A DNA stretch of 64,000 nt, from positions 34,418 to 98,417 of the forward strand of contig CAJUAK010000002.1 of the NCBI GenBank assembly GCA_910584385.1. Direction: 5' to 3'. The notes under the pieces are model-generated. The model was not told the origin of the DNA. It did no database searches and worked only from the letters and a program-made list of their open reading frames with translations. Positions within the stretch are counted from its first letter, which is position 1. Every line of letters starts with the position of its first letter. Positions 1 to 64,000 of the stretch are shown piece by piece. The stretch is from an uncultured Alphaproteobacteria bacterium (GTDB lineage: Bacteria > Pseudomonadota > Alphaproteobacteria > RF32 > CAG-239). Made by a program: the position numbers and the translations under genes.

Positions 1-11
1 TGAATGACGCT

Positions 12-284
12 TTGACCACTTTAAAAGGGAAAGCCCGGGTTAAAAAAGTTATGTGGTCCAGGCGCGCCCAGGAATATGAAAACAAAATCAACTCCGGAAG
101 CCCGGTAGCAATTGCGGAAGTTGTCCGCGATTTGTACCGCAGCGAGAATTTGGCAGAACAATCTTACAGCGAAAGGCAGATTTATGAGCAGGCTTTAGAC
201 CGTCTTGCCAATGAATATGCTGTTTGTGAAAATATTACACCCGCCGCGGCAACTGAAAAATTGCTCGGAATATTGGCAAAATAA
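12..284 (+). CDS. Hypothetical protein. The reading frame is open to the left window edge, so the gene may be 5'-truncated by the window.
   Basis: Frame is open from position 3 and is followed by a rho-independent terminator. No recognisable domain. Confidence 0.4.
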   Translation: MTTLKGKARVKKVMWSRRAQEYENKINSGSPVAIAEVVRDLYRSENLAEQSYSERQIYEQALDRLANEYAVCENITPAAATEKLLGILAK

Positions 285-316
285 AAAAAGACTCCGTCTT
301 TAAAATATTTGAAAAA

Positions 317-347
317 GCAACCCTATTTTTTAGGGTTGCTTTTTTTT
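317..347 (+). terminator. Rho-independent terminator (gcaaccc-loop-gggttgc followed by a T-run).
   Basis: Perfect 7-bp stem followed by T8, directly after the 12..284 ORF. Confidence 0.6.
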
Positions 348-379
348 GTGCATAAGGCTGGGGATAAAGATTCATTGGC

Positions 380-850
380 TTGCGAATCAAAATGCCGTCT
401 TCAATTATAAAGCATGTTCAGTTTTTAAATTTTGAAGTGGCTAAGATGGAAGACAGCGATTTTTTAGTTGAGCAAACAGACGATATAGTGGTTTCCGCTT
501 GTCCGGTTTTGATGGATGAGAGTGCCAACCGCTCGGTTTGGGGCTATTATCTGTGCATTGAAAATAATTCGGCGCACAAGATTCAGATTGTTGGAAAAAA
601 CTGGAATATTACGGATGACAAAGGCCATTTTTATTGCGATCACAGTGCGGGATTTAAAGGCGAGATTCCTGTTTTGGAACCCGGCGAATGTTTTGAATTT
701 ACCAGTACGGCGCCTTTAGAATCGAAACAGGCTGTTTTTTATGGCAGCTGCCAGGTTCGGCAAGAAGGCGAAAGCCAAGTGCGCGAAATTAAGGTTCCGA
801 CCTTTTGCCTTGCTTCGAAAAAAATGCCTGCCAATGCCTGGGCAAATTAA
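380..850 (+). CDS. apaG: ApaG (DUF525) domain protein. The true start may be the ATG at 446.
   Basis: Translated sequence shows typical ApaG conservation: YYLCIENNS, WNITDDKGH and LEPGECFEFTS. Confidence 0.7.
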   Translation: MRIKMPSSIIKHVQFLNFEVAKMEDSDFLVEQTDDIVVSACPVLMDESANRSVWGYYLCIENNSAHKIQIVGKNWNITDDKGHFYCDHSAGFKGEIPVLEPGECFEFTSTAPLESKQAVFYGSCQVRQEGESQVREIKVPTFCLASKKMPANAWAN

Positions 851-880
851 AAAAAAAGCCGCTTAAGCGGCTTTTTTTTT
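849..880. terminator. Bidirectional terminator (A-run, gccgcttaagcggc, T-run).
   Basis: Palindromic GC stem flanked by A9 and T9, lying between convergent genes. Confidence 0.6.
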
Positions 881-1499
881 AATCATCGTAAGTTTGTATA
901 TAAGTGTTATCCATTACATACATGTTCAAATATTTGCGGATGTTCTGTTCCATTTGGATGTTGAATTCGTTGAACAGCTTGTCAACCATTCCGTTCCAAT
1001 ATTGCTCTTTTTCCGCAAGGCTGACATCTGCCGGAAGCACAAGTTCACGCCAGGCGTTGATTTCTGTTTCTGCTTTGGCTTTGTCATGAGAATCTATGAT
1101 TCTTAAAACAACAACCAGATGCGCCTTGTAAATAATCCGGTCTTTGTAAAAGAGTTGTCCGGATTTTTCAATTTCTTCCGTTACGCTCGCGTCTTTGATG
1201 ATAAATTCAGCCTGGCGGTTGCTGCTGAAATCATCCGCCTGGAGGCGGTCGCGCGCCCAAAGCTTGGCGGTTTTTTCAATAGAGACGGGGAAAAGGTGCT
1301 CAACGTTCGGACGGGTAAAGCTGGGCATGAATTCCGAGCGGATATCAATCCGGCTGACGCTTAAACGGATGGGGGCGTCTTCTGTGTAGCGGGGTTCCTG
1401 ATAACGCTTTACTTCAGCTTCATCATTGCCAACACCGGCGCAGCCGCCTAGCAAAAGCAGCCCTGTAAATAAGGCCAGAAATTTATTTTTGATAAGCAT
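879..1499 (-). CDS. Lipoprotein of unknown function (lipobox LLLGGC).
   Basis: N-terminal signal peptide with the lipobox LLGGC. No recognisable domain. Confidence 0.5.
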   Translation of the reverse strand: MLIKNKFLALFTGLLLLGGCAGVGNDEAEVKRYQEPRYTEDAPIRLSVSRIDIRSEFMPSFTRPNVEHLFPVSIEKTAKLWARDRLQADDFSSNRQAEFIIKDASVTEEIEKSGQLFYKDRIIYKAHLVVVLRIIDSHDKAKAETEINAWRELVLPADVSLAEKEQYWNGMVDKLFNEFNIQMEQNIRKYLNMYVMDNTYIQTYDD

Positions 1500-1564
1500 G
1501 ACATATTATCCCAATAGTTACTATTGTTTTGAACTTAACGAATATAAATTAATATATGCTTAAT

Positions 1565-2482
1565 TTAGTGTTTGACGAGTTCGCCCTTTTTAAAGCTATA
1601 TTCTTCCGAACAAAAATGGCATTGGGCCGTGATGCATCCGTCCTTTAAAAGCTCGTTAATTTCCGCTTCGGAAAAACTGCTTAAGGTTGCCTGCAGTTTC
1701 TCGCGGCTGCAGCGACAGCCGAATTGGTAGCTTTTGACATTGTTGATGGCCAGGCTGTCTGCATGGTACAGGCGGTGGAGAATGTCTTCGCTGCTGAGCG
1801 AATTGTCAAAAACTTCATCTCCCTGAAGGCTTTCCAAGAAAATCTTTGCCTGGTTCCAAGCTTCGCTTTGCTCTTCAGCCGAAAGTTCTTTGCCGCCTTT
1901 TACCGGAATTTTTTGCAGCATGATGCCGCCGGCCAGCCAAGATTTGGAATCGCCCTGCGGCGAATGCAAAAAGAGTTTCAAGTCCGTGTCAATTTGTTCG
2001 GATTGTTTGAAGTAGCGGAGGGCTATTTCCCGAAGGGTTTTTCCTTGCAAGTCGACAATGCCCTGGTAAAGCTCTGTGTCCGGCCCTTGGTCGACCGTAA
2101 AGGCCAAATGCCCTTCTTCCAACAAATGCGGGGCTTCTTCAATTTCACCGCTTTTTTTACGCAAGGCTTGGGCTTGTTTCAGGTGTTCTTCGTCAAAATT
2201 GGCGCAAGCGCGGATTTTTCCTTCTGAGGTTACGTCTACCACAACCATGGATATTGGCCCGTTTCCTTGAATTTGCAAAGTGAAGAGCCCTTCATATTTT
2301 AGGGTGCTGGAAAGCATGGCGCCTAAAACCGTGCATTCGGCGATAACGGCTGAAACGCTTTCCGGGTATTGGTGTTTTTTTAATATGGTGTTCAAAACCT
2401 CGTTGAGGCGGATAAAACGCCCCATGAAGGCGCCGCTGGCAATATGAAAAGAGAGGCAGTTATCAAAATTATTCATTTGCAC
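1565..2482 (-). CDS. hslO: Redox-regulated chaperone Hsp33.
   Basis: Length about 300 aa. C-terminal CxCxxxxxxxxxxxxxxxx...CHFC zinc-centre motifs (CRCS...CHFC) and an Hsp33-like N-terminal domain. Confidence 0.85.
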   Translation of the reverse strand: MQMNNFDNCLSFHIASGAFMGRFIRLNEVLNTILKKHQYPESVSAVIAECTVLGAMLSSTLKYEGLFTLQIQGNGPISMVVVDVTSEGKIRACANFDEEHLKQAQALRKKSGEIEEAPHLLEEGHLAFTVDQGPDTELYQGIVDLQGKTLREIALRYFKQSEQIDTDLKLFLHSPQGDSKSWLAGGIMLQKIPVKGGKELSAEEQSEAWNQAKIFLESLQGDEVFDNSLSSEDILHRLYHADSLAINNVKSYQFGCRCSREKLQATLSSFSEAEINELLKDGCITAQCHFCSEEYSFKKGELVKH

Positions 2483-2546
2483 TATTATTTTCCTTATTCT
2501 ATGTTATCTTTTAGATGAACTTAATGTAAAATAAAGGATTTTTCAA

Positions 2547-3098
2547 GTGTTGGAAAATGGGCAGCCTCTAAAAAAAACGAAAACATTGCGAAAAATAACG
2601 CCCCAACGGCTTAAAAATATTGCGCTATACTATTTGAAACGCTTTGATTCTTCGGTGGCGAATCTGCGTTCTGTGCTGCGCCGGCGCGTTGAGGAATATG
2701 CTTATTTCAACAAGGAATTCGACAAGCATGAAGCTTATGCCTGGATTGAAAGCATTTTGGAAGATTTTGAAAGCTATGGCTATCTGAATGACGAGCGCTA
2801 TGGCGAAATTAAGGTGCGCAATTATTTGGCAGCGGGAAAATCTGCCCGTTATATTCAGGGAAAGATGAAGCAAAAAGGCATTTCAGAGCAAGTTGTGGAT
2901 GAACTGTTGGAGAACAGCGGGTATGATGCATACGAATCGGCTTTGGCTTTGGCAAAAAAGAAAAAAATAGGTCCGTTCCGAGCTCCGGAATCCCGCCGGG
3001 AAATGCGCAATAAGGATATGGCTGCACTTATTCGGGCAGGGTTTGACTATGATGTTGTCTGCAAAATTATGGGAGAGGAAGGTCTTGAGGCTGATTAG
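2547..3098 (+). CDS. recX: RecX regulatory protein (GTG start).
   Basis: RecX-like helical repeats (ALYYLKRFDSSVANLRSVLRRR). Shine-Dalgarno aagga lies before the GTG start. Confidence 0.65.
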   Translation: MLENGQPLKKTKTLRKITPQRLKNIALYYLKRFDSSVANLRSVLRRRVEEYAYFNKEFDKHEAYAWIESILEDFESYGYLNDERYGEIKVRNYLAAGKSARYIQGKMKQKGISEQVVDELLENSGYDAYESALALAKKKKIGPFRAPESRREMRNKDMAALIRAGFDYDVVCKIMGEEGLEAD

Positions 3099-3394
3099 TC
3101 TGTGATTTCAGCTTCATAGGCATAAACGATTTCCGTATCTTCGTCTTTTTCTTCCTGGCTGAGCTCGCAGACAAGGAGAGAATCTGCTTCTGCGAGGGAA
3201 TCAAAAACTTCTGCCGGAATTTCGCTTAACTCGATGACATCCCCTTCGTTGCGGGTCAGGACAGCTGTTTGCGCTTGGCTGTCAAAGGCAATGCTGGCGT
3301 TTTGAGGTTCGCCTTCGCGGGCATATATCAGCAACATTACTTCATCTTCATCATTAATCAGAAAGTCGAAAGTATTAAAATCATTGCCGGTCAT
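3095..3394 (-). CDS. Small, highly acidic hypothetical protein.
   Basis: 99-aa ORF with a high Asp/Glu content and a clean start. No recognisable domain. Confidence 0.35.
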   Translation of the reverse strand: MTGNDFNTFDFLINDEDEVMLLIYAREGEPQNASIAFDSQAQTAVLTRNEGDVIELSEIPAEVFDSLAEADSLLVCELSQEEKDEDTEIVYAYEAEITD

Positions 3395-3567
3395 CGTTTT
3401 ATCCTTTTTGTTTGTTTTTTGTTATTTTATCAATACAAACATAAAATACAAGTTTTATCTGTATGTTTTATACTCTAATAAAGTAGTTGAAAAAATGTTA
3501 ATAGATTGTAGATAAAAAATGAAAAATCCCATAATTTTGCTATACTTGCCGAAAATATGGAGGTTTT

Positions 3568-4260
3568 ATGCGAGTATTGGCCGATAAATTTATTGAATTG
3601 CTTAAATGGCCCGTGGCTGTTTTTATGCTTCTGTCTCTGCCTGCTTATGTGCAGTCCATTTCTTATTTTCCATTTTTTACCGTGCGATATTTGTCTTTGA
3701 TTGCGGGTTTTTTCTGCTTTTTTATTTCCTGGGGGATGATGGATAAGGAGATAAAAACCAATATGGAAATTGCCGCCCATGAAATGACGCATGCTTTTTT
3801 TGCGCTGCTGACCTTTCATAAAGTGAAGGGGCTGCGCGTTAATCCGGATAACAGCGGCGGCGAAATGGCTTTTGAAGGAAGCGGAAACTGGCTGATTATT
3901 ATCGCGCCATACTTCTTTCCCCTGTTTGGCTTTGTTGTTATGCTGGCTATAGGCTTTTTTGTTAACCTGGGGGAGCAGGGCGTTAACCACTATATTGCTA
4001 ACGGCGTTTTAGGATTTTTTATCGGGTATCACATGGATACGGTCGGGTCGCAGATTCATGAAAAGCAAACTGACCTGCCAAAAGTTTCTTACAAATTTTG
4101 CATTATGTTTTTGCCGTCTGCAAATTTATGGGCTTTGGGAAGCATGCTGGCTTTTAACAGCCGCGGCTGGGACGGATTTTGGCTTTACCAGGGATTGATA
4201 AAAATGCTTAATGACCGGAATTTGGCTTATGCCAAAGCTTTAATCGGGCAATTCTTCTAA
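3568..4260 (+). CDS. Polytopic membrane protein with an HExxH motif. Putative intramembrane zinc metalloprotease, M50B/DUF3267-like.
   Basis: Multiple hydrophobic helices. AAHEMTHAFF forms an HExxH motif within a transmembrane segment. Confidence 0.45.
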   Translation: MRVLADKFIELLKWPVAVFMLLSLPAYVQSISYFPFFTVRYLSLIAGFFCFFISWGMMDKEIKTNMEIAAHEMTHAFFALLTFHKVKGLRVNPDNSGGEMAFEGSGNWLIIIAPYFFPLFGFVVMLAIGFFVNLGEQGVNHYIANGVLGFFIGYHMDTVGSQIHEKQTDLPKVSYKFCIMFLPSANLWALGSMLAFNSRGWDGFWLYQGLIKMLNDRNLAYAKALIGQFF

Positions 4261-5130
4261 TTGGCAGGCATTTGCGTTTAATTTAAATTTTTTGCCCATC
4301 TTTAGAGCATATTTATCTTTTATGTGCCCAAAGGGAAAGTCATAAATGATTGGGAAGGGGGCGGATTTTGCAAAACGGAACAAAACCTCCTCAACCGAAC
4401 CATATGAAGAATCCGGCGTATCGCATTCTGTAAACTTTCCGAAAACTATTCCTGCTATCTTATTGAAATCCTGATGTTGACGCAGGGTTGTCAGCAGGCG
4501 GTCTATCTTGTAAGGTTTTTCGCATTCGTCCTCCAAGACAAGTATCTTATTTGCGATATCCGGAAAATATCTGGTGCCGCACAAGTCGCAAACCATGCTT
4601 AGGCAGTCGCCAAGCAGAATGCCTTCGGCCATTCCCGGACGCATTGTTTTTCCGCCCGGCAACAATTGTTTTTTTCCGGAAACGGCATCTTCAAAAGATT
4701 GGCGCACCATTGTTGAAACGGGCAAGGCGCGGAAATCGTAGTCCAAAGAGAAACCGCTGATATACGGATTTTGCGTTTTGGCGTAAATGCCTAACTGCAA
4801 TGCCGTGTTATCGCTGTGCCCGACCAAAATTTTAGGATTTTTTCTGATTATATCGAAATCAAGGTAAGATAAAAGCCTTTGGGAACCTGCGCCGCCCGAA
4901 GCGCAAAAAATGATGTCAACATCTGGGTTGGAAAACATATCCATAATGTCTTTTGCCCGTTGTTTTTCTGCGCTTTCATCAAAGAGGGCGTTTTCAAGAA
5001 CTTGTCCGCAGACAAGTTTATACCCGGCTTGTTCCAGATAGGACAAGCCTTTGGAAAAATCTTTTTTTCCGCTTAATGAAATGGAGGGCGAAATAATTCC
5101 CGCAGTTTTCCCTTTTCCAGGCTGAAACAT
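4240..5130 (-). CDS. ldcA: Murein tetrapeptide LD-carboxypeptidase (S66 family).
   Basis: The VGHSDNTAL nucleophile motif and the length are typical of LdcA. The gene abuts mpl. Confidence 0.7.
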   Translation of the reverse strand: MFQPGKGKTAGIISPSISLSGKKDFSKGLSYLEQAGYKLVCGQVLENALFDESAEKQRAKDIMDMFSNPDVDIIFCASGGAGSQRLLSYLDFDIIRKNPKILVGHSDNTALQLGIYAKTQNPYISGFSLDYDFRALPVSTMVRQSFEDAVSGKKQLLPGGKTMRPGMAEGILLGDCLSMVCDLCGTRYFPDIANKILVLEDECEKPYKIDRLLTTLRQHQDFNKIAGIVFGKFTECDTPDSSYGSVEEVLFRFAKSAPFPIIYDFPFGHIKDKYALKMGKKFKLNANACQLEELPD

Positions 5131-6492
5131 CTACAAATCCTTGAGAAGCTGCCGGCTGAAATCAGGCAGAGAATTGTCTCTTGCACCCATGATGACGATG
5201 CGGTCGCCCGGTTTTGCCGTTTGCAGGATGTAGTCGCGTACACGGTCTTTGGTTTCTAAAAACAACGCATTAACGCCGTTATTGACGGCATATTGCACTA
5301 AGTCGGAACCGGAAATGTCGCTGTCTTTTACCGGGTCTCTCATATAAATTTCCGGCATGAGCAGGATATCGTCTTTTTGAAGAACTTTTCCAAAAACAAC
5401 CCCGTCTTCTTCTCCGGTGGTGCGGGCAGAAAACGGCTTGTGGGACTGGTACATGACAATCAGGCGCCCGTCATATTCGCGCAAAGCGGAAAGCGAAGCT
5501 TCTATCTTGCTGGCATTATGGGCGAAATCGTCAAAGATGCTGATGTTGTTTTTTGTTCCGGCAAGTTCCAGGCGGCGTTTAATGCCGGTGAAGCCTTCCA
5601 AAGCTTTCGCAGCTTCAAATTTGCTGATGCCTAAAAGCGAGCAGGCGGCTATGGCAGCTAATGCATTTGAAACATTAAATTTGCCGATGAGCTGCAATTT
5701 GAATGTTTGCCCGTCTAAGGTATATTCCACGCCGTTGGTAATGGTTTTTATGTCTGTGGCATATAAATCGGCGTCTGCGTTTTTAATGGAAAAGCTCAGT
5801 GTCTTTTGCGAAGATTTTATCTTTGCGGCATTCGGGCAGTCGGCATTAAGAACCAGACCATAACGCGTGTGGTCGGCAAAGGCCTGAAAATATTCCATCA
5901 ATGTCTCTATCGGTTCATGATCGTGGGAGATATTGTTGATGATGGATATATAAGGCTTGTAAGAACGGATGGAACCGTCGCTTTCATCAGCTTCAATAAC
6001 GCAGATATCCCCTTTGTTATAAATGATATTGGGGATTCCCGGATTGTTTTCATAATTGCGCAGGAAACCGCCATTAATCATGCAGGGCTGCTTGCCCAAA
6101 GAATCTAAAATATAGCCGATCATTGCGGTGGTTGTGGTTTTGCCGGCTGTTCCGCCAACGGCAATATTATGCGGATATTGGTGAAATAATTCGGCAAGAA
6201 GTTCCGAGCGCTTTTTTATCGGAATGTTTTTTTCCAAAGCTGCTTTAATATCCGGGTTAGAAGGGTCAATCGCGCTGGAAACATATAAGGTTTCAATATC
6301 GTCTGTAATGCCGCTGCCATTTTGGGGCACCAGTTTAATGCCGACAGACAAGAGAGCCTGCCTGTTTGCCGCATCGCGTCCTGCATCAAAACTGGCGTCT
6401 GAGCCATAAACATCATATCCCTGAAGTTTCAGAATTTGGGCCAAAGCACTCATGCCGTTTCCTGAAACGCCGCAAAAACATACTTTTTTCAT
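5131..6492 (-). CDS. mpl: UDP-N-acetylmuramate:L-alanyl-gamma-D-glutamyl-meso-DAP ligase, called Mpl rather than MurC because of its context.
   Basis: Mur ligase family signature (GTAGKTTTTAMI). Start taken at the internal MKKVCF, which has an RBS. Pairing with ldcA suggests peptidoglycan recycling. Confidence 0.6.
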   Translation of the reverse strand: MKKVCFCGVSGNGMSALAQILKLQGYDVYGSDASFDAGRDAANRQALLSVGIKLVPQNGSGITDDIETLYVSSAIDPSNPDIKAALEKNIPIKKRSELLAELFHQYPHNIAVGGTAGKTTTTAMIGYILDSLGKQPCMINGGFLRNYENNPGIPNIIYNKGDICVIEADESDGSIRSYKPYISIINNISHDHEPIETLMEYFQAFADHTRYGLVLNADCPNAAKIKSSQKTLSFSIKNADADLYATDIKTITNGVEYTLDGQTFKLQLIGKFNVSNALAAIAACSLLGISKFEAAKALEGFTGIKRRLELAGTKNNISIFDDFAHNASKIEASLSALREYDGRLIVMYQSHKPFSARTTGEEDGVVFGKVLQKDDILLMPEIYMRDPVKDSDISGSDLVQYAVNNGVNALFLETKDRVRDYILQTAKPGDRIVIMGARDNSLPDFSRQLLKDL

Positions 6493-6520
6493 TATTATCT
6501 TTGTCCTTATTTTTCTTTTT

Positions 6521-7324
6521 TTATAATGCATCCAGGGTGGTTTTTTCCCGGTTGCGCAGTATTTTTAAATTTTTATAGTCAATCACTATATAACTTTTTC
6601 CGCTGCCGTCAACATTTACGGATAAAGCAGCCCCAACTTCTTGATTGTTAAATGTGGCATAAAGCGTGGCTTCGCCTTTTTCAAGAGATTGAAGGAATCC
6701 GGGGGCGCCGAGCTCTTCTTCTTTTTTCTCCTGGTGGACTTTCCCTTGGGCATCGGTTACATCCACGTTATAAACCCTTGGCGTGAAGAATTGCTGCCCG
6801 TTTCCGTATTTGGCATTCAGAAGGTCGTAATAAATGCGGTATTGGCGCAGAACCCTTGTTGCCTGGTTGTCGTCATCCATCAAAACGCCATAGGCGATAA
6901 TTCGCCATAATTCATTTTCTTCGCCAAAAGTAACGTTTACCGTGCGAAAATCTTTTAGCGGTTTGGGTAAATGCGTCGCGCGAAAAGAGTTTTTGTAATC
7001 TTTTTCTTCAACTTTGGCCAGAATAACCCCCATGTCTTTGGTGGCGTCTATGCTGGCTCCCCAGGAAAGTCCGAATGGCGCCGGAGATAACCTGGCCAAT
7101 GCCTTTTTGGTTTGGATATGTTTGCTGGCTCGAACATTCGGGAAGTTTTTATTGACAGCAGAATCTGCCTTTTTATTTAAAAGTTCGCGGGCTTTGTCTT
7201 GTGCCTTGGCTGTTTTTTCTTCCAGTTGGATTTCATCGGAAACCAATATGTTTTTATAGATGTTTTCTTGTGCAAAAGCGGCTGTTGCAGCAATGAGGGC
7301 AAAAAACAGAAGATATTTGTGCAT
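6521..7324 (-). CDS. Exported hypothetical protein.
   Basis: Signal peptide MHKYLLFFALIAATAAFAQ. Start chosen at the RBS-preceded ATG at 7324. Confidence 0.45.
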   Translation of the reverse strand: MHKYLLFFALIAATAAFAQENIYKNILVSDEIQLEEKTAKAQDKARELLNKKADSAVNKNFPNVRASKHIQTKKALARLSPAPFGLSWGASIDATKDMGVILAKVEEKDYKNSFRATHLPKPLKDFRTVNVTFGEENELWRIIAYGVLMDDDNQATRVLRQYRIYYDLLNAKYGNGQQFFTPRVYNVDVTDAQGKVHQEKKEEELGAPGFLQSLEKGEATLYATFNNQEVGAALSVNVDGSGKSYIVIDYKNLKILRNREKTTLDAL

Positions 7325-7422
7325 TTTTTTATCCTTAAACTCCAAGAAAGAAATTGAACAGTGTTCAAATTTATTTTATTCTATAATATATTTGCAAATA
7401 TTTTATTAAAAAGGCGGAGGAA

Positions 7423-8055
7423 ATGGCGGATATTGAAAAAGATTTGCGGCTGAAAATTTTTGTTCGGGAAAGCATTAGGCAAAATCTTCTTAAAACAGGC
7501 CGCGCAATGGTTGAGGAAAAAGGGGCGGATTATCTGACCGCGCGCAAATTGTCCGAAACTTCCAATTGCTCTGTCGGCACGATTTATAACCAATTTTCCA
7601 ATATGGACAATTTTATTATGGCTCAAAATGTTTTGACGCTGGAAGCCTTATATGCGGATATGGAAAAAATTATTCCCGAGAAAAACGCCTATAATAACCT
7701 TAACCGTTATGTGGAGGCGATGGTCAATTTTATTTTGAATAACCGGAATCTTTGGCGGCTTTTGTTTGATTACCATTTGCGCTATTCAGGGAATCTGCCT
7801 TTTGCTTATCGGCGCGTTTTGGAAAAAGTGGTGGTCAAATGCGGCCGCGAATTTGACAATGTTGTAAATTATCTTCAGCAAACAGAAAAGAAATTATCTT
7901 GGCAGGTTTTGTGGAGCGCGTTGTTTTCGATGTCTTCGCTTTTGGTCAGTTCCGGATTTGAAAAATTAAGCCGCGTCAAACAAAAGACGGCGCTGTTGTT
8001 AATGCTGAATACGTATCTTGCCGGTTTGAATGCCTTAAAAAGGAAAAAGCTATGA
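7423..8055 (+). CDS. TetR family transcriptional regulator.
   Basis: N-terminal TetR helix-turn-helix (LTARKLSETSNCSVGTIYNQFSN). The stop overlaps the start of the next gene. Confidence 0.65.
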   Translation: MADIEKDLRLKIFVRESIRQNLLKTGRAMVEEKGADYLTARKLSETSNCSVGTIYNQFSNMDNFIMAQNVLTLEALYADMEKIIPEKNAYNNLNRYVEAMVNFILNNRNLWRLLFDYHLRYSGNLPFAYRRVLEKVVVKCGREFDNVVNYLQQTEKKLSWQVLWSALFSMSSLLVSSGFEKLSRVKQKTALLLMLNTYLAGLNALKRKKL

Positions 8056-8603
8056 TTGATGAAATTTATTTTAAAATCGCTGCTTATCTAAGCAATCCGA
8101 ATTTTTTGCGAAGCGTGTTTGATAACCGTTTTATCCTTATTTTGATGGTTGTATTTTTGGTGCGGCTTAAATACGCCACATACAGCAGCATGTGGATGAG
8201 CGCGTTGGTAAATGTGCCGGGAACGGTTTTGCATGAGTTGATGCATTTTCTTGTCGGGCTGTTTTTGAATGCGCGCCCATGCAATTTTACGATTTTTCCC
8301 AAAAGGGACGAATTGGGCAATTATGTTATGGGCAGCGTCGGTTTTCGCAATGTAACTTTTTACAACGCCATTCCATCTTCAATGGCGCCGCTGCTCCTTC
8401 TGGTTTTGGGCTTTTATGCCAACCGCTATTTGCTGCCGCTGATGCCCGCCACTTTGTTGAATTATACCCTTTATGTTTTGGGGCAAACCATTTTGATTGA
8501 AAACGCCATCCCTTCCAGAGCCGATTTTAAGGTTGCCGGAATGTATTTGACGGGCGTTTTGCTTTATGGCTTTTTGTTTGTTGCCCTGCTGTTGTCTTTT
8601 TGA
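8052..8603 (+). CDS. Membrane protein with an HExxH motif (HELMH). Paralog of the 3568..4260 protein.
   Basis: Hydrophobic helices plus VLHELMHFL. Translationally coupled to the TetR gene by an ATGA overlap. Confidence 0.45.
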   Translation: MIDEIYFKIAAYLSNPNFLRSVFDNRFILILMVVFLVRLKYATYSSMWMSALVNVPGTVLHELMHFLVGLFLNARPCNFTIFPKRDELGNYVMGSVGFRNVTFYNAIPSSMAPLLLLVLGFYANRYLLPLMPATLLNYTLYVLGQTILIENAIPSRADFKVAGMYLTGVLLYGFLFVALLLSF

Positions 8604-9965
8604 TTATTTTTCAAGAACCGCGACAATATCCGAGGCAACCTTTTTGGCATCTCCGTAAAGCATAATTGTGTTCGGGGCGTAAAACAAGGGATTGTCCACG
8701 CCGGAATATCCGGATGCCAGAGAGCGTTTTACAAAGAAAACGGTTTTGGCTTTTTCAACATCCAGTACGGGCATGCCATACAAGGGAGAAGAGGTGTCCG
8801 TACGCGCCAAGGGGTTGGTTACGTCATTTGCGCCGATAACAAAAGCGACATCGGCGGTTTCAAATTCCCGGTTGATTTCTTCCAATTCAAAAACATCTTC
8901 ATAAGGGACGTTTGCTTCGGCAAGAAGCACGTTCATATGTCCGGGCATGCGCCCGGCCACGGGATGAATTGCAAATTTTACCTCAACGCCGTATTTGTCG
9001 TGAAGGTCATAGGCCATGGTTTTTAATATGTGCTGCGCTTGTGCGGCGGCCATCCCGTAACCGGGGACGATAATGACTTTATTGGCGTTTTCCATAATAA
9101 ACGCTGCATCGGCCGGATCTCCTGTTTTGGCTGTTTTATCTGCCGAGCCTTGTGCGGATGATGCTTTTTCGTCATTGCCGAATCCGCCGAGCATGACAGA
9201 AAACAGCGAACGGTTCATGGCTTTGCACATGATATAAGATAAAATCGCGCCTGATGCGCCGACAATCGATCCGACGATAATCAGCAATACATTATTTAAT
9301 GAAAAACCAATGCCGACGGCAGCCCATCCGGAGTAGGAGTTCAGAACGGAAATGACAACAGGCATATCCGCTCCGCCGATTGGAAGAATCAGCAAAAAAC
9401 CGAGCAGTATGCTTAAAGCGGCAAGCAGGTAAAACATCTGCGGGCTGCCGTTGAGCGAAAAAACAGCACAGGTGCAGATGACAGCAATTCCAAGAATTGC
9501 ATTTAACATGTGCTGTAATGGAAATGTGATTGCCCGGGCGTTCATTATTCCCTGTAATTTTGCAAAAGCAATAAATGAACCGGAAAAAGCCAGGGCACCG
9601 ATTAACAAGCCTGCGGCATTTTCAAAATATTGCGGAGAGCCGTCTAAAATTTCTGCAAGGGCAATTAATACGGCGGAAAGTCCGCCCAACCCGTTAAATG
9701 CCGCCACCATTTGCGGCAAGGCTGTCATGCGCACCTTTAATGCGCTCCAGATGCCAACCAATGCGCCCAGCGCAATGGCGCCAAGAATCCAGTAATATTC
9801 TTTTACGACATCAGAATACAGTGTAACGGCAATTGCCAAAAGCATGCCTGCCATGCCAAGGATGTTTCCCCGCCGGGCCGTTTCAGGAGAAGACAGCCCC
9901 CTGATGGAAATGATGAATAAAATGCTGGCAGCAATATATGCACAAGAAAGGAAAGGCGCGGACAT
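8604..9965 (-). CDS. pntB: NAD(P) transhydrogenase subunit beta.
   Basis: Membrane N-terminal half plus the C-terminal NADP(H)-binding domain (GYGMAAAQAQ...). Confidence 0.9.
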   Translation of the reverse strand: MSAPFLSCAYIAASILFIISIRGLSSPETARRGNILGMAGMLLAIAVTLYSDVVKEYYWILGAIALGALVGIWSALKVRMTALPQMVAAFNGLGGLSAVLIALAEILDGSPQYFENAAGLLIGALAFSGSFIAFAKLQGIMNARAITFPLQHMLNAILGIAVICTCAVFSLNGSPQMFYLLAALSILLGFLLILPIGGADMPVVISVLNSYSGWAAVGIGFSLNNVLLIIVGSIVGASGAILSYIMCKAMNRSLFSVMLGGFGNDEKASSAQGSADKTAKTGDPADAAFIMENANKVIIVPGYGMAAAQAQHILKTMAYDLHDKYGVEVKFAIHPVAGRMPGHMNVLLAEANVPYEDVFELEEINREFETADVAFVIGANDVTNPLARTDTSSPLYGMPVLDVEKAKTVFFVKRSLASGYSGVDNPLFYAPNTIMLYGDAKKVASDIVAVLEK

Positions 9966-10252
9966 TATTTTTTCTCCTTCTTTTTAAACATTAAAAGCAT
10001 GCGTTGCGATACTGCAAATCCGCCGAAGATATTGACCGCCGCCAGAAACACGGCTGCCAGCCCTAAAATTTTGGGCAGGTCCATCTCCTGTTCTCCGGCG
10101 GTAATCAGCGCACCGATAATTACAATGCCGGAAATGGCGTTTGAAACGCTCATTAACGGCGAATGCAATGCCGGCGTAACGCCCCAGACGACAAAATATC
10201 CCACAAAGCATGCCAGCATAAAAATTGTAAGCAGCGTCCATATATCCATCAT
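9965..10252 (-). CDS. pntAB: NAD(P) transhydrogenase alpha subunit part 2 (membrane).
   Basis: About 95 aa with three transmembrane helices. Lies between pntAA and pntB. Confidence 0.8.
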   Translation of the reverse strand: MMDIWTLLTIFMLACFVGYFVVWGVTPALHSPLMSVSNAISGIVIIGALITAGEQEMDLPKILGLAAVFLAAVNIFGGFAVSQRMLLMFKKKEKK

Positions 10253-11283
10253 CTTGGTTCTCCATTTATACAAATGCAGGTTTTATTAATCAGCTCGTCG
10301 TCAAAATTGAGGTTGAGCTTTTTGTCTTGAAAAGAATAAATCAGGGAAAGGAATTTCAAAATATTTTTAGCGAATAACGGGCTGGCAGAGTTAGGAATTT
10401 CGGAGGCAAGGTTGGAATTGCCGCAGATTAAGCGCCCGTCTATGTTAAGGGTTTCGCCTTCTTTTGAACCTTCGATGTTTCCGTCGAATGCCGCCGCCAT
10501 ATCGACAAGGACGGCGCCTTCGGGCATGGAAAGAATTTGATCTTTGCTTATAAGCCTTGGCGCTGTGCCGTTTGGCGCCAGAGCCGTTGTAATCGCGGCG
10601 TTGCAGGAGGCTAAAGTCTTAGGGGCATCTTCCGCAGAGACAAATTTTGCACCAAGAGAAGCAATTTGTCCGGCTGTTTCCGGCCGCACGTCTGTGGCAA
10701 AAACCTGTGCTCCCATGCGGTGTGCTGTTGCAATGGCCTGCAGCCCGGCTACGCCTGCGCCAAAAACCATGACTTTTGCCGGTGTTACAGTGCCGGCGGC
10801 GGTCATCATGAGCGGAACGGCTTTTTTCAGCAGGTAAAATGCGTTTATGACTGCTTTGTAACCGGCAAGATTGCTCTGGGAAGACAAAATATCCATGCTT
10901 TGCGCGCGGGAAATGCGCGGCAGCAGGTCTAAGGCAAAGGCGGTGGTGCCGGCTTTTGCGGCGATACTTTTGTTTTCGGGAAATGCCAATGCTTGAAAAT
11001 TTGCAATGATAACTTGTCCGGCGCGGAGGAGTTTGGCTTCTTCTTTGAGCGGCGCCCATATTTTGCAGAGAATGTCAGCTTGTTTGCAGACGTCTGCAGC
11101 AGATTTTAATATCTGCGCGCCGGCGTTTTGATAGCTTTCGTCTGAGAATCCGGAAGCTTTTCCTGCATTGGTTTCAACAACCGTTTCAATATCATATTTT
11201 GAAATCTTTTCTATAATATCCGGCGTGAGCGCCACGCGGTTTTCGTTTTTGCGGCGTTCCTGAATTATGCCTATTTTCATCAA
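10249..11283 (-). CDS. pntAA: NAD(P) transhydrogenase alpha subunit part 1 (dI, NAD(H)-binding).
   Basis: Similarity to the alanine dehydrogenase/PntA N-domain (MKIGIIQERRKNENRVALTPD...). Confidence 0.85.
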   Translation of the reverse strand: MMKIGIIQERRKNENRVALTPDIIEKISKYDIETVVETNAGKASGFSDESYQNAGAQILKSAADVCKQADILCKIWAPLKEEAKLLRAGQVIIANFQALAFPENKSIAAKAGTTAFALDLLPRISRAQSMDILSSQSNLAGYKAVINAFYLLKKAVPLMMTAAGTVTPAKVMVFGAGVAGLQAIATAHRMGAQVFATDVRPETAGQIASLGAKFVSAEDAPKTLASCNAAITTALAPNGTAPRLISKDQILSMPEGAVLVDMAAAFDGNIEGSKEGETLNIDGRLICGNSNLASEIPNSASPLFAKNILKFLSLIYSFQDKKLNLNFDDELINKTCICINGEPR

Positions 11284-11361
11284 CAGCCCCTTTTTTAAGA
11301 ATATAAAAACTAATTTGAATATAATATGGCTTCACGAACTTAACAATGGAAAATTTTTAAA

Positions 11362-11904
11362 ATGTCTGAATTGTTCAATTTGTTTTCTTTATTTTTTAAA
11401 ATAGGGCTTTTTACCTTTGGCGGCGGCTATGCCATGCTGCCTTTGCTTCAGGATGAAATTGTAAAAAAAAGGGCTTGGGCGACGGATGAGGAAATGTTGG
11501 ATTATTATTCTATCGGGCAATGTACGCCGGGAATTATCGCCATAAATGTTTCTACCTTTATCGGCTGCAAGCGGAAAGGCGTTATCGGCGGGATTGTGGC
11601 GACGTTGGGCATGGTTGCGCCATCGCTGATTATCATTATGATGGTTGCCGCTTTTTTAAAGAAATATATGGATAATATTTATCTGGTGCAGGCATTTGAG
11701 GGAATAAGGATTGCCGTTACGGCTTTGATGGCCGATATTTTATGGAATCTGTTTCCTAAAAGCATAACAGGGCGGTTTGGATTTTTTATCTTTGTTTTGG
11801 GGCTGGCGATGCTTTTGTTCTTTCATCTTTCGGCGGTGTCCGTCGTTGCAGCGGCCGGTTTCTTGGGCTTTGTGCACGGATATTTTCAGCGGAGGGCTAA
11901 ATGA
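11362..11904 (+). CDS. chrA: Chromate transporter ChrA family, short-chain half 1.
   Basis: Hits the FGGGYAMLPLL motif. Paired with a second half via an ATGA overlap. Confidence 0.7.
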   Translation: MSELFNLFSLFFKIGLFTFGGGYAMLPLLQDEIVKKRAWATDEEMLDYYSIGQCTPGIIAINVSTFIGCKRKGVIGGIVATLGMVAPSLIIIMMVAAFLKKYMDNIYLVQAFEGIRIAVTALMADILWNLFPKSITGRFGFFIFVLGLAMLLFFHLSAVSVVAAAGFLGFVHGYFQRRAK

Positions 11905-12419
11905 TATATGCCACTTTAGCGGTTGAGTTTTTTAAAATCGGCTTGTTTGCAATTGGCGGCGGCCTGGTTACTGTTCCTTTTTTGTTTGACTTGGCCGGGA
12001 AATATGGTTGGTTCAGCGTCTCTGATTTGGCGGATATGATTGCCGTTTCAGAATCAACTCCCGGGCCTTTGGGCGTGAATATGGCGACTTATGTCGGCTA
12101 TGATGTGGCGGGAATCGGCGGCGGCATTGCGGCAACGCTTGGGCTGGTTATGCCGTCGATCATTATCATTATTTTATTGTCACGGTTTCTCAAAAAATTC
12201 AGCTGCGATTTGCGCGTGCAAGATGTCTTGCGTGGAATCCGCCCTGCTGTTTTGGCTTTGATTTTAACCGCAGGATTGGAAGTCGGAAAAATGGCCGTCG
12301 GCAATTGGAAACAAGCCGGAATTTTTGTTGTTTTTTTTGCGGCAATCCATTATTGGAAAAAAAGCCCGATTTTATATATTGTTTCTGCGGCGGTTTTGGG
12401 CGTTGCGCTAAAGCTTTAG
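11901..12419 (+). CDS. chrA: Chromate transporter ChrA family, short-chain half 2.
   Basis: FAIGGGLVTVPFL motif, paralogous to half 1. Confidence 0.7.
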   Translation: MIYATLAVEFFKIGLFAIGGGLVTVPFLFDLAGKYGWFSVSDLADMIAVSESTPGPLGVNMATYVGYDVAGIGGGIAATLGLVMPSIIIIILLSRFLKKFSCDLRVQDVLRGIRPAVLALILTAGLEVGKMAVGNWKQAGIFVVFFAAIHYWKKSPILYIVSAAVLGVALKL

Positions 12420-12423
12420 AGAA

Positions 12424-12457
12424 TAAAAAAAACACCGGAAATTCCGGTGTTTTTTTG
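12424..12457. terminator. Bidirectional terminator (acaccggaaattccggtgt flanked by A and T runs).
   Basis: Perfect palindrome lying between convergent genes. Confidence 0.6.
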
Positions 12458-12470
12458 AGAATGTTTTTGC

Positions 12471-12734
12471 TTAAATATCCAAAGCTTTTTTGTAGGTGTC
12501 CAACAGGAATTCCTGTTCGTCCCTGTCGGCGGCGTTCATTTTGCGCAGCTTGATAACCGCGCGCATGATTTTGACATCAAAACCGGCGCCTTTGGCTTCG
12601 GCAAAAATGTCCCGGATATCTGAAGAAATAGCTTTCTTTTCTTCTTCCAAGCGTTCAATTCTTTCGATGAGGCTTCTCAGGCGGTCTGCGGCAATCCCGC
12701 CGACATCCGTTGATTTATTTTCTTCTTCGCTCAT
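12471..12734 (-). CDS. gapR: DUF2312/UPF0335 family protein, the GapR-type nucleoid-associated protein of alphaproteobacteria.
   Basis: 87-aa coiled-coil protein with the conserved LRSLIERIERLEEEKK...KGAGFDVK region. Confidence 0.7.
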   Translation of the reverse strand: MSEEENKSTDVGGIAADRLRSLIERIERLEEEKKAISSDIRDIFAEAKGAGFDVKIMRAVIKLRKMNAADRDEQEFLLDTYKKALDI

Positions 12735-12875
12735 TTTTGACTCCTTTTTTCGTATGTTTGCAATACTCTAACAAAGCTTGATTTTTTTTACAAGACGAAA
12801 TTTAAATAATAGCTTTTTAACTTATTTATGCTTATATAAGAAACAATGTTATGATGTTCAATTTGGAGGAATAAA

Positions 12876-14300
12876 ATGCCGCAAAATACAAAAACAAAAA
12901 TTCTGGCAACGATAGGCCCTTCTTCTGCCACGCGTGAACAGATTGAAAAATTGATTGATGCGGGGGCTGATGCTTTCCGCATTAACTTCAGCCACGGAAC
13001 CCACGCCGAACATAAAGAAAGGGTTGGCATTATCCGCAAGCTGGAAAAAGAAAAGGGCATTTATATTTCTATTTTGGCAGATTTGCAGGGGCCGAAGCTC
13101 CGTGTGGGCGTTTTCAGCTCCGACAGCGTCTTGCTGAAGGCCGGGCAGAAATTCCGCCTGGATCTTGATGAGGCTCCCGGCGATGTAACGAGAGTCAATT
13201 TGCCGCATAAGGAAATTTTTGCTGCGCTTAAGCCCGGGGAAGATTTGCTTCTTAATGATGGAAACATCCGGCTCCATGTTGATAAATGCGGTAAGGATTT
13301 TGCAGATACGACAGTGGTGGTTGGCGGTGTGCTTTCTGCCCATAAAGGGGTTAACCTGCCCAACACGCAGCTGGCGATTTCAGCCATTACCGAAAAAGAC
13401 AAAGATGATTTGAAATTCGCCTTAAAACTTGGCGTGGACTGGATCGGCATGTCTTTTGTGCAAACGGCTGACGATGTGCGCCAGGCTAAAAAGCTTATTC
13501 AGGATAAAGCGCTCCTTATTTCCAAGTTGGAAAAGCCCAGCGCGATGGAAGAACTGGATGAAATTGTCCAGCTTTCTGACGCCATTATGGTTGCCCGCGG
13601 TGATTTGGGCGTGGAATGTCCGGTTTACACGGTTCCGGTTATGCAAAAACGGATTGTCAGCGCTTGCCGCAAATATGCCCGCCCGGTTATTATTGCCACC
13701 CAGATGCTGGAATCAATGATTAATAATCCGACTCCGACAAGGGCTGAGGTTTCCGATGTGGCGACTGCCGTTTATGACGGGGCTGATGCCGTGATGCTTT
13801 CTGCAGAAACGGCTGCGGGGCATTATCCGACAGAAGCCGTGTCAATGATGCACCGCACTATTGAAAATGTGGAAGCTGATCCGCTGTTTTATACATTGAT
13901 GCGCTCGTCGCGCATGCAGCCTTGCAAAGCCAGCGAAGCCGACTCGATTACTTTTGCGGCCAGCGAAGTTTCTTGCGTGTTAAAAGATGTTGCCGCAATT
14001 GCGACCTATACGACTTCCGGCTTTACGACGTTCCTGACTGCACGCGAGCGTCCGGATTTGCCGATTATCGCCATTACGCAGACGGTTGAAGTTGCTCGCC
14101 GTTTGGCACTTGTCTGGGGAACTAAAAGCTTTATTAATAAAGATAGTTTCAAAAGTTTTGACAAAGTTGAAGATGCGGCTGTTAAAATCGCCCTTAAAAA
14201 TAATTTTGCCAAGCACGGGCAGAATCTTATTATTACTGCCGGCTATCCGTTGGCAAAGAAGGGGATGACGAATTTGCTGCATACTGTTCATATTCCCTGA
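12876..14300 (+). CDS. pyk: Pyruvate kinase.
   Basis: Full-length pyruvate kinase barrel plus C-terminal domain (KILATIGPS..., MVARGDLG). Confidence 0.9.
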   Translation: MPQNTKTKILATIGPSSATREQIEKLIDAGADAFRINFSHGTHAEHKERVGIIRKLEKEKGIYISILADLQGPKLRVGVFSSDSVLLKAGQKFRLDLDEAPGDVTRVNLPHKEIFAALKPGEDLLLNDGNIRLHVDKCGKDFADTTVVVGGVLSAHKGVNLPNTQLAISAITEKDKDDLKFALKLGVDWIGMSFVQTADDVRQAKKLIQDKALLISKLEKPSAMEELDEIVQLSDAIMVARGDLGVECPVYTVPVMQKRIVSACRKYARPVIIATQMLESMINNPTPTRAEVSDVATAVYDGADAVMLSAETAAGHYPTEAVSMMHRTIENVEADPLFYTLMRSSRMQPCKASEADSITFAASEVSCVLKDVAAIATYTTSGFTTFLTARERPDLPIIAITQTVEVARRLALVWGTKSFINKDSFKSFDKVEDAAVKIALKNNFAKHGQNLIITAGYPLAKKGMTNLLHTVHIP

Positions 14301-14313
14301 AAAGTTCGTCTAG

Positions 14314-14424
14314 CTGGTAACTAATACAGAAATAAAAAGGCGGAAGTTTCCTCACGTACCTCTATGTGCGCTGCGGTACTTCCGTTTTTATTTCTTATTA
14401 TTTACGCACGTTATCAGAACTTTC
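14314..14424. repeat. Intergenic structured repeat, type B copy 1. About 88% identical to 31585..31694.
   Basis: Direct alignment with the second copy. Contains the stem cggaagt/acttccg and the core tcacgtacctctatgtgcgct. Confidence 0.6.
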
Positions 14425-14443
14425 TTGTTGCTTAACGAATAAT

Positions 14444-14473
14444 ATAAAAAAAGCCTGCCGAAAACGGCAGGCC
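14444..14473 (-). terminator. Rho-independent terminator for rpmJ (gcctgccg aaaa cggcaggc, with a T-run on the minus strand).
   Basis: Hairpin plus A8 on the plus strand, downstream of the minus-strand rpmJ stop. Confidence 0.55.
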
Positions 14474-14495
14474 TCTCAAAACTGTCAAAAAAGGA

Positions 14496-14621
14496 CTATC
14501 CCTGACGAGCCTTCATCTTGGGATTCTTTTTATTGATGACATAAACGCGACCTTTGCGGCGGACGATTTTGCAGTCCTTGTCGCGATTTTTTTTGGTCTT
14601 TAATGAGCTGTAAACTTTCAT
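14496..14621 (-). CDS. rpmJ: 50S ribosomal protein L36, the cysteine-poor type common in alphaproteobacteria.
   Basis: Manual translation gives [41 protein letters not shown], 41 aa. The gene is below the cutoff of the supplied ORF track. Confidence 0.8.
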
Positions 14622-14778
14622 CTTCTTATCCTTTATCTCAAAAATTTATCCGCAAAATAAGCTAAATATTCCCGCTTGTCAATGATAATTTTAGATTCTT
14701 GGTAAAAATCCCAGATAATTTTTGCTTTTTTCAATCATTTTGCCTAAACTGGCTTATCTTTAACAAGAAAGAATCGTT

Positions 14779-15387
14779 ATGAAAAAATGGCTTTATCTTT
14801 TCGCTTTTTCCTTTTGTCCTTTGACGGCAGCCGCGCAGATGCCGTATATGGAAGAAATCCGCGCGCTTGGAGCAATTTCAGGCCAGGGGATGGCTTGCGG
14901 CGCTGAAAAATATGACACTTTTGAAATGCTGGTGCGTGCCATTCTCCTTTCAAAATCTCCCTCGGATGTTTTGCAGGGAAAGGCGATGTATGCATATAAT
15001 GAAGAAAAAGCTAATGCCTATATGTCTAAACAAATGGACGGATTTTATGGTTGTGCGGAAATCAACCGCCGTTTTAATGCCCAAGACATATTTAAGGCCG
15101 TTTTATATGATGACGGGACAATCCAAATGCCGGATGGCACCATTATTACGCCGCGCCGCCCGTATGATGCTAATTTTTTATATAAAAAAGACAAGGCTGT
15201 CTTAGATAAGGCGAAGGCGATTTATAACGGCAGCAATGATGCTAAGATTTTGAATGTTGATGTTAAAAATGCCGAAAACCAGAAAGTTATCTTGCCGTCC
15301 TGGGATGCTTCCGAGAAAACGCTTCCAAAATCTCAAGAGGCACCTGTTTTTGAATCTTCGGTAAAACATATCCGCCGTAAAAATTGA
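14779..15387 (+). CDS. Exported hypothetical protein.
   Basis: Signal peptide MKKWLYLFAFSFCPLTAAAQ. Confidence 0.45.
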   Translation: MKKWLYLFAFSFCPLTAAAQMPYMEEIRALGAISGQGMACGAEKYDTFEMLVRAILLSKSPSDVLQGKAMYAYNEEKANAYMSKQMDGFYGCAEINRRFNAQDIFKAVLYDDGTIQMPDGTIITPRRPYDANFLYKKDKAVLDKAKAIYNGSNDAKILNVDVKNAENQKVILPSWDASEKTLPKSQEAPVFESSVKHIRRKN

Positions 15388-15453
15388 GCTTGCGGAACTG
15401 GAAATTATCTGTATACTCGCTGTAACTTCTAAAAATTCATGGAGAAATTTGAT

Positions 15454-17130
15454 ATGGCTTCCTATCAGTATGTTTTTGTTATGCAAAATTTAACCAAGGT
15501 ATTCCCTGGCGGCAAAGAGCTTTTTAAAGGGATTACGCTGTCATTTCTGCCCGGCGCCAAAATTGGCGTTTTAGGCGTCAATGGTGCCGGTAAGTCAACG
15601 CTGCTTAAAATTATGGCAGGCGTGGATAAGGATTTTAACGGCGAGGCTTGGGCCGCAGACGGCATTAAAGTCGGCTATCTTGAACAGGAACCAAAGCTTG
15701 ACCCTGCAAAAAACGTGATGGAAAATATTATGGACGGGCTATGCGAAACCAGAGATTTATTGAAAAAGTTTGAAGAAGTTTCCATGCGTTTTGCAGAACC
15801 GATGAGCGATGAAGAAATGAATGCGCTTATTGAGGAACAGGCTGAACTTCAGGAAAAAATAGATGCTTGCAACGGTTGGGATTTGGAAAGGACTGTTGAA
15901 ATTGCCATGGATGCTTTGCGCTGCCCGCCGGCAGATGCCGATGTTACGAAACTGTCGGGCGGTGAGCGCCGCCGCGTGGCCTTGTGCCGGCTTTTGCTGC
16001 AAAAACCGGATATGCTTCTTTTGGATGAACCGACAAACCATCTGGATGCCGAATCTGTTGCCTGGCTTGAAAAATATCTTAAGGATTATGCCGGGACTGT
16101 CGTTATGGTAACGCACGACCGCTACTTTTTGGATAATGTTACCGGTTGGATTCTGGAACTTGACCGCGGGCAGGGCATACCTTATGAAGGAAATTATTCA
16201 TCTTGGCTGGAGCAGAAACAAAAGCGCTTAGAACAAGAATCGCGTGAAGAAAATGCCCGCCAAAAAACATTAGCCCGAGAATTGGAATGGATTCAGAAAA
16301 ATCCGAAAGCCCGCCAGGCAAAATCTAAGGCTCGTATTAATGCTTATGACGAGTTGTTGTCACAGACGGCAAAAGAAGGAATCTCCCAAGCTCATATTAA
16401 TATTCCGATGACAGACCGCCTTGGCGATTTGGTTATTGAAGCTGAAAACATTTCCAAAGTTTATGGCGACCGCGTGTTGATTGAAAACCTTTCTTTCAAA
16501 ATTCCCAAGGGGGCGATTGTCGGGATTATCGGGCCAAACGGTGCGGGCAAAACAACTTTGTTCCGCATGATTACCGGGCAAGAAAAGCCGGACAGCGGTT
16601 CAATCCGCTTGGGAGACACGGTTGATCTTGGCTATGTTGACCAGACCAGAGACGAACTTCATGCAGATAAGACTGTTTGGGAAGAGATTTCCGACGGGTT
16701 GGACATTATCCAGCTGGGCAAAAAAGAAATGCCTTCCCGCGCTTATGTCGGGCAGTTTAATTTTAAAAACACTGACCAGCAAAAGAAAGTGGGGCAGCTT
16801 TCCGGCGGCGAGCGCAACCGTGTGCATTTGGCTAAAATGCTTAAGAAAGGCGCAAATGTTATTCTGCTTGACGAACCGACCAATGATTTGGATGTCGATA
16901 CATTGCGTTCTCTGGAGGAAGGTATTATGAATTATCCCGGCTGCGTTTTGGTAACCTCTCACGACCGTTGGTTCCTTGACCGCCTTGCCACGCATATCCT
17001 TGCTTATGAAGGGGATGGGCATGTTGAGTGGTTTGAAGGAAACTTTGAAGACTACGAACAAGATAAACGCCGCCGACTCGGCGATGAAGCATGCAAGCCG
17101 CATCGGATGCATTATAAGAAACTTGCATAG
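15454..17130 (+). CDS. ettA: Energy-dependent translational throttle EttA (ABC-F ATPase).
   Basis: Two ABC domains with Walker A motifs (GVNGAGKST and GPNGAGKTT), signature LSGGE motifs, and an ABC-F arm/linker. Confidence 0.9.
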
Positions 17131-17179
17131 AAAATCCGTCTGACGGATTTTCTTCAGAATTTGATTTTTACAAATCAAT

Positions 17180-17228
17180 TAAAAAACGCCCTTTTGTTTG
17201 AATAAACAATAAGGGCGTTTCTTTTTTG
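17180..17228. terminator. Hairpin terminator (aacgccctt...aagggcgtt followed by a T-run).
   Basis: Inverted repeat with a T-run. Lies between ettA and a minus-strand gene. Confidence 0.5.
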
Positions 17229-17234
17229 TAAAAT

Positions 17235-17570
17235 TCATTTTTCAACCATTTCCATCAGCAAAGGGTTAACGATGTTTTTGACATCGTTTTCATAGGCTTT
17301 GCCGAGCCAAATCCAACAATAGTCTTTGCGTTTTACCTTCCCGCCCAATTGCTTTTTCAGGGCAAGGCAGATTTTTCGCCTTCCGATATAGCTGATTTCT
17401 CCGTTTCTGCCAGATTTGATGAAAATATTTAAGCTAAGCGCTTCTGCCAAATCCAGAGAGATTTCTTCCACGTCTTGTGGCGAAACATTTACGGCCAGGC
17501 AGGAGTTTTCATTTTTAACGATATTATTCGCGATTAGGCTGAAAATTTGTTTTTTTCTTTTTTCTTCCAT
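17235..17570 (-). CDS. Hypothetical protein.
   Basis: 111-aa ORF with no recognised domain. Confidence 0.35.
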   Translation of the reverse strand: MEEKRKKQIFSLIANNIVKNENSCLAVNVSPQDVEEISLDLAEALSLNIFIKSGRNGEISYIGRRKICLALKKQLGGKVKRKDYCWIWLGKAYENDVKNIVNPLLMEMVEK

Positions 17571-17739
17571 AATTATTTATTTTTAATAAATTGCGGCATC
17601 AATAAAGCACAATGATTTGTTTTGTCAATATAAATATTTATAAGCCCTGTCCTTGCCGCTAGACAGAAAAGTCCTTGACATAGCCATCGCTTTGTGATAG
17701 CCTAATCTTGTGTGTGGATGTTAGATTAGGGTTTGTGTC

Positions 17740-19956
17740 ATGTTATGTGCTATTTATCATTTTTTTATTTCCGCTGCTTTTGTTTTTATGAGTGCAGTTT
17801 CTGTTAATGCCGCCACTTATTGGCTGCCGGACTATCAAGGTGGACATTCTTTAGGAAGGCCTTTTCCCGACCCTAATCAAGAAGATTCATGTACAAAGTT
17901 TAATATGCTTTCAGCAGTGCCTAATGGCGCTGTCTGTGATACGGCGTATCCCGGAAACGGGCTGCGCTGCTACCGCAACTGTCGCTGCAAGTCGGAGTTC
18001 ACCTACACCTCACACACATACAATCTGAAATGCAGTGACAGTTGCACCTTGAATGGCGTAACAAAATATAAATGCCTTAAGTGTTGTAATGATGGATACG
18101 TTTTTGTTAGTTCGACAGGCAAACCAATGCCATGTGAGGCACATCTGTTGGATGAGCAGCCTGTTTTGAATTCCAGCTGCGGAAGCGGAAAATGTTTTAA
18201 ATGTTTAAGCGATGTATGCCCACCGTCTTCCAAGACGAAGGAAGCCTGTGAAAGCGAAGGAGGCGTGCCGGTTTCTGTTGCAGCTACAACAGAAGCTGGA
18301 ACAACTTGTTATAATTGTACAAAATGTGTAAGTGGCACAGTTTTGTGTGATTACGACAAATGCGCAAGTAACATCCAGATGCTCCCTAATGTGGCAGAAA
18401 AGAAAATGATGAGTTGCTGCCGTGTGCCATGCAGTGTTTGCCCGCTCGGGCAAACACAATGTCCGAGTGCACCGGGTACGATAGCTTGTGTCGATAAAAA
18501 TAATAAGGGTTGCTGCTCAGATATCGACTGCGCCGGCAATAGCACGGAAACACGTTGTGATTTGACAACGTATACTTGCACGCTGCCGCTCTGTGATACG
18601 GCGAACGGCTATAGCGCTTCCAAGCCTTCTTCCTGTAAGGATGGAAAAACACTCTGTCAGCAAAGCAGCAATAGCTCTTGCTGGGGCTGTTGCGGCGTGG
18701 AATGTGAAAGCGGTTATAGCACGGCAACCACAAAGGAAAGCTGTAAAGACGGGCAGACTTTTGAGCAGCAGAGCAATAATGCAGCCTGTGGAAAATGCAC
18801 AGGGATTGCCTGCCAGACGGGTTATGCAACAAACGTTGTTCCTTATTCGCCGGATATGGACGCATTTATTACCAATATTACATGTGAGGACGGACAATCA
18901 GTGATTGACCAATCAACAAATCCGGCTTGTAAAAAATGCAGCGGTACGGCTTGCGCAAGCGGTTATAGTACAGCAATCACAAAAGAAAGCTGTAAGTCTG
19001 GACAGACTTTTGAACAGCAGAGTAACAAGACCATATGTGGAAAATGTGATGGCGTTGCGTGTGAAGAGGGATATACATTGCGGCATACGGTAACCATGGG
19101 TGGATTTCCAACCAGCATTGGTGTTGTTTGCCAAGGAACACAATATCTTGTAAAACAGCCGACAAATGAGAAATGTGAAAAATGTTCAAGCTGTCCTCAG
19201 GGTTATAAGTCAGCCACATCGTTGCTTGTAACTAGTGTTTGTAAAGATGGCGAGAAATCTGAAAAGCATCCAAGCATAACCAATTGTGTGAAATGCGTTG
19301 GCACACCCTGCGAAGAAGGGTATAGCACGACAAGCAAAACAGTTAATAATGGCTATAAGCTGGAAACACAGACCAGCAATTCTCAATGTACAAAGCTTGT
19401 TGAATGTAAAGCGACTTGCAGCAATACTCAGATTAAACAGCCTAATAGTAGTGCGACTAATAAATGCGAAGTCTGTCTTGATTGTGCAAGTGGCTATTAT
19501 TCGAATATTACTTCTTGTCCTACAGGTCAAAAGTTAGAACGCCAGCAGGCTTACAGCCAATATCATAGTTGTGTCAGATGTGTTGCTGATTGTGAAGCTG
19601 ATTACAGTACGGAAACGAAAAGTTGTCCGGATGGTCAGACATTAAAAACGCAGACATCGAATACCAGTTGTAAGATGTGTACAGGGACGGCTTGTATAAG
19701 CGGTTATAGTACGAAAGTTACCTGTAAATCAGATTTGGCAACTGTAAAACAATCTTCAAACAACAATTGTAAAAAATGTAAAGACTGTGTAACAGATGGG
19801 TGTGGCAGCGATCAGTTTTGCAATGAGACAACGGGTATTTGCTTGTTCTCCGCAGGTTTATGTCCGGGTGGAACAGCGCAGTATAAGCTCGTCAACGGGG
19901 TTCGGGTATTTATTAAATGCGTCAATGGCTCGGCCAGTTCGCAGCTTGTCTATTGA
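17740..19956 (+). CDS. Secreted cysteine-rich tandem-repeat protein of unknown function.
   Basis: Signal peptide, then at least eight degenerate repeats of about 40 aa of the form C-x-x-GYST-...-C-x-x-GQTxExQSNxxC-x-K-C-x-G-x-AC. Cysteine content is roughly 13%. Confidence 0.6.
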   Translation: MLCAIYHFFISAAFVFMSAVSVNAATYWLPDYQGGHSLGRPFPDPNQEDSCTKFNMLSAVPNGAVCDTAYPGNGLRCYRNCRCKSEFTYTSHTYNLKCSDSCTLNGVTKYKCLKCCNDGYVFVSSTGKPMPCEAHLLDEQPVLNSSCGSGKCFKCLSDVCPPSSKTKEACESEGGVPVSVAATTEAGTTCYNCTKCVSGTVLCDYDKCASNIQMLPNVAEKKMMSCCRVPCSVCPLGQTQCPSAPGTIACVDKNNKGCCSDIDCAGNSTETRCDLTTYTCTLPLCDTANGYSASKPSSCKDGKTLCQQSSNSSCWGCCGVECESGYSTATTKESCKDGQTFEQQSNNAACGKCTGIACQTGYATNVVPYSPDMDAFITNITCEDGQSVIDQSTNPACKKCSGTACASGYSTAITKESCKSGQTFEQQSNKTICGKCDGVACEEGYTLRHTVTMGGFPTSIGVVCQGTQYLVKQPTNEKCEKCSSCPQGYKSATSLLVTSVCKDGEKSEKHPSITNCVKCVGTPCEEGYSTTSKTVNNGYKLETQTSNSQCTKLVECKATCSNTQIKQPNSSATNKCEVCLDCASGYYSNITSCPTGQKLERQQAYSQYHSCVRCVADCEADYSTETKSCPDGQTLKTQTSNTSCKMCTGTACISGYSTKVTCKSDLATVKQSSNNNCKKCKDCVTDGCGSDQFCNETTGICLFSAGLCPGGTAQYKLVNGVRVFIKCVNGSASSQLVY

Positions 19957-19965
19957 CAGGCATTG

Positions 19966-20003
19966 CTAAAAACAATCCCCGCAAAATGCGGGGATTGTTT
20001 TTG
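19966..20003. terminator. Bidirectional terminator (acaatccccgcaaaatgcggggattgt).
   Basis: Perfect inverted repeat flanked by A and T runs, between convergent genes. Confidence 0.55.
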
Positions 20004-20029
20004 CAGCCTGTGCAATTGGAGCATGTTTA

Positions 20030-20827
20030 TTATTTATCCTCTGCCAGAATGCCTTTTATCAGCAGAAATTCTGGCGTCTTGCCGTTAAAGTTTTTGTGCT
20101 TTTTTGCCAGCTCGACAGATTCCTTGTCTAAGACATCGTTTAATACCTGCTTTTTGGCATTGCGCGTTTTTTCTTTTTTATTTTTTTCCGCCGGCTGCGG
20201 TGCATTCATTTTGGCTTCTTGTTCTTTAGCCTTGTCGACTTTTATTTCTTCCGGCGCTTTTAATATTTTTTCAAGAATAGACTGCGTTTCTTTAGAACGG
20301 CGGTTGGTGTAAACAATATTTTGTTTTTCAGCCGGAAGCATTTCCAATATCTTTTCCAGATTATCAAGCTGTTTATTCTTTTTAATCAGGTTAATGTCAT
20401 CAACAACCAGGATGTTGGTGCTGCTTAAATCGACCTTGCTGCTTTCGGCAAGTTCCAAGAGCAAATCAGGCGAGCCGATAATGACGTTGGCTTCTTTAGA
20501 AATTTCTTCTTCCGTATCTTGAACGGTTGCTTCGTTAATTTCATGATATTTGTTAAACACGGAAAATCTGTCAGATACGGCAACGGATTGTTCAGAATTT
20601 GGCGTGATAATCAAAATGTTTTGGGCGCCTTTTGCCGAAATGATATCAAGCAACGGAAAAACATAAGACGTTGTTTTTCCGCAGCCTTGCGGCGCAATGG
20701 TGAATACGTCTTTCCCTTGCAGGATTGAAGGAATGACGTCATTTTGAACGGTTGTCGGCTCGCTGATGCCGAATTCTTCAATGGCCTGGATTGTTTGTCC
20801 GCTTAAACCTAATTCGCTAAAATTCAT
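20030..20827 (-). CDS. DEAD-box helicase-like protein consisting of only the first RecA-like domain, with a lysine-rich C-terminal tail.
   Basis: Q-motif (PTTVQ), motif I variant APQGCGKT, and motif II as VVDD. No helicase C-terminal domain. The tail is rich in K/E. Confidence 0.5.
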   Translation of the reverse strand: MNFSELGLSGQTIQAIEEFGISEPTTVQNDVIPSILQGKDVFTIAPQGCGKTTSYVFPLLDIISAKGAQNILIITPNSEQSVAVSDRFSVFNKYHEINEATVQDTEEEISKEANVIIGSPDLLLELAESSKVDLSSTNILVVDDINLIKKNKQLDNLEKILEMLPAEKQNIVYTNRRSKETQSILEKILKAPEEIKVDKAKEQEAKMNAPQPAEKNKKEKTRNAKKQVLNDVLDKESVELAKKHKNFNGKTPEFLLIKGILAEDK

Positions 20828-20919
20828 CTTTATATAGTCCTGATAATCGTTTACAAGTTGAAAACAAGGTATTATTTTTTAAAAACATAGTCAACCCTAA
20901 AAGAAGGAAAACAAACGCC

Positions 20920-21465
20920 ATGTTAATGAATGCCGCCAATTCTTTGCTGCTGATTATTGATGTTCAGGAAAAGCTCGCCCCGACGATGAGCGCTTCCCGG
21001 GAAGTCATCTCCGGATGCGCGCGCTTAATCGGTGCTGCCGGAAGTTTGGGCGTGCCTTGTTTGTTTACGGAACAGTATCCCAAAGGTTTGGGACCGACAA
21101 TGGTTGATTTGCGCCAGGCGGCAGAGAAAAATGCAAAATATCTGCCGAAAACGGAATTTTCATGCGCAAAGAATGAAGCCATTTTGCAGGAAATTAAAAA
21201 CAGCGGGAGAAAACAAATCATTATGGCCGGTGTGGAATTGCACATCTGCGTTTTGCAAACGGCATTGGATTTGAAAGCTGCCGGCTATGATGTTTTTGTT
21301 GTGGCCAATGCCTGTTCATCCCAGGATGCGGCGCAGCATGTTCTGAGCTATCAGCGTTTGCTGGCCGCCGGCGTGGAAGTCGTTTCCTTGGAGATGGTTA
21401 TTTACGAATGGCTTGAAAAATCCGGCACGGATGTTTTCAAGGAAGTTGTAAAAAAGTATCTTTAG
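20920..21465 (+). CDS. Isochorismatase-family cysteine hydrolase.
   Basis: LLIIDVQEKLAP and the catalytic-region pattern VANACSS. Confidence 0.65.
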   Translation: MLMNAANSLLLIIDVQEKLAPTMSASREVISGCARLIGAAGSLGVPCLFTEQYPKGLGPTMVDLRQAAEKNAKYLPKTEFSCAKNEAILQEIKNSGRKQIIMAGVELHICVLQTALDLKAAGYDVFVVANACSSQDAAQHVLSYQRLLAAGVEVVSLEMVIYEWLEKSGTDVFKEVVKKYL

Positions 21466-21830
21466 GCTTTGGCGCGACCGTAAATGTCTTCATAACGGAT
21501 GATGTCATTTTCATCTAGGTTTTCGCCGTATTGGACTTCTATGAATTCCAGATTGGCGTTTTTATCGTTGCGGATGCGGTGTTTGGTCTGAACGGGGATA
21601 AACACGTTTTCTCCGGATTTTTTTATAATTTCTTTATCGCCAAGCGTAACGACGGCTTCGCCCTCTACCATAATCCAATGTTCGCTGCGGTGGTTATGCG
21701 ACTGGAGCGAGAGGCAGCTGCCCGGGGTAACAATGATTTTTTTTACGCAGAAATTGTTTCCGCCGTCTAAAACTTCCCAAGTTCCCCATGGACGGGTGTC
21801 GTGATCGCCTTTTTTATATGTATTTGCCAT
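21462..21830 (-). CDS. Cupin domain protein (mannose-6-phosphate isomerase type II C-terminal-like).
   Basis: Cupin motifs LSLQSHNHRSEHWIMVEG...IPVQTKHRIRN. Confidence 0.6.
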   Translation of the reverse strand: MANTYKKGDHDTRPWGTWEVLDGGNNFCVKKIIVTPGSCLSLQSHNHRSEHWIMVEGEAVVTLGDKEIIKKSGENVFIPVQTKHRIRNDKNANLEFIEVQYGENLDENDIIRYEDIYGRAKA

Positions 21831-21910
21831 TTTTTCCTCTTTTCTTAAAGTTTATACTTGATGTAGAAATTTATAGGCAATATAAATAAATAACAAGTTA
21901 AAATCCAGCA

Positions 21911-24184
21911 TTGGGCAGAAAAATGAAATCACCCGCAGTTAATCAGGCAATTGTTATTTTAAGGCAGCTCCGCAAAATTACCGAAGAAAGCGACTCTCTT
22001 TCAGACAAGCTTAACCGGATTATCGCTTTGATTGTTAAGGATATGAAGGCGGATGCCGGCGCTTTGTATTTGATGGTTGATGAAAGCAGCCTCGAAGTTT
22101 TTGCGGCAATCGGCTATAATGATGATATTGCCCATAAAGTTACCATGCGCAAAGGCGAAGGGCTTGTCGGCGATATTGCGGAAACAGCGCGCTCCGTTGC
22201 TGCGGCGGATGCGTGGTCTCATCCCAAATTTGTGTTTAAGCCTGAAATGGGCGAAGACAAATATAAATCTTTTGCCGGCGTGCCTTTGATACGAAACCGC
22301 CGGGCAATCGGCGTATTGACGGTTCAAAGTTTTGAAACCCATGAATACAGCCGTCTGGAAATAGAAATTCTGGAAACCGTCGCAATGGTGATGACGGAAA
22401 TCGTTTCTTCTGAAGAAATGAACAAATATAAACAGGTCTTAATCCGGGAACGCGGGCTTGTCGGGCGCGACAAAATTAAAGGCCTGGGGTTGTCAAAGGG
22501 CTATGGGCTCGGCAATGCGGTAATCCATCGCCGCGGGCGGATTGTTACAAAGATTTTTGCGGAAGACAAGGCGCAGGAGCTTTTGCGCTTGGAGGCCGCG
22601 CATACCCGCATGAACGCGGATTTGGACGAGAAATTTAACTCAACGCGCCTTGGCATCGGCGAACATACGGACATCCTTGATACATACAGGATGTTTGCCA
22701 AAGACAAAGGCTGGTATCAAAAAATTGCCGATAACGTACAAAGCGGTTTAACCGCTGAAGCGGCGGTCGAGCGGGCTTATGAAGATATGTGGAATCGGCT
22801 TTCGGGCACGACGGACCAATATCTGAAGGAACGTCTGCATGATTTGCGAGATGTGTCAGACCGCCTGCAATCTTATTTGCGCGGCGATTATGCCATTGTC
22901 AGCAAAAGCGATGCGGAAGATATTGTCATTATTGCCCAGACCATGGGACCGGCTGATTTGATGGATTATGACTATTCTAAAATCCGCGGCTTGATTATTG
23001 AAGACGGCACGCCGACTATGCATGTTGCAATTGTTGCCAAGGCTTTGGGAATTCCTGTTGTTGCAAAAATCAAAGGCCTGTTTGACGAGGTTAAAGACGG
23101 GCAGCTTATCGGCGTGGACGGCAATGAAGGATATATTTATATTTCTCCGTCCTTGGAAACTCAGAAAAAATTTAAGGCGCGCAATGCGGAAAAAGAGCAG
23201 CAGCAAGCCCGTCTGGAGGCTCTAAAAGACAAGCCTTCCGTTACGAAAGACGGCGTGAAAATAAATATGTATATCAATGTGGGGCTGGCTTTTGATCTCG
23301 ATTACATTGCAAGCACCAATTGCGATGGCGTCGGGCTTTACCGGACGGAAATTCCTTTCATGGCTTCGGACGTTATGCCCGATGTCAGCCGGCAATTCAG
23401 CTATTATAAAGATTTGATGGACCGTGCCGGCGAACGAAAAGTAACTTTCCGCAGCTTGGATGTCGGTTCGGACAAGCTTTTGCCTTATTGGAGCAATAGC
23501 GGCGAAGAGAATCCGGCAATCGGCTGGCGTTCCATCCGCATTACATTGGACCGGCGGGCGATTTTGCGCAAGCAAATGCGGGCTTTTTTGCGTGCAGCTG
23601 CCGGAAAAGAGCTCAATGTTATGTTTCCGATGATTTCGAACCTTTCAGAATTTGAGGAAGCCAAAGAAACGCTTTTGATAGAGCTTGAAAAAGAAAAAAG
23701 GAAATCGGGCGAAGTGCCCAGAAAGGTTAATATCGGTTTGATGGTTGAAGTGCCGGCGGTAGTCTTCCAACTGGATGCCATTTTGGAACAGGCAGATTTT
23801 ATTTCTATCGGAACCAATGATTTGGCTCAGTTTGTTTTTGCGTGCGACCGCGGGAATCCGAAACTTGCAGAAAGGTATGATGTTCTTTCCGCCCCGTTTT
23901 TGAATATGATGCGGCAGATTATATCTGCTGCAGACAGGCATAAAGTTTATTGTTCGGTTTGTGGCGAAATGGCTTCGAATCCGGTTGAGGCAATGGCTTT
24001 AATCGGGCTGGGGTATCGCAATTTGTCTATGTCGGGGTCGGCATTCGGAAAGGTTAAATCTATGGTGCGCACTTTGAATTGCGAAGATATAACGGATTAT
24101 GTGCAGACGCTGCTGAAATCTCAAAAAAGAACCTTGCGCCCGCAATTAATTTCCTATGCCCATGATCATGGTATTGAAATCTGA
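21911..24184 (+). CDS. ptsP: Phosphoenolpyruvate-protein phosphotransferase PtsP (EI-Ntr) with an N-terminal GAF domain.
   Basis: A GAF domain followed by Enzyme I PEP-utilising domains. Length about 750 aa. The start may instead be the second ATG at 21923. Confidence 0.85.
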   Translation: MGRKMKSPAVNQAIVILRQLRKITEESDSLSDKLNRIIALIVKDMKADAGALYLMVDESSLEVFAAIGYNDDIAHKVTMRKGEGLVGDIAETARSVAAADAWSHPKFVFKPEMGEDKYKSFAGVPLIRNRRAIGVLTVQSFETHEYSRLEIEILETVAMVMTEIVSSEEMNKYKQVLIRERGLVGRDKIKGLGLSKGYGLGNAVIHRRGRIVTKIFAEDKAQELLRLEAAHTRMNADLDEKFNSTRLGIGEHTDILDTYRMFAKDKGWYQKIADNVQSGLTAEAAVERAYEDMWNRLSGTTDQYLKERLHDLRDVSDRLQSYLRGDYAIVSKSDAEDIVIIAQTMGPADLMDYDYSKIRGLIIEDGTPTMHVAIVAKALGIPVVAKIKGLFDEVKDGQLIGVDGNEGYIYISPSLETQKKFKARNAEKEQQQARLEALKDKPSVTKDGVKINMYINVGLAFDLDYIASTNCDGVGLYRTEIPFMASDVMPDVSRQFSYYKDLMDRAGERKVTFRSLDVGSDKLLPYWSNSGEENPAIGWRSIRITLDRRAILRKQMRAFLRAAAGKELNVMFPMISNLSEFEEAKETLLIELEKEKRKSGEVPRKVNIGLMVEVPAVVFQLDAILEQADFISIGTNDLAQFVFACDRGNPKLAERYDVLSAPFLNMMRQIISAADRHKVYCSVCGEMASNPVEAMALIGLGYRNLSMSGSAFGKVKSMVRTLNCEDITDYVQTLLKSQKRTLRPQLISYAHDHGIEI

Positions 24185-24236
24185 TAAAACTTGTGTTAAG
24201 CATAAAAGCAAAATTTTTCCAAAAGGGGATTAAACC

Positions 24237-25217
24237 GTGAAAAAAGAGACTGTTGAAGAAAATATGGAAAACAAAAATATTTCCGCTGCCGAAGATGTTC
24301 TGCCTAAGGTCGGGACAACTCTGAAGGAAACAAGAGAACGCAAAAAACTTAAGCTTTCGGATATTGCCCAGGCTTTGTACATCCGCAAGGTATATCTTGA
24401 GGCTATTGAAAATAATGATTATGAAAATATTCCCGAAGCGCCTTATGGCATCGGTTTTATCCGGACATATGCCGAATATCTCGGGCTGAACGGAAACCAG
24501 ATGGTGCAGTTTTTCAAAAACGAAGCCCGTCAGGGCAGCGTTGCCGAAGGACGCGTATATGTAGCCGATGAACAAAATGAGGCGGGCGTTCCCGGAAAGA
24601 AGTATTTGCTTTTTTCTTTGCTGGCGGTCATTGCCGTTTATGCCGGCTGGACGATGTTTAACCAGACAGAGGAAGAAGAGCCTGTTTCCGAAACTCTGGT
24701 TGTGGAACGTGAAACAACCGAATCTGCCCCTTTGGTTGTGGAGGATTATTCTTTTAACAATAATCAGGAAAATGACGCTGCCGAAGGCGAGGCCTTCCAA
24801 ACGGCTGAGCCTGAAGTTCCTGTTGCCGACAGGGCGCAGATTGTTGTAACGAATGAGTCTTTTGAAGAAAAAACAGAAGAGAATCCTGTTGCTGCAGCGC
24901 AGCCTGTTGAAGAAAAGGCCGTGCCGGCAGAGGAAGAAAACAAAGCGCCTGTTGCGGCAGATAAGCCGGACAGCCGGGTTGTTTTAAAGGTGAAAAAAGA
25001 AACCTGGGTTGAAGTTAAGGATGGCTCAAAGCTGTATTTAAGCAAAGTTTTGCAGCCGGAAGCAATTTACGCTTTGCCAAATGAAAAAGGGATTATTTTG
25101 TCAGTTGGCAAAAACGACGGCGTTGATGTTTGGGTTGATGGAAAATTAACGGAAGTTGTTACGCCGGTTAAGAAGATGAATATCGAGATTGACCGGTTTT
25201 TATCAGCCAACCATTAG
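24237..25217 (+). CDS. rodZ: RodZ-like cytoskeleton protein (helix-turn-helix, a transmembrane segment, and a C-terminal DUF4115-like domain).
   Basis: N-terminal Xre-type HTH (LKLSDIAQALYIRKVYLEAIENND), one transmembrane helix, an acidic/proline-rich linker and a conserved C-terminal domain. Confidence 0.55.
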   Translation: MKKETVEENMENKNISAAEDVLPKVGTTLKETRERKKLKLSDIAQALYIRKVYLEAIENNDYENIPEAPYGIGFIRTYAEYLGLNGNQMVQFFKNEARQGSVAEGRVYVADEQNEAGVPGKKYLLFSLLAVIAVYAGWTMFNQTEEEEPVSETLVVERETTESAPLVVEDYSFNNNQENDAAEGEAFQTAEPEVPVADRAQIVVTNESFEEKTEENPVAAAQPVEEKAVPAEEENKAPVAADKPDSRVVLKVKKETWVEVKDGSKLYLSKVLQPEAIYALPNEKGIILSVGKNDGVDVWVDGKLTEVVTPVKKMNIEIDRFLSANH

Positions 25218-25247
25218 AGTATTTTAACCAGACAGGAAAAACGGCTT

Positions 25248-26351
25248 ATGCCGTTTTTCCTGTCATTTTATAAGGATAAAAAAGTGGAACAGATTATCCG
25301 GCGCAAGAGCCGTAAAATTTATGTGGGAAAAGTTGCCGTTGGTGGAGATGCGCCGATTTCAGTGCAATCAATGACCAATACGCTGACCTCTGACGCAGGT
25401 GCGACAATCGACCAAATCCGCAGGCAGGAAAACGCCGGCTGCGATATTACGCGCTGTTCTTGTCCGGATAAAGAATCCGCATTGGCTTTGAAGGAAATAA
25501 CAAAAGCCGTTAACATTCCTGTTGTGGCGGATATCCATTTTGACTACCGTTTGGGAATCCTGGCGGCGGAAAATGGTGCGGCCTGCTTGCGCATTAATCC
25601 GGGAAATATCGGTTCTATTGAAAGAATCCGTGAGGTTATCAAAGCGGCAAAGGCTAATAATTGTTCTATGCGCATTGGCGTGAACGGCGGTTCGTTGGAT
25701 AAGCGGCTGCTGGAAAAATATGGCGAACCGACAGCGGATGCCTTGGTCGAAAGCGCTTTGGAACAGGCAAAGGTTTTGGAGGACAATGATTTCCGCGAGT
25801 TTAAAATAAGCGTTAAATCTTCCAATACCCGGATGATGATTGACGCTTATCAAAAATTGGCCGCTGCTTGCGATTATCCTCTGCATTTGGGCGTAACCGA
25901 GGCAGGCGGCTTGATGAGCGGCACGGTTAAATCGGCTTTGGGAATCGGCTCTTTGCTTATGGGCGGCATTGGCGATACGCTGCGTGTTTCGCTTACGGCA
26001 GATGTCGAACAAGAGGTTCGTGCAGGCTTTGAAATTTTGAAGGCGCTTGATTTGCGGCATCGCGGCGTTCGGATTATTTCCTGTCCGACTTGTGCGCGCC
26101 GCGGATATGATGTTCAAAAAACGGTTGAAGCCTTGGAAAACCGCCTGGCACATATTTCGAAGCCGTTGACGATTGCGGTCATGGGCTGTGTGGTTAACGG
26201 CCCGGGCGAAGCCGGACATGCGGATTTTGGCGTTTGCGGCGGGCATGGCGATGAAAATATGATTTTCATAAACGGCAAGCCCCATCATAAGGTCAGCAAT
26301 AATCAGATTATTGATGAATTGGTCAGTTTAGCAGAAAAGAAAGTTGGATAA
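25248..26351 (+). CDS. ispG: 4-hydroxy-3-methylbut-2-enyl diphosphate synthase.
   Basis: [22 protein letters not shown] and the C-terminal Fe-S cysteines CPTCARR...GCVVNGPGE. Confidence 0.9.
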
Positions 26352-27587
26352 ATGGAAAAAGTACAAACAGTTCGCGGCACCTATGATGTTTATGGCAGCC
26401 AAAAAAGAAAAATGAAGAAAGTTATTAAGACGGCTTCTGAAGTGGTTGAAAAATATGGTTTTGAAGAAATTGAAACGCCTATTTTTGAATTCACGGAAGT
26501 TTTTGCCCGCAATCTGGGCGATACGTCGGATATTGTTACAAAGGAAATGTATTGCTTTAGCGATCGCGGCGGCGAAAGCCTTACGCTCCGCCCCGAAGGG
26601 ACGGCCGGTGTCGTCCGCGCTTTTATCTCGGAAGGCATGCAGCAGAATCTTCCCGTGAAATTATATTACGCCGGGCCGATGTTTCGTTATGAACGCCCGC
26701 AAAAGGGGCGTCAGCGCCAGTTTACACAATTTGGCTGTGAGCTTCTTGGCGTGGAAACGCCGCAGGCGGATATTGAAGTTATCGCGATGGCTTATGAGTT
26801 TGTTGAGAAGCTTGGGCTTCAGGGCAGCGTTACGGTAGAAATTAATTCTCTTGGCGACAAGGAAAGCCGCGATGCTTACCGCGAAAAGCTGGTTGCTTAT
26901 TTAAAAGGGCATTATGACAGCCTTTCGGCAGATTCAAAAGAGCGGTTGGAAAAGAATCCGCTCCGCGTTCTTGATTCTAAAGAAGAATGTGATAAAGCGA
27001 TTGTTGCGGCGGCGCCTTTATACCGCGACAGTTTGAATGAAGCTTCTAAAATGTTTTTTGAAAATGTTTTGAAAGGTTTGGATGCCTTGGGAATAAAATA
27101 TCGCGTGAATGACCGTTTGGTGCGCGGCTTGGATTATTATTCCCATACGGTGTTTGAATTGGTAACCGACAAGCTTGGTGCCCAGGGGACTGTCCTTGCC
27201 GGCGGGCGCTATGACGGTTTGGTTTCCCAGATGGGCGGCGGCGAAGTTCCCGGCATCGGCTGGGCTTGCGGCGTGGAACGCCTGGCTCTTTTGAATGATG
27301 AGGAAATGGGCAAACCTCGCCCGGTTGCGGTTATACCTTTGGGCGAAGATACGGCGGAAATGGCTTTGAAAATTGCTTATCAACTGCGCCTTGCCGGATT
27401 TCCCGTCGAACAAAGCTATTCGGGGAATATTAAAAAGAGAATGATAAAGGCTAATAAAGCGAACGCTTATAAAGCGGTTATCATCGGTTCTGAAGAGCTG
27501 GCAAAAGGCGTGGTAACAATTAAGGATTTGGAAAGCGGCGAACAAAAAGAAGTTGCTTTGGATAATATTGTGAAAGAGGTTGAATAA
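26352..27587 (+). CDS. hisS: Histidine--tRNA ligase.
   Basis: Class II aminoacyl-tRNA synthetase motifs (FRYERPQKGRQRQF) and an anticodon-binding C-terminal domain. Confidence 0.9.
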   Translation: MEKVQTVRGTYDVYGSQKRKMKKVIKTASEVVEKYGFEEIETPIFEFTEVFARNLGDTSDIVTKEMYCFSDRGGESLTLRPEGTAGVVRAFISEGMQQNLPVKLYYAGPMFRYERPQKGRQRQFTQFGCELLGVETPQADIEVIAMAYEFVEKLGLQGSVTVEINSLGDKESRDAYREKLVAYLKGHYDSLSADSKERLEKNPLRVLDSKEECDKAIVAAAPLYRDSLNEASKMFFENVLKGLDALGIKYRVNDRLVRGLDYYSHTVFELVTDKLGAQGTVLAGGRYDGLVSQMGGGEVPGIGWACGVERLALLNDEEMGKPRPVAVIPLGEDTAEMALKIAYQLRLAGFPVEQSYSGNIKKRMIKANKANAYKAVIIGSEELAKGVVTIKDLESGEQKEVALDNIVKEVE

Positions 27588-28660
27588 TGAGTTTTGCAGA
27601 GAAACTAAGCAATGTCGTTAACCGTTATAATGAGCTTGAAAGCCTTATTTCTGCACCGGATTTGAATTCTGACGAGCTGGTGCGCATGAATAAGGAATTG
27701 GCGGCGCTTGCTCCGGTGGTTGAGGGAATTAACGCTTTGCACAAGCTGGAAGCGGATATGCTTGACGCTAAAGCGATGATGGAAGACGCGTCTTTGGATA
27801 AAGAGATGAAGGAACTTGCCGAAGCGGAATATTATGATTTGAAAGAACGGCTGCCGGAACAAGAAAAGCAAGTGAAAATTTTGCTTTTGCCCAAAGATGC
27901 GGAAGATGAGAAAAATGCGATTTTGGAAGTGCGGGCGGGAACCGGCGGTGATGAAGCCGCATTATTTGCCTCTGTTTTGTTTGAAATGTATCAACGTTAT
28001 TCGGTTTTGCAGGGCTGGAAGTTTGAGGTTAATGATGTTACGGAAAACGAGCTGGGCGGCTATAAGGAAGCTACGGCAAAAATTACCGGCAAGGATGTTT
28101 TTGCAAAGTTGAAGTTTGAATCGGGGGCGCACCGTGTGCAGCGCGTCCCGGTAACCGAATCTCAGGGGCGGGTTCATACCTCCGCGGCAACGGTTGCCGT
28201 TTTGCCGGAAATTGAAGAAGTGGATATGTATATAAATCCGGCGGATTTGAAAATTGATGTTTATCGCGCTTCCGGTGCCGGCGGGCAACATGTTAACAGA
28301 ACAGAATCCGCTGTGCGCATTACCCATATTCCAACCGGCGTGGTTGTTCAGTGCCAGGATGACCGTTCGCAATTTAAGAATAAAGAAAAAGCGATGAATC
28401 ACCTTCGCGCAAAATTATATGATATGCAAAAGGAAAGCATTAATTCGGCTTATTCCGAAAAACGCAAGCTGCAGGTTGGCAGCGGCGACCGCAGCGAACG
28501 TATCCGTACTTACAACTATCCGCAGGGGCGGGTAACCGATCATAGGATAAACCTGACGTTATATAAGTTAAACGAAGTTGTTTCCGGCGATGCATTGGGC
28601 GAAATTATAGAAGCCTTGGTTACCGAAGATCAGGCGCAGAAGCTTTCGGAATTAGAATAA
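27587..28660 (+). CDS. prfA: Peptide chain release factor 1.
   Basis: GGQ motif (SGAGGQHVNRTES) and PVT tripeptide. Start overlaps the hisS stop. Confidence 0.85.
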   Translation: MSFAEKLSNVVNRYNELESLISAPDLNSDELVRMNKELAALAPVVEGINALHKLEADMLDAKAMMEDASLDKEMKELAEAEYYDLKERLPEQEKQVKILLLPKDAEDEKNAILEVRAGTGGDEAALFASVLFEMYQRYSVLQGWKFEVNDVTENELGGYKEATAKITGKDVFAKLKFESGAHRVQRVPVTESQGRVHTSAATVAVLPEIEEVDMYINPADLKIDVYRASGAGGQHVNRTESAVRITHIPTGVVVQCQDDRSQFKNKEKAMNHLRAKLYDMQKESINSAYSEKRKLQVGSGDRSERIRTYNYPQGRVTDHRINLTLYKLNEVVSGDALGEIIEALVTEDQAQKLSELE

Positions 28661-28799
28661 GCATGATGGCGGCGGATAATAATCTGCCGCTATTTTTTTG
28701 AATTTATTTATCATCAATGACCTTTAAATGCTTTAGTGCAGGCATATATTAATATCTGATTAAACAATTCCCCAATAACTTGATAGAAGGATATGCATA

Positions 28800-29012
28800 A
28801 TGCAAAAAGGTACTGTTAAATGGTTTAACACAAAAAAAGGTTATGGTTTTATTCAGCCGGAAAATGGCGAGAAAGATATTTTTATTCATGTAACCCAAAT
28901 GGAAAAAACAGGCTTGCGCCGTTTGTTTGACGGACAATTGGTGAGCTTTGAGGTATTTAAAGATGCCCGCAGCGGAAAAATTGCGGCAACAGAAGTTCAT
29001 CTGATTTCTTAA
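28800..29012 (+). CDS. cspA: Cold-shock protein (CspA family).
   Basis: MQKGTVKWFNTKKGYGFI with the RNP1/RNP2 motifs. Confidence 0.85.
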   Translation: MQKGTVKWFNTKKGYGFIQPENGEKDIFIHVTQMEKTGLRRLFDGQLVSFEVFKDARSGKIAATEVHLIS

Positions 29013-29068
29013 GGGCTAAAAAAATAAAAGCTCCCGAATTTTGGTTTCGGGAGCTGTTTGCATATGGA

Positions 29069-29509
29069 TTATTTTAAATCTTTAACCATTTTGGCGAAAG
29101 TTATGCCTTGTTCTTCAAATATTTCGCCTTCTTGCCGGTAACCTATTTTTTCGTAAAAACTGACAACAGAAAGCATGGCATGCATAATGATTTTTGCAAA
29201 CCCGGCTTCTTTGGCGCGTTTTTCTGCATAGGCAACCATTTCCCGCCCAATGCCTTCGCCTTGGTAACGGGTGTCGACAGCAACTTGCATCATGCGAATG
29301 ATTTCATTGTCGACAGGTGCCAAAATCAAGCTTCCGACAAGGCGGTCGTCAAGATTTTCAATGCAGCCGATGTGGAGATATTCCGCTTCTTTTGCCCGGT
29401 GAGTATCTAAAAATTTGAGTCCCAGGGGTTCTAATAAAATTTTGTAGCGCAAGGCGACAGATTCATCATAACGGCTGGAGCCAAAGTCAATATCAATCAT
29501 CTTTTTCAT
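29069..29509 (-). CDS. GNAT family N-acetyltransferase.
   Basis: Acetyl-CoA binding motif RYQGEGIGREMVAYAEKRAK. Start chosen at the RBS-preceded ATG at 29509. Confidence 0.65.
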   Translation of the reverse strand: MKKMIDIDFGSSRYDESVALRYKILLEPLGLKFLDTHRAKEAEYLHIGCIENLDDRLVGSLILAPVDNEIIRMMQVAVDTRYQGEGIGREMVAYAEKRAKEAGFAKIIMHAMLSVVSFYEKIGYRQEGEIFEEQGITFAKMVKDLK

Positions 29510-29637
29510 GAGCCATCTCCTCTTCTGCTTTTTTATTAGTATAATCTTTTTTATTGATATGCGCAATATATATTGCTTAAAACAAATTTTTAATCTATTT
29601 TCAAAAAAAAATAAGTTCTATCAGATAAGGATAAAAT

Positions 29638-31443
29638 ATGCATACCCCAATGGAGCGGATTAGGAATTTTGCAATTATTGCCCATATTGACCACGGCAAG
29701 TCAACGCTGGCCGATCGGCTTATCGAATATTGCGGCGGCCTGGAAAAAAGAGAAATGACCGAACAGGTTTTAGATTCCATGGATATTGAAAAAGAACGTG
29801 GCATTACGATTAAGGCGCAGACCGTGCGCCTGAACTACCAGGCTAAAGATGGAAATTCTTATCAGCTTAATTTGATGGATACGCCCGGACACGTGGACTT
29901 TTCCTATGAGGTCTCCCGGTCTTTGGCTTCATGCGAAGGGTCTGTTCTGGTCGTGGATGCCACGCAGGGCGTGGAAGCGCAAACTTTGGCAAATGTTTAT
30001 TTGGCACTTGACAATAATCATGAAATCATTCCGGTCTTGAATAAAATAGACCTTCCTTCGGCTGAGCCAGAGAAAGTAAAGCAGCAAATAGAAGACGTTA
30101 TCGGATTAGATGCTTCGGAAGCTGTTGAAACCTCCGGAAAAAGCGGGCTTGGCGTGGAAAATTTGTTGGAGGCGATTGTTCAAAAGCTTCCGTCTCCTTC
30201 CGGAGATGAAAAGGCGCCTTTGAAAGCTTTGCTGATTGACAGTTGGTATGACGCTTACCTCGGGGTTATTATCCTGGTGCGCATTCATGACGGGGTTTTG
30301 CGCAAAAAAACACAAATCCGCATGATGTCAAGCGGTGCCACCTATCTTGTCGACCGTGTTGGCATATTTACGCCCAAGATGCAGGATGTTGATGCGCTCT
30401 ATCCAGGGGAAGTCGGCTTTTTAACCGCCAGCATTAAAGCTGTTGCCGATTGCAGCATTGGCGATACGATTACGGATAATAAAATGCCTTGCCAGGAACC
30501 ATTGCAAGGGTTTAAACCTTCTGTCCCGGTTGTTTTTTGTTCTATTTTTCCGGTGGATTCCAGCCAATATGAGGCGCTAAAGGATGCATTGGCGAAACTT
30601 AAGCTGAATGATGCGAGCATCGATTACCAAAATGAAAATTCCGCGGCGCTGGGGTTGGGGTTCCGCTGCGGTTTCCTTGGCTTGCTGCACATGGAGATTA
30701 TCCAAGAGCGCTTAGGGCGGGAATTTGATTTGGATCTTATTACGACGGCGCCGTCCGTTGCTTACAAAATCCATCTGACGGACGGTTCCGAAATGCTGTT
30801 GCATAATCCGGCGGACATGCCTGATGTAACTAAAATTTCATCGATCGAAGAACCGGTCGTCAAGGCAACAATTATGGTTCCCGACACTTATTTGGGAGCG
30901 GTATTAAAACTTTGCAATGACCGTCGCGGCGAACAGCATGAATTGACCTATGTCGGGAGCCGGGCGATGGTGGTGTATAAAATTCCTTTAAATGAAATTG
31001 TCTTTGATTTTTATGACCGCCTGAAATCTATTACCAGCGGCTATGCCAGCTTTGATTATGAAATTATCGGCTATGAAGTTTCGGATTTGGTGCGTGTTCA
31101 AATTTTAATTAATGAAGAACCTGTTGATGCTTTGGCTTTTTTGTGCCATCGCAGCGAGGCCGAATCCCGCGGGCGCCAGATTTGCGAGCGCCTTAAAGAC
31201 CTCATCCCCAGGCATTTATTTAAAATTCCAATCCAGGCTGCCATCGGCGGAAGGGTTGTTGCCCGCGAAACCATCTCTGCTTTGCGCAAAGATGTAACGG
31301 CCAAATGTTATGGCGGCGATGTAACCCGTAAGCGTAAACTTCTGGATAAACAGAAAAAAGGCAAGCTCCGCATGCGGCAGTTCGGCAAGGTTGAAGTTCC
31401 CCAGTCGGCGTTTATTGAGGCGTTGCGTATCGGCGACCAGTAA
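29638..31443 (+). CDS. lepA: Elongation factor 4 (LepA).
   Basis: GTPase motifs ([17 protein letters not shown] and NKID) and the LepA-specific C-terminal domain. Confidence 0.9.
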
Positions 31444-31466
31444 AAAGTTCGTATAACGTCTCATTC

Positions 31467-31540
31467 AGCGCGATTAAATTCGGATGGAAAAAATTCACGT
31501 ACGTTTATGTACGCTAAAATTTTTTCCGCCTTTTAAATTA
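31467..31540. repeat. Intergenic structured repeat, type A copy 1.
   Basis: Stem ggaaaaaatt/aattttttcc around the core tcacgtacgtttatgtacgct. About 90% identical to 31713..31786. Confidence 0.55.
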
Positions 31541-31584
31541 CGCCGGCTAAGATATTCTCCAAACTTTTTATTCAAATTTTTCAG

Positions 31585-31694
31585 TTGGCAACTAATACAG
31601 AAATAGCAGGTCGGAAGTTTCCTCACGTACCTTATGTACGCTGTGGTACTTCCGCCTTTATTTCTTATTATTTGCGCACGCTATCCGAACTTTT
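31585..31694. repeat. Intergenic structured repeat, type B copy 2.
   Basis: Aligns with 14314..14424. Core cctcacgtaccttatgtacgctg. Confidence 0.6.
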
Positions 31695-31712
31695 ATCTTT
31701 ACGGCGCTCATC

Positions 31713-31786
31713 CGGCGCGATTGAATTCGGACGGAAAAAATTTACGTATGTTTATGTACGCTAAAATTTTTTCCGCCTTTTAAACC
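31713..31786. repeat. Intergenic structured repeat, type A copy 2. It abuts or overlaps the deoA stop.
   Basis: Aligns with 31467..31540. Confidence 0.55.
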
Positions 31787-33096
31787 TATCCGATCTTTTC
31801 GATAACACAGGCAGAAGCCGCTGGTTCTTTATCGCTTATTTGGATGTTGTCCAAGATATCTTTTGCCGCTTCCTGCCATTCTTCTTCGCTCTGGGCATGA
31901 ATAACGCAAAGCGGTGTGTGTGCATCGGCATAATCGCCGATTTGGCAAAAATCGCTAAAGCCGGTGGCATAGTCAAGTTTTTGATCGCTCCTAACCCGTC
32001 CGCCTTTAAGTTTGATTAATGCTAGTCCGATGTTTCGGGTATTCATGCCGCTGATGTATCCGCTTTTCTTTGCAAAAATTTCTTTTACAACTTTTGCTTT
32101 TGGAAGGTAATTGGCTGAATGTTCTGCAAAATCTTTCGGACCGCCGAGCATGGCAACCATTTTGGAGAATATTTCCAGTGCTTTTCCGCTCTTTAATGCC
32201 TTATTTAGTTTTTCTTCCGCTTCTTGAATACTGTCGGCTAATTTGCTGGTGAGCAAAAGTTCTGCACAGAGGGATAGCGTAATCTGGTGCAGGCGCTTGT
32301 CTTTATTTCTTCCTTGCAGATACTCGACAGCTTCCTGCATTTCCAGGGCATTGCCGACGGTTGTTCCTAAAACCTGATTCATGTCTGTCAGCAAGGCGCT
32401 GGTTTTGCAGCCTGCTGCATTCGCAACGTTTACAATTGATTTTGCTAATTTTCTGGCATCTTCCAAATTATCCATAAAAGCGCCGTTGCCGCATTTCAAA
32501 TCCATAACCAGGCAATCTAATCCGGCTGCCAGTTTTTTGGAAAGAATAGATGCCGTGATGAGCGGTATGGATTCAACTGTTCCGCAAACATCCCGTATTG
32601 CATATATTTTCTTATCGGCAGGTGCCAGATTTCCGGTTTGTCCGATAATTGCGCATCCGGCTTCTTTAACCGTTTGGGCGAATAGTTCATTTGTCGGCAT
32701 TGTTTGGTAGCCGGGAATAGAATCAAATTTATCCAGAGTGCCGCCGGTATGTCCGAGCCCGCGTCCGGAAATCATCGGGACGAATCCGCCGCAGGCAGCA
32801 ACCATAGGGGCCAGCATTAAGCTGACTTTGTCGCCGACGCCGCCGGAGGAATGTTTGTCAACAATCGGCCCGGGCATCCCTTTCCAGGAAAGGACATCTC
32901 CGGAATCCCTCATTGCAAGGGTTAGCGTGGCAGTTTCTTCATTGTTGAATCCATTAAGAAAAATGGCCATTGTGAGTGCGGCGGTTTGTGCATCCATAAT
33001 GCTTCCGTCCGTAATGCCCCGGATAAATTCTTGGATTTCTTCTTTGCTTAAAATTCCGCGATTGCGTTTTTTTCGTATAATTTCTTGTGGAAGCAT
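31786..33096 (-). CDS. deoA: Thymidine phosphorylase.
   Basis: Pyrimidine-nucleoside phosphorylase family motifs (KHSSGGVGDK, MISGRGLGHTGGTLDK). Confidence 0.9.
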   Translation of the reverse strand: MLPQEIIRKKRNRGILSKEEIQEFIRGITDGSIMDAQTAALTMAIFLNGFNNEETATLTLAMRDSGDVLSWKGMPGPIVDKHSSGGVGDKVSLMLAPMVAACGGFVPMISGRGLGHTGGTLDKFDSIPGYQTMPTNELFAQTVKEAGCAIIGQTGNLAPADKKIYAIRDVCGTVESIPLITASILSKKLAAGLDCLVMDLKCGNGAFMDNLEDARKLAKSIVNVANAAGCKTSALLTDMNQVLGTTVGNALEMQEAVEYLQGRNKDKRLHQITLSLCAELLLTSKLADSIQEAEEKLNKALKSGKALEIFSKMVAMLGGPKDFAEHSANYLPKAKVVKEIFAKKSGYISGMNTRNIGLALIKLKGGRVRSDQKLDYATGFSDFCQIGDYADAHTPLCVIHAQSEEEWQEAAKDILDNIQISDKEPAASACVIEKIG

Positions 33097-33833
33097 TAGT
33101 AACCTCTCTTAATTACATTTATCAAATCATCTAACAGGGAGCTGGCGCCAATTCTGAAATTTTGCGGGGTTATCCATTTTCCGCCCATGATTGAAGATGC
33201 CAAAACCATATATTTTTTTGCCTCTTCCAAAGTCTTGATGCCGCCGCTTGCTTTGAATCCGGCTTTGCTTTTAGCGGATTTGATTGTTTCCAAAATGGCG
33301 TTTGCAGCTTCCGGCGTGGCGGAAACTTGTGTCTTGCCGGTGGATGTTTTTATAAAATCGGCACCGTTTTCAATGCCGATTTTTGCGGCGTCTTTTATTA
33401 ACAGGGCTTTTTTGATTTCGCCCGTTTCTAAAATCAGTTTTAACGGAATTTTTTTGCCGCAAAGGCTTTTGGCCGTTTTGACGTAATCTTGGCAGGCGGC
33501 GAAGTTTTTATTCAGGTACTCCTTGTACGGAAATACGGCATCAATTTCATTTGCGCCGTATTTAAGCGCTGCTTCGATTTCTTTTTGCAAAAGCGTTATA
33601 TTGTTTTCTCCTTCCGGAAAATTGACAACCGTGGCAATGTTTATCCCGCTGCCGTTTAATTCTTCTTTTGCAAGAGGGACAAATTTAGGGTAAACGCATA
33701 CGGCGGCTGTTTTGCCATATGTGCTGTTTGCCTTTTCGCAGAGGCTGGCAATTTTATATTCTGAATCGTTGGCATTGAGCGATGTGAGGTCAAGGCAGCG
33801 AAGCAGGTTATAGGCGGCGGTAACGTCATCCAT
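33096..33833 (-). CDS. deoC: Deoxyribose-phosphate aldolase.
   Basis: DeoC fold with the Schiff-base lysine region (FIKTSTGK). Confidence 0.85.
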   Translation of the reverse strand: MDDVTAAYNLLRCLDLTSLNANDSEYKIASLCEKANSTYGKTAAVCVYPKFVPLAKEELNGSGINIATVVNFPEGENNITLLQKEIEAALKYGANEIDAVFPYKEYLNKNFAACQDYVKTAKSLCGKKIPLKLILETGEIKKALLIKDAAKIGIENGADFIKTSTGKTQVSATPEAANAILETIKSAKSKAGFKASGGIKTLEEAKKYMVLASSIMGGKWITPQNFRIGASSLLDDLINVIKRGY

Positions 33834-33834
33834 T

Positions 33835-34641
33835 TTAATTTTCCTCTAAAAATTTCTTAACCAAGGCGGTAAGGTTCTTTCCGGCAACATTTGCCGAAGC
33901 AAGCGTTTCTTCGTGGCTGGGCGGTGTGCTGCAGAGCCCGGCGCCGAAATTTGTTATGACGGAAATGCCCAAAACTTTAATGCCGGCGTAAACGGCGGCG
34001 ATGACTTCCGGAACAGTCGACATGCCGACGGCATCTCCGCCCAGAATCCTAAAAGCGCGTATTTCCGCGGGCGTTTCAAAATTTGGTCCCAAGGCCATCA
34101 GATAAACGCCTTTTTTCAGTTCGATGCCCGCTTTTTGCGCTGTTTGTTCAAAGCTTTTGCGCAGGGCGGCATCATAAGCGTTGTTCATTGCCGGAAAACG
34201 AGGGCCGTATTTTTCATCGTCCATGCCCAGAAGCGGATTTTTTCCGCTGAAATTGATGTGGTCTTCAATAAGCATCAGGGTTCCCGGTTCAAAATCTGTC
34301 CGCAGGGAACCTGCCGCATTTGTGGCGATTAATTGCTTAATGCCGATTAGCTTAAAGGCCGCCAATAAATTTTTAATAATTTGCGGGTTATGCCCTTCGT
34401 AGAGGTGAAAGCGCCCCTGCATGCAAAGAATTTTATGGCGCCCTATAATGCCGGCAATAAAGCGCCCTTTATGCCCGCTGACATTGGTGGCGGGAAGTTC
34501 AGGCATATCGGCATAGTTGACAATGGCCGGATTTTCAATTTCTCCGGCCAGTCCGCCCAGCCCGCTGCCCAAAATTATTAATGTGTCCGGGCAGAATCCG
34601 TTTAGATGTTTTTGCAGGGAAGATGCCAATTTTTCAATCAT
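33835..34641 (-). CDS. Purine nucleoside phosphorylase (family I, PunA type).
   Basis: PNP/MTAP family motifs (LIILGSGLGGLA, GRFHLYEG, VGMSTVPEVI). Confidence 0.85.
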   Translation of the reverse strand: MIEKLASSLQKHLNGFCPDTLIILGSGLGGLAGEIENPAIVNYADMPELPATNVSGHKGRFIAGIIGRHKILCMQGRFHLYEGHNPQIIKNLLAAFKLIGIKQLIATNAAGSLRTDFEPGTLMLIEDHINFSGKNPLLGMDDEKYGPRFPAMNNAYDAALRKSFEQTAQKAGIELKKGVYLMALGPNFETPAEIRAFRILGGDAVGMSTVPEVIAAVYAGIKVLGISVITNFGAGLCSTPPSHEETLASANVAGKNLTALVKKFLEEN

Positions 34642-35039
34642 TTTGTTAAATCCTTGTCTTGAAATGCCAATGGCAAAAGTTCTTTTAATGGCAGGCTTTT
34701 TTGTATGCCGTTTTTATTGGCCAGGTGGATGATGGTTTCTGGCGTTCCGAATTCGGCAATGCGCTGGCGGCATGCGCCGCAGGGCGTAATCAGGTTTGAG
34801 CCCTTGCCAATTATCAATATCTCTGAAATTTCAGCGTCTCCGCCGGCAACCATTGCCGAGATGGCTCCTTGTTCCGCACAGGTGCCGCATGGGTAGGAAA
34901 TGTTTTCAACATTGCATCCGGAATAAATGTTTCCGTTTGAAGAAAGTATGGCTGCGCCAACGCTGAATTTTGAATAGGGGGCGTAGGCATTTTCCATAAT
35001 TTTTAAAGCTGTTTCAAAGAGGGTGATTTTTTTGCTCAT
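34638..35039 (-). CDS. cdd: Cytidine deaminase.
   Basis: Zinc-binding CAEQ and PCGACRQ motifs. Length 133 aa. Confidence 0.85.
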   Translation of the reverse strand: MSKKITLFETALKIMENAYAPYSKFSVGAAILSSNGNIYSGCNVENISYPCGTCAEQGAISAMVAGGDAEISEILIIGKGSNLITPCGACRQRIAEFGTPETIIHLANKNGIQKSLPLKELLPLAFQDKDLTK

Positions 35040-35111
35040 TCCTGGTAATACCTTAAAATTAAAAGTTTTCTTAATTATTTTATGTTGTTATAATAAAGAG
35101 CAAATCTGAAT

Positions 35112-38100
35112 ATGGCAAGGAGAAGTTTCTTGAAAAAGGCATTGATTATTACAGCGGCTGTTTTGCTAACGATTTTAATTGGAGCCGGCGCTTATATCGC
35201 ATCGATTGACTGGACGCGCTACCGGGAAGATATTGCGATGCAAATTTCAAAAATGAGCGGCAAAAAACTGTCTTTCGACGGGCCTTTTGAATTTACGATG
35301 TACCCTTCTCCTTATATGGTTGCACAAGATGTTAAGATTTATAATCCTGCAAGCGAAAGCGAAAAACCCATTGCAACAATCAAAAAAATGGTGGTTGATT
35401 TATCCCTTATGCCTTTGCTGCAAGGAGTTATTGATATCCGCCATATGTCATTTATCGAGCCGCAAATCGAGGTTTTGGTTTTAGAGGACGGGAAGCTTAA
35501 CTGGCAATCGGATTTTAATCAGGAACAGATTGCGCAAATTCGAAACACGGAAGTGATGCTTAATTCCTTAACCCTGGAAAAGGGGGAGTTGTCTTTTTCA
35601 GATGAAGAAGCGGGAATTTATTGGAAGTTAAATAATCTTAATGCGGAAATTATTGCGCAAAACCTGCTTGGCCCATACCGCATTGAAGGGAGTTATTTGC
35701 GAAGCGGGAATCCTGAGGGCTTTGCCGTTTCTCTCGGGCAGTTTACAGAAAATTTTGCAACTTCGCTTAATTTAGTGCTGACACATCCGCAATCAGACAG
35801 CTATTTGCGTTTTGACGGTTCTTTTCTGCTTTCGAACCGTTCAATCAATGGCAATCTGGTTTTGGAAAGCAAAAATGTTAAAAGATTGGCGGAACATAAT
35901 TTGAACGGCTTTACTTTGAACGAGGCTTATAATTATCCGCTGTCTATTTCAACAGGCGTCAATGCCAATAAGACCCAAATCGATTTATCCGGTTTCACCT
36001 TAAAATACGGTTCCACGGCCGGGGCGGGAAATATATTATTGCCGCTTGCCGAAGAGTCATATAATTATGGCGAAAAACAAATTTCGAAGAAGCAGTTGGA
36101 AACAGCTTTTAATTTTACAAACCTTGATTTGGAACCTTTGGCTTATGCTTTGAAGGAATTTATCCAGACCTATAAAAGCCCTGAAAATAAATTGTATCTT
36201 CCGGAAGATTTTAACGTGATTGGCGATGTGAGGTCTGTTAACGCGACGTATAACGGGCAGGATGTGAAAGATTTAAGCTTTAGTTTTGACTATACGAATA
36301 AGCTTTTGCATGTGAACAATTTGGCAGCGGCTTTGCCCGGGGATACGTCTTTTGATTTGAAGGGCGATTTTTATGCGGAAGACGGCGTTCCGTTCTATGA
36401 TTTTGAAACATCTTTTAACTCCGGAGATTTAACGGAGGCTTTGTCTTGGCTTGATATTAAGCCGCAAATTAGCAATGCCGGCGTGCTGCGCCGCAGCAAC
36501 GGCAGCGCAAAAATAAGCGGAACCAATAAAAAGCTTTCCGTCTCCCCTTTTAAGGTTACTTTGGATAAAAGCAGTTTAAGCGGGGAATATGGCATTAAGT
36601 TTGGCAACCGTAATGATTCTTTGCTGGTGTTGTCTGCGGATATGATTAATTTTGATAATTATATCAGCGCGATGCCAAAAGAAGAGGCCGAGCAGGGACT
36701 GGCGAACAGGCTGCAATACCGTTTTGCGCAGCTTGGCGCTTTGAACGATTTTGAAATGCAGGCAGATATCCGGCTTGACCTGGGCATATTTGAAGGATTG
36801 CCTTTAGAAAATGTTGAACTTAAGGCCACATTGGTTGACGGAATTTTGGACATTTCAAAGTTAAAAATTGCCAATGCGGCAAATATGAGCGTGGAAGCGC
36901 TTGGAAATGTCAAAGGTTTTGGTGAGAAATCGGCGTTTGAAAATCTGCGCTATAATATTATTACCGAAGATTTGCCGGCTTGGCTGAACAAGATGGAAGC
37001 AACATTGCCGGAAGTTAATTTAAAGCAAGTTCACAATTTTGATTCCGAAGGGATTATAACCGGCGATTTGAACCGTATGGCAATGAAAAGCAACACTCAG
37101 CTTGGAGATTTAAAACTCAATTTTGGCGGACAGCTTTCCAACGGCAAAGGCGGATGGCAGGTTAACGGGCAGGTAAAGGCGGAACATCCTGATTTTGTAG
37201 AAATGCTTCATGACTTTAATATTAATTATAATCCGCAAAATTATATCTTGGGGCGCTTTGTTCTAAACGGCAAAGCGGTGGGAAGCCGCCAAGCTTTTAA
37301 GCTGTCGGATATGAAAGCGAATATCGGCGTGAATGAGTTTAAAGGCGACCTTGTTTACGAAAATACGGATAACCGCCCGTCAATTGTAACGGATTTGGAA
37401 ATCAGCAGCTTTGAATGGGAAAAATTTATTTACAATACTTCAAAAGAAAAAACGCCGCCATTTGCCGTAACAAACGGCGAAACGGCGAATTTGTGGCAGC
37501 AGCCCAAATGGCCGGCTGGAAAAATCGATTATAGCTTTTACCAGTCTTTTGATTTATCCGCTGCTTTGAAAGTAAAGAAATTTTCTGCGGGCGGCAGGGA
37601 GTTAACCGGAGCCTCAGCAAATTTGAAAATTAATAACGGCGTTTTGAATCTTTCTGATTTAACCGGGCAGATATGGGGCGGCATGCTTCAGGGCGATATG
37701 GAGCTTAATATGAATGCGCCGGCATTGTCTGCAAAAGGAAAGCTTGAAAATGCCGATGCCGCCCTTATGGAATTAAGCGGCGGCCTTTATGGCCCGAAAA
37801 AAGGCATTCTTTCCCTTCAGGGGCAGGTGAACTCTTCGGCTGTTTCTCCCGCGGAATTTTTAGGAAAACTTTCAGGAGAGCTTAATGTTTCTTTAAATAA
37901 TGTTTTGCTTAAGGGGTGGAATTTGCCGGCAGTCTATACGGATTTGCAAAAGAGGGATGTTTCTGAAGGCTTGGGCGTTTTGGTCAGAGACAGCCTTTCA
38001 AGCGGTGAAATGGAAGTTGATGAAATTAAGTTTCCTTTGAGCTTTAACCAGGGCAGTTTTAGCTTTAATAATTTGCAAATGAATGCCGGAAGCATGGCAG

Positions 38101-39275
38101 TTTCAGCTTCGGGAACAGGAAGTTTGCCCGAGTGGAATCTGAATAGCCGTTGGAATGTCCGTTATGACGGTTTAAATGGACTGCCGGGCTTCGGCTTTGG
38201 CTTTAACGGCTCTCTTAGCAGCCCCGAGGCTGATATAGATGTGGCTGCACTGACCGGGCTTTATGATGCAAGGCAAAGAAAAATAGAAGAGGAAAAGCAG
38301 GCGCGTGAAGATGAAAAACGTGCGAAGCTCAAAGAACAGATTGATAACCAGCAGCAGGTCGGTACGGCTTTGAAGGATGAATTGTCCCGTTTGACAGATT
38401 TGCTTGAGAACAAAAGAAAGCTGAGTAGCAACCAATTGATGCTCGACCGCTTTAGCGAGCTTCACTCTGCCGCGCAGGCTTCAGAAACGGAAATCGCCGA
38501 TATTTTGATTATGGGAAGTTCTGATAATGTAAACGAAAACCTTTTAAATGACTTGGCGCGCCGGAATGAGACAGCAACTCAAAATCTGGAGAAGCTTAAA
38601 CGGAATTTATTCCAGGCTTTTCTTGATGATGCCAAATTGCGCAGCAAAGAACAGCATGACCGCTTTGTTGAAGTCTATAATGCATATAAAAGCAATAAGT
38701 TTAACTTTAATGCAGAAAATGAACGTTTGATGCAGGATTTGAAACTTATTGAAACCCAATATGCCCTTGACAAAGACGAAGAAGCGATAAAAATGCTGGC
38801 GGAAATTGAAAAGTTTGAACAAGATGCCGAAGCTTTTAACGGCTTGTTGGAACAGAAATATGCTGCCCAGCAAAATAGCACCGATGCAGATGAATGGGAG
38901 GCCTATTATGTGGAAATGGCTCCCCAGAACCAGGCGGCTCTTGATAATTTGAAGGCGGCGGAAGATGCACTGCAGAAATATTTGGAATATGCCTCGGCAA
39001 AAACGGAAAATGAAAAAACTGTTTACAATAATAAGATAAGGGAAGAGGAAGTCAAAAAGAAGCTGGAGAAAAATACGGGCGTTATTTCAATTAAGAAAAC
39101 GGGCAAAAATGTTGTTGTAACCCGGGATATTGATGAAATTGAAAAGGCTGAGGAAATGAAGGCCAATGAAGATGTTCCGATTTTGGACTTTAGCCGAAAG
39201 CCTTCTAAAAACAACATTTCCAAAACAGAGGATACGGATGGAAAGGTCGTTAAGGCAAAAAGAAAAATCCGTTGA
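35112..39275 (+). CDS. asmA: AsmA-family outer-membrane assembly protein with an extended C-terminal coiled-coil region rich in K/E.
   Basis: N-terminal transmembrane anchor (ALIITAAVLLTILIGAGAYIA) and a long beta-rich AsmA-like body. The last roughly 300 aa are charged and helical. Confidence 0.65.
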   Translation: MARRSFLKKALIITAAVLLTILIGAGAYIASIDWTRYREDIAMQISKMSGKKLSFDGPFEFTMYPSPYMVAQDVKIYNPASESEKPIATIKKMVVDLSLMPLLQGVIDIRHMSFIEPQIEVLVLEDGKLNWQSDFNQEQIAQIRNTEVMLNSLTLEKGELSFSDEEAGIYWKLNNLNAEIIAQNLLGPYRIEGSYLRSGNPEGFAVSLGQFTENFATSLNLVLTHPQSDSYLRFDGSFLLSNRSINGNLVLESKNVKRLAEHNLNGFTLNEAYNYPLSISTGVNANKTQIDLSGFTLKYGSTAGAGNILLPLAEESYNYGEKQISKKQLETAFNFTNLDLEPLAYALKEFIQTYKSPENKLYLPEDFNVIGDVRSVNATYNGQDVKDLSFSFDYTNKLLHVNNLAAALPGDTSFDLKGDFYAEDGVPFYDFETSFNSGDLTEALSWLDIKPQISNAGVLRRSNGSAKISGTNKKLSVSPFKVTLDKSSLSGEYGIKFGNRNDSLLVLSADMINFDNYISAMPKEEAEQGLANRLQYRFAQLGALNDFEMQADIRLDLGIFEGLPLENVELKATLVDGILDISKLKIANAANMSVEALGNVKGFGEKSAFENLRYNIITEDLPAWLNKMEATLPEVNLKQVHNFDSEGIITGDLNRMAMKSNTQLGDLKLNFGGQLSNGKGGWQVNGQVKAEHPDFVEMLHDFNINYNPQNYILGRFVLNGKAVGSRQAFKLSDMKANIGVNEFKGDLVYENTDNRPSIVTDLEISSFEWEKFIYNTSKEKTPPFAVTNGETANLWQQPKWPAGKIDYSFYQSFDLSAALKVKKFSAGGRELTGASANLKINNGVLNLSDLTGQIWGGMLQGDMELNMNAPALSAKGKLENADAALMELSGGLYGPKKGILSLQGQVNSSAVSPAEFLGKLSGELNVSLNNVLLKGWNLPAVYTDLQKRDVSEGLGVLVRDSLSSGEMEVDEIKFPLSFNQGSFSFNNLQMNAGSMAVSASGTGSLPEWNLNSRWNVRYDGLNGLPGFGFGFNGSLSSPEADIDVAALTGLYDARQRKIEEEKQAREDEKRAKLKEQIDNQQQVGTALKDELSRLTDLLENKRKLSSNQLMLDRFSELHSAAQASETEIADILIMGSSDNVNENLLNDLARRNETATQNLEKLKRNLFQAFLDDAKLRSKEQHDRFVEVYNAYKSNKFNFNAENERLMQDLKLIETQYALDKDEEAIKMLAEIEKFEQDAEAFNGLLEQKYAAQQNSTDADEWEAYYVEMAPQNQAALDNLKAAEDALQKYLEYASAKTENEKTVYNNKIREEEVKKKLEKNTGVISIKKTGKNVVVTRDIDEIEKAEEMKANEDVPILDFSRKPSKNNISKTEDTDGKVVKAKRKIR

Positions 39276-39385
39276 TGAAAAAGGCCTTTTGCAGTTGATT
39301 GTTGCAACTTGAGCTTGCCCCGCTGTTTTTTTGTGTTATATATTAACTATAAAAAATTAATTTTAAAAAATGGAGTTTATATGAC

Positions 39386-40273
39386 ATGAAAAAACCTGAA
39401 GTTTGTATTTTGCCGGTAGCGGGCCTTTCCACAAGAAACCTCCCAGCGACAAAGGCGCTTCACAAAGGTTTTCTTACCTTGCACAATCTGCCGATTATTC
39501 AATATGCCGTTAACGCCTGCGCGGAAATCGGCATTAAAGAGATTGTATTTATATACAGCGACCAGTCTTGCAAAGATTTGTTTGAAAAATATTTCCGCCC
39601 GTATGAATGGCTTGAAAACCATCTGCAGGAAAAAGGCAAATTGGACATTCTTGCAAATTTGCGTTCGGTTATTCCTGCCGGCATGAAGTTTTCTTTTGCC
39701 GAACAAAAAGAGCCTAAAGGAAACGGGCATGCCATATTAATGGCAAAAGAAGTTGTCGGCGACCGCGATTTTATTGTTATGTGGCCGGACGACGTATATA
39801 TCAATCTTCATGGCGACGGCGTTTTGAAGCAGCTGCTGGATGTTTATATGGCTGAAGGCGGAATGGTTGAAAATATTATGGAATTTCCCCGGGAAGAAAT
39901 GGTTCGCTACGGCGCTTTGGTCGGTGCTGTGCGCGATGGGCGCATTGTCCGTGCAAAAGGTTTGGTGGAAAAGCCGGCCCTTGAGAATGTGCCTTCAAAT
40001 TACGCAAGCATGGGTCCCTATATTCTGCCTAATGCGGTTATGCAGATTTTGCCGGAAGTCCGCAAAGGGACAAACGGGGAAATCAACCTGACAGATGCGA
40101 TGGAACTTGCCGCGCAAAGAGGCATGAAGTTAACCGGCGTTTTGTGCGATGCAATGCGTTTTGATTGCGGAACGACAAAAGACCTGGAACGTTCCAATAT
40201 GAAGCTTTCGCTTATGCAGGATCCTGATTTGCGCGCTTATTGCTGCGACTTGCTGCAAACGATGATGGTTTAG
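39386..40273 (+). CDS. galU: UTP--glucose-1-phosphate uridylyltransferase.
   Basis: Nucleotidyltransferase motif LPVAGLSTRNLPATKALHK and length about 295 aa. Confidence 0.85.
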   Translation: MKKPEVCILPVAGLSTRNLPATKALHKGFLTLHNLPIIQYAVNACAEIGIKEIVFIYSDQSCKDLFEKYFRPYEWLENHLQEKGKLDILANLRSVIPAGMKFSFAEQKEPKGNGHAILMAKEVVGDRDFIVMWPDDVYINLHGDGVLKQLLDVYMAEGGMVENIMEFPREEMVRYGALVGAVRDGRIVRAKGLVEKPALENVPSNYASMGPYILPNAVMQILPEVRKGTNGEINLTDAMELAAQRGMKLTGVLCDAMRFDCGTTKDLERSNMKLSLMQDPDLRAYCCDLLQTMMV

Positions 40274-40305
40274 AAAAAAACGCTCCGCAAGGAGCGTTTT
40301 TTTTT
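40274..40305 (+). terminator. Rho-independent terminator after galU (cgctccgcaaggagcg followed by T9).
   Basis: Perfect stem with a T-run. Confidence 0.6.
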
Positions 40306-40374
40306 GGTTTAAATTTCTTCCGGCAAATATTGCCTTGCAAACAGAGGCAACAGGGTGGTTTTGCCTTTGGAAAA

Positions 40375-40680
40375 TTATTGGGCCGGCATATCAACTTCTT
40401 CTTCGGTGATTGTTACGCTTTCAGCATTTTCTCCGGTGTCAGTCGGTGCATCCTGAACGGCTTGGGGAGCAGATACGTTTGGCGTGTTTGGCTGAGCCTG
40501 TTCCATTTGTGCTGCGGGAGCAGCTGCGGGCGTTACAACCTCATAGCCCTCTTCTACGATTACCATATTGTTTGAGTCCGGGTTGCCGACAGCGGCAGAA
40601 GTTTGGCTTTGCGCATGCGCAGCTTTATAGCCGCCCAATGCCAGGGCTGCTATTGAAAATATGTAAAAAAGCTTGTTCAT
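40375..40680 (-). CDS. Small exported hypothetical protein.
   Basis: Signal peptide MNKLFYIFSIAALALGGYKAAHAQ. Rich in A/P/Q with low complexity. Confidence 0.4.
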   Translation of the reverse strand: MNKLFYIFSIAALALGGYKAAHAQSQTSAAVGNPDSNNMVIVEEGYEVVTPAAAPAAQMEQAQPNTPNVSAPQAVQDAPTDTGENAESVTITEEEVDMPAQ

Positions 40681-40819
40681 TTTTCTTGTCCTCTGATAAA
40701 TTTTATACAGCTTTTATATAAGCCCTTTAACATACCTTTCAAGTTCCCTTGGCGCTTTGGCGTTTTGTTCTTGACGGCATGGCATATTTTGTTTAAAATT
40801 AAAATGTTTGTCAATTTAG

Positions 40820-41500
40820 ATGGAGACTGTTGTGATTTTAGGTAAAAAAGCAATCGTGTGGGATTTGGATAATACTCTTTATCGGATTACTCCGGAATTT
40901 GCCGAGATGCTTGACGAGGCTACCGCAATTGCTGCTGTTGAGGATTTGGGAATCGATATGGATTTGGCCGAGGCAAAGGAAAAGGTTACGGAATCGTATA
41001 GGTTATACCGTGATGGCGGAGAAATTTTTGTAAGGGAATATGGCATTTCTCCCAAAGATATGTTTGACGCCTATCATAAAAGAAAGCCTATTGCACCAAT
41101 TGTTCCTTATGAGAACCTTTTGCAGCGCTTGGAAGCTTTGCCTGCGGAACAGTATATCTTTTCGACAAGCAGCCGGGATGTCTGCGAGAAAATATTAAAA
41201 CATATCGGCTTGTATGACTTTTTTGCCGGGAAATTTTATTCCGTTGAGGATTTTGGCGTTTATAAGAAAAATGAAGATGCTGCCGTATACCGCCAAATGT
41301 GCCAGGCGATAGGGCACAATCCCGATGAATGCGTGTTTGTTGATGACAGCTATTCCAATTTAGAGTTTGCCAAAGAAATCGGCATGATGACGGTGCGGAT
41401 TTTTTATCAAAGCAATTCTGCAAAAGACAAGCCTTATATTGATATGGCATTTAAAGGGTTAGACGGTTTTCTGGATTATCTCCGGTCAGCGGCGGCATAG
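40820..41500 (+). CDS. HAD superfamily hydrolase (nucleotidase-like).
   Basis: Motif I IVWDLDNTLY and a motif IV VFVDD. Confidence 0.65.
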   Translation: METVVILGKKAIVWDLDNTLYRITPEFAEMLDEATAIAAVEDLGIDMDLAEAKEKVTESYRLYRDGGEIFVREYGISPKDMFDAYHKRKPIAPIVPYENLLQRLEALPAEQYIFSTSSRDVCEKILKHIGLYDFFAGKFYSVEDFGVYKKNEDAAVYRQMCQAIGHNPDECVFVDDSYSNLEFAKEIGMMTVRIFYQSNSAKDKPYIDMAFKGLDGFLDYLRSAAA

Positions 41501-42154
41501 CTCGGCTTCGTGAATGTAATTGCTTTTATTGTCTAATTTATATTGCTCTGCCAGCAGCTGCTTTTTGAAAAAGTCAATCAGGGGTGTGATTTGCCGCGTA
41601 TAGTTTTGGCTTAGCCTTTCTGTTGCTTTGTTTATTTCAGAAACTTTTTCTACTTTTTCAGGCGGCATCTGGCCGGCGATTTTTATAATTTGTTTATAAA
41701 ACAGCGGCAGGAAATGTTCCAATGCGGTTTTATTTATTTGCTGATGGGTTTGTTCGTGCCTCATGACCAGATTATATTGGCAGCTGTTTGGCTTTAAATT
41801 TTTTTCCAGATAAATAACGGGGTTTTGGTAGCCTATAAATATTTCAAGAGATTTTGGAAAAACGCAGATTTCATTTTGGCTTATCCGTTCAGACAAGGTA
41901 TTGACGTTGATTTCCCAAGCGACTTGTATTGTTGCCAGGCCGGATGCAAAAAGCCCTTTTTCCAGAATGCCGCTCTTTTTTGCGATGGCGGTGATTTCAT
42001 GCTGGCTCTTGGTTAAGTCATATGTCAGCTTTCCATAAGAAGTGTAGAAATCAATCTGCGGTTTCGGCGCTGCGGAAGCACAGTCAAACGCTTGCACGTT
42101 TTTTAATAAAAAGGTGTTTGCCAGAATTGTTAATATAATAAAAAGCTTTTTCAT
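41486..42154 (-). CDS. Secreted putative zinc-dependent protease (DUF922-like) with an HExxH motif.
   Basis: Signal peptide plus MRHEQTHQQI (HExxH). Confidence 0.4.
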   Translation of the reverse strand: MKKLFIILTILANTFLLKNVQAFDCASAAPKPQIDFYTSYGKLTYDLTKSQHEITAIAKKSGILEKGLFASGLATIQVAWEINVNTLSERISQNEICVFPKSLEIFIGYQNPVIYLEKNLKPNSCQYNLVMRHEQTHQQINKTALEHFLPLFYKQIIKIAGQMPPEKVEKVSEINKATERLSQNYTRQITPLIDFFKKQLLAEQYKLDNKSNYIHEAELCRR

Positions 42155-42217
42155 GATATGATTATAAGCAAAGAAATATTAAATTTTGCTTTATTTGACA
42201 GGGTTAGAAAAATGAAA

Positions 42218-42637
42218 AAAATTGGTTATTGTTTATTGATGGTCATTCTGTTTGCTGCCGCGGCTTATGCGCAAGATAAATATGTGCGCCGCCGTCCCGA
42301 ACATAATTTCTTTATTCCCCAAGGGGCGATGGGACGCCCTGAAAAGCTTCCGATGCCCCATTACACAAAAGGCGAGGATGAAAGTGTTAAGAGCCTTAAA
42401 AATGCGGAAGAAGTGCCGCATTGGACTGATGATGAAATAGAAGAAATGCGCCAGCTCGCAAAGGCCCCGGCTTATCAGAAAAAATATGACGAATATATTG
42501 AAGATATTGAAGAAATTGATGAGAATGGCAGCCTTCCTGAAAATGAGGAATTAAAGGAAGATTTGCAGCAGATGGACTCTAATGAAAAAATCCGCCTTGA
42601 AATTCAAGGCGGAGAAAGCGGAAAGCCTCTTTTTTAG
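42218..42637 (+). CDS. Exported acidic hypothetical protein.
   Basis: Signal peptide MKKIGYCLLMVILFAAAAYAQ, followed by an E/D-rich region. Confidence 0.45.
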   Translation, partial: KIGYCLLMVILFAAAAYAQDKYVRRRPEHNFFIPQGAMGRPEKLPMPHYTKGEDESVKSLKNAEEVPHWTDDEIEEMRQLAKAPAYQKKYDEYIEDIEEIDENGSLPENEELKEDLQQMDSNEKIRLEIQGGESGKPLF

Positions 42638-42692
42638 CCGGGCTAATCAGCTAAAGCGTAATTTTTAGCCGGGCTAATCAGCTAAAGCGTAA
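42631..42692. repeat. Perfect 31-bp tandem duplication, two copies.
   Basis: tttttagccgggctaatcagctaaagcgtaa occurs twice. Each copy contains the stop codon of one of the convergent genes. Confidence 0.85.
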
Positions 42693-43156
42693 ATGTCTTT
42701 AACAACCCAGTTATTGTTTTGGAAGTCCATAACGTAAATAATGTTTCCGTTGCAGAGGCCAAACCAGTTTCCGTCACATTGGCTGTTGGTGTACACTTCA
42801 ACAGCCGTTCCTTCCAGGGATTTTAATTTTTGAACCTGGTAGGTTATTTCTGTCGGGCGTCCGAGGCTGTCGTCTACCATAAAAATAAAGTCGGGCATTT
42901 GGCCTTTATGGGAAGCGCATTCGCTAAAATCAGGATTGATTGTGCATTTTAAGGCCATGTTGATTGTGCAAAGGATATTGCTTTCTTCGGTGCACCCTTC
43001 GGCAAGCGTCTCTTTGCTGAAGCTGAATTTTTTATCTTCTATGCCGAGTTCTTGCGGTGCAGACGGCTGGGACTGTTCCCGGCTTTTGTTTGTTTCAGTT
43101 TCAAAACAGGCGGCGAGCAGCAGGCATAAGCTGGCAATGCTAAGAAATTTTTTCAT
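42674..43156 (-). CDS. Lipoprotein of unknown function.
   Basis: MKKFLSIASLCLLLAAC lipobox. Start chosen at the RBS-preceded ATG at 43156. Confidence 0.5.
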   Translation of the reverse strand: MKKFLSIASLCLLLAACFETETNKSREQSQPSAPQELGIEDKKFSFSKETLAEGCTEESNILCTINMALKCTINPDFSECASHKGQMPDFIFMVDDSLGRPTEITYQVQKLKSLEGTAVEVYTNSQCDGNWFGLCNGNIIYVMDFQNNNWVVKDIYALAD

Positions 43157-43274
43157 ATCGTTTATCCTTTTATTTGATGATATTGTTATATAATCATATC
43201 CTGTTTTTTTAGCAAGTGCAAAAAAAGGAGATGTTTGAAAAAACATCTCCTTTGAATCTTTTCTAACCAAATGA

Positions 43275-43799
43275 TTAGAAGGTGTATCTGGCACCCAAAG
43301 AATATTCCATCATGTGGTCGATTTCAACGTTGCGCAGGTCAACATAGCGAGCCATTGCGCGAATGCTTACGTTTTCATCAACATTGTACATGGCGCCCAA
43401 ACCATAGCGGAAGCCATAACCATAGTTGCGATCTACAGCGCCGTCTTCTTTAGAAGTAAACTTGTAGCCGCCCCAGCCTAATTCACCAATCAGGGAAACA
43501 GTCTGTTCACAACCTAAAGGCAGGTAGCCCATCAAATCCAAACCATAAGCCTGCATATGAACTTTATCACCGGCTTTCTTGTCGTCTGTAGACAACTGAT
43601 AGAAAGCTTCTGTGCCGAAGTACTGGTTGTACATTGTACCAACATTGATAGAACCAGAATTCAGATTTACAGAAGTACTTGCAACTTCTGTATAGTTGTA
43701 GTCAGCACCAACATAAGGTGTGAATTCATAAGCACTGGCATTTGCAGCAAAAGCAACTGCAGATACGGCTACCATTAATGCACCAATAGTTTTTTTCAT
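43275..43799 (-). CDS. Small outer-membrane beta-barrel protein (Omp25/OmpW/Opa-like).
   Basis: Signal peptide, alternating aromatic beta-strands, and a C-terminal ...ARYTF with a terminal Phe. Confidence 0.65.
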   Translation of the reverse strand: MKKTIGALMVAVSAVAFAANASAYEFTPYVGADYNYTEVASTSVNLNSGSINVGTMYNQYFGTEAFYQLSTDDKKAGDKVHMQAYGLDLMGYLPLGCEQTVSLIGELGWGGYKFTSKEDGAVDRNYGYGFRYGLGAMYNVDENVSIRAMARYVDLRNVEIDHMMEYSLGARYTF

Positions 43800-43974
43800 G
43801 TGTAAATTCCTTTAAAATTTTAACGGTTACAGACTAAAAGTATATATCCTTTAGTCGTTACCCCATTACATTAGCACTTAATTTATAAAAATAAAGTAAA
43901 ATAATATTACAAAATTAATTGTCTGTTGAAATTATTGGTGATAAACTGTTTTTATGTTGAAAATGGGAGCAGAT

Positions 43975-44553
43975 ATGAAAGAACAGCAAGCGGGCCGGTC
44001 AATGGTGGAGATGGTGCTGGTGATTGGCATTATCGGGGTTTTGACCATGACAATTATGAAAACAATCGGCAATGTTTACGAACGTTGGCAGTTAAGCTGT
44101 ATCGCTTCCGAATTGCGAGACATTCAAAAAAACATTACCCGGCGTTATGCTGTCAGCGGCTATTATGACAGCATAAAGGATATGGATGCCCAAGACCTTT
44201 TGGAAGAAAAAATGGTGCCTGAATCGGTTGTAAAAGGCAGCGGGATGATGCATACGGCCGGCGGGCAGATTGTGATTGAGCCGGTCAAGGCATCCGGCGG
44301 AAATTATAGCGCTTGCAGCACTTCGTGCGATAAATACGGCGTTACGTTTAAAAGCCTTTCGCCAAGAAGCTGTTTGGATATGGTTTCTTTGAATTGGCAG
44401 GTTAAAGGCGGAACGGATTTAGTTGCCGTCTGTAAGGGAAGCTCCTGCGCAGAATGGGGCGGAACCGGCGATTTGGCGCTTCCGGCAACGGCTGGTTTGG
44501 TTAATAAGTTTTGTTCTTCTGACAAGAATGATATAAGGTGGATTTTTCAATGA
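43975..44553 (+). CDS. Type IV prepilin-like protein (pilin or pseudopilin).
   Basis: N-terminal MKEQQAG|RSMVEMVLVIGIIGVL shows a prepilin peptidase-type site with Glu at +5 and a hydrophobic helix. Cysteine pairs lie in the C-terminal half. Confidence 0.45.
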   Translation: MKEQQAGRSMVEMVLVIGIIGVLTMTIMKTIGNVYERWQLSCIASELRDIQKNITRRYAVSGYYDSIKDMDAQDLLEEKMVPESVVKGSGMMHTAGGQIVIEPVKASGGNYSACSTSCDKYGVTFKSLSPRSCLDMVSLNWQVKGGTDLVAVCKGSSCAEWGGTGDLALPATAGLVNKFCSSDKNDIRWIFQ

Positions 44554-44969
44554 TTAAAGTGAATGATGTCAACAAAAATACGGAAATTGGCACTTCAAAG
44601 GTTCGTAAAAGTTCAGACGGCGTGAGCTTTTCTTCTTTTTTGAAACCGGCCGCAACGCAAGGGTCGGCAGCGGTTTCCGGTGCGGCTTCGATTAATGCCG
44701 CCGAAGCTATTTTTGCGGCGCAGATGGTTGGCGGAGCAGAAGAAAGGGAAGTGCGCCGAAAGATGGTCCGGCACGGGCAGAGCCTTTTGGAAAAATTGGA
44801 AGAGATAAGAAACGGCCTGCTGGCCGGGCATATTTCTAAAGACAGGCTGATTGAAATATCCCGTTTTGTCAAAGACAGGCGTTTTCAGGCTGAGGATGAA
44901 CGGCTGAATGAAATCATCTCGGAAATAGAACTTCGCGTTGAAGTTGAGCTTGCTAAACTTATGGGGTAA
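44550..44969 (+). CDS. Hypothetical protein with weak FlgM-like C-terminal resemblance.
   Basis: RBS aaggtgg lies before the ATG at 44550. LEKLEEIRNGLLAGHISKDRLIE resembles the C-terminus of anti-sigma-28 factors. The gene overlaps the end of the pilin-like gene. Confidence 0.3.
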   Translation: MIKVNDVNKNTEIGTSKVRKSSDGVSFSSFLKPAATQGSAAVSGAASINAAEAIFAAQMVGGAEEREVRRKMVRHGQSLLEKLEEIRNGLLAGHISKDRLIEISRFVKDRRFQAEDERLNEIISEIELRVEVELAKLMG

Positions 44970-45059
44970 AAAAGGCTTTTTTTTCTTGCGCGGGGCGATG
45001 TATTTAGGTAAGTTTCTTCCTATATATTTTTTTATTAAAGCAAATTAAGGAGTATAAGG

Positions 45060-45485
45060 ATGAACGCATCAGTCATTCTACCGCCGGATTATCGTCCGTC
45101 TCATGATGAACCCTATATGAACGAAACCCAGCTGGAATATTTTCGCCAGAAGCTGCTGGCATGGAAAAAGTCGCTGATTACGCAATCCACTGATACATTG
45201 GAAGAGTTGCGCGAAGGCGGTTTGAATCAGCCGGATGAAATTGACCGCGCATCGCTGGAAGCCGACAAAGCTTTGGAACTTCGTACAAGAGACCGTATCC
45301 GCAAGCTGATTTCAAAGATTGACGAGGCTTTGAAAAGAATTGAAGATGGCGAATATGGCTATTGCGAAGATACCGGCGAACCTATCGGTATTGAACGTTT
45401 GGAAGTCCGTCCGGTGGCTACGCTTTCAATTGAGGCTCAGGAACGCCACGAACGTATGGAAAAAACATACGATGACGAAGCCTGA
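45060..45485 (+). CDS. dksA: DksA/TraR family transcription factor, a cysteine-poor variant.
   Basis: Coiled-coil with the DxxDxA tip (DEIDRASLEAD) and a C-terminal region with a single Cys instead of the C4 zinc finger. Confidence 0.75.
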   Translation: MNASVILPPDYRPSHDEPYMNETQLEYFRQKLLAWKKSLITQSTDTLEELREGGLNQPDEIDRASLEADKALELRTRDRIRKLISKIDEALKRIEDGEYGYCEDTGEPIGIERLEVRPVATLSIEAQERHERMEKTYDDEA

Positions 45486-45502
45486 TACCTTTTAGGTGTG
45501 AT

Positions 45503-46072
45503 ATGGCAAAAGATTTTATTTTGGCTTCAGGTTCCAAACAAAGAAAGGAACTTCTGGAGCAGATTGGATATGTTCCGGCACAGATTATTCCCGCCGATAT
45601 TGATGAGACGCCGGCAAAAGGGGAAAAGCCCAGCGCTTATGTAAAGCGTATGGCGTTGGAAAAAGCTTTGCATGTGGCCGCGCTTCATCCGGGAAAGGTT
45701 GTTTTGGCTTGCGATACGGTTGTTGCAACGCAGGCAAAAATTGTTCAAAAAGCCAAAAACAGCGAAGAACAGGAAGACGTTATGCGCATGCTTTCTGCCA
45801 AAGCGCACCGCGTGCTTTCTGCCGTTTGCGTTATTGATCGTCAGGGGAAAGTTTCCAGCCGGTTGAGCGTTACAAAAGTTGTTATGAAACGTTTGTCGGA
45901 AGAAGAAATCAAGTCTTATGTGGCAACAAATGAATGGCAGGGATGCTGCGGCTATAAAATCGAAGGATGTATGGCGGCGTTTGTCCGCAGGCTTATCGGA
46001 TCTTATTCCGGCGTTGTCGGGCTGCCTTTGTTTGAAACTAAAAATTTGCTAAATGGCGCTGGCATTAAATAA
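45503..46072 (+). CDS. maf: Maf-like nucleoside triphosphate pyrophosphatase.
   Basis: ILASGSKQRKELLEQIG N-terminus and the Maf fold. Length 189 aa. Confidence 0.8.
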   Translation: MAKDFILASGSKQRKELLEQIGYVPAQIIPADIDETPAKGEKPSAYVKRMALEKALHVAALHPGKVVLACDTVVATQAKIVQKAKNSEEQEDVMRMLSAKAHRVLSAVCVIDRQGKVSSRLSVTKVVMKRLSEEEIKSYVATNEWQGCCGYKIEGCMAAFVRRLIGSYSGVVGLPLFETKNLLNGAGIK

Positions 46073-46085
46073 TGGAGAAGTTGTT

Positions 46086-47255
46086 ATGGCGATAGATACA
46101 ATTGTTTATGAAGGAAATTCACAAGTAAGCCGTTTGGCAGGGATAGCATCCGGAAGGGCTGCTGAAATTGAATTTGTTAATCATCGGCAGGCGGCCGAAG
46201 GCAATGTTTATCTTGCTAAAATTGTTCGCAAAATCGATTTGGCGAATGACAAGGTTGGCTATTTTGTAGATATTTTAGACAGCAAGCCCGGCTTTATTAA
46301 CGCATGGGAACCCGGCCTGGATGAATTAAAGACGGCCGAAGGCCAGAGCCTTGTTGTGCAGGTGGCACAAGAACAAAGAGCAGAAAAAGGTGCCAAATTA
46401 ACGCGAAATTTGCAATTTGCCGGGAAGAATTTGGTTTATTGCCCTTATAAAATGAATGTTGAAGTTTCTTCTAAAATTGAAGATAAAGCAAAAGCCGACG
46501 AATATCGCGAATGGGTTGTTGAACATATGACCGGGCAGGAAGGTTGGATTTTGCGGACATCTTCCGTGTCTGCTTCAAAAGATGAAATCGCCAAGGAAAT
46601 GGAAGAGTTGCGCGGAGAGTATGAAAACTTGCGGAAAAAGGCGCGCAGCGAATCCGCGCCGTGCCTGTTGGCCGCTAAAGGAAACCCTCTTTGGGAGATG
46701 GTGATAAGAAACCAGAGCCATTTGAAAAAATTTGTAACAAATTCCCGTCAGATATTGGAAGAAGCAAAAGAAACTTTGGGCGATGGTGTTGAGTTTGAAC
46801 TTGAAAATGCGCCTTTTGACTGCTATGGGCTGGATGACCAAATTGCCGAAGCAATGCTTCCCGAGGTTAAGCTTCCAGGGGGCGGGCGCCTGTTTATTGA
46901 AGAGACGAAAGCCTGTGTTGCCATTGATGTTGACAGCGGCGATGATAAAGCGCGCGGCGCCCTCTCGCATTTGAATGAGGAGGCGGCGGAAGAAATCGTG
47001 CGGCAAATCCGCTTAAGGAATCTTGCCGGGAAGATTATAATTGATTTTGCGGGCGCTTCTGATTTTCGTTATTTGAATCCGGTTGTGGAATTGTTGGAGA
47101 AAGCTTTTAAAGGCGATTATATAAAAACGGCGGTTTATGGTTTGAGCCGCGGCGGCAATGTGGAGATTGTCCGCTCGCGCCGGCGTCCAAGCTTGAAAGA
47201 TGTCTTGAGCGAAACTTGCCCGACCTGCCATGGAAGCGGGCGCGTGGAGAAGTAA
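46086..47255 (+). CDS. rng: Ribonuclease E/G family protein (compact RNase G-like).
   Basis: S1-like N-terminus and the C-terminal Zn-link CPTCHGSGRVEK. RBS before the ATG at 46086. Shorter than canonical RNase G. Confidence 0.55.
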   Translation: MAIDTIVYEGNSQVSRLAGIASGRAAEIEFVNHRQAAEGNVYLAKIVRKIDLANDKVGYFVDILDSKPGFINAWEPGLDELKTAEGQSLVVQVAQEQRAEKGAKLTRNLQFAGKNLVYCPYKMNVEVSSKIEDKAKADEYREWVVEHMTGQEGWILRTSSVSASKDEIAKEMEELRGEYENLRKKARSESAPCLLAAKGNPLWEMVIRNQSHLKKFVTNSRQILEEAKETLGDGVEFELENAPFDCYGLDDQIAEAMLPEVKLPGGGRLFIEETKACVAIDVDSGDDKARGALSHLNEEAAEEIVRQIRLRNLAGKIIIDFAGASDFRYLNPVVELLEKAFKGDYIKTAVYGLSRGGNVEIVRSRRRPSLKDVLSETCPTCHGSGRVEK

Positions 47256-47256
47256 A

Positions 47257-47448
47257 ATGAAGTGTCCCATTTGCAAAAAAGAATTTGAAGATATGAAATA
47301 TCGCCCCTTTTGTTCCAAAAGATGTGCGGATATAGATTTGGGCAATTGGTTCAGCGGCAAATATTCAGTGCCTTTGGAAGAAATGGAAGATGCCGAATGG
47401 GAAGAACTCAATGACGAGCTGAACAAACAAGAAGGCGGCGATTGTTAA
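47257..47448 (+). CDS. yacG: DNA gyrase inhibitor YacG (zinc ribbon).
   Basis: CPICKKEF...RPFCSKRCADIDLGNWFSGKY. Confidence 0.7.
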   Translation: MKCPICKKEFEDMKYRPFCSKRCADIDLGNWFSGKYSVPLEEMEDAEWEELNDELNKQEGGDC

Positions 47449-47475
47449 ATAATTGCCGTTAGGATGACAAAAGAA

Positions 47476-47503
47476 GGGAGATGAAAATCATCTCCCTTTT
47501 TTA
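47476..47503 (+). terminator. Rho-independent terminator (gggagatgaaaatcatctccc followed by T6).
   Basis: Perfect stem with a T-run, after yacG. Confidence 0.6.
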
Positions 47504-47565
47504 GCCTGTTATAATTAAGGATTTTTGCTGGTTTGTAGAAGCTTGCATATAACAGGGCTAAAATC

Positions 47566-47907
47566 TTAAAATTCGTCGCCGAGTTTGCCGGTAGCGAATC
47601 CTGTACCGTTTCCAGAACTTGTTGCGAAATCCACAATAGATCCGGCAGCGGCTAAAATGGCTAGCCCAACAGCCAAACCTGCAAACCATGTCCATTTGAT
47701 TTTGCCGAAAATGGCGCCAAAAGCCACGCCGACCAAGCCAAAGCCGCCAAGAATAAACATAATCTTTTTTACAGCTTGAAAGGTGGTTGCCGCTTTTGTT
47801 TCCGCTGCACTCATTACATCTTGTGCTGATGCTTCGCCGCAAAAAAGCAGCATGCTGCAAACTGCCAAAAGGCAGATTGTGCAGAGGTTGTTTTTAATAA
47901 AATTCAT
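47566..47907 (-). CDS. VirB2/TrbC-like conjugative pilin-type protein (orphan).
   Basis: Signal peptide ending ASAQ, then two glycine-rich hydrophobic helices separated by KIKWTW, then a G-rich C-terminus. The architecture matches T4SS pilin subunits. Confidence 0.4.
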   Translation of the reverse strand: MNFIKNNLCTICLLAVCSMLLFCGEASAQDVMSAAETKAATTFQAVKKIMFILGGFGLVGVAFGAIFGKIKWTWFAGLAVGLAILAAAGSIVDFATSSGNGTGFATGKLGDEF

Positions 47908-47974
47908 CGTTCTTCTCCCCTTTTTGTTTTTGTTAATTTTTATAGAACAAGCTCTATACTATTAATGATAAATG

Positions 47975-47987
47975 TTTTTTTTTTTTT
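47975..47987. repeat. Homopolymeric T13 tract (A13 on the minus strand), about 70 bp upstream of the VirB2-like gene.
   Basis: Counted directly from the sequence. Confidence 0.9.
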
Positions 47988-48037
47988 GCAAGGTAAAATT
48001 ACTATTGTGGATTTTATTTCATAAATCTGTAACAGAG

Positions 48038-48073
48038 CTAAAAAAAGAACCCTGCTGAGTGTTTCAGCAGGGC
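48038..48073 (-). terminator. Minus-strand terminator (ccctgctga...tcagcaggg with an A-run on the plus strand).
   Basis: Hairpin plus A7, downstream of the 48097..48279 minus-strand gene. Confidence 0.5.
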
Positions 48074-48096
48074 TTTGGAGATGTATATGAAGCTTA

Positions 48097-48279
48097 CTAG
48101 AAAATTACTTTCTGCATATTGCTCCGCATGAGAGCGTCTTTTCTGCGTAAATTTTCTTTTTTTATTTGTTCAATGCGGATTAAATTTTTCCATACATGGC
48201 TTTCATTTTCTTTGATTGCCAAATCCAGACAGCTGTCTTGCAGCTTGAGGCTTTCCAGGCTGTTATCAAGATATTTCAT
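48097..48279 (-). CDS. DUF465 (YdcH-like) small coiled-coil protein.
   Basis: 60 aa with the LK..KL.LKD-like C-terminal pattern (IKKENLRRKDALMRS). Confidence 0.45.
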   Translation of the reverse strand: MKYLDNSLESLKLQDSCLDLAIKENESHVWKNLIRIEQIKKENLRRKDALMRSNMQKVIF

Positions 48280-48427
48280 GATTGTTCTCCCAAGATGGAA
48301 TTATTGCTAATTTGTAGCAATATCAATTATAGCATTTTTTTATTTAAAATCCAGCAAAAAGAATCTGTTAAATAGTTTTAGTTCTGAAAATGATGCTTAT
48401 ATTAAAAATAAAAATGAGGAGAAGAGT

Positions 48428-48817
48428 ATGCCGAATATGGATTGGTATCATGGTTTGTTAAAGCCGGATTTAACGCCGCCGGATTTTTTGTTTGGCGTTG
48501 TCTGGCCTGTTTTATATTTTTTGATGGGGTTGAGTTTGGTATTGCTTTGGAAAAACTCCGGCAAAAAGCTGTCTTGGCCTTTATTTTGGTTTGCGCTCCA
48601 GCTGGTTTTGAATTTGGCGTGGAGCCCGGTGTTTTTCGGTATGCGGAATATTGGCGGCGGCTTAGCGGTTATTTTGCTTTTATTTTTTGCACTTTCAATA
48701 ACAGTCGCGCTTTTCTACCGGCGCTATAAAATATCCGGATGGTTATTAATTCCTTATTGGTTTTGGGTCTTGTTTGCCGTCTATCTTAACTTTGGCATTT
48801 GGCTGCTTAATTCATAA
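48428..48817 (+). CDS. tspO: TspO/MBR family tryptophan-rich membrane protein. It is short and appears to lack the first transmembrane helix.
   Basis: LKPDLTPPDFLFGVVWPVLYFLMG and a C-terminal AVYLNFGIWLLN. RBS gaggag before the ATG. Confidence 0.6.
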   Translation: MPNMDWYHGLLKPDLTPPDFLFGVVWPVLYFLMGLSLVLLWKNSGKKLSWPLFWFALQLVLNLAWSPVFFGMRNIGGGLAVILLLFFALSITVALFYRRYKISGWLLIPYWFWVLFAVYLNFGIWLLNS

Positions 48818-48914
48818 TTATGAGATTCTCTGTGGCATAATTTAAATTTTTTGTTGTTTTTTATATTTTAAAGGCTAAAAACAGAATAGTGCGTAATTTA
48901 GTTGGAGATATAAA

Positions 48915-49286
48915 ATGGAAAAATTTAAAGCTAGCTTAAAAACTTATTTTTTAGATGTTTTGGTTAACCAGTATGTTGATTTTAAAGGCCGGGCATCCCG
49001 TACACAATTTTGGATGTTTTTCCTTTATGTTTTTGTAATTATGTTTGTCATCGGTTTTATTGCCGGATTGCTGAATATGCCCCGTTTGGCTCAGTTGGCA
49101 ATTTTGCCGTTCTTGCTGCCAAATATTGCTATTGCTGTCCGCCGCATCAGAGATTTGGGAATTTCCGGATGGTTTATCCTGGTATCTTTTGTTCCTTTTG
49201 TCGGTAGCATTTTGGTTTTGATCGGCTATTGCCTGCCGACAGATTTCCTCAAACCTTATGTTGAGAAATTGATGAAGAAAAACTAA
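48915..49286 (+). CDS. DUF805 (YhaH-like) inner membrane protein.
   Basis: GRASRTQFWMF and a conserved RRIRDLGISGW region. Confidence 0.75.
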   Translation: MEKFKASLKTYFLDVLVNQYVDFKGRASRTQFWMFFLYVFVIMFVIGFIAGLLNMPRLAQLAILPFLLPNIAIAVRRIRDLGISGWFILVSFVPFVGSILVLIGYCLPTDFLKPYVEKLMKKN

Positions 49287-49304
49287 TATTCTTTTTTGAA
49301 TATG

Positions 49305-49341
49305 GGGCGGTTGTCCGAGAGCACGGACAGCCGCTTTTTTT
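49305..49341 (+). terminator. Rho-independent terminator (gcggttgtccg...cggacagccgc followed by T7).
   Basis: Hairpin with a T-run after the DUF805 gene. Confidence 0.55.
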
Positions 49342-49459
49342 ATATATAGTCTAGCTTCGTAATTTTCGCTTTGTTAAGCTCAACAACTTCGCTTCGGTCA
49401 AAGACCTTGTAAGCTCGCTGCGGTTGCTGCCGCTTTCCTTGCTTGCAACAAGGTCTATT

Positions 49460-49505
49460 CACCATAATAAAAAAAGACCCGTTGGGGTCTGTTTTTATTA
49501 TGGTG
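49460..49505. repeat. 46-bp perfect palindrome (caccataataaaaaaagaccc gttg gggtctttttttattatggtg type). It works as a bidirectional terminator and may mark an island boundary.
   Basis: The arms were read directly. Base composition drops sharply to the right of this point. Confidence 0.55.
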
Positions 49506-49692
49506 CTCCGAAGTTGACGAATTGTTGAACTCCGTCAGGGATGAAACCATTGATATAAACGGATGGAAATAATGAAAATTTAACGGAGGGCAGACAATGA
49601 CATAACACAATGAAGATGCCTGATATAGAGGCTTTAAACGATTATAACACAAAAATAATTAAAGAAATAACGAAATTTTACGGAGAAAAATA

Positions 49693-49902
49693 ATGAAAAA
49701 CCAAAATACTAAAGTCTTAAATGAAAGAGGAGAAAAAAAGATGTCTAATAAAACTCGGGATTGGTTAACTTGTTGGATTGAAACTGAAACAAATAAGGTT
49801 GATGGTTCAGCCAAAGAGAAAAAGAAAGAAAATATCTCTAAAACAGAAAATTTTATAAGAGATTGGATTGCAAGCGAGACAACTCCATCAGTTTCCAATT
49901 AA
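49693..49902 (+). CDS. Small hypothetical protein with an internal duplication.
   Basis: TRDWLTCWIETETN and IRDWIASETT repeat within 69 aa. Lies in an AT-rich region. Confidence 0.3.
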   Translation: MKNQNTKVLNERGEKKMSNKTRDWLTCWIETETNKVDGSAKEKKKENISKTENFIRDWIASETTPSVSN

Positions 49903-49993
49903 ATTATTTTGAATAATATACTTTAATAAGTGCGATTTTTGCACAAATTAAGCAAGGAATCGCACTTGTTTTGTTATTTTAGTTTTTCTTAAC

Positions 49994-50113
49994 TTTACCG
50001 AGAGGGAAATTTTTTGTTGACATTTTATCATTTAATGGTGTATATTTACCGATAGGGAAATTTTTTATTCAAAAGGTTTTCTTTATAGTTAAAATTTACC
50101 GATGAGGAAATTT
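49994..50113 (+). promoter_or_regulatory. Three direct repeats TTTACCGA-N2-GGGAAATTT spaced about 50 bp apart. Putative operator/promoter of the hipBA-like module.
   Basis: Repeats at 49994, 50045 and 50095. The third overlaps the RBS and start of the HTH gene. Confidence 0.5.
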
Positions 50114-50320
50114 ATGAAAACAAAAGATTTGGCAGATATAATAAGAAAGAAACGCAAAGAGCAAAAACTTACCCAACCACAGTTGGCTGGGTTATGCAAT
50201 GTCGGTGTGCGGTTTATTGTTGATTTGGAATCGGGCAAAGAAACCTGTCAAATTGGCAAAGTGCTATATGTTCTGGATATGCTGGGAATTAAATTAAAAA
50301 TTGACGGAGAAAATCAATGA
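50114..50320 (+). CDS. hipB: Xre-family HTH protein (HipB-like antitoxin).
   Basis: HTH LTQPQLAGLCNVGVRFIVDLESG. Gene overlaps the hipA-like start. Confidence 0.55.
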   Translation: MKTKDLADIIRKKRKEQKLTQPQLAGLCNVGVRFIVDLESGKETCQIGKVLYVLDMLGIKLKIDGENQ

Positions 50321-51519
50321 ATTTGCTTGATGTCTATTTTCATAACAAAAAAATTGGAGTTTTAAAAGAGCATAATTCCAGATTGAGCTTCAAATATTCG
50401 GATGATGCTACAGAAGCGATTGCTCATCAGCTTCCGTTGCAAAAAGAAGCTTTTGGCGATAAAGAAACACGAAGTTTCTTTTCTAATTTATTGCCAGAAG
50501 GTGATGTGGTGAAGAAAATCGCTCAGATAAAACAAGTTTCGCTCAACAATCCATTTGCATTATTAAGAGAATTAGGCGGAGAATGTGCAGGGGCGGTTTC
50601 CCTTTATCCGCAAGATATGACACCGATTTTTGATGATACTTTGGAAGAAGTGTCTGCAGAAGAGTTGGCTACCCTTCTGAACAAGCTTTCTCAAACTCCG
50701 TTATTAACGGGCGCAGGTATTCGCTTATCGCTTGCTGGAGCACAAGAAAAACTAGCTTTAACAATTTTTCCTGATGATGAAAAGTATTATAAACCATCGG
50801 ATAAGTATATTTCTACTTGGATTTTAAAGCCTGAGAATCGGAATTTTCCAGATTTAATCTATAATGAATATTTTTGTATGAAGTTAGCAGGTCTTATGGG
50901 ATTAAATGTTGCTGAATGTAAGATTAGGATGTTTGGTTCAGTAACGGCTTATATGACAAAGCGATTTGACAGGCAGAATACTGTTCAGCGAATCCAGCAG
51001 GAAGATTTTTGCCAAGGTCTGGGGCTATCTAATAAAAAATATCAAAGAACTGAGGGAGGACCAAGCCTTAAGCAATGTTTTCAGTTCATCCATAGTAATC
51101 TGGCGAACAAGGCGAAAGATGAATTGCATTTTCTGAAAAGCATTGTTTTTAACTTTTTAATTGGTAATTCTGATGCTCACGGAAAGAATTTCTCTTATTT
51201 GCATACCGCGAACGGGTATGTTCTTTCTCCTTTGTATGATTTGGTATCTACCCAAGTTTATCCGCAACTAGCCAAAGAAATGTCAATGTCTATCGGTGGC
51301 GAGTATGAACCTGACAGAATTACCAGAACCAATTTTATGGTAATGGCAAAAGAACTTGGTGTGAAATCTCAACTTATTAATGACATTTTGGATAAATTGG
51401 CTGCAGAAATCATTGTGCAGGCAGAAAAACTCAAGGAAATGACGACAACTGAAAAAACTTATAATCCTGTTTATGATAAGGTTATAGAGGTTATTAAAGC
51501 AAGGGTTGCTCAGTTATAA
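50317..51519 (+). CDS. hipA: HipA-family serine/threonine kinase toxin.
   Basis: HipA N-terminal domain plus the catalytic loop GNSDAHGKNFS. Length 400 aa. Confidence 0.7.
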   Translation: MNLLDVYFHNKKIGVLKEHNSRLSFKYSDDATEAIAHQLPLQKEAFGDKETRSFFSNLLPEGDVVKKIAQIKQVSLNNPFALLRELGGECAGAVSLYPQDMTPIFDDTLEEVSAEELATLLNKLSQTPLLTGAGIRLSLAGAQEKLALTIFPDDEKYYKPSDKYISTWILKPENRNFPDLIYNEYFCMKLAGLMGLNVAECKIRMFGSVTAYMTKRFDRQNTVQRIQQEDFCQGLGLSNKKYQRTEGGPSLKQCFQFIHSNLANKAKDELHFLKSIVFNFLIGNSDAHGKNFSYLHTANGYVLSPLYDLVSTQVYPQLAKEMSMSIGGEYEPDRITRTNFMVMAKELGVKSQLINDILDKLAAEIIVQAEKLKEMTTTEKTYNPVYDKVIEVIKARVAQL

Positions 51520-51552
51520 TTCAGTTTTTTATGTAGGGTTGGTAAATTTCTA

Positions 51553-51588
51553 TTTTAGAAAATGCCCAATATTGGGCATTTTCTAAAA
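51553..51588. terminator. 36-bp perfect palindrome (ttttagaaaatgcccaatattgggcattttctaaaa). Likely a bidirectional terminator.
   Basis: Read directly, downstream of hipA. Confidence 0.5.
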
Positions 51589-51836
51589 TGAAATATTCAT
51601 TTTTAACTATTGAGGATTGCCGAATATGTCGTTTCTTTTGCGGAGAAAAACTAGTCTAATCTCCGCATATTTTGCGTAGATTAATGCTTGATATTGTAAT
51701 ACGAATGCTTGTTAATATAGCATAATTAAGAGATTAAATGCAATTCTGTGTAAAATTTTAGCAAAGAACCGCATTTAATTTTCATTTTAGTAGATTTAAG
51801 GGTGGTTTTCCTTGTTAAAATTTTAGTTTTTATGCC

Positions 51837-52589
51837 TCATCTCATAGGGTAAAAAGCTGTAAGTCTGCTGTATTTTTGTGTGATATCTTGTATGTCTGTT
51901 TTGTTTAATTGGTATAGATTTACATACATAAAAGTAATATACAAGCATTGTAGACTTATTGATATTGCAAGAAATTTATCACAATTTGGTATATTCATAC
52001 TTGTTCCATATCTGGGCATCATTACATACGGCGCATAATGCTTATATGCACAGAATCTGTCGTAGCTTTGTTTAATATTGGTTATTTCAGGATGATTACC
52101 ATTATTTGTAAGCCGTTGTACAATATCATTAATATCTTTTGCTTCTGGTCGGTACCATTTATTATAGTAATTTTTAGGGTTTAATAGAACTTCATCAGTT
52201 AATTCCTGTCCCTGTATATTTTTTTTCAATAATCTTTTTAAATTGTTTTTCTTTATAAAATTCAGATTATCATCTTTTTCTTCTGGATGGAGGTGTAGTC
52301 CTTCTAAAAATTCTATTGTTCCAAAATCTGCATATTGGCGAACTCTTTCTTTTGGTTTATCTAACATCCAAGAGAGTAAAATAAGCCCCTCCAACATATG
52401 AGAAGCTAAAATACAAGCATTATAATAATCATTATAAAGGTGCAATACAGATTTCGCGGATGATACCATTTTTTTGTAAAAAGAAACTGTTGCGTGCTGT
52501 ATAGGACTATTCAGCTCAAAATTAATATGTTGAGTACGTTCTATCAGCGAATACAAAATTTTTTTATATTTCTTTACGTTATCATCCAT
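51837..52589 (-). CDS. Hypothetical protein co-transcribed downstream of hsdR. Possible defence accessory gene.
   Basis: Lies 10 bp after the hsdR stop on the same strand. No known domain. Contains an Rx6H segment (RLTNNGNH). Confidence 0.35.
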   Translation of the reverse strand: MDDNVKKYKKILYSLIERTQHINFELNSPIQHATVSFYKKMVSSAKSVLHLYNDYYNACILASHMLEGLILLSWMLDKPKERVRQYADFGTIEFLEGLHLHPEEKDDNLNFIKKNNLKRLLKKNIQGQELTDEVLLNPKNYYNKWYRPEAKDINDIVQRLTNNGNHPEITNIKQSYDRFCAYKHYAPYVMMPRYGTSMNIPNCDKFLAISISLQCLYITFMYVNLYQLNKTDIQDITQKYSRLTAFYPMR

Positions 52590-52598
52590 ATCTATAGT

Positions 52599-55500
52599 TT
52601 ACACCCCGCCAGAGGAAATATCGCGGAAACGATTGAAGAATGCAATAATCTTTTGAATTACGGTTTCTCTCTTTTTTTGCCGTCTTTTTTGTGGGTCTAT
52701 GATTGGGAGTGGAGGTAAAACCTTATTAATTTGTATTCCGTTTTCCTGAACATAACCATTTTTGAAGGCATTATTGACATATTTGTAGGTTTCTTCCTTG
52801 TTTAAATTTTCTTCTTCAATAATTTTATTCAGCTCTGTTATTTTCTGTTCATTAACATATTTTTTCCAATCCTCATCAACATTACTGGTGGGTGTGAGCG
52901 AGTCAATAAAGTTTTCAATGAGGTCTTTTTTGCTGCGTAACTCAATACTGGCATCAACAGATTTCAAAATACTAACTTTAATTTCTTTATCTTCCATATG
53001 ACCTGCGTGATATTTTTTAATCAGCATTAGGATATAATCAATATTAATTTCAACCTGTTTAATCAGTTCAATCTCAAAAACAAGGTCATCATTAACATTG
53101 TCTTTTTCTTTGCCTTGGGGGCGCAGTTCATCATAAATCCTTAAATATTGGCTATGATAATCTTGTACATTCCGTTCGGTTAAAATTTCTTTTCCTGCAA
53201 ATTCATCAAATGAAGATAAAATATTTTTCAATCGCAGGATTGCACCATAGAGTTTAACAAAATCCCGCTTTTCTTTTTCACTGAAAATTAGCTCTCCAGC
53301 GGGATATGTTTCTACCAACTCCTCAATCAGTTCTTTGTAACCTTTAACAGTTTTGCCTTTATCATCGGTATAACCATTATAATATTCGGCAAAAGTTTTG
53401 AGCAATACGATACCACCCGCTTCTTTATCGCCAAACAAAGCAAGGCTCTTATTGGTTGCCTCTTCCAAATTGCGGAAACACACAATATTACCAAAGGCTT
53501 TAACAGCATTCAAAATACGGTTGGTGCGGGAAAATGCCTGCAACAGTCCTTGCATTCTTAAATTTTTATCCACCCACAGGGTATTTAAGGTCGTGGCATC
53601 AAAACCTGTTAAGAACATATTGACCACAATCAGCAGGTCAATTTCTCGGTTTTTCATTCGCATAGATACATCTTTGTAATAATTTTGGAATTTGTCGCTT
53701 GATGTATCGTAAGATGTCCCAAACATTTTATTATAGTCGTCAATGGCACTTTCCAGAAAATCTCTGTCGCTTTTATCCAATTTGCTGGTATCTTCTGGAT
53801 TTTCATCAAATACGCCGTCATCAGAATTATCATCACCATTCATTCCAAAACTAAAAATGGTTGCAACTTTGAGCTTCTGTAAAGGTTTTTCAGCCATTTG
53901 CTTTCTAAATTCTTCATAATAGAGTTTGGCAAACGGAATGGAAGAAACGGCAAAAATGGAATTAAAACCTGTCAGCCGAACTTTTTGTTTTATTTCATCA
54001 ATATCTTTGCGGTTTTTCGCTTGGGCAATATCTGCAATGTTGGTCAAAATATTATAGCTGTAAGACCTGTCGTTTCGCATTGTTTTCTGGTTAAAATGTT
54101 CCAAGATATAAGAAACGATACGAGATATTCTTTCAGGAGCAGCTAGGGCTTTTTCGCGGTTAATATCCCAAACTTTGGAATCTTTAATATTTTCCTGTTC
54201 TTTCATCGTACTGATGTAATCAATACGAAACGGCAAAACATTTTTATCGGCAATTGCATCAACAATTGTATAAGTATGTAATTGCTCACCAAATAACTGG
54301 GCTGTTGTTTTAAGGTCGGATTTGCAACCTGTATGAGCATTTTCGGCAAATATCGGCGTGCCTGTAAAGCCGAACAGATGATATTTTTTAAAGGCTTTGG
54401 TGATAGTCTGGTGCATCTCACCGAATTGGCTTCGGTGGCATTCGTCAAAAATTATCACAAGATGCTGGTTATAGACGGGATGTTCTTTATTTTGTTTGAT
54501 GAAGCAGGTTAATTTCTGAATTGTGGTAATAATGATGCGGGCATTAGGATTTTCAAGCTGTTTTTTCAAAACTGCCGTGCTGGTGTTGCTGTTGGCAGCT
54601 CCTTTTTGAAACTTGTCATATTCTTTCATTGTTTGGTAATCAAGGTCTTTCCTGTCTACCACAAACAAAACCTTGTCTATAATCGCCATATTCTGGGCAA
54701 GCTGTGCCGTTTTGAACGAGGACAGCGTTTTTCCCGAGCCTGTGGTGTGCCAAATATAGCCACCGCCATCTACTGTGCCATATTGTTTATAATTGCTTGC
54801 AATATTGATTTTATTGATAATGCTTTCGGTTGCCACAATCTGATAAGGACGCATTACCATCAGCATTTCATCAGATGTAAAAACGCAATATCTGGTCAAA
54901 ATATTTAGAAGTGTGTGTTTGGCAAAAAAGGTTTTGGCAAAATCAATTAAATCAATAATCGGTTTGTTTTTTCTATCAGCCCACCAAGAGGTAAATTCAA
55001 AACTGTTGCTGGTCTTTTTGCCCTTTTTTGAAGATGTTCCAGCATTTTCGCTGATATGCGATTGACGGGTGGTGTTACTGTAATACTTGGTATATGTGCC
55101 GTTTGAGATAACAAATATCTGCACAAATTCATATAAACCGCTTCCTGCCCAGAAACTATCGTTTTGATAACGGTTGATTTGGTTAAACGCATCTTTAATA
55201 TCAACACCGCGGCGTTTTAATTCTATATGTACCAAAGGCAAGCCATTAACCAAAACGGTGGCATCATAACGATTAGCTCTTGCTCCATCGTCCGTTTCAT
55301 ACTGATTGATAACCTGCAAAGTGTTGTTGTGGATGTTATCCTTATCTATCAGCAGGATATTGCGAAAAAGATAATTATCAACGGGCTTTTCATAATAAAG
55401 AACTTTTTTATAATCTTCTTGGATTATCTTGGTCTTTTCTTTAATACCGAAATTAGGATTGGCAATTTCCTGTTTGAAAAAAGTATCCCACTCTTTGTCT

Positions 55501-55727
55501 GTGAAGTGGTAATCGTTTAATTTTTCCAGTTGGCAGCGTAAGTTATCAATCAGGTCTTTTTCTGAATGAATTGGCAAATAATCGTATGCTTGATTTTGCA
55601 ATTGTTTAATGAACGCTTTTTCAAGGTCCGCCTCGGATTGATATTCGGTTTGCTTGGTTTCTACCGCCTGATATTCGGCAACAACTGTGCTTTCAGGATT
55701 TTCGGCAACGACACTAATTTTGTTCAT
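52599..55727 (-). CDS. hsdR: Type I restriction enzyme R subunit.
   Basis: 1042 aa with the PD-(D/E)xK region, helicase motifs (TGSGKT, DECHRSQ) and a Type I HsdR C-terminal helical domain. Confidence 0.9.
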   Translation of the reverse strand: MNKISVVAENPESTVVAEYQAVETKQTEYQSEADLEKAFIKQLQNQAYDYLPIHSEKDLIDNLRCQLEKLNDYHFTDKEWDTFFKQEIANPNFGIKEKTKIIQEDYKKVLYYEKPVDNYLFRNILLIDKDNIHNNTLQVINQYETDDGARANRYDATVLVNGLPLVHIELKRRGVDIKDAFNQINRYQNDSFWAGSGLYEFVQIFVISNGTYTKYYSNTTRQSHISENAGTSSKKGKKTSNSFEFTSWWADRKNKPIIDLIDFAKTFFAKHTLLNILTRYCVFTSDEMLMVMRPYQIVATESIINKINIASNYKQYGTVDGGGYIWHTTGSGKTLSSFKTAQLAQNMAIIDKVLFVVDRKDLDYQTMKEYDKFQKGAANSNTSTAVLKKQLENPNARIIITTIQKLTCFIKQNKEHPVYNQHLVIIFDECHRSQFGEMHQTITKAFKKYHLFGFTGTPIFAENAHTGCKSDLKTTAQLFGEQLHTYTIVDAIADKNVLPFRIDYISTMKEQENIKDSKVWDINREKALAAPERISRIVSYILEHFNQKTMRNDRSYSYNILTNIADIAQAKNRKDIDEIKQKVRLTGFNSIFAVSSIPFAKLYYEEFRKQMAEKPLQKLKVATIFSFGMNGDDNSDDGVFDENPEDTSKLDKSDRDFLESAIDDYNKMFGTSYDTSSDKFQNYYKDVSMRMKNREIDLLIVVNMFLTGFDATTLNTLWVDKNLRMQGLLQAFSRTNRILNAVKAFGNIVCFRNLEEATNKSLALFGDKEAGGIVLLKTFAEYYNGYTDDKGKTVKGYKELIEELVETYPAGELIFSEKEKRDFVKLYGAILRLKNILSSFDEFAGKEILTERNVQDYHSQYLRIYDELRPQGKEKDNVNDDLVFEIELIKQVEINIDYILMLIKKYHAGHMEDKEIKVSILKSVDASIELRSKKDLIENFIDSLTPTSNVDEDWKKYVNEQKITELNKIIEEENLNKEETYKYVNNAFKNGYVQENGIQINKVLPPLPIIDPQKRRQKKRETVIQKIIAFFNRFRDISSGGV

Positions 55728-56886
55728 TATTATTCTCCTTTTCTGCTTGTAATTCTAAGTAGCAAGCAGTGATAGTCAATAATTTTATTTCATCATATGA
55801 CATTGTTTCTACATCAATATCTACCCATTTTTTAGCGAATTGTTTAGAAAAACTTTGAGCACGCTGTAATCCCCAAATTTTATCTGTATTTATATTTTCA
55901 TTTAAATATGAAAATATTTTTTCTCTATCATAACCAAACGTTTGATAAGTGTTTTTGGGGTAAGCGTATATTATCTCATCTACTATATTTGCTAATTTAT
56001 CATAATCTAAATTGTCAACACTATCACAAATTTGAGGTATCGATGAAATTATAATATTTCTTATTCGTTGTACAGAATTCTTATTCTTACTATTTTCTGA
56101 TTCATATTTTAAAAACTTTATAAAGCACTCTATCTCATAAGTATCACAAAATCTTTCATTAAGAGTATCATAAACTTCTTGCAATATCTGTATGTCTGAT
56201 TGGTTTCTGTTTATTTTCTTTCTTTTCCATTCTTCTTTTTTGTTTTCTATTCTTCTTTCTAACTCATTTTTGACTAATATAAGCTGTTCATATCTGTTTT
56301 TTATAAAAGATTTCAATGAATCATAAGGGACGTACAGTGTTTTTGTTGCAGACTGTTGGTTAGAATAAACAAGGATGCCAATGCAATCTTTTTTTAAATT
56401 ATTAAAATCAGATAAAAGAAATGGCGAATAATGTATTTCGTTTTTTTCTTTTAGAAAGGGAGCTCGGCTAGTATTAAGAGGATGGGCAAATATGAGAGCT
56501 CTTAAATATTCAAAAAATTTAATATCAGTTGGACAGTTATCACCTATTAAATATAATGGCGCGTCTGCACAAACATTCATAAAATGCTTTTTTATTTCTT
56601 TTTGTTCGTCTTTAATTTTAAGTTGTTCCATTGTTTCTTGTACTGCATCTTTTATAATACAAGAATGGAGCATAAAAAGCATAATATCGTTCATATTTTG
56701 AGAAGATGTATTGTATTGGTTTAAAAATTCAACACTATCGTCTACTCTATCCATTACCGCACAGATAAGATTGTAATTGCGCTTCTCTTGTTCATCGCGA
56801 TGGAATATTCTTGATGAATTAACAACTTTCCTTAATTCTTTACAAATATTTCCATCTAAAAAATCCATATTAGGCAGCCTCTTCAA
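55714..56886 (-). CDS. Uncharacterised protein embedded between hsdS and hsdR. Possible HEPN-type abortive-infection protein.
   Basis: Overlaps both neighbouring genes. No NTPase motif. Rx5H motif at EYLRALIFAHP. Confidence 0.35.
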   Translation of the reverse strand: MKRLPNMDFLDGNICKELRKVVNSSRIFHRDEQEKRNYNLICAVMDRVDDSVEFLNQYNTSSQNMNDIMLFMLHSCIIKDAVQETMEQLKIKDEQKEIKKHFMNVCADAPLYLIGDNCPTDIKFFEYLRALIFAHPLNTSRAPFLKEKNEIHYSPFLLSDFNNLKKDCIGILVYSNQQSATKTLYVPYDSLKSFIKNRYEQLILVKNELERRIENKKEEWKRKKINRNQSDIQILQEVYDTLNERFCDTYEIECFIKFLKYESENSKNKNSVQRIRNIIISSIPQICDSVDNLDYDKLANIVDEIIYAYPKNTYQTFGYDREKIFSYLNENINTDKIWGLQRAQSFSKQFAKKWVDIDVETMSYDEIKLLTITACYLELQAEKENNNEQN

Positions 56887-57496
56887 AAGTCAGTAGTTTA
56901 TTTCTGTAATATTCATATTGTTGCCTGCGAGCAGTGAGTTCGGCAGGCAAGCCTTCTGAAATATCATTAACAAGGCTATCAAACTTATCTAAAATTGCAA
57001 CAATTCTTTCCTGTTCTTCTATTGGAGGAAAACCGAATTTAAATTTACTCATTGCAATATCATTTATTCTCATTACCTTTACACCAGTTATACATTTTTT
57101 CTTTTGTTCAAAGAATGCATTTGTTTGAAATAGGTATGACATATATTTAGGATTTTGATTATGATGATAGATAAAAGCATCACCACTAATGCAAATATCC
57201 TCATTGCCTAACCAAGCAACCGCTTTGCCAACATCCTCAACATTTTCACTAGTGGTTGCAATAATTAAATCTCCTGTTCGTGCTTTTTTTAACTTTTCAG
57301 CTAAGTTGTTGGAAACGTAAGATTTTGTTCGTTCTGCAAAAGTACCATAATAGGTATAGATTTGTCCATAATGAATACACCCAACACCTGTATCCGTAAA
57401 ATCCTTCTTTTGCAAACCATTACCTCTGATAAATGTTCCAACCTCTTCAAGTTGCATAAATTTAATTCTGCCCCCCCCCCGTTGTATTTTTATCAA
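56870..57496 (-). CDS. hsdS: Type I restriction specificity subunit, C-terminal half (TRD2 plus distal conserved region). It is out of frame with the N-terminal half at the G10 tract.
   Basis: Ends ARRQQYEYYRNKLLTFEEAA, a duplicate of the central conserved motif. The frame is offset by +1 relative to the upstream half. Confidence 0.8.
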   Translation of the reverse strand: MIKIQRGGGRIKFMQLEEVGTFIRGNGLQKKDFTDTGVGCIHYGQIYTYYGTFAERTKSYVSNNLAEKLKKARTGDLIIATTSENVEDVGKAVAWLGNEDICISGDAFIYHHNQNPKYMSYLFQTNAFFEQKKKCITGVKVMRINDIAMSKFKFGFPPIEEQERIVAILDKFDSLVNDISEGLPAELTARRQQYEYYRNKLLTFEEAA

Positions 57497-58130
57497 AAGT
57501 TAGGAGTTTGTTACGGTAGTATTCATATTGCTTCTTTCTCGCCTCCAGCTCCGCCTCCAGCTCCGCCTCCAGCTCCGCCTCCAGCGAGCTAAAAGCATCC
57601 AGAATCCGCACAACCTCTTCCTGCACAGGAAGAGGAGGGACAGGAATTTTTAGTGATAAAACTGCTTTCATAGAAGGATGTTGGATACCAGCGCCCCGAT
57701 AAAAAGAACTAATAAGTTCAATATTATTTGACATCCAATAATATAAAAACTTATTGCTCAAAACATTTGTATCATTTGATGTAGCAATCCTGTTATCACC
57801 AGTAATAAACTTTCCTTTGTAATATTTGACATTTGGTGTTCCCCCCCAAGGAATTGCTACAATTTCACCATTGCATAAATTATTCCCCGCCAATTCTTCT
57901 GTTGTGTATTTTATTTCACCAATTCCAGTTGATAAAATCCTGACATCTCCATTTTTTACAACAAGAGCGTTTACATCATTTGCCAACAGGTATGGATATT
58001 TAATAACTTTTTTTTGTTTTTCTTTTTCCACACCATTAAACTTCTTATCCCAAGATGTCAGTTCCCATAATTCCTTAAATTGAACCCCATTCGGGCAATA
58101 TTGCTTTATCAAATCATCAATCTTACTCAT
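57462..58130 (-). CDS. hsdS: Type I restriction specificity subunit, N-terminal half (TRD1 plus central conserved region with LEAE repeats). It terminates 2 codons after the G10 tract.
   Basis: Contains VPPLPVQEEVVRILDAF...LEAELEAELEAELEARKKQYEYYRNKLLTF and ends ...TTGGGQN*. Confidence 0.8.
   Translation of the reverse strand: MSKIDDLIKQYCPNGVQFKELWELTSWDKKFNGVEKEKQKKVIKYPYLLANDVNALVVKNGDVRILSTGIGEIKYTTEELAGNNLCNGEIVAIPWGGTPNVKYYKGKFITGDNRIATSNDTNVLSNKFLYYWMSNNIELISSFYRGAGIQHPSMKAVLSLKIPVPPLPVQEEVVRILDAFSSLEAELEAELEAELEARKKQYEYYRNKLLTFDKNTTGGGQN
57471..57480 (-). repeat. Homopolymeric C10 tract (G10 on the coding strand) at the hsdS half-gene junction.
   Basis: Counted directly. Removing one G would fuse the two halves in frame. 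Confidence 0.9.
57541..57588 (-). repeat. 12-bp tandem repeat (gcctccagctcc, about 3.8 copies) encoding (LEAE)n in the hsdS central spacer region.
   Basis: Three perfect copies plus one partial copy read directly. Confidence 0.9.
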
Positions 58131-58141
58131 CTTGTACTTCC

Positions 58142-58915
58142 TTATAACTTCAAAACTTTTCTAAGTTCTTTTAATCTGTCTGCGGTTTGAATATTCTCAA
58201 CTATTGAACTTATTAATTCTTTTAATGGTAAATATTCATTTAATGCTGTTTTATCATCAAATTCTCCGTGGACGATATTACTTAATTCTTGGAACAATTC
58301 GTACTTTCTATCATCTAATCCGTGAGGAATAATGTGTGCTTTTTTATTAGCTTCTTTTAGTTTTTCTTTAAAATTTAAAGTACTATCTATGTTATGCTTT
58401 TTTACAATTTCACTTACAATTGTTTCATATATCTTTCGCAAATATATAATTGCTCCCGCACCTAATCCCTCTCTATAGGCCTTATCTGCGGCGTCAAACA
58501 GTTCAATATATTTTGAAGTTGGTTTATAACTAACACTTTCAGATAGTTTATCTGAATATTTAATAATTCTAACTTTGGGAATTTGGGAGTGAATTTCATT
58601 TTCGCTTTCAATTAAAAACCAAGCAGGAATAGATGTTTCGCAAAATAAACAAGTTAAGACACAATCTATACTTATCATTTTTTCGTTTATTCCAATGCAA
58701 TGAACGGAACAAGGTTTAACAGGGTTATATAAGCAAAACGATTGCATCTTATTGCACTTTTTGCAAAAGAAATCTATTTGTATGTTACCAACCTCAATTT
58801 TTTTTAATTTTCCTCTATTGAGAAATTTTCCATCTAAAAAACCGTCTACAGGCTGAAAATCTGCTGATGGTTTAGTTGATAATATGTCGCTTAATCTCAT
58901 ATTATCACTCTCCAA
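58142..58915 (-). CDS. Zinc-ribbon plus DUF4145/HEPN-like domain protein embedded in the Type I operon.
   Basis: N-terminal Cys cluster (CKKCNK...CSVHC...CLFC). C-terminal AGAIIYLRKIYE...LSNIVHGEFD resembles DUF4145 (HEPN). Confidence 0.4.
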   Translation of the reverse strand: MESDNMRLSDILSTKPSADFQPVDGFLDGKFLNRGKLKKIEVGNIQIDFFCKKCNKMQSFCLYNPVKPCSVHCIGINEKMISIDCVLTCLFCETSIPAWFLIESENEIHSQIPKVRIIKYSDKLSESVSYKPTSKYIELFDAADKAYREGLGAGAIIYLRKIYETIVSEIVKKHNIDSTLNFKEKLKEANKKAHIIPHGLDDRKYELFQELSNIVHGEFDDKTALNEYLPLKELISSIVENIQTADRLKELRKVLKL

Positions 58916-58933
58916 ATGTGATGTTTTTGTATT

Positions 58934-60001
58934 TTATTCATCATTTTTGCCCTCAACAGAATCTTTTGATTTTTTGTTGTTTATCATATTTTCCAACTCT
59001 AAAAAGTAGTCAAAATCGCTATGATAAAGCCTATCTTGAATGATGCGATATTTTTCAAACTCTGTTTCAGCGTGTTGTTTAGCAAGTTCTGCTGATATTT
59101 TTCCAGCTCCCTGCAAAATATCCCTTCGTGTTAATCTTAATAAACCATCCAGTTGAGATGCCCAATCTTCCATTGTCATCGGCATATTTCTTTCTGCTTG
59201 GGATTCTGCCAAATCAAGATATGCGTTGACAATACGTCCCATTGCTCTCAGTTCTTCTTCGGTTAAATAATTCTTCGCAACACTGACATCATATTTATGA
59301 ATTTTACTTTGAGGTGCTCCTTCCCAAGTTGTCAGTCCCATATGCTCTTTGTTGGCATCAGCACGATTATAAATAACCTCTGCAGCGGTTTGTCCGTGAA
59401 TAGCCCAATGCAGTTTATTTTGCACCTTTGCAAAAAACTCTTGCGTCGTTTTAGATTTAGCATCGTAATCAACGCTCGTGGCATAAATATCCGTTATTTT
59501 TTGATAGAACATCCGTTCAGACATACGAATTTCTCTAATCCGCTGCAGTTGTTCTTCAAAATATTTTTTTGTCAGTATTGAGCCGCCTCGTTTAATGCGC
59601 TCATCATCCATTGCATAAGCTTTTATGGTGTATTGCTCAATAATATCATTAGCCCATTTACGAAATTGCACGGCTTTGGGAGAATCGACTTTATTACCAA
59701 CGGCAATAATTGCTTTTAAATTATAATGGTTGGTTTCGTATGTTTTTCCATCAGTGGCAGTTATTCGAAATTTTCGAATAACTGAATTTTCATCTAACTC
59801 CATATCACTAAAAATTTTTTTCAGATGATAATTAATAGTATTTGTTTCTACATTATACAAAATACCCATCATCTTTTGCGTAAGCCAAACGTTTTCATCA
59901 GCATAAATTGCCTCAATACCACTTTCTCCCGTAGCGGTAATAAATGTGAGATATTCAGCCGCGGAGCTTCTGATAGTAATTTCCTTTTTTTTAGCCATCA
60001 C
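58934..60001 (-). CDS. rhuM: RhuM-family protein.
   Basis: Conserved [11 protein letters not shown] and [13 protein letters not shown] blocks. Typical position between hsdM and hsdS. Confidence 0.7.
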
Positions 60002-61557
60002 GCCACTCCTTCCAAATCGGCAACGATGGCATCTATTTGCTGTCGTAACTCATTTTGTTTAGCCACAATTTGTTTGATTTGCTCATTTAAGACGGTAATA
60101 TCAATTTTTTCACGGATGTCTTTCTGCTCAACATAGGAAGAAACCGAGATATTGTAATCGTTCTCGCCAATTTTATCGTTTTTAACTAATTTACAGAAAT
60201 GTTCTTTATCTTCCCGTTTAATGTAGGCTTGCAAGATGTTTGCAATATTCTCATCAGTCAGTTTATTCTTATTGCCAGAATGGATAAATTCATTGCTTGC
60301 ATCAATAAACAAAACGGCATTGTCTTTTTTGCTCTTCTTCAAAACAATGATGCAGGTTGCAATACTCACGCCAAAGAATAAGTTGGCGGGAAGCTGAATC
60401 ACACAATCAACAAAGTTGTTGTCAATCAGATACTTACGAATTTTCTGCTCTGCCCCGCCGCGATATAAAACCCCAGGAAATTCTACGATTGCTGCCGTTC
60501 CGTCGGCCGCCAGCCAATTAAGCATATGCATCGTAAAAGCAAGGTCTGCTTTGCTTCGCGGTGCTAAAACACCAGCAGGAGAATAACGAGGGTCGTTGAT
60601 TAGGGTAACATCACTGTCCCCAGCCCAAGAGATAGAATAGGGCGGATTGGATACAATCGCCTCAAACGGCTCATCATTCCAATGTTTTGGGTCGGTTAAA
60701 GTATCTCCCAATGCAATATCAAATTTTTCATAATTGATATTGTGCAAAAACATATTAATACGGCAGAGATTGTAGGTTGTAATATTAATTTCCTGTCCGT
60801 AAAATCCATCTTTTACGTTTTCCTGCCCCAGAATTTTGGCAAATTTCAGCAGCAACGAACCCGAACCGCAGGCGGGGTCATAAACTTTATTGACTGATGT
60901 TTTGCCAACTAATGTAATTTTTGCCAAGAGTTCTGAAACTTCTTGCGGCGTAAAAAACTCACCACCTGATTTTCCTGCACTGCTGGCGTACATTGTCATT
61001 AAATATTCGTAAGCATCACCAAAAGCATCTATGGTATTGTCGGTAAAATTGCCAAGTTTTAACTCCTTGATAGAGGCTAAAATCTTAACCAGTTTCTCAT
61101 TTCTTTTTTGAACTGTTGCTCCCAGTTTATTGCTGTTAACATCAATATCTGCAAATAAGCCCTTGAAATCATCTTCACTGGCTGTTCCCTGTGCGGAGGC
61201 TTCAATATCACGGAATGCTTTGCTCAATGTTTCGTTTAAATTGGGATTGTTCTTGGCTTTTTTTTGCACATTTTGAAACAATTCACTAGGTAGAATAAAA
61301 AAACCTTTGGTAGAAACGGCGTACTCTCGGGCTGTTTCGGCGTTTTCATCAGTTTCTTTGGTATAATCATAGTCAGCAATACCGCTTTCCCTCTGTAATT
61401 TATTGATATATGCGGTGATATTTTCAGAGATAAAGCGATAGAACAGAATCCCCAGCACATAGGATTTGAAATCCCAACCATCAACGCTGCCTCGCAAATC
61501 ATTGGCAATTTGCCAGATAATTCTGTGTAATTCCGCTCTTTCTTGCTCTTTAGTCAT
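59998..61557 (-). CDS. hsdM: Type I restriction-modification DNA methyltransferase subunit (N6-adenine).
   Basis: HsdM N-terminal domain, AdoMet motif I ([12 protein letters not shown]) and motif IV (NPPYS). Confidence 0.9.
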
Positions 61558-61679
61558 TTCTTATCTTCCCAATAGTCAATAATTTTATGCAATTATAAAG
61601 AGGAAGGGTTAATTTTAAGTTTAGAGGCTCTTTCAAGCAAAGAAACCATAAAAATTTATCAGAAGTAAAACTAAAGTAT

Positions 61680-61785
61680 ACCCTATTTTTACATTTACAA
61701 AAGTGTAAAATCTAAATCATTTTGCTTGACAATTTTACAGATGTAAAATATATTCTTAAATATAGATTTTACATATTTAGGATTG
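61680..61785 (+). promoter_or_regulatory. Putative res-like site and promoter of the recombinase gene. It has three TGTAAAAT/ATTTTACA subsites. A sigma70-like TTGACA-17-TATATT promoter sits with subsite II in its spacer.
   Basis: Subsites at 61686-61710, 61732-61749 (near-perfect palindrome) and 61766-61776. The -35 is at 61726-61731 and the -10 at 61749-61754. Confidence 0.5.
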
Positions 61786-61786
61786 G

Positions 61787-62350
61787 ATGATGATTTTTAA
61801 TTATATACGAGTTTCTACGATTGAGCAAAATACTGAACGGCAGTTAAGGGATGTTGTTTGCGACAGGGTATATGAAGAAAAAATTAGTGGTAAGGATACC
61901 AACCGTCCCCAATTACAGGCAATGCTGTCCAATATCCGTTTTGGGGACATCATTAATATTCACGAAATGAGTCGTCTGGCTCGTAATACTCGTGATTTAT
62001 TAAATCTGGTAGAGGAAATTACCTCAAAAGGAGCAACAGTTGTTTTTCATAAGGAAAACTTAACTTTCAAAGGTAATGAAAAACAAGACCCATATCAAAA
62101 AATGATGATGACTATGCTTGGAGCTGTGGCAGAGTTGGAACGCAATTTAATATTGGAACGCCAACGAGAGGGAATTGCTCTTGCTAAACTGCACAACAAG
62201 TATAAAGGCGGTCAGCCTAAGCTAACTGCCGAACAGGTTACAGAATTAACCACACTTTACAAGCAAGGAATGCCTATCGCACGCATTGCCAAGCAATTTA
62301 AAATAACTCGTCCAACGGTTTATTCTTACTTAAAAAATGAAGAGAAATGA
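61787..62350 (+). CDS. Small serine recombinase (resolvase/invertase family) with a C-terminal HTH.
   Basis: Catalytic YIRVSTIEQ (Ser10), the conserved ERQREGI block and a C-terminal HTH IARIAKQFKITRPTVY. Confidence 0.8.
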   Translation: MMIFNYIRVSTIEQNTERQLRDVVCDRVYEEKISGKDTNRPQLQAMLSNIRFGDIINIHEMSRLARNTRDLLNLVEEITSKGATVVFHKENLTFKGNEKQDPYQKMMMTMLGAVAELERNLILERQREGIALAKLHNKYKGGQPKLTAEQVTELTTLYKQGMPIARIAKQFKITRPTVYSYLKNEEK

Positions 62351-62371
62351 AAGGCGATATTGAACATTCCA

Positions 62372-63052
62372 TCAATTTGGTGAAGGAGCATTTAGATTCG
62401 TATTCAAAATAACAGATTCAACAATTTTTCTGGCTAATTCTGTTACATTCCAACCTGCACTGTTAAAGTTATAGGTGGATTTTATGCCTTTGGGGGCATC
62501 TAAAAAAGTGATAAGAGCATACTCCTGCCCCTGATAGATAAAATGTCCCAAAAATGTTGTAACAATATCATCAGGATTATCTAACTTGTAGTCTGTTGCC
62601 GTTAGGCCATAGATAGAAATACCTTCAATGTTTATTTTCTTTGCTGCCCCGTTGGTAACATTGCCTCTTAACTCTTCCAGTTCTTTTTTACCTGCTGATT
62701 TGATGAAAGAGGTATAATCTTGGATAAACTGTGATGTGGTTGCCAATCTATCCTTTTTCAAAAGTTTCATAATGTTGTTGGGCGTATATGAAAAATCTTT
62801 ATTGTAGTCAAAACTTTCTAAAATACTGATGGAGGCGGAATTTAGAACTTCATCGTTTTCCAAATTCACCAGAATAAAAGCACCTCCTGCGGTATTAAAT
62901 TTTTCAACTTCCTCTGCCAATACACTATAATTTCTTTTGCAAATAGCTTCTTCTGTATTGCAGGTTTCGGAGAAAGATTTATTGTTGGAGATGTTTTTAT
63001 ACGAACATCCCATCAAAATTAAAGAAAACATTAAAAAAACTATTTTTTTCAT
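62372..63052 (-). CDS. Lipoprotein of unknown function.
   Basis: MKKIVFLMFSLILMGC lipobox. Confidence 0.45.
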   Translation of the reverse strand: MKKIVFLMFSLILMGCSYKNISNNKSFSETCNTEEAICKRNYSVLAEEVEKFNTAGGAFILVNLENDEVLNSASISILESFDYNKDFSYTPNNIMKLLKKDRLATTSQFIQDYTSFIKSAGKKELEELRGNVTNGAAKKINIEGISIYGLTATDYKLDNPDDIVTTFLGHFIYQGQEYALITFLDAPKGIKSTYNFNSAGWNVTELARKIVESVILNTNLNAPSPN

Positions 63053-63053
63053 A

Positions 63054-63977
63054 TTACTTCTCCTTTTTTGTTAAAACATTCTGCAATGTTTGATGAACAA
63101 CCTGACACCAATGAGTGTAAATGTAAGGAAGAGTATTACGAGTTTCCTCGCCTAACAACTCTTTTTTTACCTCATCATAAAATTCTTTACGAACGATAAG
63201 TTTGTTTCCAAAGCCCATTCCGATGCGTCGCCATTTTTCAAAAAATTCTTCATCAAGCCCTCCAGTCCACGGATAAATTTTTGTTATCGGAGAAAAAATA
63301 GTTTGGACTTCATCTACAATTTCATTATTCAAAAGTTCAATGAAATATTGTTTAATTTCATTATCTTCAACAACAAAAAAACGGGCTGTTTTTGCAAATC
63401 CCATTCCTCCTGGAACCGTAGCCGCAACAAACATTATATCATTTGGATTAATCTGTTTGAGAGTCTGCAAATTCAGTTTTTGAAACAAAAATCCGTGCTC
63501 ATCTATTTGTTCTGGATAACTTTCTTCAAAAGAAAATTCACGAGGGTCTTCCACCATTTTTCTTGCTGTAAAAGACAATTCTCGTTTGCACCCACATAAA
63601 TACAAATCAATATTGGGAAAATCATTTCTTAAATTTATATCTATATGACAACCCAACCATTCATCAGAATAAAAAAGAGATTGTCCGAAATTAATTTTCA
63701 TCGGATATGTTTTAAATAGATTTATCTCAACAGTTAAGTCAAATTCATGATTTAAGAAATCGCTATTATACACTTTCAAATATTTTGAAACAAAATATTC
63801 TTTTGAAACAAGCGGCTTCTCCCCGTTATCATCAACCACAGAAGTTTCTTCATCGTTTATCCTAATCGTTCCGCTATCTATATGAAATTGAATATAGTCG
63901 TCTATATAATAATAATCTTTACGAACAGATTCGGCTTTGTCAAAATTTATTCCAAATCTTATTCCAAGTAGGCTCAA
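63054..63977 (-). CDS. Hypothetical protein.
   Basis: 307-aa ORF immediately upstream of, and co-oriented with, the lipoprotein gene. No recognised domain. Confidence 0.35.
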   Translation of the reverse strand: MSLLGIRFGINFDKAESVRKDYYYIDDYIQFHIDSGTIRINDEETSVVDDNGEKPLVSKEYFVSKYLKVYNSDFLNHEFDLTVEINLFKTYPMKINFGQSLFYSDEWLGCHIDINLRNDFPNIDLYLCGCKRELSFTARKMVEDPREFSFEESYPEQIDEHGFLFQKLNLQTLKQINPNDIMFVAATVPGGMGFAKTARFFVVEDNEIKQYFIELLNNEIVDEVQTIFSPITKIYPWTGGLDEEFFEKWRRIGMGFGNKLIVRKEFYDEVKKELLGEETRNTLPYIYTHWCQVVHQTLQNVLTKKEK

Positions 63978-64000
63978 GCGAATACTATTAAGACTAAAAT

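Follow-up and report, generated by a model that had tools for sequence, protein, structure and literature searches.

A poly-G tract within hsdS as a probable specificity switch of a type IC restriction-modification operon in an uncultured gut alphaproteobacterium

The closest described counterpart of the locus reported here is the NgoAV system of Neisseria gonorrhoeae FA1090, in which a poly-G tract splits the specificity gene into hsdS1 and hsdS2 (Adamczyk-Poplawska et al. 2011, as recounted in PMC9577141). Among gonococcal strains the tract is composed of 6 to 9 G residues, 7 being the most frequent number. The truncated HsdS has the specificity GCAN8TGC and the fused protein GCAN7STCA, and in a survey of gonococcal strains 47% of the ngoAV loci were predicted to lack an active enzyme (PMC9577141).

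Tracts of this kind are not exclusive to NgoAV and are in fact common. SSRs have been found in 7.8% of the hsdS genes surveyed in REBASE, always between the target-recognition domains (TRDs); for instance, Salmonella enterica serovar India is represented among the SSR-containing examples by two G[12] hsdS genes (Atack et al. 2020, PMC7383803). In the type IC family, the half-subunits EcoR124I(delta50), EcoDXXI(deltaC) and EcoDXXI(deltaN) form homodimers with palindromic specificity, and co-expressed halves regenerate the wild-type specificity (PMC3874165). The same source describes the TAEL repeat of EcoR124I and EcoR124II, which sets the length of the gap within the target site. The locus presented here is probably an instance of NgoAV-type poly-G hsdS switching, the mechanism of which is already known.

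The operon lies within an island of low GC content in the genome of an uncultured gut alphaproteobacterium, and all its genes are read from the minus strand of the 64-kb stretch of DNA that was analysed as a whole (hereafter, the window). The modification gene hsdM (59998..61557, 519 aa) is intact and matches TIGR00497 (E = 2e-231) and the Pfam families N6_Mtase and HsdM_N. The restriction gene hsdR (52599..55727, 1042 aa), also intact, carries the Pfam domains EcoR124_C (E = 8e-67), HSDR_N, SWI2_SNF2 and T1R_D3-like and matches TIGR00348. The system belongs to the type IC family, since an EcoR124-type C-terminal domain of HsdR is accompanied by complete HsdM and HsdS and the conserved regions and TRD2 of the latter show homology to the HsdS of EcoR124. 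The match of HsdS to the EcoR124II S subunit (PDB 7bst_A; phmmer E = 1e-33) covers residues 113-416 of the query.

Unlike the NgoAV operon, this one contains inserted accessory genes, namely a RhuM-family gene and two unknown ORFs. The RhuM-family gene (58934..60001; Pfam Virulence_RhuM E = 1e-106, PADLOC PDC-S05 E = 4e-146) lies between hsdM and hsdS. It is followed by an ORF at 58142..58915 that encodes 257 aa from a TTG codon (252 aa in L007, a metagenome contig discussed below) and by hsdS itself. Between hsdS and hsdR there is a 384-aa ORF (55714..56868) that is present in 301 index blocks and is replaced in relatives by an AAA_13 gene, as seen in contig L001. Neither of these two ORFs has a match in Pfam, NCBIfam or PADLOC.

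In the window, hsdS is split by a run of ten G residues on the coding minus strand (57471..57480, read as C10 on the plus strand). The N-terminal half (57462..58130, 222 aa; Methylase_S E = 2e-18) contains the N-terminal conserved region, TRD1 and the complete central helix D1, and it ends with ...YYRNKLLTFDKNTTGGGQN*, the stop codon falling two codons past the tract. The C-terminal half (56870..57457, 195 aa from the ATG at 57457; Methylase_S E = 6e-12) contains TRD2 and the distal helix D2. No stop codon interrupts this frame as far upstream as a TTG at 57496, from which 208 aa would be encoded. The TAA stop of the first half sits 4 nt ahead of the ATG of the second, at which no conventional Shine-Dalgarno sequence is present; in relatives, an ATG in the shifted frame is found directly upstream of the tract. 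Neither half-ORF has acquired secondary mutations, and the C-terminal half is identical to that of the fused allele. The dimerisation helices D1 and D2 hardly differ from each other, sharing AEL.AR..QYEYYRNKLLTF in a BLASTP alignment of both halves.

The tract encodes Gly-Gly-Gly in the linker that joins the central helix to TRD2. In the alignment to the EcoR124II HsdS it forms part of a five-residue linker insertion, KNTTG, which follows LLTF and precedes TRD2, at the exact boundary of the two half-modules; full-length relatives read TTGGG(R/K)IKFMQL at this junction. Ten residues exceed the threshold of at least nine that Atack et al. applied to mononucleotide tracts inside an ORF, and the run separates the coding regions of TRD1 and TRD2, with Methylase_S on either side. 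Only two G/C runs of at least six occur in the window, both in hsdS (the G10 tract and the G7 run described below), the numbers expected from base composition being about 9 runs of at least six and 0.02 runs of at least ten per window. GGG is the rarest glycine codon of the island (11%).

The coding consequences of changes in tract length were derived in silico for G8 to G12 and compared with public gene calls. With nine G residues the two halves are joined as ...TTGGGRIKFMQLEEVG... into a 419-aa HsdS with two TRDs, and with twelve a 420-aa protein results, while G8 and G11 give products of 275 and 276 aa with an out-of-frame tail. Changes in length can thus switch the product from a complete HsdS to a clean truncation and back. 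The initial annotation had proposed that the G10 run divides hsdS into overlapping ORFs, the upstream one ending in TTGGGQN*, and that the loss of one G would restore a protein of about 415 aa. Both proposals hold, with 222 aa for the upstream product and a computed length of 419 aa for the restored one, which is exactly the protein encoded by L007.

The resemblance to NgoAV is close in the account of that system followed here. Both are type IC systems with an hsdS that is split by a poly-G tract after the central conserved region and before TRD2, where the first half ends, and both have a truncated N-terminal half of about 210-220 aa that is converted by the loss of one G into a fusion (410 aa in NgoAV, 419 aa here), a tract length that varies among strains and a four-residue repeat in the central helix. 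The tract lengths differ, however, being G6-G9 in gonococci and G9 or G10 in this lineage, and the downstream hsdS2 of NgoAV reportedly encodes no active protein (PMC9577141) whereas the C-terminal ORF is intact here; more than one specificity could therefore arise from the split state. The host also differs, a pathogen there and an uncultured gut bacterium here.

Both states of the tract exist in nature. L007, a 118-kb metagenome contig, corresponds to positions 49997-64000 of the window. Not one mismatch separates the two along 14,003 bases, and the alignment contains one gap only, of 1 nt, at the tract, which is G9 in L007 and G10 in the window. The hsdS gene of L007 encodes the predicted 419-aa protein. 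Tract length therefore differs between near-identical genomes, and both states recur in many contigs. The fused allele was located by means of its neighbouring genes. Alleles were surveyed in the 24 longest public contigs that carry the 384-aa gene beside hsdS. Fifteen of these have a fused gene with G9, six a split gene with G10 and three a G9 tract combined with another TRD1, G9 being the commoner state among the contigs read. The 222-aa product specific to G10 is present in 33 index blocks and the 195-aa C-terminal half in 50. These counts, which compare tract lengths between assemblies and at assembly level, are not independent, because many contigs come from few studies and may represent one strain sampled repeatedly; for instance, two NCBI MAGs have contigs of the same length, 157,933 bp. 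Run ERR3199588 assembled with G9 and runs ERR3199585 and ERR3199592 with G10; a paper search for the study behind them found none, and they may come from one host or from several.

Split alleles with G10 are also present in four other, diverged backgrounds (contigs L012, L024, L025 and L026). L012 belongs to a sheep-rumen MAG and differs in both TRDs, and L025 is 97.6% identical to the G9 locus L001. Alleles with G8 or G11 were sought through the C-terminal product, and all 24 contigs read in this way had G10; G9 and G10 are the only lengths seen. In further searches, a flank-anchored pattern had one match in species-representative genomes, in a sheep-rumen MAG, a metagenome scan yielded seven loci, mostly with interrupted tracts, and a homology search with the C-terminal half returned three more split alleles among mostly short products, from which a split-to-fused ratio could hence not be obtained. 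The best match of the repaired 419-aa product in the protein database was 77% identical, and an exact-cluster look-up returned neither half. Between alleles that differ in their TRDs, the DNA sequence of the tract itself is conserved, and some other relatives carry instead an interrupted in-frame version of synonymous length (GGAGGGGGG).

These alleles agree with the SSR-containing hsdS genes of REBASE (PMC7383803) in having a G tract of at least nine residues between the TRDs, a predicted switch between full-length and half-size HsdS, and variants with a common TRD2 and a different TRD1. That survey covered REBASE genomes, whereas all that is known of the present lineage comes from metagenomes and MAGs. 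What goes beyond the survey are the natural G9/G10 pairs on identical backgrounds and the interrupted alleles, which seem to be locked in frame.

The central helix D1 contains a perfect 12-bp tandem repeat of 3.8 copies at 57540..57585 on the minus strand (GAGCTGGAGGCG, encoding LEAE), a feature missing from the initial annotation. It is the four-residue repeat characteristic of type IC subunits, encoding LEAE rather than TAEL. As in EcoR124I and EcoR124II, it is a 12-bp repeat in helix D1 found in two or three copies among relatives; unlike in that pair, the variation is confined to comparisons between alleles or lineages and none is seen within this strain, three full units being present in all the conspecific contigs examined. 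The second G run noted in the initial annotation, a G7 within TRD1 (57841..57847, minus strand), is present as described and encodes a PWGG motif that is kept across the TRD1 family. It was discarded as a second switch, since the conspecific contigs examined show no variation in its length, with G7 in L007, L008, L009, L013, L014 and L015.

A serine recombinase gene (resolvase; Pfam Resolvase and HTH_7) lies at 61787..62350 on the plus strand, divergent from hsdM. A recombinase-driven hsdS shufflon of the SpnD39III type was considered and rejected, because a tblastn search of the window revealed no further hsdS sequence. No convincing inverted repeats bracket the TRDs, and no evidence was found that the resolvase acts on hsdS.

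We regard it as likely that the hsdS tract of this intact type IC operon is a contingency locus, and that slippage between G9 and G10 switches specificity by means of half-subunit homodimers. Slipped-strand mispairing at replication would shift the tract between the two lengths; to judge from the alleles compared, this mechanism is probable, as is reversibility within a clone. In the G9 state, a single 419-aa HsdS with TRD1 and TRD2 would assemble into an M2S1 enzyme that recognises an asymmetric bipartite site. In the G10 state, which is that of the window, the stop codon past the tract would free a clean half-subunit with TRD1 and the complete D1. By analogy with NgoAV, EcoR124I(delta50) and EcoDXXI(deltaC), this half-subunit is expected to form homodimers through D1, which would methylate and restrict at a palindromic site composed of TRD1 half-sites. 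This palindrome is predicted to have one half-site in common with the G9 motif and a gap longer by about 1 nt, as in NgoAV and EcoDXXI. The engineered type IC half-subunits belong to the same HsdS family, are truncated past the central helix and have similar D1 and D2 helices, although they derive from laboratory deletions or a Tn5 insertion and not from a reversible natural tract. The suggestion of the initial annotation that half subunits can dimerise with palindromic specificity thus finds precedent in type IC systems (PMC3874165, PMC9577141) and agrees with the near-identity of D1 and D2. Its prediction of a half-size HsdS in G10 cells fits the N-terminal half of TRD1 and D1, but the statement that only TRD1 is made may be incomplete, given the intact C-terminal ORF.

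The C-terminal half may also be translated, because it has an intact ORF, the start of which lies 4 nt past the stop codon of the N-terminal half. If it is made, it would add a TRD2 palindrome or rebuild the original specificity. A broader version of this idea, which we put forward only tentatively and consider rather unlikely as a whole, is that the G10 mRNA yields two functional half-subunits, as suggested by the position of both start and stop codons and by the shifted-frame ATG upstream of the tract in relatives. One extra G would then allow up to three specificities to coexist in place of a single asymmetric one, namely the palindromes of TRD1 and of TRD2 and the heterodimeric site recognised originally. 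The number of LEAE units, by altering the gap length, would constitute a second axis of variation, and the tract would be the conserved hinge of a modular scaffold of hsdS that many lineages from gut and rumen have in common, its interrupted versions being locked in frame.

The initial annotation had left the choice between an ON/OFF switch and a specificity switch, and it is the latter that is better backed by precedent. A plain ON/OFF switch would mean that the G10 half-subunits fail to assemble into an active methyltransferase or nuclease and that the whole system is turned off and on, for instance to permit DNA uptake or escape from self-restriction. The tract and the frameshift are real under this explanation too, and the proportion of ngoAV loci predicted to be inactive (PMC9577141) and the greater frequency of G9 among the contigs read speak in its favour. 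However, the stop codon leaves a module of TRD1 plus D1 of a size that is active in three type IC systems (PMC3874165), D1 and D2 are nearly identical, and both half-ORFs are free of secondary mutations. In addition, G10 occurs in five backgrounds, and the lengths that would add a junk tail, G8 and G11, never appear. We therefore consider a simple ON/OFF function improbable.

Several platforms are prone to errors in homopolymers of 9-10 G, and the differences between assemblies could partly be homopolymer miscalls. That there is a single true length and that all G9/G10 differences are artefacts of sequencing or assembly is nonetheless very improbable. Some individual records do invite caution: L015 reads GGGTGGGGGG close to a contig end, and in contigs L024 and L025 the tract is preceded by 89 nt of sequence. 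Against this, both lengths are found across ENA assemblies with differing contig-name styles, Logan assemblies, NCBI MAGs and the sheep-rumen MAG, that is, in different studies and pipelines; the only lengths seen are the two that give clean coding states; and the DNA of the tract is conserved in alleles with different TRDs, with an interrupted counterpart of synonymous length in some lineages. Least probable of all is a fixed frameshift, a one-off +1 mutation leading either to a pseudogene in decay or to a gene that stays split, which would account for the split hsdS of the window and of the contigs identical to it but not for the G9 allele on an otherwise identical 14-kb background, the lack of secondary lesions in both halves, hsdM and hsdR, or the independent appearance of the same +1 state in other lineages.

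For annotation purposes, the two hsdS ORFs are to be read as one phase-variable gene, neither a pseudogene nor two separate genes. Natural G9/G10 pairs are already available in public metagenomes; therefore, existing reads could be used to test both the switching and the specificities without culture. The activity and specificity of the split form are proposed here by analogy with the systems described above, and any phasevarion or defence effect is likewise putative. If the switch works as we infer, an uncultured commensal would alter its methylome and its restriction barrier by the gain or loss of a single base, and a mechanism known mainly from pathogens would extend to the commensal microbiota.

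The type I hsdS gene is split by a run of ten G residues on its coding, minus strand (57471-57480), where the sequence across the junction, read over 56700-58300, is ...AAAAATACAAC-GGGGGGGGGG-CAGAATTAAATTTATGCAAC... The N-half ORF (57462-58130, 222 aa), which carries TRD1 and the central helix D1, ends in ...LLTFDKNTTGGGQN at a stop codon two codons past the tract. The C-half ORF (195 aa), with TRD2 and the distal helix D2, runs on the same strand from its first ATG at 57457 to 56870, its frame being open upstream to a TTG at 57496, and both halves match Pfam Methylase_S. In silico, G9 in place of G10 yields a 419-aa product with the junction ...TTGGGRIKFMQLEEVG..., G12 yields 420 aa, and G8 and G11 yield 275 and 276 aa with the tail out of frame. 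The initial annotation, which had placed a G10 tract between two hsdS ORFs and expected about 415 aa after the loss of one G, is thus correct, also regarding a G7 run at 57841-57847. These are the only two G/C runs of at least 6 nt in the 64 kb, where composition predicts about nine such runs and 0.02 of at least 10; the tract is therefore beyond chance. GGG is the rarest glycine codon of the surrounding island (11%).

The minus-strand gene order is hsdM (59998-61557, full-length), a RhuM-family gene (58934-60001), an unknown ORF of 252/257 aa (58142-58915), the split hsdS, an unknown 384-aa ORF (55714-56868) and hsdR (52599-55727, full-length), whose EcoR124_C domain assigns the system to the type IC family. 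The RhuM-family gene, whose start overlaps the end of hsdM and which matches the PADLOC candidate system PDC-S05, is inserted with the 252/257-aa ORF between hsdM and hsdS, and upstream of hsdM is a divergent gene for a serine recombinase (61787-62350). The 384-aa ORF had no match in Pfam, NCBIfam or PADLOC; in the related operon L001 the same slot (7190-8281) holds a 363-aa AAA_13 protein. In the type IC EcoprrI locus this slot is occupied by the anticodon nuclease PrrC, so it may be a place where accessory defence genes are exchanged. L001 also carries a directly oriented pair of RhuM genes (1309-2319, 4874-5896) on either side of the resolvase and hsdM. In the related locus L004 a RhuM gene (4883-5896) stands immediately upstream of hsdS, with resolvase and hsdM absent between them; either the stretch between the direct RhuM copies was deleted or the metagenome assembly collapsed here.

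G+C is 33-36% at about 48-64 kb and 43-46% in the remainder of the window, which suggests an acquired island. This region (48000-64000) contains the type I operon, the resolvase, a HipA-like 400-aa gene (50317-51519; HipA_C in the annotation of L007, a 118-kb metagenome contig) and several ORFs without family match; past the window end, L007 continues with ankyrin-repeat, radical SAM and AAA genes. Outside the island lie the chromosomal genes lepA, ettA, ptsP, pyk, pntB and murC. The exact LepA sequence (29638-31443, plus strand) occurs on 72 contigs; its closest labelled relatives (88-90% identity) are MAGs of Alphaproteobacteria or Rhodospirillales bacterium. Related contigs originate from human gut metagenomes, which makes the host an uncultured alphaproteobacterium of the gut. 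The species is apparently widespread in gut metagenomes and represented by MAGs alone.

The best-supported reading is that slipped-strand mispairing would change the poly-G length between G9, encoding a fused HsdS subunit with two TRDs, and G10, the split state. The main rival regards G10 as a simple OFF state. Several precedents bear on this choice. In experiments, N-terminal half-subunits of type IC systems homodimerise and recognise palindromic sites, GAAN7TTC for EcoR124I(delta50) and TCAN8TGA for EcoDXXI(deltaC); the C-terminal half EcoDXXI(deltaN) does likewise (GAAYN5RTTC), and co-expressed halves restore wild-type specificity (PMC3874165). NgoAV of N. gonorrhoeae provides a natural counterpart: a poly-G at the end of hsdS1 (6 to 9 G among strains) leads to a 208-aa HsdS with the site GCAN8TGC, and when one G is lost the two genes are fused and GCAN7STCA is recognised instead (PMC9577141). 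In a survey of REBASE, 7.8% of hsdS genes had qualifying repeats, all between TRDs, including G[12] genes with a shared TRD2 and variable TRD1 (PMC7383803). By analogy with the type IC half-subunits and NgoAV, a TRD1 palindrome is the most likely specificity of the G10 state of the window, perhaps alongside others.

When the repaired HsdS is aligned to the EcoR124II S subunit structure (7bst_A, E = 1e-33), KNTTG stands out as five inserted residues that follow the central helix (...QYEYYRNKLLTF) and precede the first TRD2 strand. The N-half thus terminates much as the full-length protein naturally does (...QYEYYRNKLLTFEEAA). The dimerisation helices D1 and D2 are near-identical over AEL.AR..QYEYYRNKLLTF. 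Because the C-half ATG lies 4 nt downstream of the N-half stop, and in relatives GATGAAAAT supplies an ATG just 5' of the tract in a shifted frame, the C-half could plausibly be translated. The C-half ATG has no conventional Shine-Dalgarno sequence, the sole similar element being the G run, 13 nt upstream.

The interpretation in the initial annotation, an ON/OFF or specificity switch by slippage, is supported, and the G9 allele that it predicted exists in nature. L007, an ENA contig reached via the exact HsdM sequence, matches window 64000-49997 over its positions 7558-21560 with 0 mismatches and one 1-base gap, which falls in the tract (G9 in L007, G10 in the window); its hsdS is one unbroken gene whose 419-aa product matches the repaired one exactly. 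The 24 longest contigs with the 384-aa neighbour gene and a short flank showed the fused 419-aa G9 gene in 15 places, the split 222 + 195 aa G10 gene in six (100% identical to the window, NCBI MAG GCA_948619485.1 among them) and a 418-aa G9 gene with a different TRD1 in three. Thirty-three index blocks contain the 222-aa product, which is specific to G10, and 50 contain the 195-aa C-half. None of these counts represents independent evolutionary samples, as several contigs are surely one strain and two MAGs have equal-sized contigs. Both states occur within one study (ERR3199588, G9; ERR3199585, G10). A sequencing artefact is an unlikely source of the G9/G10 difference: different studies and pipelines repeatedly gave both lengths, and the only states seen are the two with clean coding frames.

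Full-length relatives sharing TRD2 but having unrelated TRD1s carry the junction ...LLTFDENTTGGG(R/K)IKFMQL..., encoded by G9 (L001-L006). Split G10 alleles occur in four more diverged backgrounds: an alphaproteobacterial MAG from sheep rumen whose TRDs are both different (L012), and L024, L025 (97.6% identity to the G9 locus L001) and L026 (91.7% to L007), reached through C-half products beginning M(T)KIQRGGGRIKFMQL. Judging from these comparisons, the tract is a recurrent part of the hsdS scaffold. The 26 loci examined comprise 11 G9, 8 G10, 1 GGGTGGGGGG and 6 interrupted tracts, with no G8 or G11. The interrupted tract, in-frame GGAGGGGGG (TTEGGK; L016-L020 and L022, for instance L016 2877-2921), should have a far lower tendency to slip, and these alleles look locked in the fused state. 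The GGGTGGGGGG tract, of G10 length, lies at 2151-2160 of L015, a contig ending 120 nt past it; the L024 and L025 contigs start 89 nt upstream of theirs. These cases may be assembly breaks or errors around the conserved central region and the tract, perhaps because the samples contained mixed alleles. It speaks against G10 hsdS being a fixed pseudogene that an identical background carries G9, that no secondary lesions are present and that the split state recurs independently.

Helix D1 also contains a 12-bp x 3.8 perfect tandem repeat encoding LEAE (57540-57585), whose TAEL equivalent in EcoR124I/II shifts the gap from N6 to N7 (PMC3874165). Relatives have two or three full LEAE units (three in L018 and L020, two in the other interrupted-tract relatives); all conspecific contigs examined have three, so nothing points to variation within the strain. 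The G7 run encodes the conserved PWGG motif of TRD1, and its length changed in no conspecific contig examined. A 25-nt inverted repeat (57699-57723/58202-58226, 92% complementary), in the 3' part of TRD1 and the end of the upstream ORF, is probably coincidental, as both arms encode ELISS through near-self-complementary sequence. A recombinase shufflon was rejected, since neither another copy of hsdS nor any meaningful inverted repeat was present in the window.

The feature belongs to the established NgoAV-type poly-G hsdS switches. As in NgoAV, the system is type IC and the probable switch is a poly-G run in hsdS; unlike in NgoAV, the C-half ORF is intact in the window. Its points of interest are modest: an uncultured commensal host, G9 and G10 alleles that occur naturally as pairs in otherwise identical DNA, and this intact C-half.

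Follow-up and report, generated by a model that had tools for sequence, protein, structure and literature searches.

A copy-number-variable 12-bp LEAE repeat in the specificity subunit of a Type I system from an uncultured gut alphaproteobacterium, a probable spacer-length ruler

A mechanism by which a short in-frame repeat changes the DNA target of a Type I specificity subunit (HsdS) is already known from Escherichia coli plasmids, Neisseria gonorrhoeae, and Xylella. EcoR124I recognizes GAAN6RTCG and EcoR124II recognizes GAAN7RTCG, and their HsdS subunits carry two versus three TAEL units, which give the N6 versus the N7 spacer (PMC3874165). One unit of four residues places the TRDs ∼0.34 nm further apart, rotates them by ∼36 degrees, and lengthens the spacer by 1 bp (PMC3874165). 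In Type IC systems, an HsdS truncated to its N-terminal half remains active as a homodimer (PMC3874165). The NgoAV system of N. gonorrhoeae combines 0 to 3 LEAT units with a poly-G tract; one LEAT unit yields GACN6TGC, two yield GACN7TGC, and the form truncated at the poly-G tract reads the palindromic GCAN8TGC (PMC6789123). LEAT has been described as a molecular ruler, and the truncated HsdS200/0LEAT, the sole LEAT-less form tested, gave no methylation (bioRxiv 10.64898/2026.01.10.698759). The hsdS gene of the Xylella XfaII system contains LEAE at 0.75 to 3.75 copies together with C7-9 tracts (bioRxiv 10.1101/2022.09.01.506293). In the survey of phase-variable hsdS genes by Atack et al. 2019, a homopolymer or a (GCAA)n tract directly after the coiled-coil region toggles HsdS between full-length and truncated forms; repeats with units divisible by three were excluded from that survey and named as future work (PMC7383803).

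Does a repeat of this kind operate in an uncultured bacterium, and does its copy number vary? We analyzed a stretch of 64,000 nucleotides from an uncultured gut alphaproteobacterium (referred to here as the window), for which an earlier note had proposed a 12-bp (LEAE)n repeat in the central conserved region of HsdS. Both Tandem Repeats Finder (TRF) and translation confirmed the repeat (Table 1): the array has a period of 12, 3.8 copies, 100% matches, no indels, and a score of 92. Its minus-strand sequence is (CTGGAGGCGGAG)x3 + CTGGAGGCG. Exact copies of GCCTCCAGCTCC begin at 57541, 57553, and 57565 and are followed by the partial copy GCCTCCAGC. The interval of 57541-57588 in the earlier note is right in position, and its end at 57588 overshoots the periodic stretch by a trivial 3 bases. 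The minus-strand codons of the region, agc tcg (ctg gag gcg gag)x3 ctg gag gcg aga aag aag caa tat gaa tac tac cgt, encode the peptide SS-LEAE-LEAE-LEAE-LEA-RKKQYEYYR, so the repeat directly precedes RKKQYEYYRNKLLTF and lies in the HsdS central conserved helix, directly N-terminal to the R-x-x-QY-x-YYR motif. The repeat is real and a chance origin is excluded, because the longest period-12 self-match in the window spans 34 bases (at 57540), against a mean of 8.3 and a maximum of 15 when the window was simulated 200 times with a first-order Markov model. An open reading frame (ORF; 57362..57592, PPAPPPAPPP...) also runs through the repeat on the plus strand; we took it to be a mere reflection of the coding repeat and set it aside.

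The two Methylase_S matches in hsdS mark two TRDs, and the central and C-terminal conserved regions of the protein are alike, the former terminating in ARKKQYEYYRNKLLTF and the latter in ARRQQYEYYRNKLLTF. The C-terminal conserved helix carries a single degenerate unit, LPAE-LTA, whose count is constant: one unit was present in each C-terminal conserved region recovered from the fetched loci. The nearby G tract mentioned in the earlier note is also real. It lies 57 bp downstream of the repeat and is the sole G/C homopolymer of at least 8 bases in the 64 kb. In the window, the tract is in the G10 state, which yields a 222-amino-acid (aa) half-subunit whose frame stops 3 codons past the tract; the second frame encodes 208 aa from a TTG at 57496 or 195 aa from an ATG at 57457, and on many contigs this TRD2-half product is called as a separate gene of 195 or 207 aa. 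When the tract length was varied in silico from G8 to G11, removal of one G (G9) fused the two frames into a 419-aa protein, G10 and G11 truncated hsdS, and G8 and G11 gave other truncations. A G7 run inside TRD1 (minus strand, 57841..57847) showed no variation among the identical-allele contigs examined.

Table 1. Features of the hsdS gene and its surroundings, in window coordinates.
Feature	Position	Strand	Evidence or context
12-bp tandem repeat, LEAE-LEAE-LEAE-LEA, proposed ruler	57540..57585	-	TRF and translation
hsdS, both frames	56870..58130	-	Methylase_S in each half
hsdS 5' frame, 222 aa, TRD1 and central conserved region	57462..58130	-	PF01420 Methylase_S E=2.4e-18; PADLOC Specificity_I E=2.9e-52
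hsdS 3' frame, TRD2 and C-terminal conserved region	56870..57496	-	PF01420 E=5.9e-12
G10 homopolymer, junction of central region and TRD2	57471..57480	-	In-silico G8-G11 variants and natural variants
Single degenerate unit LPAE-LTA, C-terminal conserved helix	56930..56950	-	Loci comparison and model
Exchangeable cassette, TRD1 and upstream 257-aa ORF	57653..58984	-	blastn of window versus L001-L004
hsdM, methyltransferase subunit, 519 aa	59998..61557	-	Pfam N6_Mtase E=1e-117, HsdM_N E=2.1e-20
RhuM-family gene	58934..60001	-	Pfam E=1e-106; PADLOC candidate defence family PDC-S05 E=4e-146
257-aa ORF	58142..58915	-	Upstream of hsdS
390-aa ORF	55714..56886	-	Between hsdS and hsdR, overlapping both
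hsdR, restriction/translocase subunit, 1042 aa	52599..55727	-	Pfam HSDR_N, SWI2_SNF2, T1R_D3-like, EcoR124_C (matches PF12008 EcoR124_C E=7.9e-67, PF04313, PF18766, PF22679)
250-aa ORF	51837..52589		Conserved, adjoins Type I operon
HipA-like toxin gene	50317..51519		Within low-G+C stretch
Serine recombinase, resolvase family	61787..62350	+	Within low-G+C stretch

The 419-aa protein encoded by the G9 version matched the solved EcoR124 HsdS (7bst_A; phmmer E=1e-33, residues 113-416), and the alignment opens a gap of four residues precisely within the TAEL region (LTAEL----TAELNMRKKQY in EcoR124 versus LEAELEAELEAELEARKKQY in our protein). The window therefore has one unit more than the two-TAEL EcoR124 protein. 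An AlphaFold2 model of the 419-aa protein, built from 51 aligned sequences (pLDDT of 90.8) and used for its secondary structure, places the repeat at residues 183-197, within one continuous helix (167-210). The partner helix of the coiled coil (370-412) holds the LPAE-LTA unit, and the TTGGG encoded by the G tract falls in a low-confidence linker from the central helix to TRD2. Among the Foldseek matches to the model, the best were without exception HsdS subunits, 7bst_A among them; a Type IIB S-like subunit appeared as well. Taken together, the Pfam and 7bst_A matches and the 167-210 helix bear out the placement of the repeat in the central conserved region of a Type I S subunit, and the alignment gap supports the homology to the TAEL region that had been proposed.

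The classical definition of the Type IC family is subunit complementation, or antibody or hybridization cross-reaction, with EcoR124I. Here, the system is assigned to Type IC (the EcoR124 family) from sequence features, because its HsdR has the family-specific C-terminal EcoR124_C domain alongside the HSDR_N nuclease domain and the SWI2/SNF2 motor domain. The operon is interrupted by a RhuM-family gene inserted between hsdM and hsdS and overlapping the end of hsdM. The 390-aa, 257-aa, and 250-aa ORFs, all three conserved, were without a match in Pfam, PADLOC, and NCBIfam. The 390-aa gene occupies the place of the anticodon nuclease gene prrC in the Type IC EcoPrrI locus; a PrrC-like role for it is unsupported, as it has no similarity to any known family in those three collections. 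The locus lies in a stretch of 33-38% G+C that starts near 48 kb (about 48000..64000), the rest of the window being ∼44% G+C, and this stretch was probably acquired horizontally as a defence island. The window contains no tRNA gene that would mark where such an island integrated. A T13 run (47975..47987) sits at the edge of the low-G+C region. Elsewhere in the window, a perfect 31-bp tandem duplication (TTTTTAGCCGGGCTAATCAGCTAAAGCGTAA x2, 42631..42692), with the top TRF score in the window (124), sits where two convergent ORFs meet (42158..42637 on the plus strand and 42674..43294 on the minus strand).

How does this locus compare with the described systems? It resembles NgoAV in its 12-bp/4-aa repeat in the central conserved helix, which is present in 0 to 3 copies among NgoAV strains, and in a downstream poly-G tract that toggles between a two-domain HsdS of ∼400 aa and a half-subunit of ∼200 aa independently of the repeat. 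Unlike NgoAV, its unit is LEAE rather than LEAT, its host is an uncultured gut alphaproteobacterium, its operon contains the inserted RhuM-family gene and the 257-aa and 390-aa ORFs, and its TRD sequences are unrelated as far as tested. With XfaII of Xylella fastidiosa, it shares the LEAE unit, variation in unit number within a single hsdS allele (0.75 to 3.75 copies in XfaII), and homopolymers in the gene. The two differ in host and TRDs, and in the window's species the homopolymer is a G9-G11 tract where the central region meets TRD2; XfaII was compared through its published description. EcoR124I and EcoR124II, as well as EcoDXXI and EcoPrrI, also carry TAEL; the likeness to EcoR124I and EcoR124II lies in the EcoR124_C domain of HsdR and in a repeat at the same position, and the window is, by our count, the 3-copy state of the EcoR124I/EcoR124II series. 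It differs from EcoR124 in the unit (LEAE versus TAEL), in being chromosomal rather than plasmid-borne, and in having an extra homopolymer switch. As for the genes surveyed by Atack et al. 2019, family members of the window's hsdS likewise have both homopolymers and (GCAA)n tracts at the junction after the central helix, whereas the 12-bp ruler repeat fell outside the scope of that survey.

To follow the repeat within the species, we fetched same-species contigs from public metagenome assemblies by using neighboring window proteins as exact look-up keys, and all comparisons for the window's allele are between contigs with the same TRD1 and TRD2; the variation recorded is variation between assemblies. 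The window itself has 3 units and G10. Two contigs (L086/L087) have 3 units and G9, with 0 mismatches to the window over 9-11 kb; a single G is the sole difference, and the predicted 419-aa protein is encoded exactly. Contigs with 2 units and G9 were represented by L088 (1 mismatch in 13,131 aligned bases plus 13 gap bases) and by L089-L091 (0 mismatches). Five others (L096-L100) have 2 units and G10, with 0 mismatches in up to 6,669 bases, the sole difference being a 12-base gap. A 2-unit, G11 state (P0173) is known from its protein sequence only. Overall, 2 units stand in place of 3 on contigs that otherwise differ from the window by 0-1 mismatches across 6.6-13 kb, so copy number changes faster than point substitutions build up over 6-13 kb. 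Furthermore, 2 and 3 units each occur with G9 and with G10 in one allele; unit number and G-tract length combine freely and vary independently, as expected from the earlier proposal of two independent variation mechanisms.

We also searched by exact sequence for hypothetical proteins that differ from the window's allele in unit number alone. The 2-unit versions exist, both full length (415 aa, 7 contigs) and truncated (218 aa). In the same exact look-up, there was no match for the 1-unit full-length version (411 aa) or for the 4-unit versions (423 aa and 226 aa). The 419-aa G9 protein and the 222-aa and 208-aa window products also had no match in the protein collection by exact look-up; we treated this as a gap in the look-up table and not as absence, because the 419-aa gene is called on contig L086.

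One potential explanation for these differences is that they are artefacts of short-read metagenome assembly. All comparison sequences are indeed assemblies, in which repeats and homopolymers are error-prone, and because homopolymers can be miscounted, the G-tract calls are weakened more than the 12-bp calls. The whole repeat tract of 46 bp is nevertheless below the length of a sequencing read, each state recurs on several contigs that are independent of one another in sample and assembler (ENA, Logan), the 2-unit forms occur on at least 7 plus at least 5 contigs, and a like polymorphism is documented in finished Neisseria and Xylella genomes. We regard an assembly artefact as extremely improbable. 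Could the system instead be dead in this genome, with hsdS a frameshifted pseudogene and the repeat without a present function? The G10 tract does break hsdS into frames of 222 and 208 aa. Against this, hsdM and hsdR are intact, and the contigs that are identical over 9-11 kb have G9 and an intact hsdS. As the G9 contig is otherwise identical, the frameshift is therefore recent and reversible. Split forms of hsdS also recur on many independent contigs, and the published activity of truncated Type IC N-terminal halves as homodimers (PMC3874165; NgoAV) argues that a half-subunit need not be inert. A dead system thus appears unlikely to us.

The same species contains a sister allele with a different TRD1, whose DNA is 99.3-99.5% identical to that of the window from the central region onward to hsdR. 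Most copies of this allele have 2 units (418 aa on 43 contigs and the truncated 221-aa form on 10 contigs). The 1-unit state occurs in 414-aa and 217-aa forms (2 contigs), and the 0-unit state encodes 410 aa (3 contigs; L092-L095). A 3-unit version (422 aa) had no match in the exact look-up, and by the same look-up no 4-unit variant was found for either allele. Copy number is therefore variable rather than fixed, with 2 versus 3 units on otherwise identical DNA in the window's allele and 0, 1, and 2 units in the sister allele; this was the point on which the earlier note had made its proposal depend. Within the cassette formed by TRD1 and the 257-aa ORF upstream of it, the window and the sister allele (L001-L004) share no DNA similarity; the flank on the hsdM side is 96% identical. 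Since the TRD1 cassette is dissimilar and the flanks are alike, specificity is thus also altered by cassette exchange. In one relative (L003, 11293..13173), the 3' part of hsdR is duplicated together with the 250-aa gene: the additional copy is inverted and lies directly downstream of the first, so that the two stand tail to tail, and they are 99.8% identical.

The sister-allele counts bear on a further alternative, namely, that the repeat is a structural piece of the coiled coil and that differences in copy number are neutral or mildly harmful slippage with no switch of specificity. Consistent with this alternative, the 0-unit (3-4 contigs) and 1-unit (2 contigs) states are rare compared with 2 units (53 contigs), a single count dominates within each allele, and the truncated LEAT-less HsdS of NgoAV gives no methylation. 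A scan of one genome per species with HsdM as the query gave 80 loci, spread over many phyla and with HsdM identities of 72-96%; the closest locus (96% identity) belongs to an uncultured Alphaproteobacteria bacterium MAG. In the 60 species-level loci with a readable central region, 2 units were counted 35 times, 3 units 21 times, and 1 unit 5 times. Two units were also found in most of the best 120 protein homologues. Several pairs of these homologues are apparently one unit apart (P0020 [411 aa] and P0032 [407 aa], P0045 and P0060, P0040 and P0056, and P0023 and P0065), as judged by central-region strings and lengths and not by alignment.

LEAE is spelled in 27 different ways at the DNA level between loci. 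Pairs of LEAE units were identical in DNA in 85% of within-locus comparisons versus 14% of between-locus comparisons, and 0 of 2000 permutations reached this level. The identity of units within loci indicates concerted evolution, in which units would be repeatedly lost and reduplicated, with turnover ongoing. Such continual turnover, with units identical within loci and synonymous spellings that differ between them, does not fit rare accidents. In addition, 2 and 3 units are both common across the 60 species, and in every experimentally tested system the 2- and 3-unit states are active with spacers 1 bp apart. Neutral slippage may explain the rare 0-unit and 1-unit forms. It is unlikely as an account of 2 versus 3 units because of these experimental precedents and the family-wide 35:21 split, and we consider it very unlikely that the repeat as a whole is a purely structural element with no part in a specificity switch.

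The sequences just after the central helix were also recorded in the family loci. (GCAA)n-type tracts that encode ASKQ repeats (ASKQASKQ) were seen in L039, L042, L060, L078, L079, and L080, DRQT repeats in L082, and G8-G9 tracts in L022, L033, L036, L045, L058, and L061. The junction after the central helix appears to be a recurrent site of frame-shifting simple repeats.

On the basis of homology to the systems in which the effect on the spacer has been measured, the LEAE array of this Type IC HsdS is, with high probability, its length-setting tetra-amino-acid repeat. With each 12-bp unit, the first helix of the antiparallel pair that separates the TRDs would grow by four residues, or roughly one turn. 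Units would be gained or lost by replication slippage or by unequal recombination between the perfect copies, a mechanism taken from the published homologues. As in those homologues, one unit is expected to shift the half-sites of the methylated or restricted motif by one bp, and zero units probably inactivate the enzyme. A G9 tract gives the full two-domain subunit, which would recognize an asymmetric bipartite target. With G10, by analogy, the 222-aa half-subunit may dimerize through its repeat-bearing helix and read a palindrome of the TRD1 half-site. In its present state (3 units, G10), the window should thus specify an enzyme built on a homodimer of half-subunits, whose target would be a TRD1 palindrome. 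Its G9 relatives should recognize an asymmetric target, and going from 2 to 3 units should lengthen their spacer by 1 bp. These predicted targets follow from the EcoR124I/EcoR124II and NgoAV precedents, and in the G10 window the repeat acts only if the half-subunit is active, as it is in NgoAV and in the truncations of EcoR124I and EcoDXXI.

A bolder reading of the G10 state is that both halves are made, a TRD1 half of 222 aa whose helix bears the repeat and a TRD2 half of 195-208 aa whose helix lacks it, and that the LEAE count, beyond setting the spacing, chooses among TRD1/TRD1, TRD1/TRD2, and TRD2/TRD2 dimers, which would give a mixture of up to three methylation specificities per allele. 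We think this distinctly unlikely. If true, it would mean, together with the family-wide homogenization of units, that the repeat is a general and fast code for partner choice and spacing in Type IC systems of many phyla.

The arrangement of a repeat plus a homopolymer is published for NgoAV. What the present data add to it is an isogenic natural series (2 or 3 units; G9, G10, or G11) in an uncultured gut bacterium, where epigenetic heterogeneity of such a kind had not previously been examined, and family-wide evidence for unit homogenization from 60 species in many phyla. Because units divisible by three were left out of the main survey of phase-variable hsdS genes, 12-bp ruler variation has been undercounted. 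The identity of units within genes suggests that units are being actively gained and lost across the whole of this HsdS family.
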